A stretch of DNA of 46,852 bases from positions 1-46,852 of the forward strand of contig JBCNVN010000006.1 in the NCBI GenBank assembly GCA_039630055.1. Reading direction: 5' to 3'. The position numbers and the translations under genes are program-made. Shown here one piece after another: positions 1 through 46,852 of this stretch (the stretch's first letter is position 1; each line of letters begins with the position of its first letter). The notes beneath the pieces are model-generated. The model had not been told where the DNA came from and made no database searches. It saw only the letters and a list, made by a program, of their open reading frames with translations. This DNA comes from Candidatus Caldarchaeales archaeon (GTDB lineage Archaea; Thermoproteota; Nitrososphaeria_A; Caldarchaeales; Wolframiiraptoraceae).

Positions 1-528
1 GGGATCTAATCCGAAGAATGTGTAGGGAAATCTTCCCTCATGGAAATTAAGCTGAGGTGGAAAATAGTAACCTTCAGGTTTCTCCTCTCTACCAAGCCTC
101 TCAACATGCTGCTTTCTTTGATGGAGATGGAAGGGTAGAGGTCCAGCATAATCAAAAAACTTTGCATATGCTTTAAGCCCACCATAATTATGCATTACGT
201 GTTTACCTAAATAATCATCACCGAGCTCATCTATAGCATCCTTCAATAATATTTTTCTCAACTGGTCATCATACCTAAACACTATATAGCTCATTCCTTC
301 ATCTTCGGGAGCTCCGGGATTATCCGCTTTAACTGTAGAAGCAATCCATCTCTCACATATGGCTCCTCTCGATGTACCGAGTATATAAATGTCTTCCACA
401 GCTAATCTCAGCCTCTTACCTGGTTCACCGATACTTGAAGGTCTAGGAACCCACGTAGGAGCAAGAGGAACTATGCCATCTCCAACTTCTAAAGCCTTCC
501 TAGCCAACACACCCTTATCCATTACCAT
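1..528 (-). CDS. Conserved hypothetical protein, class I phosphomannose-isomerase-like cupin (3' truncated by window edge)
   Basis: Not in the ORF track. Manual translation from ATG 528 is open to position 1: MVMDKGVLARKALEVGDGIVPLAPTWVPR...ERWIAST...KFFDYAGPLPFHLHQ...KPEGYYFPPQLN. The KxxD-x-PxHxH and KPE motifs resemble type I PMI metal ligands. Confidence 0.75.
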   Translation of the reverse strand, partial: MVMDKGVLARKALEVGDGIVPLAPTWVPRPSSIGEPGKRLRLAVEDIYILGTSRGAICERWIASTVKADNPGAPEDEGMSYIVFRYDDQLRKILLKDAIDELGDDYLGKHVMHNYGGLKAYAKFFDYAGPLPFHLHQRKQHVERLGREEKPEGYYFPPQLNFHEGRFPYTFFGLDP

Positions 529-640
529 CCATAACCTTAAATTGCAGTATGTGTTTTGGGTATTTTAAGCTTTTCCTTTGAGAAAGCTTATTTAAAAGAG
601 AATAGATTTAAATGCTGGTCTCCATCTCTCTTGAAAATGT

Positions 641-1507
641 GTGATCATCATGGTTAAGTATGGTGTGCATCTTTTCTTATGGACTGAGAGATTCGATAGA
701 TCAGCTTTACATTTGATTGAGAAGGCCAAGAGACTAGGCTTCGATGGGGTTGAGATACCTTTAATGGAGCTAGATCTCATAGATGTTGAAGCTACGAGAA
801 GAGAATTAAAAAAGCATGGAGTAGAGGCTTTGGGATCTTTAGGTCTAAGCATCGACAAGGATACAACGAGCGATGACGAGAATGTTCGAAGAAGAGGTGT
901 AGACTTCATGAAACGTTGTGTGGATGTTGTAGCTCAGCTGGATGGCGATGCTATAAATGGTGTAGTATATACTGCATGGGGAAAGATAACTGGGAGAAGT
1001 AGAACGGAAGAAGAATGGAAGAGAAGTGTAGAAGCATTAAGAGAGGTCTGCAGGTATGCTAGAGATTATGGAGTAAACTTTGGAATAGAACCAATTAACA
1101 GATTTGAGACATACTTTCTCAATACTGCTGAGGACGCCGTCAAACTTGCAAAAGATGTTGGAGAGCCGAATGCAAAAATACATCTAGATACATTCCATAT
1201 AAATATAGAAGAGAAGAACTTCTATGATCCTATAAAGATAGCTGGAAAATTACTGTTCCACATGCATTGCTGTGAGAACGATAGGGGAACACCTGGAACA
1301 GGACATGTAAATTGGGACGAGGTCTTCAGAGCACTTTCAGAGATAGACTATGATAGATGGTTGGTAATAGAATCCTTCACACCCGAGATGGGAAAGATAG
1401 CATATTCGGCAGCTGTATGGAGGAGTCTAGCTCCAAGCGCTGATGCCATAGCCGTAGAAGGATTAAAATTTCTGAAGAATATGGCTAAAAAATATTCATT
1501 GAGGTAG
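641..1507 (+). CDS. D-psicose/D-tagatose/L-ribulose 3-epimerase family sugar epimerase (TIM barrel)
   Basis: Motifs GFDGVEIP, EPINRFE, HLDTFH, HCCENDRGTPGTG and VIESF match the catalytic/metal residues of ketose 3-epimerases. The true start may be ATG 650. Confidence 0.9.
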   Translation: MIIMVKYGVHLFLWTERFDRSALHLIEKAKRLGFDGVEIPLMELDLIDVEATRRELKKHGVEALGSLGLSIDKDTTSDDENVRRRGVDFMKRCVDVVAQLDGDAINGVVYTAWGKITGRSRTEEEWKRSVEALREVCRYARDYGVNFGIEPINRFETYFLNTAEDAVKLAKDVGEPNAKIHLDTFHINIEEKNFYDPIKIAGKLLFHMHCCENDRGTPGTGHVNWDEVFRALSEIDYDRWLVIESFTPEMGKIAYSAAVWRSLAPSADAIAVEGLKFLKNMAKKYSLR

Positions 1508-1912
1508 TAAAATCATTCAAGAATCGTCTAAATATGTCTCCTAGTTTAACCAATCACTTCTACAAATGTTGGAGCGACCGTGAATTTTTGAGATTTAAGA
1601 AACGGTGGACCAATTATTACGAATAAATTTACAACAAACTTGGACTCATAAGAATATGGAAGAGACATCCTCAGCACAGTCCTCTGATAAACCCTTACCA
1701 TCGTCGATTCAAGCATCCTCTCGACCAAGGAAGCGTTATCTCAATCACCGCTATTGAAGAAGCCTTTGTTATCCTATCGAGAAGTATAGGTCTTTAGGTT
1801 GAATCTATTTTTAGACTATCCAATACTGTAGCTGCCATGTTGATATAACAGTACAACTTCTCCCCATATATTGGACATTTTCTTAGTGATTACCATTGGA
1901 GGGATTATCGGA

Positions 1913-2201
1913 CTATCTAATGGCCTTCGTAAACCTAATGCCCGCTAAAACCATGATATTAAGTATTGAGGTCATCATAAAGGCACCAATGGCCGTTGTT
2001 ATTAGGTTACACGTACTACTTGTTAAGACCGCTCCCCCCACGACTATGGTGGAGATAATATCAAGCTTGTACCCTAGATCAGACCGAGGATATCCAGTTC
2101 CAAGTCTTATTCCTAATTACGTGTCCTGCTAGAGCAGATCCTTGAAAAAGTAAAGGCGGATTTTTCATTCCAGTGTTACCGATCCCCACATTCCTCACAG
2201 C
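1913..2201 (-). pseudogene. Decayed RbsC-type (CUT2) sugar ABC permease, C-terminal remnant
   Basis: Minus strand 2110-1913 reads IRLGTGYPRSDLGYKLDIISTIVVGGAVLTSSTCNLITTAIGAFMMTSILNIMVLAGI, matching RbsC G-Y-E-L-D-x-I-A-A-V-V-V-G-G. A frameshifted upstream piece AVRNVGI..MK/SAFTFS resembles the EAA-like loop. No intact start. Confidence 0.7.
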
Positions 2202-2827
2202 TAACTATTAGAACTATATCACGTATGTGATGATCGATGCTTGTCTTCTCGAAGAATCCCGTTAGAATGGTTTAATACGACTAGGTATGTCCAGAATATT
2301 ATCCGTATATAGTGGAAGACTTCATTTAGTCTAAGGAATTCATCTGTGTAGATCGGCATATTTAACTCTTCTGAGATTATGTAAGATATTGGAGGACAAC
2401 GGTTAGGTTGCGAGTATACTGTGAATGTAAGAGGATCCGTCCGATGCGTGATTAGAGGCATAGATTCTCTTGATCCCTGCATCGGCTATGAGGAGGATTT
2501 TGGTTTTCGTGAAATGGGTTCTAAGCTTAAGTTTAAGGCGACAAGCATAACAAGGTAGATTAATTTATCTCTAGCTATATGTGTTATATAATATGTTCTT
2601 ACTCTTTTTATAGATAAATTAGTGGCGAGAGTTAATTATACTATAATGCAGAATACGATGTGCGTTAATAGAAACTCTGATGAAACGCATATTAAGTTTG
2701 CTATTCAGAATACAGGAACCGTCGATTCCCAGATAGGACTTAATCGTTATTTTTGAGAATTGTGTGGGAATTATTTGAAAACATTTATTAGACAAATCTA
2801 AATTAAAATTCCAAGGGGGATGGATCA

Positions 2828-3613
2828 ATGGATATGCGAGTTTCTGTGAAAAGATTGTTTGACTTGGAGGGTAAAAAGGTGGTCATAACGGGTGCGGCAG
2901 GAGGTATAGGAAGCGCTATAGCTTTTGGGTTTGCTGAATTTAAAGCTGAATTAGCACTTATCGATAAAGAAGCTGAAGCTTTAAGAAAAATACATTCCAG
3001 GCTTAAAGAATATTCTAATAGTATTATTATCCAAGCCGATGTAACAAGTCTTAATGATGTAAATCAGGCTATAGAGAGAATCATTAATCATTATGGAAGG
3101 ATAGATATTTTAGTGAACAGTCATGGCATATTTCAATGGGTCTCAGCTGAAGAGATGAACGAAGAGGATTGGAATAGAATGCTTAACGTTAACTTAAAAG
3201 GAGTTTTTTTAATGTGTCAAGCAGTCGGCAGGCAGATGATTAAACAGAGATATGGAAAGATTATTAACATAGCTTCAATGTCGGGACTGATAGTTAATCG
3301 ACCTCAGCCCCAGTTGCATTACAATACGTCTAAGGCAGGAGTTATAATGCTCACTAAAAGCTTGGCTTCAGAATGGGCGAAATATAACATAAATGTTAAC
3401 TGCGTAAGTCCAGGTTATACGCTCACACAACAATTAGAAAATTTCATTAAAGAAAAACCGGAATATGCTGATCTTTGGAGAGGTCTCATCCCATTGAACC
3501 GTTTTGCGGAGGTTACAGACATAGTGGGAGCGGTAATATTTTTAGCTACAGATGCGGCGAGTTATATTACTGGACAGAACTTAATTATTGATGGCGGCTA
3601 TACTATATGGTAA
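2828..3613 (+). CDS. Short-chain dehydrogenase/reductase, polyol dehydrogenase/ketose reductase type (galactitol 2-dehydrogenase / L-xylulose reductase-like)
   Basis: TGAAGGIG, SMSGLIVNRPQPQ, catalytic YNTSK, VNCVSPGY and C-terminal DGGYTIW. Confidence 0.88.
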   Translation: MDMRVSVKRLFDLEGKKVVITGAAGGIGSAIAFGFAEFKAELALIDKEAEALRKIHSRLKEYSNSIIIQADVTSLNDVNQAIERIINHYGRIDILVNSHGIFQWVSAEEMNEEDWNRMLNVNLKGVFLMCQAVGRQMIKQRYGKIINIASMSGLIVNRPQPQLHYNTSKAGVIMLTKSLASEWAKYNINVNCVSPGYTLTQQLENFIKEKPEYADLWRGLIPLNRFAEVTDIVGAVIFLATDAASYITGQNLIIDGGYTIW

Positions 3614-3690
3614 ACACATATTGATACAAAAGAATGTCCGTAGAAAGTTAATAGACCTTTTCTATATCGAGAAGGATCTAGGGATTACTA

Positions 3691-4737
3691 TTAAGATGGA
3701 AGGTCTTTAGCTACTTGTATGAGTTTCTTTAGCCCCTCTTTCTTTTCAGTCTTTACTATTGCCTCAACAAGTTTCTCGAGAGGATAAATCTCTGATATTA
3801 TGGAGTCTAAATTAAGCCGGTTCTGCTGTATTAACGAATGTGCTTTAACGAAACTATCCCCCGAAAGTGCATAGGAGCCTACGACTCTGAGCTCTCTAAA
3901 GTATATATCAAATAGTGGAGTTGATGCTAACGCATTCTTTGGCGGCACCCCAAAAAGTAGCACTCTTCCACCCTTTCTAGCATATTTAAATAGGTCTTGA
4001 AATACATTCGCAGAACCTGTAGTATCGATAATTACGTCAGCGAATTTACCCCCTGTCACCTTCTTGATTGCTTCTAGAGGGTTGTAAGCTGATGGATTTA
4101 CCACCTCACTTGCACCTACTCGTCGTGCTATTTCAAGCCTTTCATCAATTAAATCTAATACTATTGTCTGAGAACTTCCACAGAGATTCGATAATTGGGT
4201 TAGTAAGAGTCCCATAGGTCCTGCTCCGACTACGATGACTACATCTCCGGGATCTATTCTTACGAGTTCTATTCCATGAATAGCACATGCAAGAGGCTCT
4301 GTAAACGCCGCATGCTTTAGTGAGGTTTTTTCATTATATTTTAGAACGTTTCTTTCCGGTATCTTTACGTACTGAGCATATGCACCATTTATAACGACTT
4401 CTCCAGCTCCTCCTAAAACCACACTGTTCTCGCATAGATTCGTTCTCCCACTTAGGCAATATCTACACCTGTTACAGTATATTATTGGATTTATGGCGAC
4501 GCGGTCACCTATGTTCACTTGAGTAACTTGGTCTCCAATTCCATCGACTATCCCTGAACATTCATGACCTAAAATGACAGGGAATTTCACTGGAAAAGAG
4601 CCGAAATATATATGTACATCTGTCATGCATACACCACAATAAGCGACTTTTACTACGACTTCATCATGATAAGGCTTAGGTTCTTCAACTTCTCTTAACT
4701 CGATCCTCTCTGGTCCGGTAAGAACCATAGCCCTCAA
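3691..4737 (-). CDS. Zinc-dependent medium-chain polyol/sugar dehydrogenase
   Basis: CGVCxTD, ILGHE, structural Zn motif CxxCxxC-x7-C, EPLAC and GAGPMG. TTG start lies directly after the upstream paralogue's stop. Confidence 0.9.
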   Translation of the reverse strand: MRAMVLTGPERIELREVEEPKPYHDEVVVKVAYCGVCMTDVHIYFGSFPVKFPVILGHECSGIVDGIGDQVTQVNIGDRVAINPIIYCNRCRYCLSGRTNLCENSVVLGGAGEVVINGAYAQYVKIPERNVLKYNEKTSLKHAAFTEPLACAIHGIELVRIDPGDVVIVVGAGPMGLLLTQLSNLCGSSQTIVLDLIDERLEIARRVGASEVVNPSAYNPLEAIKKVTGGKFADVIIDTTGSANVFQDLFKYARKGGRVLLFGVPPKNALASTPLFDIYFRELRVVGSYALSGDSFVKAHSLIQQNRLNLDSIISEIYPLEKLVEAIVKTEKKEGLKKLIQVAKDLPS

Positions 4738-4738
4738 C

Positions 4739-5785
4739 TTACTTCCCTCCTCTAATCTCTATCATGATCTTTCCGACCTCTTCCCCACCCTCTGCAGCAA
4801 GCCTCATACCTTTTATCACATCTGAGAAACTTAATCTATGAGTTATTAATCTAGTGATCTGTGGTCTCTTTCGGTATACTAGTCTAATTGCATCTTGAAA
4901 TACATTCGCGTATCTTAAAATACCGATGACATCAATCTCCTTAGTCGGTATGTTTATTATCTGAGCTTTCGTCAGCTCTTCGAATCCAAGTCCAATGACC
5001 ACTATTTTTCCACCTTTTCTAACTGATTTAAGGGCAAGGTTGAAGGTTTCCTCGATCCCTACAGCATCAAACACTATATCTGGACCACGTCCATCGGTCA
5101 GGTAATTTATAGTCTTTAAAGGATCCTCGCTCCTTACGTTGATGGTTGCTGTAGCTCCGAAATCCTTCGCCAACTTTAATTTACGGTCTATCACGTCCGT
5201 AATAAAAATATCTGAGGCTCCAGATTCACGCGCCGCTAAGAGGGTCATCAACCCTATAGTTCCTGCTCCAAGGATCATAACCTTATTACCTGGCATTAAT
5301 CCGCCTCGTCTAACGGAGTATAAGGCGACTGAAAAGGGCTCAATTAAAGCACCTTCTTCACTACTCGTTTCTTCAGGTATCTTATAGACAAAATCCGAAG
5401 GCCATGTAAGAAATTCTCTGAATGCACCATCATCAGGCGGCGTCCCCATGAATCTTAAATTGTCACAAATATTGTATTTGCCTGACTTGCAGTAAAAGCA
5501 CACTCTACATGGTGCCGCCGGCTCTATTACGACTCTATCACCTACCTCTAAATGTTTAACGGAGTCGCCTTTAGCGACGACGACGCCGGAGCACTCATGA
5601 CCCAGTACGATCGGCTTCTTTACTACAAAATCACCAATTCTTCCATGAACATAGTAATGAACGTCAGAATGACATATACCTACGTTCTTCATCTCGACAA
5701 TAACTTCATCTGGAGACTTTATCGTTGGATAATCTCTTTCCTCAAACCCCATGTTTCTAGGGCTGTAAAGTACTGCAGCCTTCAT
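4739..5785 (-). CDS. Sorbitol/xylitol (L-iditol 2-) dehydrogenase, MDR family
   Basis: VGICHSDVHYYxHGRIGDFVVKKPIVLGHE, CxxCxxC-x7-C, TPPDDG, EEGALIEP, GAGTIG, RYAN and LITHR are typical of the GutB/SORD family. Confidence 0.9.
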   Translation of the reverse strand: MKAAVLYSPRNMGFEERDYPTIKSPDEVIVEMKNVGICHSDVHYYVHGRIGDFVVKKPIVLGHECSGVVVAKGDSVKHLEVGDRVVIEPAAPCRVCFYCKSGKYNICDNLRFMGTPPDDGAFREFLTWPSDFVYKIPEETSSEEGALIEPFSVALYSVRRGGLMPGNKVMILGAGTIGLMTLLAARESGASDIFITDVIDRKLKLAKDFGATATINVRSEDPLKTINYLTDGRGPDIVFDAVGIEETFNLALKSVRKGGKIVVIGLGFEELTKAQIINIPTKEIDVIGILRYANVFQDAIRLVYRKRPQITRLITHRLSFSDVIKGMRLAAEGGEEVGKIMIEIRGGK

Positions 5786-5929
5786 AATCTGAAATCAAAT
5801 TTTTTCGCTAATAAATCTTCACTGCTAACTTATTCTAGAAATCACATAAGTTTCCCTTGCTCGGAAACCGTGATCAAAGTTTGGATTATTAAATCAACCT
5901 TATCCAATGATTCTCTACTAGACCATCTT

Positions 5930-6427
5930 CTACATTGTAAAACCTCTTCCCACATATGTGTATATTATATCTTGCTCAACATATGCCGCATCATATATCC
6001 CTGTTCCAGCCTCCATATCCACTATCTCCTTCGCATACATCATGCCCCAACTCACTACTTCCCATTCAACATTTATTCCAGTCTCTTCCTCAAATTTTGG
6101 TACAACAACTTCTTTAAGTGATACTGCAGGAGGCGTACTCTCCGTTACAACTCGGATCGTTGTCCCCCTATAAGGCCTAGCAACCTCCTTATAAGACCAA
6201 ACTTTTACAGGCGGTGGTGTAGGTGTCGGTGGGACGGTGAGCGTAATGGTTTATCTTACGGTAGTCGGCACAATCCTGGTCTCAGTTATCGTCACTGGTG
6301 GAGCTGCTGTCGCAGTTCCTGCAAAGTAGCCAGCCACACCAGCTACAACACCTGCGGCAACAGCACCGGCAGCGATTTTGGCAGTAACACTTATCGCCCC
6401 TCTTCTACTCATCTTTCTCGATAACAA
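5930..6427 (-). pseudogene. Disrupted CUT1 sugar/polyol ABC solute-binding protein with twin-arginine N-terminus
   Basis: Reads (L)LSRKMSRRGAISVTAKIAAGAVAAGVVAGVAGYFAGTATAAPPVTITET...VR*TITLTVPPTP...ARPYRGTTIRVVTES...FEEETGINVEWE...AGTGIYDAAYVEQD. In-frame TAA at 6251-6253 and premature TAG at 5930-5932. Confidence 0.85.
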
Positions 6428-6797
6428 TGGTTCTTCTCCCCTCTTTCTTCATGCACTCATTCATATTTTTCATAGTTTAATAATGTAAAAGAATGTAATA
6501 ATATAAAAGCCTAATATAAATTTTTAATTTTTTATTCAGTTGTTTTACATAAGTCCATGAAGCTGGGTCTTTGAGAAGGAAGTTTTCAGACAGACCTTAT
6601 AGAATATTGTGAATTCTTAGATCGTATTCGGAGCAATGAAAGAAGGCGTCGATTATATCTTTAGAATAAAAATAATCCGATATCATGGAGATTACGATAA
6701 TAGATTGATCTAGTTCGAAAATTTCCTATACTCACTCATCCAATTTATTTTTAGGAAATAGATCGTTGTCATCTCATATGAAATAGTGCTCACCGTT

Positions 6798-6839
6798 GTC
6801 TATACCTATTAAAATCATAATGTTAAGTATTGAAGTCAT
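6798..6839 (-). pseudogene. Second short RbsC-type permease remnant
   Basis: Encodes MTSILNIMILIGID, 11/13 identical to MTSILNIMVLAGI at 1975-1937. Confidence 0.5.
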
Positions 6840-7113
6840 CAGATTTTAATTGATTTTGACATAAGACTATTTTTGGACATAATTAAGGTTCTCATCTCCT
6901 ACAACCGTAAATTACGTGATATTAAGACTTATGTAACAATCGCCTGCTCAGGTGGTGAGATGACAATGGATCTATTGAGTTTTCGTAAATAACAGGAAAG
7001 ATTAGTCGCTCTTTCTCGAGTATTAGGATAAAGATCCTCCGAATCCATCTATCGATCTCAAATGTAGAGAAGGCTCTTCACATAATCTATTGGACTGATC
7101 TAGACAGTCTTGG

Positions 7114-7508
7114 ACCATGGATACTAGTCATGCACTTATGGTAGATGAAAATCTTGTCGAATCATTATATATGGTACATGATAACCGAAATGTAGTTGGC
7201 ATTTCACTTAAACGATGAATATATACTGGAAGGATGATATGAATATGATTGTCGGCTCTATAAACCTGCTTAGATTTATAGAATTCTTCCATACTCTACA
7301 CGATATAAACTATGATGGTTGGTATGATCTCGACATATACCCTTATAGAGAAGACCCTATTAAAGCATGTGAACAGAGTATAAAATTCGTGGACTATATA
7401 TTGACTACTGTTAAGGAGCATTATCAAGAACTAAGCCATGTTATTAAACTGGACAACCCCTATGAAGCTTTAGAGACCGTTTGGAGAATCTTTCTAAAAG
7501 GTTTCTAA
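7114..7508 (+). pseudogene. Frameshifted C-terminal remnant of a xylose-isomerase-like TIM-barrel sugar isomerase
   Basis: Joining frames gives TMDTSHALMVDENLVES...VVGI/HLNDEY/WKDDMNMIVGS...EFF...YDGWYDLDIYPYRED. The N-terminal two-thirds are not recognisable. Confidence 0.7.
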
Positions 7509-7736
7509 GAATAGCTTACAAAACTTAAGATGAAGGATTTTAATGTATTAGAGTATCAAGGGTTTTCTAGACTATTTCATCAACAGACTTCGCTATATAC
7601 CTCTCAACTAGTTTAAAGTATTGAGAAAATTTATGAGAATAAGAATTCAACTGATACCTTAACAGAATGCTGTACAGTGCTTTTCCCCGTCGAGAGGCCT
7701 ATATATAACTTGATTAAGGTATTAACTCTGGCATCC

Positions 7737-9182
7737 ATGGGATCTAATAATGGCATGGAATACTATATAGCTGTCTTCGATATAGGGAAAACCAATAAGA
7801 AATTCCTACTATTTTCTGAAGACTTCAAATCTGTTTACGTTGATAGTGTTAAGATAGGTGAAGTATACAAGAACGGAATACTATGCGACGATATTGAGAG
7901 CATTGAAGCATGGGTTAAGGAGAAGCTAAAGGAAGTTTCTAGTAAGTATAAGGTGACAGGATTAGGTATGACAACACATGGAGCAACTCTCTCATATATA
8001 TCTGGAAAGAGGCTCGCTTTTCCAGTAATCTCATACAATCATGATATTGAACCTATGATTAGGAGGGAATTTTATAAAGAGTTCGGTTCACCATCTGAGC
8101 TTTACATGATTACCGGCACCCCTCCCTATGGACGTCTAATGACTGCTGGCATGCAGATCTATTGGTTCAGGAAAAAATATCCTGAAATATACTCTAAAGT
8201 CGATAGAATCCTCTTCTTTCCCCAGTACTTATTGTTCAGCGTATCTGGGATCGAGACCAGTGAGATTACGAGTATAGGTTGCCATACATATCTTTACGAT
8301 CTTAGAAGAATGGATTGGAGTATCGTAGCGGAAGAACTTAACGTTGATGATTTATCCCCTAGTATCATAGATGTGTGGAGAGGAGTAGGAAGTTTTAGGA
8401 CAGATAGTTTAGAGATAACTACTGTGCCGGGGATTCATGATTCTAATGCATCTATCCTGCCCTTCTTAAATAGGGAAGGTAAAGACATAGTGTTTGCATC
8501 GACTGGGACTTGGTGTGTCTTCATGTATCCTACTGCTGAGTTTAAACCCTCCCCAGAGGACCTCTATAAAGATGTAGTATACTATGTAAATGTCTATGGA
8601 AAGCCTGTAAGGTCTTCTAGATTTGCAGGTGGATACGAGCACGATCACTATCTAAAGATCATATCTGATAAATTCAATATAGATTATCGAGAGATCTCTC
8701 CGAATGTAGAGTTAGTTGATGAGATACTTAGAAGATGTGAAGATTTTATTACTCCTGGATTGATTGAAGGTGCTGGACAGTTTCAGAAGTCTAGGTCAAG
8801 GATAATTGGCAGCATGTTTACTAAGGATCCCGTCGCAGCATATCATATCTTGAACCTCAGCTTAGCGATACAATCATACGTAGCAGTAAATTTGATTGTA
8901 CATGAAATGAGTCCAGATATTCTTATAATAGGAGGATTTGCTAATAATGAGATCTATCTTAAACTCCTCTCTACACTGTTCCATGATAGTAGGGTTTTTA
9001 GATCTATTTTCCCAGAGGCGACCGCACTAGGTACTGCTATGTGTTGTAAATCTGCGATAGAAGGTGTAAGTCTAAGGGAGCTAAGTGTAAGACTACCTGT
9101 AGAGGAGGTTGGGAAGCTTGATATAGACTTGGATAGGCTGATGAATTATGTTGAAGAATATATTGAGTTTTCTTCGCGATGA
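7737..9182 (+). CDS. FGGY-family carbohydrate kinase (RhaK/rhamnulokinase-like clade)
   Basis: IAVFDIGKTNKK, TTHGA, EITSIGCHTYLYD, GIHDSNAS, STGTW and IGGFANN. Start is ATG 7737 or 7755; the ORF track extends it to 7677. Confidence 0.85.
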   Translation: MGSNNGMEYYIAVFDIGKTNKKFLLFSEDFKSVYVDSVKIGEVYKNGILCDDIESIEAWVKEKLKEVSSKYKVTGLGMTTHGATLSYISGKRLAFPVISYNHDIEPMIRREFYKEFGSPSELYMITGTPPYGRLMTAGMQIYWFRKKYPEIYSKVDRILFFPQYLLFSVSGIETSEITSIGCHTYLYDLRRMDWSIVAEELNVDDLSPSIIDVWRGVGSFRTDSLEITTVPGIHDSNASILPFLNREGKDIVFASTGTWCVFMYPTAEFKPSPEDLYKDVVYYVNVYGKPVRSSRFAGGYEHDHYLKIISDKFNIDYREISPNVELVDEILRRCEDFITPGLIEGAGQFQKSRSRIIGSMFTKDPVAAYHILNLSLAIQSYVAVNLIVHEMSPDILIIGGFANNEIYLKLLSTLFHDSRVFRSIFPEATALGTAMCCKSAIEGVSLRELSVRLPVEEVGKLDIDLDRLMNYVEEYIEFSSR

Positions 9183-9213
9183 TCTACGTATAACTACATG
9201 TAATCTTTCTAAA

Positions 9214-11103
9214 TCATGCTCTCTTCAACAATTCTCTATATGATTCATACTTACTCTTCTCTATATATTTCATCAATCCTAATTTTTCTAGGATTTCCTT
9301 TTTAGGATAACCATCTTCACCCCATCCTCTATAACTATAATATTCTGGAAGCATTTTTTCTAGTTCTACTACTTGCCCAGCTGCACCACCTTCCCTTAAT
9401 GGCTCTCTTGTTAGTCTATCTGGTAGGCTGTCGTCTTTTTTACTCATTCCAGATGCCAAGTTGAATAACCTCTTTAATGTGAATATTCTTGTACCCTTTT
9501 CATGTAGCTCTTTCGCTGTCGTCTTCAACCCTGTTGCTAGAGAGTATATCGATGCGAGATGACCAGGAGTTGCCTGGAGAAACTTACATACGCCGAGGGA
9601 TTCTATTACTTCACTCCAATCCTGCATTATTGCGACTATTCTTGCTTTTCCATCGGTGTCGAATCTCTCAACCCTCTCATGTATATCGAGGTCCGTTACT
9701 CTTTCTCCCTGTTCTATCCTTAAGACGAATCCGTATAGATGGCATGCTCCTCTATTAGATGTAGCATACTGTAAACCCATCCCCTTGAATGCTCTTGGAT
9801 CATGCATAGGTATCTCGAGACCCTTTGAGTGCATGGCAAATGATTCAGAACCCTTAACCATCTTTGAAGCCATCCTTACACCATTAGACAATAATTCTCC
9901 TATGCCTTTCTTTTCAGAGATATGTCTTATTATTTCTTCTACAAATCTATGATCTCCCCATTGTGGCTCATATCCTTCAAGCATGCTTTTATCTATTAAA
10001 TTCTTCTCACATGCTTCGATAAACCATGCTATAGTTACACCTGTGGAGATTACATCTAAACCTAGCTTATTACATAGTTGATGTAGTTTCGCCACCTTAA
10101 TAGGGTTATCTATCATTAGTAATGATCCTAAGGCACCTATACTCTCGTATTCTACCGCTCTTCCTACTATTTTTTCTGAACCACCTTCACAATTAACATA
10201 CCTCCAGCAACTTATAGGACAGTTGAAACATGCTCTATGACCTTTAACTATCTTCTCAGCTATAGACTCTGCTTTTAAGTTTAATACGTTTTCCCATAAC
10301 CCTAATGAGAAGTTTTTGATTGGGAGGTCACCATAATAATACAGCGGCTCAACTTCTGACGGTGTTCCGTATGTCGAGTAGAGTTGAGTCGTCGGAAAAG
10401 ACATTATAGATGGAATTATCCTTTTTAGATAATCTCTAAATTTAACGATATCATCAACCTCGATTTTGCCCGAACCTTTAACAGCGATCGCCTTTAAGTT
10501 CTTTGAACCCATAACCGCTCCTAGACCACATCTGCCAGCAGACCTTGGACCATCCGGTCTCACATCAAAGTATATCCCAGCCATTCTTACAAGATTCTCC
10601 CCAGCTGGGCCTATCACCCCACATCTTACATAATTACCTAACTCTTCTCTCAACTTTATATCTACAGTATAGGTGTCTAGTCCCCAATATTTTTCAGCAT
10701 CTCTTACCTCGATAACTCCGTCCTGTATGTAGAGATATACGGGGCTAGAAGCTCTACCAGTTATTACTAAACCATCGTATCCAGCTTTCTTTAACTCTAC
10801 ACCCCAGAATCCGCCTGCATGTGCCTCACCCCAACCATTTGTTAGAGGAGACTTAGCGGCGACCGTAAATCTTGAGCTGGTTATCATTATCGTTCCGGTT
10901 AATGGCCCAGTCATAAAGACAAGAACATTTTCTGGAGAGAATGGATCTATTCTCGGATCTAATAAATCAAAGATTATCTTAGCTGCCAGTCCACTTCCTC
11001 CAATAAAGTCTAGAATGTCGTTCTCAGGTATCTCTAGGATCTTCACTTCCTCTCTAGTCAGATCTATGTAACATAATTTTCTACGATAGCATTTCATGGA
11101 CAT
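9214..11103 (-). CDS. aor: Tungsten-containing aldehyde:ferredoxin oxidoreductase family protein
   Basis: GGSGLAAK, GPLTG, AKSPLT, GPAGEN, GRCGLGAVMGSKNLKAI, [4Fe-4S] motif CxxCPIxC, EYE, DPR, RGACH and YYxxRGW. Confidence 0.93.
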   Translation of the reverse strand: MSMKCYRRKLCYIDLTREEVKILEIPENDILDFIGGSGLAAKIIFDLLDPRIDPFSPENVLVFMTGPLTGTIMITSSRFTVAAKSPLTNGWGEAHAGGFWGVELKKAGYDGLVITGRASSPVYLYIQDGVIEVRDAEKYWGLDTYTVDIKLREELGNYVRCGVIGPAGENLVRMAGIYFDVRPDGPRSAGRCGLGAVMGSKNLKAIAVKGSGKIEVDDIVKFRDYLKRIIPSIMSFPTTQLYSTYGTPSEVEPLYYYGDLPIKNFSLGLWENVLNLKAESIAEKIVKGHRACFNCPISCWRYVNCEGGSEKIVGRAVEYESIGALGSLLMIDNPIKVAKLHQLCNKLGLDVISTGVTIAWFIEACEKNLIDKSMLEGYEPQWGDHRFVEEIIRHISEKKGIGELLSNGVRMASKMVKGSESFAMHSKGLEIPMHDPRAFKGMGLQYATSNRGACHLYGFVLRIEQGERVTDLDIHERVERFDTDGKARIVAIMQDWSEVIESLGVCKFLQATPGHLASIYSLATGLKTTAKELHEKGTRIFTLKRLFNLASGMSKKDDSLPDRLTREPLREGGAAGQVVELEKMLPEYYSYRGWGEDGYPKKEILEKLGLMKYIEKSKYESYRELLKRA

Positions 11104-11107
11104 AATG

Positions 11108-11764
11108 CTATATCCTCCAATACTTCTTGGCTACCTCAATCTCTTCCGGAGGTACTTCTGGTGGTTCAACACCGAGAGTATAACATACAAATTCTATTGT
11201 AGCTATTGATTCAAGTAGCTCGACAATGGCCTCGGCTTCTAATAGATTTGTGCCGAGACCTAGAACACCATGATTCTTCAAGATAATTGCTCTAGCTCCT
11301 CTAGATGCTACTGAGGCGACTGATTCGGCTAAATATGTCGTACCGGGAAACTTGAAATCTACTTCTTCTATGCGTCTCAACAAGATTACGGCTTCATCGG
11401 TTATTGTCGTCTTCAACTTCCTGCCAGCGAGGGTCAGTCCCAGAACCATAGGATTATGTGCATGAACTATCGCATTTACATCGGGCCTGATCTTGTATAC
11501 TGCAGCATGCATAGGCCACTCTATAGAAGGTTTTAAAAGACCGTCAACTATCTCTCCATCGAGATTAAGCTTTACTAGATCTTCAGTTCTTAGAGCACCT
11601 TTAAATACTTGGCTGGGGGTTATCCAGAACTCGCTTCCAGCAGGGATCCTTGCACTTATGTTTCCACCGAGAGCTGTGATTAAGCCTCTATCATAGAGAG
11701 CTCTCGAGACTCTAATAATCTCGTTTTTAATCTCTTCTTCTGGAAATAACTCGAAACTTTCCAT
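11108..11764 (-). CDS. fucA: Class II aldolase/adducin family, probable L-fuculose-1-phosphate aldolase
   Basis: GGNISAR, ITPS, PSIEWPMH, RPDVNAIVHAH and LKNHG (Zn-binding His triad). Substrate is inferred from neighbouring fucI/fucK. Confidence 0.8.
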   Translation of the reverse strand: MESFELFPEEEIKNEIIRVSRALYDRGLITALGGNISARIPAGSEFWITPSQVFKGALRTEDLVKLNLDGEIVDGLLKPSIEWPMHAAVYKIRPDVNAIVHAHNPMVLGLTLAGRKLKTTITDEAVILLRRIEEVDFKFPGTTYLAESVASVASRGARAIILKNHGVLGLGTNLLEAEAIVELLESIATIEFVCYTLGVEPPEVPPEEIEVAKKYWRI

Positions 11765-11787
11765 CTATGGAAAATAGATTTAGATCC

Positions 11788-11795
11788 TATTTAAA
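11788..11795 (-). promoter_or_regulatory. Archaeal TATA box for the aldolase-AOR transcript
   Basis: TTTAAATA on the minus strand about 24 nt upstream of ATG 11764 (leaderless spacing). Confidence 0.55.
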
Positions 11796-11854
11796 GATAT
11801 GTTCATAACTATGACATCATTTCAGTTCGTTCTTTATAATTTTATTTTTAACTT

Positions 11855-12673
11855 CTAACCCTTTACATAACCCATCGTTAAACCTCTAACCAAATATTTT
11901 TGGAAGATTGCTACAATAGCGATCGGTGGAATGCTTGCAAGAAATGCTATAGCACATACAACACCGTAGAGTATATCATGACCTCCATAAAATCGGGGGA
12001 TAAGGGTTGGAAGAGGCTTCACGGCAGATCTTGTTAAGAAAAGTTGGATCAAGAACTCATTCCAGCTAAACATGAATAACATGACTGATGTTGCGATCAA
12101 TCCTGGTAGACTTATAGGTAGCACGACCCTGAAGAATGCGTTTCTAAGACTGCATCCATCGATAAGAGCGCTTTCTTCAAAATCTTTAGGAATGCCGTCA
12201 AAGAAGCTCTTCATAATCCATGTGGCAAATGGTATGTTAAAAGTTAGATGGGCGATTATTACAGATATATGGGTATCTAACAACTTTAAGACGTTGAACA
12301 TGATGAAAAATGCTAGAGCAAATGTTATTGCAGGAGCAAATCTTTGAGATAGTATAAAGAAAGCTAGATTCCGTCCACCTCTATACCTTGACAATCCAAA
12401 ACCAGCCATACTACCTATCACTAAACTTATTAACATGTTTAGACCGGCGATCAAGAAACTGTCCATTAAACCTTGAAGACCACCCATCAAGAATAATCCC
12501 TTATAGAAGTTTTCGAGAGTCGGTCGGTCGGGTATTAGTTTGGGCGGGAATGATGCCCAATCTGGTTCAGGTTTAAACGCCATCGTCACCATCCAGTATA
12601 ATGGAAACGCGAAGAATATTATACTAAGCGTAACTATTATAAATCTTATGGTGTTAAACTTTAACAGACCCAT
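11855..12673 (-). CDS. Carbohydrate ABC transporter permease (CUT1, MalG-like)
   Basis: Six hydrophobic segments, EESALIDGCS EAA loop, SWNEF and QKYLVRGLTMGYVKG. Confidence 0.93.
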   Translation of the reverse strand: MGLLKFNTIRFIIVTLSIIFFAFPLYWMVTMAFKPEPDWASFPPKLIPDRPTLENFYKGLFLMGGLQGLMDSFLIAGLNMLISLVIGSMAGFGLSRYRGGRNLAFFILSQRFAPAITFALAFFIMFNVLKLLDTHISVIIAHLTFNIPFATWIMKSFFDGIPKDFEESALIDGCSLRNAFFRVVLPISLPGLIATSVMLFMFSWNEFLIQLFLTRSAVKPLPTLIPRFYGGHDILYGVVCAIAFLASIPPIAIVAIFQKYLVRGLTMGYVKG

Positions 12674-12684
12674 CCTTCCACCTC

Positions 12685-13578
12685 TCAGAATTTTATCCCG
12701 TATCCTCTAACAAATACGGTTAAGATTATTGTTATTATTACTATCATTAGTATTGTTAATGTAGCGGCATAGGCTACGTTTAAGAACTGGAGAGCTTGAT
12801 TGAATATATACAGTGATGCAACCTCTGAAGCGAATCCTGGACCACCCTTAGTCATAACATAGGGTATCCCAAAGGCTTTAAAAACATCCATCAATCTTAT
12901 TATTAATGCAACACCTATAATAGGTTTGATAAGAGGTATCATCATATGTCTCATTATTTTGGCTCTACTTGCACCATCAATCTCTGCACTCTCTAAAATT
13001 TCTTTTGGAATCGATGCAAAACCTGCAAGTATGACGAGGAAGAAAAACGGTGTCCACTGCCATACATCTGCAAGTACTATCATCTCCATCGGATAGGTTG
13101 TTACCAAGCTTATCGGTTTTTTAAAACCAAGCAGATCCCATAGGCCGAATGTTCTCATTAGTAAGTCTAACGGTCCATAGGTGGGCACCAGTACCAATCC
13201 CCAGACCAGTCCTACAACCGCCTCGCTAAGAGCAAGTGGAAATAAGATTACCGCGCTGAGCAATCTTCTCATTCTAAAAGGCTCGAAAAACATCATTGCG
13301 AGTATCAGACCAATAAAAAATTCTAAAGGTACAGCGACTGATAATAAGTAAAAAGTCTTACTTAGAGAATTGATAAACCTAGCATCCTGAAAGGCTTTCA
13401 AATAGTTACTTATTCCTATAAATTCAGGGACTGCCCCTCTGAATCTTAGATCCCATCTCATAAAACTTACATATAGATTAAAGACGAATGGGAAAGCCAC
13501 TATAATTATTAATAATACTAAAGCGGGAAGTATAAAAAAATAGAGAGAGGTTTGTTTCTTCATCAGCCTCTTCCCCAA
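12685..13578 (-). CDS. Carbohydrate ABC transporter permease (CUT1, MalF-like)
   Basis: FIGISNY, DVWQWTPF, ESAEIDGAS and MTKGGPG. Confidence 0.93.
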   Translation of the reverse strand: MGKRLMKKQTSLYFFILPALVLLIIIVAFPFVFNLYVSFMRWDLRFRGAVPEFIGISNYLKAFQDARFINSLSKTFYLLSVAVPLEFFIGLILAMMFFEPFRMRRLLSAVILFPLALSEAVVGLVWGLVLVPTYGPLDLLMRTFGLWDLLGFKKPISLVTTYPMEMIVLADVWQWTPFFFLVILAGFASIPKEILESAEIDGASRAKIMRHMMIPLIKPIIGVALIIRLMDVFKAFGIPYVMTKGGPGFASEVASLYIFNQALQFLNVAYAATLTILMIVIITIILTVFVRGYGIKF

Positions 13579-13580
13579 CT

Positions 13581-15206
13581 CTATCTAGGCCATATTCCAG
13601 CACGTTTATACTCTACGATCTGCTGTTTCCAAAGGTTCTTCTGCTTATCTTCACCGAGATCTTTTGTTATAGACCTCCACTCTTCTACAGTCCTCGATAT
13701 AGCCTCTCTAGCAGATATCTCCTTTTTAACAGCCATCATAATATACCTACTCAATACATCAGTGTATTGGGCTGCACCTGGAAGGTAGAGGTCTGGATAT
13801 CCACGTGCAAAGTTTTCAGCAGATGCTCTAATATAATCTAGGATTCCCTCTTCACTCCATGCAGGATTAGCCTTTTTCCAATGTGGTAAGGCACCTGGAC
13901 TTGTATGACTGTATGCGAATGGGTCTTCTCCATTAAGACCGCTTGGAACCCAGAACACAGATGTATCATACATCCACTTTAGAACTCTAAAAGCTGCTTC
14001 TCTCTTATCTTCTGGAGTATTCACAGTTATTATCATAACTCTTCCTACACCGGTCCAACTATATCTAATCAGTTTTCCTCCAACAACATATCCTGGAACT
14101 AGTGCTGTCCCAACTTGGTCACCTTTGACTGGGAATTCGCCACTACCGGCTCTAGGTCCGACATCCGGCCATGTTAACGTCATGGCCGTAATTCCTTTCG
14201 TCATGCAGTCGAATACTTCTAGAGCTCCGAATTCAAGAACTCCGGGCGGCATGTAATCTACGATCTTCACTAAGTCTTCAAGACCCTTTACAGCCGCATC
14301 ATTGGGTACAAGTGGATTCATTTCTTCATCAAACCATAGGCCACCGAGAGATGCAAATCTATCAAAGAATATTCCCCAGGTTAGGTCTTTAAAATCTTCT
14401 ACTGTTCCATATTCTATCTCTCCATCTTTATCCCAATCCCATCCGTTAAAGAATTCAGCGGTCTGTAGATATTCTTCATATGTTTTCGGTGGTTCTAGAT
14501 CTCTTCCGAATCTATCTCTGAAACGTCTCCTAATCTCAGGATCAGCAAATATATCTTTCCTATAGTATAATGCATGGAAATCTCCATCGTATGGTAACGC
14601 ATATACTTTTCCAGCCCAACTACAGTACAAGTATCTATATACGGGGGGCAGATCATCTAGATTAACCCTGTACTTTTCTATATATGCATCCAGAGGTACC
14701 GCCCATCCACCGCCCAGAATATCTCCATTATATGTTGGAAAGTATACGATGATATTGTACTTTCCTGGTCCAGTTAGATCTGCCATATAGATGGAAAACT
14801 CTGTCCCAGGATCAACCTCTTCTCCAGAGATGTCTATACCAAGAGCTTCTGAAATTTTTGGAGCTTGGTTTTGCCCATAATGTCCACCCATCGGAGCCTC
14901 AACTGGATCAAACCATGGAAGATAATTGTGACCTGCATCGCATGCTAGAGATAGTTTAACTCTTTCAGCGGGCATCCCAACAGTTTTAGTAACGGTTTGG
15001 GTAACCGCGGTTGTAACCGTCGTCGGCACCGTAATCGTAGCAGCCGCCGCGGTAACTGTTCTCGTCTCTGTAACTGTTGTCGGCGCTGCAGTGGCGCTAC
15101 CGGCAAGATATCCTCCAACACCAGCTATTATACCTGCAGCAACAACACCTGCTGCAACTTTACCAGCAGTAGAGATAGCTTCTCTTCTAGAGATTTTATT
15201 TTTCAT
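13581..15206 (-). CDS. Sugar ABC transporter solute-binding protein with twin-arginine signal and Thr-rich linker
   Basis: ISRREAIS plus hydrophobic helix plus T/V-rich stretch; GKVYALPYDGD, YYRKDIF and PPKTYEEY. Start ATG 15206 preferred over 15245. Confidence 0.9.
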   Translation of the reverse strand: MKNKISRREAISTAGKVAAGVVAAGIIAGVGGYLAGSATAAPTTVTETRTVTAAAATITVPTTVTTAVTQTVTKTVGMPAERVKLSLACDAGHNYLPWFDPVEAPMGGHYGQNQAPKISEALGIDISGEEVDPGTEFSIYMADLTGPGKYNIIVYFPTYNGDILGGGWAVPLDAYIEKYRVNLDDLPPVYRYLYCSWAGKVYALPYDGDFHALYYRKDIFADPEIRRRFRDRFGRDLEPPKTYEEYLQTAEFFNGWDWDKDGEIEYGTVEDFKDLTWGIFFDRFASLGGLWFDEEMNPLVPNDAAVKGLEDLVKIVDYMPPGVLEFGALEVFDCMTKGITAMTLTWPDVGPRAGSGEFPVKGDQVGTALVPGYVVGGKLIRYSWTGVGRVMIITVNTPEDKREAAFRVLKWMYDTSVFWVPSGLNGEDPFAYSHTSPGALPHWKKANPAWSEEGILDYIRASAENFARGYPDLYLPGAAQYTDVLSRYIMMAVKKEISAREAISRTVEEWRSITKDLGEDKQKNLWKQQIVEYKRAGIWPR

Positions 15207-15373
15207 GACGAAATTTACTTCAAAGTTCCATATAAGATTTTTCATATATTCCTTCTATAAGGATATAGATGAGTAAATGTGTTAATGGTGTATGTGCAAA
15301 TAATTTTGCCAAACCTACAAACAGTTGAAAATATCTAAAAAAATTTAATAAACACTAGACAATACTATATGCC

Positions 15374-16867
15374 ATGAAACTATATCCGATCGGTATAGCT
15401 ATGTTGGGTGATGAAAGAGAGTTTTTACACTCTGAGCTATTACCTAAATGTGAAGAGAATCTGAGCAAGGTTGTCAACATATTAAATAAGAAGTTGTCAG
15501 AATCGTATAGATATAATAAACCTGAAATAGTTGTAGGTTCGAAGATCATAACATCAATAAAAACTTCTAAAGAAGTTGGAGAAGAGCTTTCCAAATCAGG
15601 CGCCAAGATCGTGATACTAGTTTACTACATTTGGAATTATCCTTATCTCGTTTGGCCCCTCATAAATGCTATAGGAAAAGATAAGCCGATCTTAAATCTT
15701 TCAAATAATGATGGACAGTATCCAGGAAATGTTGGTCTACTAGCTACAGATGGAGCTTTAAGACAGTCAGGCTTGACAACAAGTAGAATCATAGGCGATA
15801 TAGAAGATCCAAAGATACAGAAAAAAGTAATAGATTGGATCATGGCCGCTGAAGCCTATGTTTCGATGAGAGGACAGGTCTACGGTATGTATGGTGGGCA
15901 CTCAATGGGTATGGAGACAGGATACTTTCACATGATTCCAATCCAAAGAGTCTTCGGAATAACTACCTATCAGATAGATCAATTATGGCTGGTAGAAAGA
16001 TTGAAAGAGGTTCCAGAAGAAGAAGTAGAGAAAGGATTTAGGTGGCTCAACAATATGTTGAAGGATCGGATTAAATATGATGGAAAAATGCTTACACCGG
16101 AAACGTTGAAAAAACAGTTAAGTCTGTACCTTGCGATGAATAAAACGAATGAAGAATACGGTTTTGATTTCTGTGGAATAAAAGGACAAAGGGAGATGTC
16201 AGAATATGTTTGTATAACAGATGTTGCAGAGATGCTACTAAATGATCCGTATGATTGGAATGGACCGAAAGAGCCGTTCGTATGTTCTACCGAGGCTGAC
16301 TCACTAGCTGCTATAACTATGCAGATTCTCAAATATGTTAGTGGCGGAATGCCCGTTCTCTTCGCTGACGTCAGATTATATCATCCTGATATGGACATAT
16401 GGGATTTCTGTAATTCGGGAAATCACTCTAGCTGGTATGCATCAAGAAGCTACAATCCTGAAGATAACTTTAAGAAGGTAACTCTTCATCCAGCATTGGA
16501 ACTGTATTTTAGAGCTGGTGGAGCATCGGTCGAGTTTGACGCAGCCCCAGGTGAGATGACGTTTGCTAGAACCGGTATATGGCAAGATAAAATCTACATG
16601 GTCATAGTGAAGGGGCAATCTCTAGACTTACCAGAAGAAGAGAGAAGAAGATTGAGTCGGATGACGAACCCGACCTGGCCACATGTCTTCGTTAAGCTAG
16701 ACAGCAAATTCGAAGACTTCGTGTCTGTATTCCCCTCAAACCACATATTGGGCGTCGCCGGAGACCATGTAGAGAAACTTCTCAATTACTGTCATATAGC
16801 GGGCATAAAGCCCATTCTACTATCGAGAGAAGGTAAGACTGGACAAATCTGGGAAATGCTCGAGTAG
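15374..16867 (+). CDS. fucI: L-fucose/D-arabinose isomerase
   Basis: GGHSMGM, GIKGQRE, TEADS (Mn ligand Glu), FADVR (Asp), NSG, TxxTWPH and NHIxxVxGD (His). Confidence 0.85.
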   Translation: MKLYPIGIAMLGDEREFLHSELLPKCEENLSKVVNILNKKLSESYRYNKPEIVVGSKIITSIKTSKEVGEELSKSGAKIVILVYYIWNYPYLVWPLINAIGKDKPILNLSNNDGQYPGNVGLLATDGALRQSGLTTSRIIGDIEDPKIQKKVIDWIMAAEAYVSMRGQVYGMYGGHSMGMETGYFHMIPIQRVFGITTYQIDQLWLVERLKEVPEEEVEKGFRWLNNMLKDRIKYDGKMLTPETLKKQLSLYLAMNKTNEEYGFDFCGIKGQREMSEYVCITDVAEMLLNDPYDWNGPKEPFVCSTEADSLAAITMQILKYVSGGMPVLFADVRLYHPDMDIWDFCNSGNHSSWYASRSYNPEDNFKKVTLHPALELYFRAGGASVEFDAAPGEMTFARTGIWQDKIYMVIVKGQSLDLPEEERRRLSRMTNPTWPHVFVKLDSKFEDFVSVFPSNHILGVAGDHVEKLLNYCHIAGIKPILLSREGKTGQIWEMLE

Positions 16868-17023
16868 GACAGCACGATCCCGTCGACGATAAGGATCCTT
16901 TGAGGGTTCGCTTACCCCTTCCAGCAAACATGTAGCTCGATAGAGTTAGCTGCTATTCAAAAACTCTCGAAGACAGAGAAGCAGGTTTAAAATATAGCGA
17001 TCGAATTAATAGTTAGAATATCT

Positions 17024-18520
17024 ATGAAGGAAGATGTTGTTATTGTATATGATTGTGGCTCAACTAATCTACGCGTAGCCGCCTTCAAATCATCTGGAGA
17101 TATTGTTGCTCAGAGGACGACTTCAAATTCTAGCAAGATCCAGTATCCTGAGAAACCTGAATGGCGGATATGGGATTTAGACGAGATATGGTTTAAACTC
17201 TGTCAACTTACAAGGGACGTCTTGAAAGAACTCTACGAAGACTACAGAGTTGTCGGAGTTATAGTCGTAACATGGGGGGCTGATGGTGTCTTCGTCGATA
17301 GAGAAGGTAAACCAACATATCCTGCAATCTCATGGCAATGTTCGAGAACCATTGAATCTATGAACGAGGTGAGAGGATTGATAGATCCTTGGGAGGTATT
17401 CAAGATCACTGGATACCAGTTTATATCTTTCAATACTTTCTTTAAATGGTTTTGGATTAAGAGGAATGTCCCTGAAGCTATCGAGAAGGCTAAGACCTTT
17501 CTAATGATCCCTCACTATATAACTTACAAGCTTACAGGAGAGTTCTTTGTCGAGCCCACGGATGCATCTACAACTATGGCCATGGATCTAGCAAAGAGAG
17601 ATTGGTCAACTGAAATGCTATGCTTGGTCAGTCTAGACCATTCATTCTTCCCAGAGTGGAAAGAGCCAGGTGAGATAGCAGGTTACGTTACCGAAAAAGC
17701 TTGTAATGAGACTGGATTGAAAAAGGGTCTCCCAGTAGTAGTTGGGGGTCATGATACACAGTTTGCGATATTTGCAGCAGGAAGAGAGAAGAATGAAGCT
17801 ATTCTATCGAGTGGTACATGGGAGATATTATCTTTTAGATGTCCAGATTACATTATAAGTAGAGATGCTTTCGAGAATGGGGTCGTGATAGAACTTGATG
17901 TTGAGAAGGGCTTCTGGAATCCACAATTCTTGATGATCGCCTCAGCTGTACTAGAGTGGTTGGGGAGACTGGTTTATCCAGAAGCTGAGAGAAGATACGA
18001 TCTAATGGAGGAAGAAGCATCACAGATACCCTCAGGCTCCGACAATCTGATATTATTACCCAGCCTCTTCCCAGGATCTGGTCCAACATACAAGTATAAT
18101 ATTCCAGGAGTGGTTCTTGGATTAAGATTACATACTACGAGGGCCCATTTATATAGAGCAGCACTGGAGGGACTTTCTTATCAGCTTAGGTTAGCTATAG
18201 AATTGTTAGAGAAAGCATTTAGAATAGAATTTCCAAGAATCACGATCGTTGGAGGCGGGTCTAAGAATGAGCTCTGGAATACTATCCGTGCAAATGTAAT
18301 CAATAGGGAGGTAGTTGTCAATAGATTCTTCGAAACGACAGCTCTAGGAGCGGCAATAGTTGCATTTAAGGGAGTAGGATATTTTAGAACTTTTAATGAA
18401 GCTATAAAGAATATCGATTATCGGTGGAGAATAATAAAACCAACAAACTATACTGATAGCTATAATAGATTATACAAGACATATCTTAAAGTTTATGAGA
18501 AACTATCTGAAATAATTTGA
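17024..18520 (+). CDS. fucK: L-fuculokinase
   Basis: N-terminus MKEDVVIVYDCGSTNLR, WRIWDLDEIW, TWGADG, YPAISWQCSRT, SFNT, GHDTQFA, LSSGTWEIL and GGGSKN closely follow enterobacterial FucK. Lies downstream of fucI. Confidence 0.88.
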   Translation: MKEDVVIVYDCGSTNLRVAAFKSSGDIVAQRTTSNSSKIQYPEKPEWRIWDLDEIWFKLCQLTRDVLKELYEDYRVVGVIVVTWGADGVFVDREGKPTYPAISWQCSRTIESMNEVRGLIDPWEVFKITGYQFISFNTFFKWFWIKRNVPEAIEKAKTFLMIPHYITYKLTGEFFVEPTDASTTMAMDLAKRDWSTEMLCLVSLDHSFFPEWKEPGEIAGYVTEKACNETGLKKGLPVVVGGHDTQFAIFAAGREKNEAILSSGTWEILSFRCPDYIISRDAFENGVVIELDVEKGFWNPQFLMIASAVLEWLGRLVYPEAERRYDLMEEEASQIPSGSDNLILLPSLFPGSGPTYKYNIPGVVLGLRLHTTRAHLYRAALEGLSYQLRLAIELLEKAFRIEFPRITIVGGGSKNELWNTIRANVINREVVVNRFFETTALGAAIVAFKGVGYFRTFNEAIKNIDYRWRIIKPTNYTDSYNRLYKTYLKVYEKLSEII

Positions 18521-18562
18521 GATCGAAATAGAAAGATTTAATTTACATGGTTTCAGAAACTT

Positions 18563-20092
18563 CTACATTATCTCTACAAGTCTCCTAAACTCATCCTTTA
18601 AAACTTTATAAAGTCTATTATATAATTCATAATACTTCTTGTATTTTCCATGCTCAGAAAGATCGGGATCTAAGGGCTCTACAGTTCTAACTATCTCGCT
18701 TACTGCATCTTCGACGTTTCTATAAACTCCTACACCAACTGTTGCGAGAATCGCCGCTCCATAAGATGAACCTTCATCAACTTTTAGTAAAGATGTTCTA
18801 AGCCCAAAGACATCTGCAATTATTCTTCTCCAGAGGAGGCTTCTAGAACCTCCACCTAGAAGTCTAACTTCACTAAAAGTTACACCTACCTCCCGCATCA
18901 ACTCTAGAGAGTTCATTAATCCATATGCAACGCCTTCAAGGATAGATCTAACAATATGTCCCTTACCATGTTTTAAAGACAAGCCGAAGAAGACGCCTCT
19001 TGCATATGGATCTGCATGGGGTGTTCTCTCCCCAGAGAGATATGGTAGAAATATTAATCCTTCCGATCCGGTTGGGAGACCTGCAGCCTCTCTCACTATT
19101 ATATTGTATGGATCTTCATCGATAAGCTCGCCTATGATCTTTTCTAGTTGGCAGAAAGTATCTCTGAACCATCTCAAGCTACCCCCTGCAGCCAACATCA
19201 CTCCCATCAGATGCCATTTGGAGGGAGATGCATGACAGAATGCATGGAGTCTTCCCCTAGGATCGAACCTATATTTATCGCTAGATGTGAAGACAACGCC
19301 CGATGTACCTATATTCACAGATAATATACCCTCCGTAACCGCTCCAGCTCCCACACCTGCTGCACCTTGATCTCCAGCTCCAGCAACTACAATGGTCCCA
19401 GGTTTTAGCCCAAGCTCATCTGCAACCTCTTTACTTATCTCTCCTCTAACCTCGCTCGACTCTAAGACATCTGGAAAAATTTGGGGGGAAAGATCCAGTT
19501 CCGTGATTAAATCTTCAGCCCATCTCCTCCTCTCAACGTCAAATAGTGATGTTCCCGATGCATCGTTCACATCTGTGTAGACATCTCCAGTTAGCTTGAA
19601 CCCTACGTAATCTTTCGGTAACATGAATTTTTTTATCCTTCGAAAGTTCTCTAATTCATTATTCTTAACCCATAGTAATTTAGGTGCCGTGAAACCTGTT
19701 TGAACAATGCTTCCAGTTATCTTGATTATAGACTCTATGCTGAACTTATTATTGATGAACTCAGCTTCTCTAAAAGTTCTCTGATCATTCCACAATATGG
19801 CAGGTCTTATAATTTTTTCTTCATTATCTATAATGACGAGACCATGCATCTGGCCTGTTAATCCTATCCCCTGGATCGATTCTGAAGGAACCCTCTTTCT
19901 TGAAATTATCCTCCTCATAGCTTCTTTTGCCGCATTCCACCAATCTTCTGGATTCTGCTCTGTCCATCCAACTCTAGGCGTGTAAATAGGATACTCTACA
20001 ATCTCGCTATCTAGCACCTTTCCCTCCTCGTCGATCGCGATAATCTTACAACCAGTTGTACCAACATCTATGCCTAAAAATGCCTGGGTCAT
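18563..20092 (-). CDS. xylB: Xylulokinase
   Basis: LGIDVGTTGCK, GLTGQMHG, RPAILWNDQRT, APKLLW, LPKDY, DASGT, HAFCHA and PYLSGERTPH. Confidence 0.92.
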   Translation of the reverse strand: MTQAFLGIDVGTTGCKIIAIDEEGKVLDSEIVEYPIYTPRVGWTEQNPEDWWNAAKEAMRRIISRKRVPSESIQGIGLTGQMHGLVIIDNEEKIIRPAILWNDQRTFREAEFINNKFSIESIIKITGSIVQTGFTAPKLLWVKNNELENFRRIKKFMLPKDYVGFKLTGDVYTDVNDASGTSLFDVERRRWAEDLITELDLSPQIFPDVLESSEVRGEISKEVADELGLKPGTIVVAGAGDQGAAGVGAGAVTEGILSVNIGTSGVVFTSSDKYRFDPRGRLHAFCHASPSKWHLMGVMLAAGGSLRWFRDTFCQLEKIIGELIDEDPYNIIVREAAGLPTGSEGLIFLPYLSGERTPHADPYARGVFFGLSLKHGKGHIVRSILEGVAYGLMNSLELMREVGVTFSEVRLLGGGSRSLLWRRIIADVFGLRTSLLKVDEGSSYGAAILATVGVGVYRNVEDAVSEIVRTVEPLDPDLSEHGKYKKYYELYNRLYKVLKDEFRRLVEIM

Positions 20093-20112
20093 CTAGATTT
20101 TACCATGAAACC

Positions 20113-20122
20113 TATTTATAAA
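20113..20122 (-). promoter_or_regulatory. Archaeal TATA box for xylB
   Basis: TTTATAAATA on the minus strand about 21-30 nt upstream of ATG 20092. Confidence 0.5.
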
Positions 20123-20280
20123 CATTCATACATCCTCGAGAAGTGTTTATCAACAGAAGAACTACTAAACTATTCGTCACCTATTAGATATTAAACTCGT
20201 GGCGTTCTCTCTGATCTCGAAGACTCTGACCCTACGAGTAAAATAGATAGATGCATTTGTATGTAGGACTAGATATTTTT

Positions 20281-20297
20281 GGAAGATCTTTAAACAT
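20281..20297. repeat. 17-bp direct repeat, copy 1 (GGAAGATCTTTAAACAT)
   Basis: Exact second copy at 23141-23157; both copies are intergenic and preceded by a T tract. Confidence 0.6.
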
Positions 20298-20679
20298 GAG
20301 TAATTTTAAGCCTCATCTATTTATCTACTATTACCGTATGTCTTCTGAAACCTATGATACGATTAAGAAATAAGCTAATATGAACCAACCACCCAAACAT
20401 GGTTAGAGGAACGTGAAATAATTCTGAAGATGTAGTCTAGTTAATTGGTCGAGAATTAAAATCTAATTAATAAAACTGTCATAATCGGGATCTAGAAGAT
20501 GATCATCGGAGAAAAACAATTAATAAATAGATAATAGATCGTGCTCGACTTGATAATGTTAGATATCTAGTAATCGAAGAACACTAAAACTACGTGAAGT
20601 AATTTTCTCAGCATACTTATCAGAGACTTTCCAAATATTTTTAAAACTTATATTCTTACTTTTAGGTTAAATATACGTC

Positions 20680-21657
20680 GTGATAAACAGTGTAGCTGGT
20701 CTCGGAAAATTAGATGTCGTAACCGTTGGAGAGTGCTTGGTGGAGATTATGCGAGAATCTCGAGATGTTCCACATGATGTTCCTGGAGTTTACCTTGGAC
20801 CTTATCCTAGTGGAGCTCCCGCGATATTCATAGATGCCTGTGCAAGACTAGGGCTAAAAACAGGAATAATCGGTGCTGTGGGAGATGATGCCTTTGGCAA
20901 ACTCTTGATAGATAGGCTTAAGAGAGACAGTGTTGATGTAAGTAGAGTTAAGATTTTAAAAGATTTCACCACTGGGGTTGCATTCGTAACTTACTTCTCG
21001 TCAGGCTTGAGACAGTTTATCTATCATCTAAGACATGCAGCTTCAGGTCAAATATTTCCAGTGGACATCGATCCAAGTTACATCAAGGCATCAAAGCTTC
21101 TACATTTGATGGGTTCAAGTTTATCGATAAATGAAAATTGTAAAGAAGCCTGTTATAGAGCTGTAGAGATAGCGGATGATGAAGGGCTGATGATAACCTT
21201 TGACCCCAACCTTCGTCCAGAGCTTCTAGATGTTTCAACGATAAGAAATATCTGTGCTCCTATCTTAAAAGTTGCAAAAGCAGTTCTTCCAAGCAGTATT
21301 GAAGCAGAGGCTCTAACGGGTGTTAAGGATCCTATAAACTCGGGAAGGAGGCTTCTTGAATATGGGCCTGAGATTGTCGTAATAAAGATGGGTGAGAAGG
21401 GATCGATAGCAGTAACTAGAGATGAAGTTATTGAGACATCTGCGATAAAGGTGAAAGAGGTAGATCCTACAGGGGCTGGAGATGTATATGATGCAGCCTT
21501 CATATATGGACTGCTTAATAGATGGTCTCTTAAAGAGATTCTAAGATTTGCCAATGCAGCGGGCGCAATCAAGGTAACTAGATTCGGCCCTATGGAGGGA
21601 CCTGTATCTCGTCATGAGATTGAAAACTTTTTGAGAGAAATGAGCGCTGATCTATAA
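20680..21657 (+). CDS. PfkB-family sugar kinase, probable D-tagatose kinase
   Basis: GPYPSGAPAIFID, GAVGDDAFG, FDPNLR and DPTGAGD. Lies 2 bp upstream of a KbaZ/GatZ-family gene. Confidence 0.85.
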   Translation: MINSVAGLGKLDVVTVGECLVEIMRESRDVPHDVPGVYLGPYPSGAPAIFIDACARLGLKTGIIGAVGDDAFGKLLIDRLKRDSVDVSRVKILKDFTTGVAFVTYFSSGLRQFIYHLRHAASGQIFPVDIDPSYIKASKLLHLMGSSLSINENCKEACYRAVEIADDEGLMITFDPNLRPELLDVSTIRNICAPILKVAKAVLPSSIEAEALTGVKDPINSGRRLLEYGPEIVVIKMGEKGSIAVTRDEVIETSAIKVKEVDPTGAGDVYDAAFIYGLLNRWSLKEILRFANAAGAIKVTRFGPMEGPVSRHEIENFLREMSADL

Positions 21658-21659
21658 GT

Positions 21660-22985
21660 TTGATGGAGGTTGGAGAAGTGGACCATCCATTCGATAGAAG
21701 TTTTGTTAGAAGCATATCAATCAAGAAGGAGATTTCAATAGTTAGGTTTATCCTAGACACATATTACAAGTTATCATGGAATAGTATCGATGATGGTGTA
21801 ACGCTTCTCGGGATATGCCCAGTTTCTAGATCTACCGTAAGTGCTTCTATCGAGCTTGCAAAGTTCATGTGTTCTCCCATAATGTTCATTACGACACTAA
21901 ATCAAGTTGATATAGATGGTGGATATACAGGGTTAACACATAAAGACTTCATCAACTTGGTTAGACGAGAATGTGAAAAACTAGGTTTTTGGGGACCGGT
22001 TATCATAGCCTTAGACCATGGTGGACCTTGGCTTAAAGATAGACATGTTGCTGAAAGATTAAGTCTTGAAGATGCGATGGAGTGGACGAGAAAATCAATC
22101 GAGTCATGCATCAAAGCAGGATACGATCTACTACACATAGATGCTACGAGAGATATATGGATTCAAGAAGAATCTTTAGGAATGGACGTAGTAATCGAGA
22201 GGACGGTATCTCTTATAGAATATGCTGAAACTGTAAGGAGGGAAGAGGGGATCCCTAGATTAGACTATGAAGTTGGAACCGAGGAGGTTCACGGTGGTTT
22301 AACCTCACCGAGATTATTTGAAGAATTCATAATAAGGTTAAAGATTAAACTTAAAGAGAGTGGGTTAGAAGATGTATGGCCATGTTTTATCGTAGGCAAC
22401 ATAGGGACGAATCTAACCATAGAGAATGAACTAAAGTACGATGAGGCTAGGATGCTGGTAGATATAGCGAGAAGGTATGGACTTTACTTAAAAGGGCACT
22501 ATACTGATTTTGTAGTAAACCCAGAGAAATATCCAAAAGCTAAGATAGGTGGAGCTAATATTGGACCAGAACTCGCATATGTAGAATACTTGGCTATTGA
22601 AGAGCTGAGTACGATTGAAGAGACTCTCTTTGAGAAGAAGTATATCATGGAAACATCATCGATAATAGAGAAATTGAATGAGATGATAATCAACGATAAT
22701 AGGTGGAAGAAATGGTTGACGAGAGGAGAAAGAAACCTGAAGTTCTCTCAACTATCGCCCGAGAGGAAGAGGTGGCTTCTAGGAACGTGTTCTCGATACT
22801 TTCTATCTCATCCTGAAACGTTTAAACTTAGAGAACAACTCTACAAATCTCTAGAAACTTACGGTATCAATGCGGATGAGAGAATTAGGATGAGAATCTG
22901 GGATGTTCTGAAAAAATATGTAAAGGCTTTCAATTTAAGAAACTTTAAACTTCTCCTAGAAGAGAGATTAATAAAAGAACTTTAA
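21660..22985 (+). CDS. KbaZ/GatZ family protein, probable tagatose-6-phosphate 4-epimerase
   Basis: TLNQVDIDGGYTG, ALDHGGP, HIDAT, YEVGTEEVHGG, KGHYTD, ANIGPEL and SRY. No KbaY/GatY partner nearby. Confidence 0.85.
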   Translation: MMEVGEVDHPFDRSFVRSISIKKEISIVRFILDTYYKLSWNSIDDGVTLLGICPVSRSTVSASIELAKFMCSPIMFITTLNQVDIDGGYTGLTHKDFINLVRRECEKLGFWGPVIIALDHGGPWLKDRHVAERLSLEDAMEWTRKSIESCIKAGYDLLHIDATRDIWIQEESLGMDVVIERTVSLIEYAETVRREEGIPRLDYEVGTEEVHGGLTSPRLFEEFIIRLKIKLKESGLEDVWPCFIVGNIGTNLTIENELKYDEARMLVDIARRYGLYLKGHYTDFVVNPEKYPKAKIGGANIGPELAYVEYLAIEELSTIEETLFEKKYIMETSSIIEKLNEMIINDNRWKKWLTRGERNLKFSQLSPERKRWLLGTCSRYFLSHPETFKLREQLYKSLETYGINADERIRMRIWDVLKKYVKAFNLRNFKLLLEERLIKEL

Positions 22986-23140
22986 TTCTATAACGTTCTC
23001 ATGATATTGTTATATTTAGTTTCTCTCATGAAGTTTAAAGAAATTGTTGAATATTAAACGTCAGCTGGAAAGATAGCATCACATGAGATGCATGATAGAG
23101 CGTTATCAGTTATAAGATTAGTGGCTTACGTCAAGTTTTG

Positions 23141-23157
23141 GGAAGATCTTTAAACAT
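23141..23157. repeat. 17-bp direct repeat, copy 2 (GGAAGATCTTTAAACAT)
   Basis: Identical to 20281-20297. Confidence 0.6.
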
Positions 23158-23353
23158 AGGGAGATCTAAAATAAATGAAAACTCTCGAAGCCCTCTCTGG
23201 TATACAGGTCCAGAGCGCGCCTATCTTTAGCATAAGTGATTACTGGAAATGTTTACTCGAACACTATCGTTATACTTTAAAGATCAAAAAGTTATTTTTA
23301 TTGAAGTAAATGTTTTTATATGGCTTTTTCCTTTATGCATTCAGTGATATTAT

Positions 23354-24451
23354 ATGGCAAGAGTTAAAGTAGTCGATCTTCACAAGAATTTTGATAAGAC
23401 GGTTGCTGTGGATGGTGTTTCTTTCGAAGTCTCAGATGGAGAATTTGTAGTACTTTTAGGCCCCTCTGGATGTGGCAAGACTACAACATTAAGATGTATT
23501 GCGGGGTTGGAAACTCCTGACAAAGGTGAGATATACATTGGTGATAGACTTGTAAATGATCTTCCTCCAAAAGATAGAGACGTTGCAATGGTCTTCCAAA
23601 GCTATGCTCTCTATCCACATATGACCGTATACGATAATCTTGCCTTTCCATTAAAGATGAGAAAGTACGCGAAAGAAGAAATAGGTAAGAGGGTTAAAGA
23701 AGTAGCTCAGATGCTTAGAATAGACCACTTGCTCAATAGGAAGCCTAGACAGCTTAGTGGTGGAGAACAGCAGAGAGTGGCATTGGGTAGGGCTCTGGTC
23801 AGAAATCCAAAGGTTTGGCTTATGGATGAGCCTCTCAGCAATCTTGATGCTAAGCTTAGAATATACATGAGAGCGGAGCTTAAGAAACTTCAAAAAGATT
23901 TAAAGATAACGACGATATATGTTACACACGACCAAGCCGAAGCTATGGCTATGGCTGATAGAATCGCTGTAATGAATAAGGGTAAATTATTGCAATATGC
24001 TCCCCCTCACATAATATACGATAAACCTGCAGATGTATTCGTCGGCGGATTTATAGGTGCACCACCAATGAACTTTATAGAAGCGAGCATCGTAGAGCAT
24101 GATGAACAAGTATTTCTCGATGCAGAGATATTCAGATTCTCGTTAAACCCAGAGTTGGCAAAAATCATCAAGAATAAGGCTACCAGCGATAAAGTGATCT
24201 TAGGCTTTAGACCTGAAGATATCTCAATATTCATGGAGAGAAGACCTGAAGCATTATTCCAAGCAGATCTATACGTTATTGAGCCCATGGGTTCGAATAT
24301 TATTGTTGACCTAAAGGTTGGGGAACGGCTTCTTAAAGCAGTCCTACCGCCCACAGTACGTCTACCTCCACTGGGAGAGAAGGTATGGATCTACTTCCCG
24401 CCTGAGAGATTCCATATATTCGACGCAAAGACTGAGCAAGCAATAGCATAA
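23354..24451 (+). CDS. Sugar ABC transporter ATP-binding protein (MalK/MsmX type)
   Basis: Walker A GPSGCGKT, VFQSYALYPHM, LSGGEQQRVA, LMDEPLSNLDAKLR, YVTHDQ and C-terminal TOBE domain. Confidence 0.95.
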   Translation: MARVKVVDLHKNFDKTVAVDGVSFEVSDGEFVVLLGPSGCGKTTTLRCIAGLETPDKGEIYIGDRLVNDLPPKDRDVAMVFQSYALYPHMTVYDNLAFPLKMRKYAKEEIGKRVKEVAQMLRIDHLLNRKPRQLSGGEQQRVALGRALVRNPKVWLMDEPLSNLDAKLRIYMRAELKKLQKDLKITTIYVTHDQAEAMAMADRIAVMNKGKLLQYAPPHIIYDKPADVFVGGFIGAPPMNFIEASIVEHDEQVFLDAEIFRFSLNPELAKIIKNKATSDKVILGFRPEDISIFMERRPEALFQADLYVIEPMGSNIIVDLKVGERLLKAVLPPTVRLPPLGEKVWIYFPPERFHIFDAKTEQAIA

Positions 24452-24604
24452 CAATAAGATAATAAACTAGATGTCAAAATTTTCTAAGTAGAGTTTAGAG
24501 ACTTAAGGCTTTAAAGTTAAAGTATTAATTTATCTTCTTAACTGAGATATTTTTCTTTCAGAAAAACCTATATGTTTGTTATATTAAATCAATAAAATGA
24601 GATC

Positions 24605-26008
24605 ATGAATAATAAAATTAGAATAGGTTTTGTCCCGCTACATAGGTACCCTTTCGATGAAGAATGGGGTGTTGAATTAAAAAAGAGGTTTGTCCAAGAG
24701 ATATCGAAACTTCAATTTATTGATCTTATATATCCTAGTGAAGATATTACTAAAAGAGGTTTGGTTTGGGATGATAATGATGCAGAGAGAACTATTGAAC
24801 TTTTTAGAGAAAAGAATGTTGAAGGAATATTAATAGGTACGATGACGTTTGGTGATGAGCTTGCTGGGGCCAGAGTTGCAGAAGAATTTAAAGATTATCC
24901 GATAGCCATCTTTGGAACTAAGGAGCCGGAGATGTTACCAGGAGGCTTTAGGAGGTCTGACTCCTTCTGTGGAACGCTTTCACTAACATCTGCCCTTTAC
25001 CGTAGAGATATTCCTTTTATATTCCTTGGATTATTCTTTCCAGAGGAAGAAAGTTTTAGAAGAGGATTAGAAAACTTTGTAAGAGTCGTATCTATAGTTA
25101 GAAAATTTTATGGTGCTAGAATAGGGCTTATCGGACCACGCCCAGAGAGATTTGAAACAGTTACATTTAATGAAGCTCTACTAGCCAGAAAATTTAAGCA
25201 GAGAGTTGTCCATAGATCCCTATTTGGAGTAATTGAAGAAGCTAGGTCGTTAAAAGATGATGATCCAAAAGTTATCAAAATTATTGAGGATATAAAATCT
25301 TCAGCCGATATTTCACGAACTCCAAGAGAAACATTATTAAAGATAGCTAAGCTTGAAGTTGTTTTAAGAAAGATTGCTGATGAATCTAATCTTTCAGGTA
25401 TGGGTGTACGTTGTTGGACGGAGATACAGAGATATTATGGTGTAAGTCCATGTTATGCAATGGGTAGAATAACTCAATCTGGAATAATGTGCTCATGCGA
25501 GGTCGATATCTATGGTGCATTAACTATGATTATGCAGTATTATGCTTCACTACAAACGACACCACCACATTTCATAGACTGGACTATACAACATCCTAAA
25601 GATCCAAACGTGTTCCTCGCATGGCACTGTGGAAACGCTCCTCCAGCTTTAGCATGTACTGGATGCCAACCATCAATACTTTATCATAGTATACTACATA
25701 AGGATGTAGGTGAAGAAGGTTCTTACGGCACTGCAGAGTTTAGATTAAAGCCAGGAGTAGTTACAATATGTAGGCTTGTTGAATACAAAGGCGAGTTCAA
25801 GATGTTGATCACAAAGGGTGAAGCATTGCAGGAAGAAACAGGATTTAGAGGTAGCTGGGTATGGGTTAAAGTTGAAAACCTAGATAAATTATACCGAACA
25901 CTAGTTGAGGAAGGTTTCATCCATCACGCAAGTATGATTCATGGAGACTATGTTGAACCGATAAGAGATGCATGTAAAATACTAGGGATAAAAACTATCA
26001 TAATCTAA
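24605..26008 (+). CDS. L-fucose/L-arabinose isomerase superfamily protein, substrate unknown
   Basis: TFGDE, RSDSFCG, IGPRP, RCW, SCEVDIYGA (metal Glu), FIDW (Asp), WHCGN and GFIHH (His). Confidence 0.85.
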   Translation: MNNKIRIGFVPLHRYPFDEEWGVELKKRFVQEISKLQFIDLIYPSEDITKRGLVWDDNDAERTIELFREKNVEGILIGTMTFGDELAGARVAEEFKDYPIAIFGTKEPEMLPGGFRRSDSFCGTLSLTSALYRRDIPFIFLGLFFPEEESFRRGLENFVRVVSIVRKFYGARIGLIGPRPERFETVTFNEALLARKFKQRVVHRSLFGVIEEARSLKDDDPKVIKIIEDIKSSADISRTPRETLLKIAKLEVVLRKIADESNLSGMGVRCWTEIQRYYGVSPCYAMGRITQSGIMCSCEVDIYGALTMIMQYYASLQTTPPHFIDWTIQHPKDPNVFLAWHCGNAPPALACTGCQPSILYHSILHKDVGEEGSYGTAEFRLKPGVVTICRLVEYKGEFKMLITKGEALQEETGFRGSWVWVKVENLDKLYRTLVEEGFIHHASMIHGDYVEPIRDACKILGIKTIII

Positions 26009-26040
26009 ATAATCTAATAGAAGAAGTTTCATAACCGATT

Positions 26041-26066
26041 TTTTAATAATAAAAATAAAAGAAAGA
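26041..26066 (-). terminator. Probable T-rich archaeal terminator between convergent genes
   Basis: Minus strand reads TCTTTCTTTTATTTTTATTATT just after the solute-binding protein stop. Confidence 0.4.
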
Positions 26067-26074
26067 TGAAGTTT

Positions 26075-27574
26075 TCAGTAAGTTAATTTGAGGATCTGCT
26101 TCCATTCTTTGGTCATTTCTATAGTTGCTGTCTCTGCATCTATTCTGCCAGCTACATACTCAGTAACCCATTTAGCTATAGAGTCTTCTAGTAACGGATT
26201 CTCGGGAACAAAGTTTCTGAACCCTGCTTTAAGCAGAGATTCTAAGAATACTTCTTTAAATATTCCTGGATATTGTGGAGCAAGCTCCTCTATCACACTT
26301 CTAGCTACAGGGAATGAAGAAGATACTTTCCACTGCTTTATCATAGATTCTCTCAATACCAGGTACTGACAGTAAAGCCATGCCTCTTTAGGATTCTTAG
26401 AATATTTGCTTACTCCAACTTGCCATGTACCATCTATCGGAACTCCTGGAGCTGGTGAAACTCCTATTTTCCCAGCTACCTCCGGATATGTCTCAGGAGC
26501 TTTCTCGATAAAGTCTATAAATGTTGAAGCCCATGATCCAGCCCACATTGCTGCATGCCCTCTTCCTAGAAGCTCCATACATTCAGACCATTCTGTCTGC
26601 ATCGGGTTCGGAACATATTCGCAAAATTCTTTAAACATCTTCATCACCTTTATACCCATATCGGTTATTTCTGGATCGAATGCTATCTTTCCATCTTTAG
26701 TGAATAAGTCTCCCCAAGGCTCCACTACCTCTCCACAGACTCTCATACCTTCTGGAGACCTCCTCCATTGAGCGAAGAGCCAACAATACTCCCAGTGTAT
26801 TGTATGGGTTCTCATAGCCATTATCGTATTACCTGCTTCTACCGGTGAATCTGGATTAAACTTTCTAGTAAAGAATTTTCCGATAGCATATACATCTTCA
26901 AGAACTTTTGGAACGACAAGCTCCATTGGAATCTTATTCGGATCTAACCCAATCTCTGGAGCTTTTGCTTTAAGATCATCTATATTCTTATCTATCCACT
27001 TCCTATACATATCTTTTATCTTTGTATCTTGCCAGAGATCTTTTCTATAGAACATCGCCATAACGTTTGCGGTGATAGTGTATCCTATTCTCTTACCTCC
27101 CCAATGACAATATCTTTTATCAACGGTGGGTAAGAAATCTGCATAATTAGTAAAGATCTCTGCATCTGGATACTTTGCTTTCAGATCTTCTACAGGATAA
27201 CAATGGGGAGCAAATGCTCCCGTGTATATACAGTCCCACATATAAACATCATATTCACCTGCTCTCGTAGAGAAGTCATGAATCTGTCTATCCCTTCCAG
27301 TCTCCCAATCGAATAAGAGTGTCTCAACCTCGATGTTAGTATACTTCTTCATGAAGTCTTCTTCAGCAACAGCCTTCATACCTGGAGCAGAGTGAGCAAT
27401 AGCTACAACCTTTATACGAGCCGGCGGTCTATATAATGAAGTGTATGCGTAATACCCGCCTGCACCTGCAACCGCCGCTGCAACAATAGCACCTATTGCA
27501 ATCTTAGCGGTTTTAGAGAGAGCTTCTCTACGTGATAACTTAATTCGGTTTAAATTCAGATTTTCCTCATACAT
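26075..27574 (-). CDS. Sugar ABC transporter solute-binding protein with twin-arginine signal
   Basis: LSRREALS plus hydrophobic helix; GEYDV, MFYRKDLW and VSKYSKNPKEAW. Confidence 0.9.
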   Translation of the reverse strand: MYEENLNLNRIKLSRREALSKTAKIAIGAIVAAAVAGAGGYYAYTSLYRPPARIKVVAIAHSAPGMKAVAEEDFMKKYTNIEVETLLFDWETGRDRQIHDFSTRAGEYDVYMWDCIYTGAFAPHCYPVEDLKAKYPDAEIFTNYADFLPTVDKRYCHWGGKRIGYTITANVMAMFYRKDLWQDTKIKDMYRKWIDKNIDDLKAKAPEIGLDPNKIPMELVVPKVLEDVYAIGKFFTRKFNPDSPVEAGNTIMAMRTHTIHWEYCWLFAQWRRSPEGMRVCGEVVEPWGDLFTKDGKIAFDPEITDMGIKVMKMFKEFCEYVPNPMQTEWSECMELLGRGHAAMWAGSWASTFIDFIEKAPETYPEVAGKIGVSPAPGVPIDGTWQVGVSKYSKNPKEAWLYCQYLVLRESMIKQWKVSSSFPVARSVIEELAPQYPGIFKEVFLESLLKAGFRNFVPENPLLEDSIAKWVTEYVAGRIDAETATIEMTKEWKQILKLTY

Positions 27575-27674
27575 ACAAAAATAATATGTTTTTATTATAT
27601 TTAAATTTTAGGTTAATATTTTTAAAAAGGCGACTCGTCATATAAATTTGAGAGTGCAGTAGTGTGATACGTCT

Positions 27675-28568
27675 ATGAAAAGGTCTACCTTCATTCTCGT
27701 CTTACCCACTTTGATCTTGTTATTGATGCTTGTAATATATCCAACAGTACACATTTTCTATATGATTTTCCAATCATTTAATCCGCTGGTGGATGTTGTA
27801 CCACGTTTTGCAGGTCTTAGAAACTTCTTCGTATTCATTAGTGATAGTGAAGCACACTATGCCATAATGATAATGTTATTATTAACTGCTATCACCACCC
27901 CTATACAGCTAGGTCTTGGAATACTATTCGGAATTCTTCTATCATCAAAATATCTTCATGGTAAATCGATCCTTACTTCTTTATTTATAATTCCGATGAG
28001 TATACCTGCAGTTATAATAGGATTGAATTGGAAGATGATCTTCTTTACTAAGGGTCCTCTAAATGCGTTTCTAGAATCGATTGGGATATCACCCCAACCA
28101 TGGCTAAGTACACCCTTTGGTAATCCATTCAATACTATCTTTTGTCTAGCTGTTCTCGACATATGGCAATGGACACCCTTCATAGCTTTAGCTGTTGCAA
28201 GTGGTATCGAGAGTGCGCCGACAGATATAAGGGAAGCGGCCTCTCTTGATGGTGCATCTGAGATACAGATACTAAGACAAATAATTTTACCGATGCTGAA
28301 GAGTATTATTATAATAATATTCATTCTCAGAATAATAGATTCATTAAAGATATTCGATATAATTTACATGCTTACCTTTGGTGGTCCTGGAAATGTTACG
28401 ACATCTCTCCCATTTTACATCTATAAAGTTGGTTTTACTCTGACAGCAGCACGTGCTGACTTAGGTTATGCATCGTTTCTCTCAGTAATCTTATTATCCA
28501 TAGCATCAATACTAATAGTTTCTACTTTAATGAGGATATTCAATGTTAGGAAGGTGATATGGGAGTGA
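27675..28568 (+). CDS. Carbohydrate ABC transporter permease (CUT1, MalF-like)
   Basis: FAGLRNF, DIWQWTPF, EAASLDGAS, KIFD and TFGGPG. Confidence 0.93.
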   Translation: MKRSTFILVLPTLILLLMLVIYPTVHIFYMIFQSFNPLVDVVPRFAGLRNFFVFISDSEAHYAIMIMLLLTAITTPIQLGLGILFGILLSSKYLHGKSILTSLFIIPMSIPAVIIGLNWKMIFFTKGPLNAFLESIGISPQPWLSTPFGNPFNTIFCLAVLDIWQWTPFIALAVASGIESAPTDIREAASLDGASEIQILRQIILPMLKSIIIIIFILRIIDSLKIFDIIYMLTFGGPGNVTTSLPFYIYKVGFTLTAARADLGYASFLSVILLSIASILIVSTLMRIFNVRKVIWE

Positions 28569-28572
28569 GAGT

Positions 28573-29421
28573 ATGAGGAGACAATCTATTTTTGCAGTTA
28601 TAATAACCATACTCGGTTGGACTACTGTTTTCTTCTATCTACTACCATTCATATGGATGATTGGAACTTCTTTTAAACCGATAGGTGAATGGGGTCTACC
28701 TATCCTTTATCCACAAAATCCGACCTTAAGAAACTATGTCGAGGTCCTAATTACAGGCGGGATTTATGGAGTACGAGGCCACTTTCCTCCAATATTTAAA
28801 TATCTAATTAATAGTATCATAGTCTCCGTATGCGTAGCATTTGTTACCAGCTTTCTCGGCGCCATGACAGGATATGCATTATTAAGGTATAAAGTTGGAG
28901 GCACGGGTTTCGCAAATTGGATTCTCAGTTTAAGAATGATTCCACCAGTAGCAGTCTTATATCCTCTAGTGATCATGACTAAGACAGTAGGCTTACACGA
29001 TACCCTTGGAGGGCTTGTTTTAATATATCCACTTATCACGATACCAATAACGACATGGTTTATGATAGGTGCATTTAGAAATGTTCCGAAAGATACAGAG
29101 GAGGCAGCACTTCTCGATGGCTGTAGCGAATTACAAGTGTTCTACAAGATCGTATTACCACAGGCTACTGCAGGTTTAGCGACGGCATATATTTTTGCCT
29201 TTCTATTTAGCTGGTTTGAATTTCTGATACCATTATTACTAGCACCAAGTGAGAAAGCCATGCCTTTAACAGTCTTCGCAGCTTACTTCTCGAATCAATA
29301 TGGAATATTATGGGGGCCACTATCAGCCGCGGGAGTAATAATCTCAGTTCCAGTAATCGTATTAGCGATCTTGATTAGAAAATATATTATCAGAGGTCTT
29401 ACGATGGGCTTTGTACGTTGA
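28573..29421 (+). CDS. Carbohydrate ABC transporter permease (CUT1, MalG-like)
   Basis: TSFKP, PTLRNY, RMIPP, EEAALLDGCS and RGLTMGFVR. Confidence 0.93.
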   Translation: MRRQSIFAVIITILGWTTVFFYLLPFIWMIGTSFKPIGEWGLPILYPQNPTLRNYVEVLITGGIYGVRGHFPPIFKYLINSIIVSVCVAFVTSFLGAMTGYALLRYKVGGTGFANWILSLRMIPPVAVLYPLVIMTKTVGLHDTLGGLVLIYPLITIPITTWFMIGAFRNVPKDTEEAALLDGCSELQVFYKIVLPQATAGLATAYIFAFLFSWFEFLIPLLLAPSEKAMPLTVFAAYFSNQYGILWGPLSAAGVIISVPVIVLAILIRKYIIRGLTMGFVR

Positions 29422-30237
29422 TCTCCTATAACAGGTTAAGTCTCTAAAAACGATTTACATAAATTTCTAAAGTGTGGTAGCTGATTTAAAAGTTATAAGG
29501 AACCTTAATACTAATCGCGGGTCTTCTATTATATACCGTTTTCAATTAATAGATACCATAGAATATATCGGCGAAGAGTGACTAATCTATGGTTATGGAG
29601 AGATTGTTACTTCATTATTTCCTGAGATGGAAGTACTAGTGATGGCATCATCAATTATTTTATTTCCAGATACTTCACAACTATAAATATCTCTTTACTA
29701 GAGGTAAAGCTTGTTTATATGATATGAGAAGATATCTTTCTTTAGAGTCATGAAGAGTATAGACATAAATGAATGTTTTAACAACATTCCTCTCCTTTTC
29801 GATATCTTTTTCGTAAAGACATGTATAGATTTTCCACCAAAAAGTTTTTGACTCCTAGATATGACTTCCCGTGAAAATCATCCACTACGAGATCATCTTC
29901 TAAAATTTCTCTTCTCGAGTCTGCTCAGAGTTATAATTACATAGTTTGTGCTCGGATTCATTTACTGACGACTTAAAAGATACTCTAATAGAACCTTTAT
30001 CAAAGAGAGTTTAAAACATGTAAGACATCTTACTAGGTAACTTTATCGACCGATCCTCTTTCAGTATTAATATATTTTATATTCCGAAATTAAACTATGT
30101 TACATGATCTAGATTTTAAAATACCGTTTATGTACCAATCAACCTACTCTCCTATACGTAATATTTAGGAGTCTAAAATAAATTTATGTTATTATGATGG
30201 TTAAAATATGAGTCAAATCTATAGAAGAGAATGAATA

Positions 30238-32229
30238 ATGAAGGAAAAGGATGAGTTGATTATACATACGATAAGGTTTATGAGTGTAGATCAGGTAGAG
30301 GCCGCTAAGTCTGGGCATCCAGGGGCACCTTTAGGAGCAGCACATATTGCATACCTGATATTCGATAGGTTTTTGAAGTTTAATCCAAAGAATCCGAAGT
30401 GGATAGATCGTGACAGATTTATACTATCTGCAGGTCATGCTAGCGCGTTGCTCTACTCACTTCTCTTCGTGAATGGCTACGACATAACTCTAGAAGACTT
30501 GAAAAGATTTAGACAGCTGGATAGTATAACTCCAGGTCATCCTGAGAGTATACTGACGCCTGGAGTAGAGGTTACTTCTGGTCCACTAGGCCAAGGATTT
30601 GGAAATAGTGTAGGCATGGCTATAGCTGAGAAATATCTCTCAAACTATTTTAATAGAGATGGATTCAACATCATAGATCACTATACATATGTATTTGCAA
30701 GTGATGGAGACTTGATGGAAGGCGTTTCTACTGAGAGTGCTGCGCTTGCTGGGCACTTCAAACTCCACAAACTCATAGTCATCTGGGACAATAACAAGGT
30801 TACTATCGATGGACCTACATCTCTAGCATGGTCAGAGAATGTTTTAGAACGATTTGATGCATTAGGATGGTATGTGCAAGATATAGAGGATGGATACAAT
30901 CTTTCTAAGATAGAGGATGCTATAAGGAATGCGAGAGCACAGGGTAAGAGACCATCCTTTATAGCGGTTAGAACTCACATAGGTTATGGAAGTAGACTAC
31001 AAGATGATTGCCGTGTACATGGTGCTCCACTTGGAAAAGAATTGGTTGAAGAATTAAAGAGCAAATTCAATTGGCCCCATGAACCATTCTACGTCTCTGA
31101 GGAGGTGTGGAGATATAGAGAGCAGAAGATTCTCGAAGGAAGGAAGAGGGAAGAAGAATGGATAAATCTACTATCTAGGTATAGAGAACGTTTCCCCGAT
31201 CTAGCTCAATTACTGATTAGATGTTTTAATCGTGATTGGGGTGAAGAGTACAAAAAGTATTTACCTGTATTCAATGAGGCTATGGCCACCCGTGCTGCAA
31301 GCGGTAAAGTCTTGAACGCTATAGCAAAGTATATTCCAACTATGATAAGTGGGTCTGCAGACCTCTTCGAATCGACCAATACCTACCTACATGGGTTGGG
31401 TGATTTTCAAGCAGACAACCCTCTAGGTAGAAATATACACTATGGTGTAAGAGAGCATGCTATGGGTGCTATAATGAATGGTATGGCTTATCATGGGGGG
31501 ATACTACCATATGGAGGCACCTTCCTCGTATTCTCAGATTACATGAGACCAACTATAAGATTAGCGGCCATGGCAGGTCTTCAAGTAATCTATGTCTTCA
31601 GTCATGACTCACTGTGGATAGGAGAAGACGGCCCAACACATCAAGCTGTTGAGCACCTCTCTTCTCTAAGACTCATACCTAATCTATGGGTTATACGTCC
31701 ATGTGATCCAAACGAGGTATCGGTTGCCTGGAGTATAGCGATAGAGAGAAAAGATGGTCCGACAGCTATAATACTGACAAGACAGAAAGTACCGGTTTTG
31801 GATAGAAGCATTTATCCTTCTGCCGATAATATAAGACGTGGTGCCTATATACTTGTAGAAGCATCCAGTAAACCAGACCTATTGCTCATTGGATCGGGAT
31901 CTGAAGTACATCTTGCATTGGAGGCCAAGACAATATTGGAGAGGATGGGCTTAAAGATATCTGTAGTCAACATGGCCTCCTTTGAATTATTTGAAATACA
32001 AGATAAAGAATATAGGAGGAGGGTCATCCCAAAAGATGTGAGGAAGGTGGCCATAGAGGCGGGAAGAAGTTTATGCTGGCATAGATATGTTGGGGAAGAT
32101 GGTTTAGTGATAGGGGTTGAGAGATTTGGTAAATCAGCTCCATATCAAGATCTAATGAAAGATTTTGGATTTACAGGTGAAAAGATAGTTGAGAAAATAC
32201 TAAAACACTACAATCTTTTAGAAAGATAA
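30238..32229 (+). CDS. tkt: Transketolase, single-chain bacterial type
   Basis: SGHPG, RDRFILSAGH, TPGHPE, GPLGQG, ThDP motif SDGDLMEG...NN, YGVREHAM and GEDGPTHQ; 663 aa. Confidence 0.95.
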   Translation: MKEKDELIIHTIRFMSVDQVEAAKSGHPGAPLGAAHIAYLIFDRFLKFNPKNPKWIDRDRFILSAGHASALLYSLLFVNGYDITLEDLKRFRQLDSITPGHPESILTPGVEVTSGPLGQGFGNSVGMAIAEKYLSNYFNRDGFNIIDHYTYVFASDGDLMEGVSTESAALAGHFKLHKLIVIWDNNKVTIDGPTSLAWSENVLERFDALGWYVQDIEDGYNLSKIEDAIRNARAQGKRPSFIAVRTHIGYGSRLQDDCRVHGAPLGKELVEELKSKFNWPHEPFYVSEEVWRYREQKILEGRKREEEWINLLSRYRERFPDLAQLLIRCFNRDWGEEYKKYLPVFNEAMATRAASGKVLNAIAKYIPTMISGSADLFESTNTYLHGLGDFQADNPLGRNIHYGVREHAMGAIMNGMAYHGGILPYGGTFLVFSDYMRPTIRLAAMAGLQVIYVFSHDSLWIGEDGPTHQAVEHLSSLRLIPNLWVIRPCDPNEVSVAWSIAIERKDGPTAIILTRQKVPVLDRSIYPSADNIRRGAYILVEASSKPDLLLIGSGSEVHLALEAKTILERMGLKISVVNMASFELFEIQDKEYRRRVIPKDVRKVAIEAGRSLCWHRYVGEDGLVIGVERFGKSAPYQDLMKDFGFTGEKIVEKILKHYNLLER

Positions 32230-32395
32230 GATGCCATCTACTTTCTCTCTTCTGTTACTGTAACTTGATAGATGATGATACTAGCTTTTCAACATACTGA
32301 AACTTTTCACATTTGAAGTTTGATATAACATCTACAAATGAATTTATTGTATGGAGACCCTTAAATACTGGTTGTAGTAATATTACCGAACTGAT

Positions 32396-33331
32396 ATGAA
32401 AATATTTCTAGATACAGCAGATATAGATGAGATTAAATTTGCGATGTCTCTAGGTGTTATCGATGGTGTAACGACCAATCCATCTCTAATAAAGCAGGCA
32501 GTTGAGAAAAGAGAAAAGATAGAAATGGAAGAATATATCAAGAATATACTACAGGTAACTCCCGGTCCTGTAAGCCTAGAGGTTATCAGTACAACTTATG
32601 AAGAGATGGTTGAAGAAGCATCCATTCTCTATGAGAAGTTTAAGAAATATGGGCAGCCTGTAATCAAGATACCCATATGTTCAAGCATAGATGGCGTGAA
32701 CAATATCTATGATGGTTTGAAGGCCATTAAAGAGCTGTCCAATCTAGGCATACCTGTAAATGCCACGCTAGTCATGTCTTCTGAACAGGCATTTTTAGCA
32801 GCAAAGGCTGGTGCAACATATGTTAGCCCATTCGCAGGTAGGATAGACGATTATCTAAGAGATAGGCTAGGTATGAAGAGGGGTAGAGACTATCAGAAGT
32901 CAGACTATTATGATTTCAATCTAATGAGGAATCTAGAGAAAAGGCTGGTCGACAGAGTACTTTCATCTAAGAATCTTAATTCTCTTAAAGAAGTCTATAT
33001 GGATAGTGAAGTTAAACAGGCTATATCGATATTGAACGATAACGGTGTTTATAGTGGTGTAGACCTCGTCAAATCAATCGTAACGATCTTCAAAAACTAT
33101 GGTCTTAAATCTGAGATAATCGCATCAAGTATAAGAAATTCTAGACAGGTTAGAGAGATGGCCGAGATAGGCGTACACATAGTGACAATACCCTTCTACG
33201 TCCTGAGAGAGATGTTGATCCATCATAAGACGATAGAGGGAATAAACGATTTCGTAAAAGACGTAGTCGAACCATATAGGAAAATCTTCCAAAAGAAACG
33301 TATAGACGAGCCGATTAGAACTTATATATAG
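32396..33331 (+). CDS. tal: Transaldolase (TalC/Fsa-like subfamily) with a large internal insertion
   Basis: FLDTA, GVTTNPS, Schiff-base VIKIP and SPFAGRIDD. Glu in SLEV and Phe in SPF indicate transaldolase rather than fructose-6-phosphate aldolase. Confidence 0.9.
   Translation: MKIFLDTADIDEIKFAMSLGVIDGVTTNPSLIKQAVEKREKIEMEEYIKNILQVTPGPVSLEVISTTYEEMVEEASILYEKFKKYGQPVIKIPICSSIDGVNNIYDGLKAIKELSNLGIPVNATLVMSSEQAFLAAKAGATYVSPFAGRIDDYLRDRLGMKRGRDYQKSDYYDFNLMRNLEKRLVDRVLSSKNLNSLKEVYMDSEVKQAISILNDNGVYSGVDLVKSIVTIFKNYGLKSEIIASSIRNSRQVREMAEIGVHIVTIPFYVLREMLIHHKTIEGINDFVKDVVEPYRKIFQKKRIDEPIRTYI
33321..33330 (+). promoter_or_regulatory. TATA box for rnpB, overlapping the tal stop codon
   Basis: CTTATATATA about 20-30 nt upstream of the RNase P RNA 5' end. 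Confidence 0.55.
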
Positions 33332-33349
33332 AGTAAGAATAGGATCGTA

Positions 33350-33658
33350 TTGGTGGCGAGCGGCGGGGCGGGTCACGGGGAGCTCCCGAGGAAGTTCCTC
33401 CCCCGTGAAAGCAGGTGGCGTCGTGAGACGCTGGGGGAGACCCCAGGCAACACATCAGAGACGAGACCCCTCCACCTATTATGGAGATGATGCGGCAGGT
33501 CCTAGCCGTTGATTAGAGTAGGTGGAGAGTGGTTGAAACGGGTGGCCCACCTGGGGAAAGGCTGGAAGCTGATGAACATGCTTTCGTGAAGCTTCCAAGA
33601 TCCGACTAGACGGATCCCGCCTAAAAACAGAAGGAGGGCTACCGCCGCACGCCACCAA
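33350..33658 (+). ncRNA. rnpB: Archaeal RNase P RNA, type A
   Basis: P1 GGTGGCG-A-GCGGCGG pairs with CCGCCGC-A-CGCCACC. CR-I GAGGAAGTTCCTCC (33388) pairs with CR-V AACAGAAGGAGGGCT (33626). P7 CAGGTGG/CCACCTG, P8 and P9 GNRA hairpins, long P12, GTTGAAACG and P6 GAAAGCA (33407)/TGCTTTC (33579) are present. Strongly GC-rich. Confidence 0.95.
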
Positions 33659-34219
33659 AAATTTGAAATATCTATAACTTGTAAGAGTTGCAATACTTAA
33701 TCTCCGATACGTGGATGTTCACAAGTAGGGTCTTAAAAGTCGTGGATTACAACAATAATCGATGATTATCCTCTGACCATATAGTCGTTCAACAATCTTA
33801 TCCAATCTTTTCCGGTGATTCTCTAATAGATAGATTTCCCATCCCAGCTTCTCGATTATGTAGTATTATCTCAACTTCTCTACATATAATGTATGTTTTG
33901 AAGATAGTTCTATGAAATCTCCCATCTCTACGAATCAGAATCAATATCTTCTTGAGAAATATTTTATTACAGTACTCTAGGATATCATTGTGTAGGATGA
34001 TACTTGAAAACTCTCTCATCTATAGACAAGGATGGAGAATAATATGCATCTAGCTACCATGATGTGTCAGTCTATCTTGAACATCTAAACTGTAACTATC
34101 CAACCATCCATCAACCTAAACCACTTCTCCACCAATTAGGGCTAGAACGGTTACCCTATATCTTCTCTCACTACTCCCAGCTAGTGAACTTTAAGATAAG
34201 TTAAGACATTCAACACTAT

Positions 34220-34984
34220 TTAGGCCATCCTTCCAGATGGAAGCCAGTATAACTTCATCTTCACCCAATTCTCCACAGCATCTATGTAAGGCATCTTGTA
34301 AACGTATTCTCTTAAGAATCTTACATGTTCTCTAACAAGCTTCTTCAATATTTCTTCATCAATCTTACCTATTGTTATTAGCCTCTTCATCATCTCTATC
34401 GGTGTGAAATGGTATGGTTGGCTAAGATATCTTATCCAAGTGTTTATTCCAGACTCGATCAATCGCTTCTTGATATATCTTGCCTCGAAACCGGTGACAC
34501 ATAGTATCCTCTCATAGCCTCCTGCTATCTTGATTATTTTATTAATCTCTCTATTCCATCTCTCGGATTCTTCCTTCCCAGACCTTTCCAAGACCTTGAC
34601 CCAATCCTCTACATTGATCTTTTCTCTAATAGCTTCTCTAAGGGTGAGGAGAGCTATCTCTATAGATGTATTAGCTATTTCTCTAAATGATTCATCGTCA
34701 AGATAACAGTATACATCTATCATTCCACCAATACTTGGTAGCTCTCCCAACAATATTTCAAGCTCTTTTAACCATGTACTTTTAGGCTCTGGAAATAGTT
34801 CATAAGCTCTATATAAGAACTCATCATAATCAATCTCACCTCTACCAAGACTATTTATAGAGTCTTCAATACTTTCTGGTAGATTTAGTAAGAGTGCTTG
34901 AGGCCGCAGTCTTCTCACAATCTCTAAAGCTTCTTCGACGGCTCTTCTTGTCGGAGGCTTAACTAGTAGACCAGCCTCAACCAT
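34220..34984 (-). CDS. Hypothetical protein
   Basis: 254-aa ORF with typical thermophile E/K/R/I composition; no motif confidently recognised. Confidence 0.75.
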   Translation of the reverse strand: MVEAGLLVKPPTRRAVEEALEIVRRLRPQALLLNLPESIEDSINSLGRGEIDYDEFLYRAYELFPEPKSTWLKELEILLGELPSIGGMIDVYCYLDDESFREIANTSIEIALLTLREAIREKINVEDWVKVLERSGKEESERWNREINKIIKIAGGYERILCVTGFEARYIKKRLIESGINTWIRYLSQPYHFTPIEMMKRLITIGKIDEEILKKLVREHVRFLREYVYKMPYIDAVENWVKMKLYWLPSGRMA

Positions 34985-35149
34985 CTTCTAACCAAAAAAT
35001 GCTTAGGAATAATTTAAGGAATGATTCCACATCAGTAGACATGATAGATTCTGGATAGTTTATCATTCCAGTTCTATAATTAAAGGAAGATTAAAATTCA
35101 AGGATATGAGATAAGTGGTCGAAGACATTGACATTGGAGGAATTAGTGT

Positions 35150-35521
35150 ATGAGTAAAGTATCGTCAAAACCTAGAAAACAGAGAAGACGTCTTTACAAT
35201 ACTCCATATCATAAACTCTCTAAACTGTTATCAGCCCACCTTTCTCCAAAGTTGAGAGAGAAGTATAAGAGGAGATCGTTCTCTGTAAGAGTAGGCGATA
35301 CGGTGAAGATTCTTAGAGGAGAGTATAAAGGGGTAGAGGGAAAAGTAATCGGCGTCGATCGTAAGAGACAGTACGTATATGTTGAGAACATAACTATGAA
35401 GAAGGCTGATGGATCTACTAAGCCCCGCCCCATCCATGTCTCAAAAGTTATGATAATGGATCTAAAGCTAGATGATAAGTATAGAGAGTCTGCGATAACG
35501 AGAGGTAAAGAGGTTGGATGA
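35150..35521 (+). CDS. rpl24: 50S ribosomal protein L24 (uL24, archaeal)
   Basis: SSKPRKQR, SAHLSPKLREKY, VRVGDTVKILRG (KOW) and PIHVSKV. Confidence 0.96.
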   Translation: MSKVSSKPRKQRRRLYNTPYHKLSKLLSAHLSPKLREKYKRRSFSVRVGDTVKILRGEYKGVEGKVIGVDRKRQYVYVENITMKKADGSTKPRPIHVSKVMIMDLKLDDKYRESAITRGKEVG

Positions 35522-35524
35522 AAG

Positions 35525-36256
35525 ATGCCGCATCTCAAGAGATTAGCATCACCTCCCCATCTAAAGATAAAAGTGAAAGAACATGTATTCACTGTAGCTC
35601 CCAGTTCTGGACCCCATCGGAAAGATGAATGCATCCCATTACTCCTATTGATTAGAGATTATCTAGGATATGCTGAGAATGCTGGAGAAGCGAAGAAGAT
35701 CATAAAGATGGGGGAGATCTACGTTGATGGGAGGATTGTGAGAGATTATAAATATCCTCTAGGTCTAATGGATGTAGTATCAATACCAAAGACTGGAGAA
35801 AACTATCGTATCCTTCCAATATATAGGAGGGGTTTATCTCCAATCGAGATCCCACGTGAAGAGTCTGGGATAAAGCTTGGGAGAGTTATTAGAAAGATGC
35901 ATGTCTCTGGAGCGAGGCTTCAATTTACCCTACACGATGGTAGAAACATACTATTCAGAGAAGCATCAGAAGATGCGCGGAGAATAAATACTAAAGATAC
36001 TTTGAAGATATCTGTACCCAGCCAGACGATACTAGACCATATAAAACTAGAAGAAGGATTCTATGGATTGATAGTGAGAGGTCCTAAACAAGGATTATAT
36101 GGGTTGATAGCTGAGATTAAACGTGATGTACCATATCCTTCGAAGGCCACGGTAAAGCTTTCGGGAACCCAGATTGGAGAAGTATCAACGATCTTAGATT
36201 ACTTGATGGTTATAGGAAGAGAGAAGCCGGAGATATCTATGCCTCGACCCACCTAG
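35525..36256 (+). CDS. rps4e: 30S ribosomal protein S4e (eS4)
   Basis: HLKRLASP, PSSGPH, IPLLLLIRDYL, VDGRIVRDYKYPLGLMDV and LHDGRN. Confidence 0.96.
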   Translation: MPHLKRLASPPHLKIKVKEHVFTVAPSSGPHRKDECIPLLLLIRDYLGYAENAGEAKKIIKMGEIYVDGRIVRDYKYPLGLMDVVSIPKTGENYRILPIYRRGLSPIEIPREESGIKLGRVIRKMHVSGARLQFTLHDGRNILFREASEDARRINTKDTLKISVPSQTILDHIKLEEGFYGLIVRGPKQGLYGLIAEIKRDVPYPSKATVKLSGTQIGEVSTILDYLMVIGREKPEISMPRPT

Positions 36257-36404
36257 CTGACCATAATCTCAAAATCTACAAGATCCTTAAGATTCTCCAT
36301 CAATAGATAATATTCGTGGCCCCGATAAGGCTCCAAATATCTTAACAATGTACAGAGGGCTTTAATCCTATATATCGGTCTTACTCCCTATCTTAACAGT
36401 TCTC

Positions 36405-36440
36405 ATAGTATTTGATATAGTATTTGATATAGTATTTGAT
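36405..36440. repeat. Tandem repeat (ATAGTATTTGAT)x3
   Basis: Three perfect 12-bp units, then a degenerate TCAGTAT. Confidence 0.85.
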
Positions 36441-36540
36441 TCAGTATATTTTAGGATAGAGAAGATTCTGTAAGTAGGTTTTCCGACAATCTTGTCCATA
36501 GCAGATGTGAAATGTCATTGGACGATGGAGAATGGTATGA

Positions 36541-36801
36541 TTATTGGCCGGAGATCTCTATCGTAAGGTTTCTTGGAATTCTTCCACCAGCTATCTCCTT
36601 GACTAATCCTCCAGCGACCTTATAAGCTATCGTGAGTGAAGTTATTGCCAATGTCTCAACTCCCTCTTTATCCAAGCCGCCTCCAACCCTCTCACCAACT
36701 AATTCAAGAAGTCTATCTTTAAGGACTTTATGCTTCTCTAGGAATCTTCTTATCCTATCCAGATCTTCACTTCCCACTTCTACCGTAATCTTCATTGACA
36801 C
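36541..36801 (-). CDS. Small hypothetical protein, possible ribbon-helix-helix-like N-terminus
   Basis: 86 aa; MKITVEV (alternating beta pattern) followed by amphipathic helix SEDLDRIRRFLEK; composition looks coding. Confidence 0.55.
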   Translation of the reverse strand: MSMKITVEVGSEDLDRIRRFLEKHKVLKDRLLELVGERVGGGLDKEGVETLAITSLTIAYKVAGGLVKEIAGGRIPRNLTIEISGQ

Positions 36802-37032
36802 TAGGTAGAGAAATCTACAATATAAGAATACTCTTAAGGAGAATCGTTATCTACATTTATAGAAGATAGATATGGTATTGAAATCGGAGAAAAGTTCTTC
36901 TAAATGATGTAATCATCGGTACCGGTTGATAATAATTTTATTTGTTAAGATAAGTGAGAGCATGATGATAATATGGAGCATTCTGTATGATAAAGTATAT
37001 TAAGGGAGATAATGTTTAGAAACCTAGTAAAA

Positions 37033-37554
37033 ATGCAGAAATTAGAGAATCCTATGAGGAAGATTCGGATAGAAAAGGTTGTAGTCAACTCGTCTATCGG
37101 TAAGAGTGGCGCCGTCCTCGAGAGAGCGGCCAAGATAATAGAGATGCTTACAGGTCAGAAGCCGGTATTGAGAAAGGCTAAGAAAACTATTAGAGGCTTC
37201 GGAATACATCGTGGAGAACCTATAGCGGTAATGGTAACTCTGAGAAGGGAGAAGGCTCGAAGCTTCCTAGAGAAGGCTCTCGCAGCGGTAAGATACAATA
37301 TCAATGAAGGTAGTTTTGATAAGTATGGTAACCTCTCATTCGGGATCAAGGAACACTTAGATATTCCGGGGACAAAATATAATCCTGAACTCGGAGTTAT
37401 AGGAATGGATGTAATAGTTCATGTATCGAGACCTGGGAGAAGAGTGATGCTTAGAGGTAGGGCCAGGTCGAAGATTGGTAGAAAACACTTGGTAACAAGG
37501 GAAGAGTCTATCAAGTTCTTCCAAGAAGAATTCGGAGTAAATATAGTATCATGA
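37033..37554 (+). CDS. rpl5: 50S ribosomal protein L5 (uL5, archaeal)
   Basis: NPMRKIRIEKVVVN, LTGQKP, FGIHRGEPIA, VTLR, FDKYGNLSFGIKEH and YNPELGVIGMD. Start 37033 or 37012. Confidence 0.96.
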   Translation: MQKLENPMRKIRIEKVVVNSSIGKSGAVLERAAKIIEMLTGQKPVLRKAKKTIRGFGIHRGEPIAVMVTLRREKARSFLEKALAAVRYNINEGSFDKYGNLSFGIKEHLDIPGTKYNPELGVIGMDVIVHVSRPGRRVMLRGRARSKIGRKHLVTREESIKFFQEEFGVNIVS

Positions 37555-37595
37555 TGATAGTTTAAAAATGATGAGTAGTAGTCTTTATCTTTATT

Positions 37596-38192
37596 CTAGA
37601 CCTCTGAGATGCGCTCAATCTTAAACGGTAGAGTTATCTCTCTATACCTCTTCACACCCTCCTCGAATATGTCTCCACCATAGATATCGTTTGCAACGAT
37701 TACTGGGAAGTCTTCTACTTCAAGCTCTCTCACTGCTTCTGGACCAAGATCTTCATAAGCGATAGTTCTCGAACTCTTTATCTTTTTTGATAATAATGCT
37801 CCGACACCGCCTGTAGCGATGAAGTAGACCGCCCTATACTTCTTCAACAGCTCTACTACACCCCAACTTCTATACCCTTTACCTATAGTCCCCTTTAAAC
37901 CAATCTTTAGCAAGGGCTCCATATAGCTATCCATCCTGATAGATGTAGTCGGTCCCGCCGAGCCTATAACGTATCCAGGCCTCGGAGGTGTAGGTCCAAC
38001 ATAATATATTATCTGACCTCTAAGATCGACTGGGAGCTGTTCGCCTCTATTGATCGCTTCTATAAATCTCTTGTGCGCAGCATCCCTCGCTGTATAGATC
38101 TTTCCACTAATCAATACTTTATCTCCTATCTTTAATTCACTTAGTATCTCATCTGTTAATGGGGTAGTAATCTTCTTGATCATATCTCCCAC
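37596..38192 (-). CDS. Fe-S hydro-lyase (class I fumarate hydratase/tartrate dehydratase), beta subunit
   Basis: TARDAAHKR, IYYVGP, GPTTSIRMD, IGKG and EDLGPEA. Confidence 0.92.
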   Translation of the reverse strand: MGDMIKKITTPLTDEILSELKIGDKVLISGKIYTARDAAHKRFIEAINRGEQLPVDLRGQIIYYVGPTPPRPGYVIGSAGPTTSIRMDSYMEPLLKIGLKGTIGKGYRSWGVVELLKKYRAVYFIATGGVGALLSKKIKSSRTIAYEDLGPEAVRELEVEDFPVIVANDIYGGDIFEEGVKRYREITLPFKIERISEV

Positions 38193-39025
38193 CTACCAAC
38201 TCTATGGGCATGACAATCTAGGTTTACGGCTACTGGGAGTGCACCGATATGGCATGGTGCAGTCTCGATCCTAACGTCTAGAGCTGTAATACGGCCTCCC
38301 AGACCTTGAGGTCCTATACCCAGCTTATTTATCTCTTCAAGAAGTTCGAGTTCAAGTTTTGCATAGTTTGGGTCAGGATGTCTAGAACCAATCTTTCTTA
38401 GTAGGGCTTTCTTGGCAAGCCATCCAACAGTATCGAATGTTCCACCGATCCCTATTCCCACGATAACTGGTGGACAAGGGTTGGGTCCAGCCTCGGCAAC
38501 AGTCTTTAAAACAAACTCTTTTAACCCTTTTACCCCTGCAGCAGGTGTAAGCATCGCTAATCTAGACATGTTCTCTGCACCTGTCCCCTTCGCCATAAAA
38601 GTTATCCTAAATACATCTCCTGGAACTAGCTCTACATGAATCATGGCGGGAGTATTATCTCCCGTATTGACCCTATTGTATAGAGGGTCTCCAACTACAG
38701 ACTTTCTCAAGTATCCTTCTTTGTAGCCCTTTGCAATACCTCTGTTTATAGCATCATAGAGGCTTCCACCCTCTATCTTAACATCTTGCCCCATCTCTAC
38801 GTATACTATGGAGACTCCTGTATCTTGACAGATTGGAATCTGTTCACGAGCAGCCAGCTCAACATTCTCGATTATCTGATTTAATACCTCTCTACCAGCA
38901 TCTGAGACCTCTCTCTCCAAAGCTCTCTTATAATATTCTTTTAATTCATCACTTATAAAATAGTTTACATCCATCGAAAGTCTTCTGACAGCTTCCTCAA
39001 TATCTTCAACTTTAACAATCTTCAA
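38180..39025 (-). CDS. Fe-S hydro-lyase (class I fumarate hydratase/tartrate dehydratase), alpha subunit
   Basis: PICQDTG, YLRKSVV, NTGDNTPA, NPCPP, GIGPQGLGG, CHIGALPVAVN and CHA. Confidence 0.92.
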   Translation of the reverse strand: MKIVKVEDIEEAVRRLSMDVNYFISDELKEYYKRALEREVSDAGREVLNQIIENVELAAREQIPICQDTGVSIVYVEMGQDVKIEGGSLYDAINRGIAKGYKEGYLRKSVVGDPLYNRVNTGDNTPAMIHVELVPGDVFRITFMAKGTGAENMSRLAMLTPAAGVKGLKEFVLKTVAEAGPNPCPPVIVGIGIGGTFDTVGWLAKKALLRKIGSRHPDPNYAKLELELLEEINKLGIGPQGLGGRITALDVRIETAPCHIGALPVAVNLDCHAHRVGRWEI

Positions 39026-39139
39026 GAAGACTCACAGATTATCTAGATATTAACCGATTGAAAAATATTTCTTTATTACTTTAACTCTCAGACATAGAGG
39101 GATAGATCATAAAATAGATTGAATGTTTCTGGTATAGTT

Positions 39140-40363
39140 CTACATTTGAGAAGACAAGATAGGCTCAGGATCAAATTCTTTCTGTGAAGAGATCTTTTTC
39201 AATCTTTCTATCACCTTCTCTCTTACCTCAGTGTAAGGCTTAACCTCTCTAACAAGTTTACCATCGATTATCAATGGTTTTAAGAGTGGTTCAACATCCC
39301 TTCCGCATAAGGGGCATCTATCCAACTTCTTACTGAATGGTGTAATAGTATCATGTAGCTCAGAGCATCTATACACTTGTTTTCTACCAGGTAGCTTTCC
39401 CCTCTTAGAGATCTGCTTACCCATAACTTCTACTATATCTAGTGCTAGGTCTACTGATGGTGGAAAGGCTATCGATGTGCCTACACCGAATCCATCTACC
39501 ACATCTCTAAGCTCTTCTACATCTTCCTCATCTATTCCTCCACTAACGTATATCTTAACATTCTTGTAACCTGCTATATCTAGGGTCCATCTAGTTTCTC
39601 TTACTATCTTCTTCATATCCCCCCTCCTAGATCCAGGAGTATCAAACCTAACACCATGTAATCTTTCTCCCAAAGTCTCAGCAGCCAGCAATGCCTCAAA
39701 CCTCTCATCAGAGAAGGTATCACATAGAGCTATTCTCGGAACATCTCTAGGCATGTATCTATCAAAAGTCTTCCATGCTGTAACTTGGTCGCCTACAGTC
39801 AGGATCAAGGCATGGGGCATAGTTCCAGTAGGCGGTATTCCAAGGATCTTTGCACCTATCACCCCCGAGACTGCATCACACCCACCTAGATATGCATACT
39901 TATCAACCATCGGAGAGATGACTGGGTGTACACATCTTATCCCAAAGAATAGAACTCTCTTATCTCCAGCCTTAATCTTTATCCTAGCTGCTTTAGATGA
40001 GATACTGGTTGCATGTCTTATTATTCCTAGCAGGCTTGACTCGTATACTCCGAACTCAGTATATCTTCCTTCTATCGCCATCACAGGCTCATATACTCTA
40101 AAGATCTCTCCTTCATCCAAGCTATAGACATTCACTCTCTTATCTTCAAGTAGTGTAGAGGCTTCTATCAATCCGGTTGCTACAGCCCACTGGTATCCTC
40201 TCGGTAGAGAGTAGGCATGTATTTCAGCATAGACTTCTTTATCCATCCCAGTCTTCTCTATCAACTCTCTACTCCTTACAAAGTATATGTCTGTCGATTC
40301 TCCTCTAAAGATCTCTTCTTCACTAGCTATAGATAATCGTCTCGTAGATACACCCCCAAACAC
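39140..40363 (-). CDS. pncB: Nicotinate phosphoribosyltransferase
   Basis: [40 protein letters not shown] and SKRGKLPG. Confidence 0.92.
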
Positions 40364-40454
40364 CCATACACCATCTAGTAGTTATTCAACTTTTTGGGTA
40401 ATGGCCATGTAATACTCATATGATGGATCAAAATATAGAGCTGGCCATATAGTG

Positions 40455-41093
40455 TTAGATGAAACTTATCAGGTCTGAACTGGTAAGCACCCCTCTGTAG
40501 AGGAATGTTACTTGTCTAAGAGTTGAGATGAAGTCAAACTCATTCAGTGAAGAGATGCAGTCTATTGGTATAAATATCTTGTATCCTCTGAGAGCAGCGC
40601 TTCCAGCTGTATGGAGGACGCAGATGTTTGCAACAGTCCCAGAGATCACTAAATTCTCTATCTTCCTCATTCTAAGTAGGTCATCTAGATACGTTCCATA
40701 GAATCCATCATATCTCAACTTCTTTACCATTATCTCTTCTTCTCTAGGTTTAAGCTCATCTATTATCTCTGCCTCCCAACTGCCTGCGACGGCATGCCTC
40801 CCCCATATACCAAATTCAGGATCATCCTTCTGATGCCAATCCTGAGTATATATAACTGTAACATTTTTGGTGCGAGCTTTCTCCAACAATCTCTTTATCG
40901 ATTCTATCGTCTTCCTAGATTCTGGAACGAATAAGCTTCCTCTCTCATGGCTGAATGCATTCTGCATATCTACGATTATTAAAGCAGTCTTAGATGAGTC
41001 TAGCTCTACATGCTTAACTTCAAACTTCTCTGGAACCTTCACGTACTCGGGAAATGATCTGATCATCACTATATAGAGTATGCTACATGCCAT
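40455..41093 (-). CDS. pncA: Isochorismatase-family cysteine hydrolase, probable nicotinamidase
   Basis: IIVDMQNAF, QDWH, WGRH, KKLRYDGF and GTVANICV; adjacent to pncB. The start may be 41069. Confidence 0.8.
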   Translation of the reverse strand: MACSILYIVMIRSFPEYVKVPEKFEVKHVELDSSKTALIIVDMQNAFSHERGSLFVPESRKTIESIKRLLEKARTKNVTVIYTQDWHQKDDPEFGIWGRHAVAGSWEAEIIDELKPREEEIMVKKLRYDGFYGTYLDDLLRMRKIENLVISGTVANICVLHTAGSAALRGYKIFIPIDCISSLNEFDFISTLRQVTFLYRGVLTSSDLISFI

Positions 41094-41185
41094 TTTTTTA
41101 AAGTTTTCCCATTACAAATACTTGAAAATTACTGAGATTCTATATCATGGTGGTTTTAATAGAATCTGGTAATAGAATTGTTCCA

Positions 41186-42328
41186 TTATAGTATTGCTCT
41201 TACAAGTTTTACTGCGAATATTGGATGTGCTGCCAGCTTTTTAGCTACTCTAACTATGTCTAAACCATTTGCTAGGTCAAGTATGTCTTGGTCGCCAAGG
41301 ATCTCTGCAAGAATGTTAAGCTCATCATCGCTCATCTTCTCTAAAGCTCTCATAACCTTCAAGCTTTTTCTAATCCTATCTATCCATGACTCATATAGTT
41401 TATAGAACTCGCTCAACCTTTCTTTCGACGTATCTCCTTCCTGAGAGGCCTCTCCTAAAACTTTACCTGCTGCAAGACCTGCAGCTATCGATGAATGTAT
41501 GCCTGCACCTGTTAATGGTATGACTGTTCCAGCCGCATCTCCTATGAGTATAACTCTATCTCTAACCGGTTCAGAGATCAATCCACCTACCGGGACAGGT
41601 GCTCCTCTATAATCTATTATCTGAGCTTTACCGAGTTCATCATTGAATCTTTTAACAAAAATGTCTAGATACTCTTTTGCAGTAGCTCCTCTGACCCCTA
41701 TACCCACCTCAGCCATCTTCTCACTATATGGGAATATCCATGCATATCCTTTCGGTGCTACATTATTTCCAAGGAAGAACCTTACAGCGTCTGGATACCT
41801 TATACTACAGTTAACCATGATATACTGTACTGTTGGTATGGGTTCAGGTCTCTCATTTATTCCTAGACTTCTAGCAGTAGTCGAGTTGTATCCATCTGCT
41901 CCTACTACTGCTGATGCACTGTATTCTCCTCTATTAGTCTTAACCTTAACATACTCTTCTTCAACCTTAACGTCTAGAACTTCTTCTCTAACATGTATCT
42001 CTGCTCCATACTCTGCAGCTTGAGCAGCTATAGCTTGAATAAGCTTAGACTTATCTATGAGAAAACCTATTCTATCTATCTTAACATATTTGAGATTTGG
42101 AGCATATACTATAGCGTAAGCTCTATTGAGTACGATGCTCGGCTCAGGTTTAACCTCAGCGGTCTGTAGAGTCTCCTGACTACAGGCTTGACCACAAGGC
42201 TTATTCGCCATGATAGTAGGAGCCTTTTCTAATAACAACGTTTTAGCCCCAGTCTTAGCTGCTGCTTTAGCAGCTGAGACACCAGCAGGACCAGCACCGA
42301 TGACGACGACATCGTACCTATTGAGCAT
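41186..42328 (-). CDS. Geranylgeranyl reductase family flavoprotein (DGGGPL reductase-like)
   Basis: GAGPAG, KPCG, VGADG, PKGYAWIFP and IGDAAG-x-P-x-GxGI. Confidence 0.88.
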   Translation of the reverse strand: MLNRYDVVVIGAGPAGVSAAKAAAKTGAKTLLLEKAPTIMANKPCGQACSQETLQTAEVKPEPSIVLNRAYAIVYAPNLKYVKIDRIGFLIDKSKLIQAIAAQAAEYGAEIHVREEVLDVKVEEEYVKVKTNRGEYSASAVVGADGYNSTTARSLGINERPEPIPTVQYIMVNCSIRYPDAVRFFLGNNVAPKGYAWIFPYSEKMAEVGIGVRGATAKEYLDIFVKRFNDELGKAQIIDYRGAPVPVGGLISEPVRDRVILIGDAAGTVIPLTGAGIHSSIAAGLAAGKVLGEASQEGDTSKERLSEFYKLYESWIDRIRKSLKVMRALEKMSDDELNILAEILGDQDILDLANGLDIVRVAKKLAAHPIFAVKLVRAIL

Positions 42329-42516
42329 GATTTATTACTAAGATGGTCTAGTTATAAGTATTCTCCAACACTGTAAAGTGGAAAAACGATAAACATTATA
42401 TAAAATATAAAACTCGATCTTATCAACCTCAAACATGTTAGGGTCTTACATCGCTCAAATTTTCTGTTTATGTATTGATTACCTAGATTATGATTTATAC
42501 CTAATTGGATTCAGAA

Positions 42517-43398
42517 CTATTCTTTAGCCGATATTACTTGGTTTCTTATCGCACCTATCTTTTCTATCCATACTTCTACTATATCACCTTCCTTTAGTAA
42601 TCCATTCTCTCTCCAGTATCCTACACCTGCAGGAGTTCCAGTAGATATTATGTCTCCTGGCTCAAGGGTCATTATCTGGCTTATACGTGAAATTATCTCA
42701 GGTATCTTGAAGATCATGTTAGAGGTATTCGAGTTCTGTCTAACCTCTTTATTAACCCTAGTTATTATCCTAAGGTTGTGCGGGTCTTCTATCTCTTCTC
42801 TTCCAACTATCCATGGTCCCATCGGAGCAAACGTATCAAAACATTTACTCATCATCCACCCACTCCATAAACCATCTCTGAACTGCATATCTCTAGCGGT
42901 AACATCATTAAATACACTATATCCGAAGACGTATAGCATGGCCTCAGAAGGGTCAACACTCTTAATCCTCTCACTTATAATTACTGCAAGCTCTCCTTCA
43001 TAGTCTAACTTCTCAACATTTTTTGGTTTGACAATAGGATCGAATGGTCCTGTAAGGGCTGTCGGCGGCTTCAAGAAGAAGACTAATTCTTCAGGAGTCT
43101 TCAATCCAGCCTCATTAACATGGTCGGCATAGTTCAATGCGATGCATACTATCTTTCTAGAATCTTTGATAGGAGGCTCAACATGTACAGATGCAACTGA
43201 AACCTTCTCTAGGTTTACACTATCTAGAGATGCATTGATAAGTTCTCTCAACTCTATATCTGGTAATAGTTTCTTTATATCTCTAGGTATCTTCTCTCTC
43301 AGTACTTCTTCAACAAAGTATCTCGGGACAAATTCTCGTCTATTTACTAGGAAGCCGTAATCTACCTCACCTTCAACGCTGTAGTTTATTATCTTCAT
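42517..43398 (-). CDS. Fumarylacetoacetate hydrolase family protein
   Basis: CIALNYADH, FFLKP, DYEGELAV, NDVTARD, KCFDTFAPMGP and PGDIISTGTPAGVG. Confidence 0.92.
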   Translation of the reverse strand: MKIINYSVEGEVDYGFLVNRREFVPRYFVEEVLREKIPRDIKKLLPDIELRELINASLDSVNLEKVSVASVHVEPPIKDSRKIVCIALNYADHVNEAGLKTPEELVFFLKPPTALTGPFDPIVKPKNVEKLDYEGELAVIISERIKSVDPSEAMLYVFGYSVFNDVTARDMQFRDGLWSGWMMSKCFDTFAPMGPWIVGREEIEDPHNLRIITRVNKEVRQNSNTSNMIFKIPEIISRISQIMTLEPGDIISTGTPAGVGYWRENGLLKEGDIVEVWIEKIGAIRNQVISAKE

Positions 43399-43467
43399 CC
43401 TAGCCCTCCCGCAATGACTCAGCTTTAATCTATATCTTCTTCAAATATATCTATTTACTGATAAATA

Positions 43468-44598
43468 ATGTGGCTTGAGATACTCTTAGGATTAAACATG
43501 GTGTCAGCCATAATTCTCATTTACTGGACCATCCTACGTTGTCTAGAGTTTAAGAGATTACCGAAGCTAACAGATGATATTCCTCCATCAACTAGAAGGG
43601 TCTCGATAATAGTTCCTACTAGAAACGAGGCTGGAAAGATAATCCAATGTCTTGATAGTATCGTTAGACAGAGAGATGTGGAGACTCAAATAATAGTTGT
43701 AGATGATTCATCAATAGATGAAACGAGGAGTATAGTCAAGCAATATAGTAGAGAGTATGGTATAGAGTTGCTGGAGTTGGACAATCTTGATCCTAGGGCT
43801 GCTGGGAAGAGCTGGGCATGCTATTATGGGTATAGGCGAGCGGTCAACGACCTATTGCTCTTCATAGATGCTGACACAATCCTGTTAAGTGAAGATGTTT
43901 TGGCGAGAAGTATAAGTACTCTCGAATCTCAAGATCTAGATTTCCTATCCATATTTCCAAGATTTGATATGAAGAGTCTTTGGGTACGATTGATCTATCC
44001 ACTCTATATAAACACGATAATTCTATTCGAACCATTCGGTAAGGTGAATAAAGAGAGTTCGAAGAGATGCTTCTTAGTGGGTGCCTTCTCACTGTTTAAG
44101 AAGAGGGTTTACGAGGCGGTCGGTGGCCACATACTAGTAGTAGAAGAGATCCTTGAAGATAAGGTGCTCGGTGAAGTGGTTAGAGCTATGGGTTATAGGT
44201 TCAAGATATTCGATGGAGATGATTTAGTATTGAGTAGAATGGAGAGCAGTATCAAAGACTTGTGGAACATGACGATTAGATTCATAGCTGGATCCAAACT
44301 TAAGCTCAGAGCAATAATCTTTCTCCTAATCTTCTATGTAATAGTCTTCTTAACACCATTAGTATCTCTAGCATTCTTTATGGACATCAGTATGGTGGTC
44401 GGAGCTATTCCAATCTATATCAGCATCTTATTAAATGCTTTAGAGCTGAACAGAAACAAGGTTAGCATCTTTTTCAGCTTAGGCTACATAATAGCCTCTA
44501 TAATGCTAGTCAGTATTCTATTTTATATTTTGATAAGATTCTACAAAAAGAATCTGATCTTCAGATGGAAGGAAAGAGAGTATATCGTTAAGATTTAG
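43468..44598 (+). CDS. Membrane-bound family 2 glycosyltransferase
   Basis: N-terminal TM helix, VSIIVPTRNE, VVDDSSIDET, GKSWAC, FIDADT, LED, C-terminal TM helices and WKEREY. Confidence 0.88.
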   Translation: MWLEILLGLNMVSAIILIYWTILRCLEFKRLPKLTDDIPPSTRRVSIIVPTRNEAGKIIQCLDSIVRQRDVETQIIVVDDSSIDETRSIVKQYSREYGIELLELDNLDPRAAGKSWACYYGYRRAVNDLLLFIDADTILLSEDVLARSISTLESQDLDFLSIFPRFDMKSLWVRLIYPLYINTIILFEPFGKVNKESSKRCFLVGAFSLFKKRVYEAVGGHILVVEEILEDKVLGEVVRAMGYRFKIFDGDDLVLSRMESSIKDLWNMTIRFIAGSKLKLRAIIFLLIFYVIVFLTPLVSLAFFMDISMVVGAIPIYISILLNALELNRNKVSIFFSLGYIIASIMLVSILFYILIRFYKKNLIFRWKEREYIVKI

Positions 44599-45733
44599 TC
44601 AAGAATATTATGCTTTCTCTTGCCTCACCTATCTTTATCACTCTATTCACTGTTGCAACCCTCTTATTCACTACGATAATCCGGTCTACTCTGAAACCTA
44701 TCCTCTCAGCCAGCTCTGCAATGAGTATATCAGACTCGACTATTCTATCAGGGAAAACTCCTCCTGCAACTACTATCACTGTTCTTCCATTCTTTTTGAG
44801 TACACGATAGACTTCTCCAAGTGCAAGCTTCATATCGTAGAAGTATGCTTTAGCGGCTTCGGGGAGATTAAGCTCTGGAAACTGGTCAACGATATTCTTA
44901 GGATTTAGTCCGATATATGATCTAACTGGATCAACTTTAACGTCTCCAAAGAATAATTCATATTCTATCGCATAAACCTTTGTATACTCTATCTTGTTTA
45001 GGTAGGGTGGAGAAGTTATTACAGCATCGAAAGACTCATCTTCTAGGAAGTCCATATTCCTAGCATCCCCGAGATATACTTCTACATTGCAAGGTTTAAG
45101 ATCCACCCTCTTTAAATCTTTAATCATCTTCTTTACTATCCTCTTAAAGAATCTTCTAAAAGGCGGAACAGGCTTCGTTACTATCTTCAATACTGCACCA
45201 TCTTTGTAAACATAAGAAACTTTCATTGCAGCATTCATCAATGCTAAGGTGAAGAAGTTTCTATAGACGGGGTCTTCAATCTTTCTAATCTCTTCTCTAA
45301 AGAAGATTATGTCTTCAAGTGAAGGTTTCGAGAAAAACTTTCTAGTAAATCTATTTATCTGGCTTAAGCTAGGCCTCTCAAATCTCTCCTCGAATATCTT
45401 TCTTGCATAGTCTTTCAGCTTATTCAAATCGTAATCTGCCGTCTTTACTTGGGAGACGAAGACTGCTAATGGTGCAGAATCTACTCCTACCGAATCTATA
45501 CCTACTTCTCTACATGCTAGTAGGGTTGTTCCAGATCCAACGAAGGGATCTAGAACCTTATAGTTATTCTTCAGATTGAGTAGATTGATCATTAAGTGTA
45601 TGAAGTCTCTTGAGAATCCTTCTTTAAAATAAAACCAAGAATGGATTGGCAGATTCTTATTTGGGATAAATGTTACTAGTTTACCCCAGTCCCATCTCTC
45701 TTCCAATCTCCAATCTTTTGCTATATACTCCAT
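44588..45733 (-). CDS. DNA amino-methyltransferase, probable N4-cytosine, orphan
   Basis: HSWFYFKEGFS, motif I LDPFVGSGTT, then motif IV ITSPPY, and RVLK. Confidence 0.85.
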   Translation of the reverse strand: MEYIAKDWRLEERWDWGKLVTFIPNKNLPIHSWFYFKEGFSRDFIHLMINLLNLKNNYKVLDPFVGSGTTLLACREVGIDSVGVDSAPLAVFVSQVKTADYDLNKLKDYARKIFEERFERPSLSQINRFTRKFFSKPSLEDIIFFREEIRKIEDPVYRNFFTLALMNAAMKVSYVYKDGAVLKIVTKPVPPFRRFFKRIVKKMIKDLKRVDLKPCNVEVYLGDARNMDFLEDESFDAVITSPPYLNKIEYTKVYAIEYELFFGDVKVDPVRSYIGLNPKNIVDQFPELNLPEAAKAYFYDMKLALGEVYRVLKKNGRTVIVVAGGVFPDRIVESDILIAELAERIGFRVDRIIVVNKRVATVNRVIKIGEARESIIFLTKS

Positions 45734-45762
45734 CGATCTTCACTATTGACCGTAACCGTTTC

Positions 45763-46197
45763 CTACTTTAGTATTCTAAGAATTACAGCGGTCTCAGTAG
45801 CGTTAACACCTTCAAGCCTCCTTATTTCATCTATACACCTATTTAGCTCGGATATGTTCTTAGCAGAGATCAATGCTACTGCATCTATCCTACCAGTTAA
45901 TTCGTATACTGTCTCTACAGACTCTATCTCAGCTATCTTCTGTGGTAGTTCTCTAGTATTCTCACCCTTCTCAAAGTATATGAATGAGATAGCGTTAACC
46001 ACGAAATCCGTATCTACCTCAACGGTAAACCTCTTTATTACACCCTTATCCTGCATTAGTTTCACTCTTCTCCTAACGGCTCCTTCAGATAACCCTAAAG
46101 CTTTACCAATCTCTACGAACGGCTTCCTCCCATCTTTCTTCAACATCTCTAATATCTTTAAATCAGTAGAATCTAATGTCCGCCATTTCGATAACAT
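45763..46197 (-). CDS. Lrp/AsnC family transcriptional regulator
   Basis: LDSTDLKILEMLKKDGR...LGLSEGAVRRRV HTH and RAM domain with YELTGRID. Confidence 0.93.
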   Translation of the reverse strand: MLSKWRTLDSTDLKILEMLKKDGRKPFVEIGKALGLSEGAVRRRVKLMQDKGVIKRFTVEVDTDFVVNAISFIYFEKGENTRELPQKIAEIESVETVYELTGRIDAVALISAKNISELNRCIDEIRRLEGVNATETAVILRILK

Positions 46198-46284
46198 ATC
46201 CAGAATATTGAAATGTATAGAAAGTAAAAAACTTTACGAATAATTATATATTCTATCCGAATGACGAACTAGGTTAAAAGTAAG

Positions 46285-46305
46285 AATAATAAAAAAATAA
46301 AATAG
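46285..46305 (-). terminator. Probable T-tract terminator of the ferredoxin gene
   Basis: Minus strand CTATTTTATTTTTTTATTATT about 25-45 nt after the stop. Confidence 0.45.
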
Positions 46306-46329
46306 TTGGAGAATTTTATCATGTTAGCT

Positions 46330-46653
<324 letters not shown>

Positions 46654-46852
46654 TCACTTTTAATCACTTAGAAAGATCTCTAATAGACTATATATGGATA
46701 TCTCATCTAATCATAAGTCATAATGTTCATATAGAGATAACGGTATCTTTTCTAATCTAACTAGTTGAGATTGATATGAAATGTGTAGATTATATGTTCT
46801 AGTATGAGTAGCTAAGAGATATATAGCAGATATTGAAGTTACAGAAAGGGTG

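Follow-up and report, generated by a model that had tools for sequence, protein, structure and literature searches.

The window analysed here, that is, the whole stretch of DNA under study, comprises 46,852 nt of contig JBCNVN010000006.1 from a Candidatus Caldarchaeales archaeon of the Wolframiiraptoraceae. On its minus strand lies a gene for a class II, FucA-like ketose-1-phosphate aldolase (11108..11764; 218 aa; PF00596, 151.8 bits), directly followed by a gene for a predicted tungstopterin aldehyde:ferredoxin oxidoreductase of the AOR family (9214..11103; 629 aa; PF02730, 259.7 bits; PF01314, 426.6 bits). The aldolase belongs to an AOR-linked clade and the AOR to an aldolase-linked subfamily, as detailed below.

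Gene arrangement at the aldolase-AOR locus

An earlier note on this DNA had described the two genes as adjoining with a gap of 4 nt, and the open reading frames and the sequence confirm this. Read along the minus strand, the aldolase stop codon TAG (11110-11108) is followed by CATT (11107-11104) and then by the AOR start codon ATG (11103-11101). A Shine-Dalgarno-like GGAGG (11114..11118, minus strand) lies within the 3′ end of the aldolase gene, 10 nt 5′ of the AOR start codon, and may function as such.

Upstream of the aldolase gene, in the 90-nt gap that separates it from a permease gene, the TATA-like motif TTTAAATA is found at 11788..11795 on the minus strand, 24 to 31 nt before the start codon. 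The earlier note had counted one TATA box at this place; the motif is indeed there, but taken by itself it is not significant. The window contains 9 matches to TTTAAATA against 4.63 expected, and since at least 9 matches were reached in 6 of 100 shuffles, we rejected the motif count as statistical evidence. Its position is nevertheless suggestive, because at the binding-protein gene of a second transporter the same motif also stands 24 to 31 nt ahead of the start codon ATG (27574). The site at 11788..11795 is a possible promoter for a leaderless transcript covering aldolase and AOR. The sequence of the locus is found in two DNA sequencing runs of one hot-spring metagenome study, with no RNA run listed. 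A prediction of an AOR-aldolase complex from two alignments gave a score of 0.12, with the mark at 0.32, which counts neither in favour of binding nor against it.

The minus-strand run begins with a gene for an ABC transporter solute-binding protein (13581..15245; PF01547, 49.2 bits), followed by two permease genes with PF00528 domains, one GlcT-like (12685..13578; NF040931, 106.8 bits, below cut-off) and one GlcU-like (11855..12673; NF040932, 132.6 bits, below cut-off). Divergently oriented, on the plus strand, lies a gene for an aldose-ketose isomerase resembling FucI and D-arabinose isomerase (15374..16867; 497 aa, a short form; PF07881, PF07882 and PF02952). Its best solved relative is the D-arabinose isomerase 3a9r (96.7 bits, compared with 82.6 bits for E. 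coli FucI, 1fui), and it is 25% identical to E. coli FucI. Next on the plus strand follows a FucK-like ketose 1-kinase gene (17024..18520), whose product scores 412.1 bits on TIGR02628 (cut-off 470.9) and shares 39% identity with E. coli FucK in a full-length alignment of 473 aa (338 bits). An isomerase, a C1 kinase and an aldolase, as in the phosphorylative L-fucose pathway, are encoded together in this way, all three scoring below their equivalog cut-offs. With the ABC-transporter, FucI-like and FucK-like genes around it, the pair sits inside a fucose-type cluster, as previously noted. Genes for pentose metabolism are also present in the window, encoding a XylB (568 bits, above cut-off), a transketolase and a transaldolase.

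It had also been stated that FucO, AldA and microcompartment genes are missing. This holds for the window, in which Pfam found neither a FucO-type Fe-ADH nor an AldA-type Aldedh nor a microcompartment domain among the 40 ORFs of at least 80 aa. For FucO and AldA it does not extend to the whole genome, which has five Aldedh and two Fe-ADH matches, besides two further class II aldolases. The position of FucO next to the aldolase is taken by the AOR, and no candidate for lactaldehyde handling by FucO or AldA was detected within the window. Searching the genome with E. coli FucU yielded no match. Lactate-oxidising genes do not adjoin the pair in this genome, and LarA was not found in the assembly, which is 92% complete.

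Identity of the two enzymes

The aldolase is 28% identical to E. coli FucA, which matches another aldolase of the same genome, C30, better (32%). Its best NCBIfam match is the methanogen-type FucA (FucA_Meth, NF040649; 127.4 bits, cut-off 250), and it stays under the other FucA cut-offs as well (TIGR01086, 63.6 vs 400.25 bits; NF005302, 98 vs 264 bits). NF005123 (100 bits) and OxoTetrPhDc (104 bits), models for epimerases and decarboxylases, gave comparable scores, and matches to MtnB and aldolase models were weak. In an alignment including the clade aldolases, the columns of E. coli FucA His92, His94 and His155, which we take to be the Zn ligands, and of Glu73, presumably the catalytic residue, are invariant. 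The column of Tyr113, to which we likewise ascribe a functional role in E. coli FucA, holds Thr in 11 of the 11 clade aldolases aligned, the alignment being gapped there. Cleavage of L-fuculose-1-phosphate to DHAP and L-lactaldehyde by this predicted aldolase would be consistent with the FucK-like and FucI-like context.

In phmmer searches the AOR scored 428 bits on the PDB entry 9mqx_D, 401 on 1aor and 397 on 9g7j, compared with 304 for FOR, 236 for WOR5 and 185 for BamB; the GAPOR model gave 40 bits. These bit scores were used in place of named characterised members, which the AOR tree does not contain, and judged by them the protein appears to lie nearer AOR proper than FOR, WOR5, GAPOR or BamB. 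It has the same two-domain architecture as the Pyrococcus furiosus AOR (1aor), 9mqx_D and 9g7j_A. Retained from 1aor are the [4Fe-4S] cluster ligands Cys288, Cys291, Cys295 and Cys494, forming a CxxCxxxC motif plus a distal Cys, as well as Glu313 (in EYES) and His448 (in CH), the last two presumably being the catalytic residues. In the numbering of the window's AOR, C292, C295, C299 and C506 are invariant across 13 members of its clade, which likewise shows no variation at E320 and H455. The pterin motifs DxxGL(C/D) are modified: Asp338 is replaced by Asn (NKLGLD, like 9mqx_D) and Asp489 by Glu (ESLGVC). No polyferredoxin subunit gene adjoining the AOR was detected in a Pfam scan of the window.

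Conservation and neighbourhood of the gene pair

Across genomes, the AOR gene was found directly downstream of the aldolase gene and on the same strand in all seven informative named loci. Among Thermoproteota loci with an aldolase identity of at least 52%, the order is the same in all 21, our own locus counted, and these belong to eight families; at identities of 44-51% the linkage was seen in none of nine. Among metagenome loci, 36 of 80 were directly linked. The linkage, which the earlier note had proposed to examine together with the AOR phylogeny, is hence not unique to this genome. In a first AOR tree the 15 linked AORs formed one clade (SH-aLRT 100), with 32 paralogs outside at no more than 40% identity. 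A tree of 108 AORs placed all 45 aldolase-adjacent AORs in one clade of 56 (SH-aLRT 99), and outside this clade linkage occurred in none of the 48 AORs having upstream DNA. By these counts the adjacency is far beyond chance, and in many thermophilic anaerobic archaea the two genes form a fixed unit.

The genes next to the pair vary between loci. FucK-like kinases are neighbours in the window locus and in the Wolframiiraptor loci, and a rhamnulokinase-like gene (TIGR02627, 478.7 bits) with an XI/RhaI-like isomerase gene is part of the pair's operon at L063, L114 and L115 and lies nearby at L111 and L113, all kinase assignments beside the pair being under the curated cut-offs. One aldolase clade would need to handle both fuculose-1-phosphate and rhamnulose-1-phosphate, which differ in C4 configuration.

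A further group of neighbours is related to lactate. LctD-like and EtfAB genes lie beside the pair at L017, L061 and L106, and at L113 and L118 they are joined by LarA. In the PDB, the FAD enzymes match best to 7qh2_C, the LctD of a lactate dehydrogenase (NAD+, ferredoxin), with 306 and 324 bits; this is about 100 bits above the next entry, and glycolate oxidase 9qgz scores 190 and 201 bits. The Etf large subunit reaches 257-286 bits on 7koe_B, 7qh2_A (LctC, 285.5), 6fah_A (CarE) and 5ol2_A, all of which we take to be bifurcating Etfs, versus 149 bits on 1efv_A. LutA- and LutB/LdhH-like genes directly follow the AOR at L067 and L131, and LarB- and LarC-like genes were found at L065. Judged from gene context, these varied neighbours point the same way and indicate lactate as the probable product and the kinases among them as probable 6-deoxyhexulose kinases, FucK-like or RhaB-like.

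A proposed role in deoxysugar breakdown

From gene anatomy, intact catalytic residues, conservation and neighbours we consider it probable that the locus encodes a co-transcribed catabolic unit. Its ABC transporter would import a 6-deoxyhexose (for this genome L-fucose is the likeliest), the FucI-like enzyme would isomerise the sugar, and the FucK-like kinase would phosphorylate it at C1. The class II aldolase would then split the ketose-1-phosphate into DHAP and L-lactaldehyde, and the AOR would oxidise the latter to L-lactate, passing two electrons to ferredoxin. The AOR would thereby fill the role of bacterial FucO or AldA, and this branch of sugar metabolism would depend on a tungstopterin enzyme. 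Since the fucose and rhamnose routes share L-lactaldehyde, and since its oxidation product is lactate, we propose that the AOR at 9214..11103, and the subfamily as a whole, is an L-lactaldehyde:ferredoxin oxidoreductase. The idea of a dedicated hydroxyaldehyde-oxidising AOR for a FucA-like aldolase, put forward in the earlier note, thus gains support from the conserved pairing, from the clade that the linked AORs form, and from the lactate and kinase neighbours. Against the lactaldehyde reading stand the low identity of the aldolase to FucA, with Thr in the Tyr113 column and with C30 as the better match of E. coli FucA, the distant isomerase, the kinase scores below cut-off, the need for one aldolase clade to accept two ketose phosphates of different C4 configuration, the lineages whose pair has no sugar gene beside it, and, in this genome, the lactate-oxidising genes that lie away from the pair and the missing LarA match.

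In the open-access PMC and bioRxiv literature, we found no paper that assigns the lactaldehyde step of a deoxysugar pathway to an AOR. A related case is WOR1 of Eubacterium limosum, a member of the same tungsten superfamily, which oxidises lactaldehyde in vitro and has it among its best substrates; it is a multisubunit bifurcating enzyme read as a detoxifier during growth on lactate, with no aldolase partner or deoxysugar role mentioned (PMC11725836). In the metabolic model published for Wolframiiraptor, AOR appears solely downstream of pyruvate, and the aldolase, fucose and lactate go unmentioned in the text (PMC9246946). The terms fuculose, fuculokinase, 'class II aldolase', lactaldehyde and rhamnul have no occurrence in 12 of the 13 supplement files of that paper.

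The arrangement resembles fucA-fucO of E. coli, where an aldolase gene is likewise followed by a gene for lactaldehyde disposal on the same strand, and as in the E. coli fuc regulon an isomerase and a C1 kinase are divergently encoded nearby. In contrast to E. coli, the disposal enzyme is a predicted ferredoxin-linked tungstopterin AOR instead of an NADH-dependent Fe-ADH (yielding propanediol) or an NAD-dependent ALDH (AldA, used aerobically); the transporter is an ABC system instead of FucP, no match to FucU was found, and aldolase and isomerase show only the low identities given above. On the present sequence comparisons we read the AOR subfamily as the probable archaeal counterpart of this arrangement. 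The P. furiosus AOR is usually tied to peptide-derived aldehydes; unlike its branch, the window's AOR belongs to a separate clade fixed to an aldolase gene. The same logic, with an aldolase freeing a non-phosphorylated hydroxyaldehyde that an AOR converts to the acid via ferredoxin, applies in the KD(P)G-aldolase/glyceraldehyde pathway; there, a class I aldolase and glyceraldehyde take the places of the class II FucA-like aldolase and lactaldehyde, and we know of no fixed aldolase-AOR gene pair for that pathway.

The same architecture might instead serve mainly glycolaldehyde, with a D-arabinose-type pentose converted via D-ribulose-1-phosphate to DHAP and glycolaldehyde, from which the AOR would make glycolate. 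An isomerase like its best solved relative, a D-arabinose isomerase, would give glycolaldehyde. In E. coli, FucI, FucK and FucA act on D-arabinose as well, pentose genes abound in the window, and FAD enzymes of the GlcD/LctD type may be glycolate dehydrogenases (TIGR00387 glcD, 311 bits, below cut-off). W. gerlachensis preferentially assimilates xylose (PMC9246946). However, with LarA, LutB/LdhH-like and rhamnulokinase-like genes beside the pair, the context agrees with lactate and lactaldehyde and not with glycolate, and the FAD enzymes score far higher on LctD than on glycolate oxidase. By gene context lactaldehyde is therefore the favoured substrate; glycolaldehyde as the main aldehyde seems unlikely to us, while it is a possible second substrate of the AOR. 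General aldehyde detoxification, by an AOR without a dedicated link or next to an 'aldolase' that is in fact a class II-fold epimerase or decarboxylase, would agree with the broad specificity of characterised AORs, the six other AOR paralogs of the genome, the comparable aldolase scores on NF005123 and OxoTetrPhDc, and the five comparably good aldehydes shown for WOR1 (PMC11725836). A scavenger would not remain tied to one aldolase clade over eight families, with linkage confined to a single clade of the 108-AOR tree, and the Glu and three-His set of FucA is retained, which makes this explanation improbable.

Salvage resembling the DHAP shunt, in which the aldolase acts on 5-deoxyribulose-1-phosphate or methylthioribulose-1-phosphate from SAM by-products and the AOR on acetaldehyde or methylthioacetaldehyde, would render the sugar genes coincidental. 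It draws on the weak aldolase match to MtnB and on lineages in which the pair stands without any sugar gene (L020/L064, L066, L069, L070), at L069 with genes for an anaerobic ribonucleotide reductase and the radical-SAM activase of that enzyme close by. We hold it to be quite improbable, as no IF-2B/MtnA-type isomerase or nucleoside phosphorylase occurs among the annotated neighbours, the genome's MtnA-family genes lie on other contigs (C9 and C1), and genes for kinases, isomerases, sugar transporters and lactate metabolism turn up next to the pair repeatedly, in arrangements independent of one another. Methanocaldococcus jannaschii uses FucA and a lactaldehyde dehydrogenase to make lactate for coenzyme F420 (via 2-phospholactate), and a biosynthetic pair of this kind would suit the methanogen-type FucA match, the CofE-like F420 ligase genes about 5-6 kb from the pair at L067 and L068, and the CofE of the window's genome. 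The pair sits in transporter, kinase and isomerase operons, however, and in one genus of the family (g3) a close aldolase is found in six of nine genomes but CofE in none of ten, whereas in another (g1) CofE is found in all seven other genomes but the aldolase in none of five. Because the two distributions run opposite within the family, we rejected F420-lactate supply, which retains a very slight probability at most.

Returning to lactaldehyde oxidation, the lineages in which LarA, LctD and bifurcating-type EtfAB genes flank the pair allow a more tentative extension, which we regard as conceivable though rather doubtful. In these lineages the AOR could act as ferredoxin donor in a closed electron loop: lactaldehyde would be oxidised to L-lactate, yielding two reduced-ferredoxin equivalents, L-lactate would be racemised, and Ldh-EtfAB would use the AOR's low-potential electrons to drive the otherwise unfavourable NAD+-dependent oxidation of lactate to pyruvate. 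Lactaldehyde and 2 NAD+ would give pyruvate and 2 NADH in net terms, with ferredoxin recycled inside the module. The genes correspond to the Ldh-EtfAB (LctBCD, 7qh2) and lactate racemase of Acetobacterium woodii, although in the window's genome they are not beside the pair. In A. woodii other reactions supply the reduced ferredoxin, whereas in the related loci the neighbouring AOR would do so. If true, the loop would mean that a tungsten enzyme is coupled, naturally and through linked genes, to flavin-based electron confurcation, and would also explain the fixed tie of the AOR subfamily to its aldolase. That LctD-Etf and lactate racemase genes occur repeatedly with the pair suggests a compact module of this kind.

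Most AOR-family paralogs are without a known physiological substrate, though they are numerous in anaerobic thermophiles, with seven in this genome including the aldolase-linked one. Here, a whole AOR subfamily is defined by a fixed partner gene, which provides a specific, testable substrate, L-lactaldehyde, and a pathway, the phosphorylative breakdown of fucose and rhamnose. The archaeal deoxysugar routes known to us are non-phosphorylative, and to our knowledge a phosphorylative one has not been described in archaea. In the organisms carrying the pair, deoxysugar catabolism probably depends on ferredoxin and on tungsten, which would account in concrete molecular terms for some of the tungsten that Wolframiiraptor needs when growing on sugar.

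Gene arrangement and predicted proteins of the aldolase-AOR pair

The window corresponds to contig C56 of a 1.54 Mb genome (80 contigs, 92% complete), has a G+C content of ~39% and contains archaeal ribosomal protein genes for L24/L26e, S4e and L5. A gene for a solute-binding protein (13581-15245) opens a minus-strand run that continues with two permease genes (12685-13578 and 11855-12673), a 90-nt gap, a class II aldolase gene (11108-11764; 218 aa) and a gene for a protein of the tungstopterin aldehyde:ferredoxin oxidoreductase (AOR) family (9214-11103; 629 aa). Divergent from this run lie a gene of the FucI/D-arabinose-isomerase-like type in its short form (15374-16867) and a FucK-like kinase gene (17024-18520).

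Four nucleotides separate the aldolase stop codon TAG (11110-11108) from the AOR ATG (11103), both on the minus strand, confirming the arrangement described in the earlier note; a GGAGG is located 10 nt 5′ of the AOR ATG. The octamer TTTAAATA at 11788-11795, 24-31 nt 5′ of the aldolase ATG, has a position compatible with an archaeal TATA box of a leaderless transcript. The same octamer occurs at 27598-27605, again 24-31 nt 5′ of an ATG, that of the second transporter's binding protein (27574, minus), and this common spacing fits leaderless transcripts of both minus-strand genes. The motif count by itself is not significant (9 versus 4.63 expected; 6 of 100 shuffles reach 9). The gene for a divergent FGGY-like kinase (7677-9182, plus strand) converges with that of the AOR, their stop codons 31 nt apart; the kinase matched FGGY_C_2 with 79 bits, and its top NCBIfam match reached just 33.5 bits.

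The highest PDB scores of the AOR were all to AOR proper (9mqx_D 428 bits, 1aor 401, 9g7j 397), compared with 304 bits for FOR, 236 for WOR5 and 185 for BamB. Aligned to 1aor, it conserves Glu313, His448 and the four cluster cysteines, and the pterin-motif aspartates are replaced by Asn, as also in 9mqx_D, and Glu. Its closest named relatives are from Candidatus Wolframiiraptor gerlachensis and W. allenii (72-73% identity). Relative to E. coli FucA, the aldolase retains the Glu and all three zinc histidines. Because it shares only 28% identity with that enzyme, carries Thr at the column of Tyr113 and reached no FucA cut-off, it is termed FucA-like here. The FucK-like kinase shares 39% identity with E. 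coli FucK across its entire length and scored 412 bits with TIGR02628 (cut-off 471).

Further sugar genes surround this cluster. At 641-1507 and 20680-22985 lie genes for proteins resembling D-psicose 3-epimerase (240 bits, cut-off 300), a tagatose kinase of the PfkB type (283 bits, cut-off 420) and GatZ/KbaZ, pointing to a route for rare hexoses (psicose/tagatose) encoded in this island. Within 24605-33331, the gene for a FucI-superfamily protein resembling sulfoquinovose isomerase (SftI 168 bits, cut-off 700) adjoins the second ABC transporter, an FSA/transaldolase gene and the gene for a transketolase of bacterial type and full length (843 bits).

Conservation of the linkage and phylogeny of the linked AORs

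Scanning genome records with the AOR yielded nine loci. In all seven with at least 55% AOR identity and upstream DNA present, a class II aldolase gene lies immediately 5′ on the same strand; named lineages with the pair include Wolframiiraptor, an uncultured Thermoprotei archaeon and Bathyarchaeota B26-2. The aldolase was also used as a query against 401 Thermoproteota genomes, and the best 30 loci were examined. An AOR gene follows the aldolase in 21 of 21 of these at an aldolase identity of at least 52%, a count that includes the window's own locus and related genomes that are not independent samples but represents eight families (f1, f18, f19, f25, f41, f47, f48 and f55). At 44-51% identity, it follows in none of nine loci, within a flank of 1.5 kb only. 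Conservation across genomes, proposed as a check in the earlier note, was thus found for the pair. The gap between the two ORFs is mostly 0-21 nt, values below zero being an artefact of choosing the longest possible ORF. Aldolase homologs of 40-43% identity were also found inside open frames of 642-643 aa (G224:C51:1315-1896 and G136:C1:96242-96832, given as genome, contig and positions) and may be parts of fusion proteins.

A metagenome scan with an alignment of the clade gave 80 loci. The aldolase lies immediately 5′ of the AOR in 36 and is separated from it by a seryl-tRNA synthetase gene in four; 22 have upstream DNA without an aldolase, 17 too little upstream DNA, and one is broken. The split arrangement belongs to one subclade (loci L149, L153, L154 and L155, ~3000-6850 in each), where a HAD hydrolase gene is convergent downstream; the related loci L145 and L152 have the AOR and HAD genes without the aldolase. 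The pair is patchily distributed in the genus to which the window belongs: a search at E ≤ 1e-30 did not detect the aldolase in five other species, and the FucI-like gene was found in one of seven.

We compared 47 distinct AORs, taken from six genomes and the named loci, with the window AOR: identity was 50-100% for the 15 linked to an aldolase and 24-40% for the 32 unlinked paralogs. A quick IQ-TREE analysis (LG+G4), in a tree without named reference enzymes, placed the 15 in a single clade (SH-aLRT 100). When 108 AORs were placed together in one tree, the 45 adjacent cases all fell in a clade of 56 (SH-aLRT 99), which also contains the four split ones, five unlinked members (L121, L136, L141, L145 and L152) and two without an assigned linkage state; outside it, none of the 48 AORs with upstream DNA is linked to an aldolase. 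As a separate AOR-partner association, six AORs of other clades (≤45% identity; L158, L162, L172, L182, L183 and L184) have an Fe-ADH neighbour 29-36% identical to E. coli FucO.

Kinases, isomerases and lactate enzymes next to the pair

The pair is the fixed element, and what surrounds it varies, though in one consistent direction. A FucK-like kinase accompanies it in the window and in Wolframiiraptor-type loci. At locus L063, the operon reads aldolase, AOR, rhamnulokinase-like kinase (TIGR02627 478.7 bits, cut-off 528) and XI/RhaI-like TIM barrel, faced by an MFS sugar transporter gene. This type of operon is repeated in L114 and L115, and a rhamnulokinase-like kinase is also near the pair in L111 and L113. 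L-lactaldehyde is the sole aldehyde product common to the fucose and rhamnose routes. Triose-phosphate isomerase genes are near the pair in L021 and L063; the pair has no informative neighbours in L020/L064, L066, L069 and L070. In genome G207, a FucI-like ortholog (70-77% identical) is split in two by an internal TAA (C48:1972-3292; loci L188 and L191) and may be a pseudogene, with the kinase, aldolase and AOR genes retained.

Genes for lactate enzymes form a second group of neighbours. LutA-like and LutB/LdhH-like genes come after the AOR in L067 and L131, with scores of 415 bits for the LdhH (L-lactate dehydrogenase) model and 346 for LutB, both below cut-off. On one strand of L118 (272-6854), the order is EtfA, FAD-linked oxidase, the lactate racemase LarA, a small ORF, aldolase and AOR. 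In L113 (2856-10154), LarA lies 5′ of the pair, with genes for an FAD oxidase, EtfA and EtfB convergent on it, and in W. gerlachensis (L017, 2194-9765), L061 and L106, FAD oxidase and EtfAB genes flank those for FucK, aldolase and AOR. The FAD oxidases scored 306 and 324 bits against 7qh2_C (LctD, lactate dehydrogenase NAD+, ferredoxin), ~100 above the next entry. The large Etf subunit reached 257-286 bits on four bifurcating Etfs, 7koe_B, 7qh2_A (LctC), 6fah_A (CarE) and 5ol2_A, 235 bits on 4kpu_A and 149 on the non-bifurcating 1efv_A. LarB- and LarC-like genes are present in L065. The combination of LarA, an LctD-like FAD enzyme and bifurcating-type EtfAB around the pair (L113, L118, L017) suggests that lactaldehyde may be converted to pyruvate in a ferredoxin-neutral module.

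In the window's own genome, contig C11 encodes an FAD enzyme resembling D-lactate dehydrogenase together with its Fe-S partner, C23 encodes a LutB-like protein, and three Etf pairs are present; LarA was not found in this 92% complete assembly. ALDH and Fe-ADH genes occur elsewhere in it. Its contig C27 (181-8245; L103) carries a cluster of XylB-like FGGY kinase, AraD-like class II aldolase or epimerase (180 bits) and NAD-type ALDH genes adjoining an IS6-family transposase gene.

Predicted role of the linked AORs

In E. coli, fucA and fucO are likewise adjacent on one strand, and the AOR holds the fucO position in the window. For Wolframiiraptor, tungsten-dependent growth was shown, AOR-like 1-3 were named and AOR was placed after pyruvate (PMC9246946); aldolase, fucose, fuculose, lactaldehyde, glycolaldehyde and lactate do not occur in its text. 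The E. limosum tungsten enzyme WOR1 oxidised lactaldehyde in vitro, which the authors read as detoxification (PMC11725836). The nearest known AOR oxidation of an aldolase product is that of glyceraldehyde from the class I KD(P)G aldolase. In the open-access literature searched, we found no description of the aldolase-AOR pair or of a deoxysugar pathway in which an AOR acts on lactaldehyde.

Glycolaldehyde from a pentulose-1-phosphate is possibly the AOR substrate, or at least a second one: the best solved relative of the isomerase is D-arabinose isomerase, and pentose genes are abundant in the island, while L-lactaldehyde is the product that the FucK-like and rhamnulokinase-like loci would share. 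Salvage through the DHAP shunt would also employ a class II aldolase, but no MtnA-type isomerase or nucleoside phosphorylase is among the annotated neighbours of the pair. Were the AOR a generic aldehyde scavenger, its lasting tie to one aldolase clade would not be expected.

A role in supplying lactate for F420 is contradicted by the distribution of the aldolase versus CofE: genus g3 has a close aldolase in six of nine genomes and CofE in none of ten, genus g1 CofE in all seven other genomes and the aldolase in none of five. Searches for the F420 gamma-glutamyl ligase family (PF01996) detected it in 20 of 20 sampled genomes of genera g1, g2, g4 and g5 of family f1 (the window's genome excluded) and in none of ten of g3.

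The dedicated lactaldehyde/glycolaldehyde:ferredoxin oxidoreductase put forward in the earlier note is supported by comparative genomics: the linkage is conserved, the linked AORs form their own clade, and the kinase and lactate neighbours are consistent with it. In the proposed pathway, the isomerase would convert a deoxyhexose to the ketose, the FGGY kinase would yield the ketose-1-phosphate, the class II aldolase would cleave this to DHAP and L-lactaldehyde, and the AOR would oxidise the latter to L-lactate with reduction of ferredoxin. On the stoichiometry reported for A. woodii, a confurcating lactate dehydrogenase needs reduced ferredoxin. Where a lineage has LarA and LctD-EtfAB, the AOR would supply it, and the net outcome would be pyruvate and 2 NADH. 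Judged from sequence, the finding is real: the linked enzymes are a distinct, partner-defined AOR subfamily, for which we predict a dedicated substrate.
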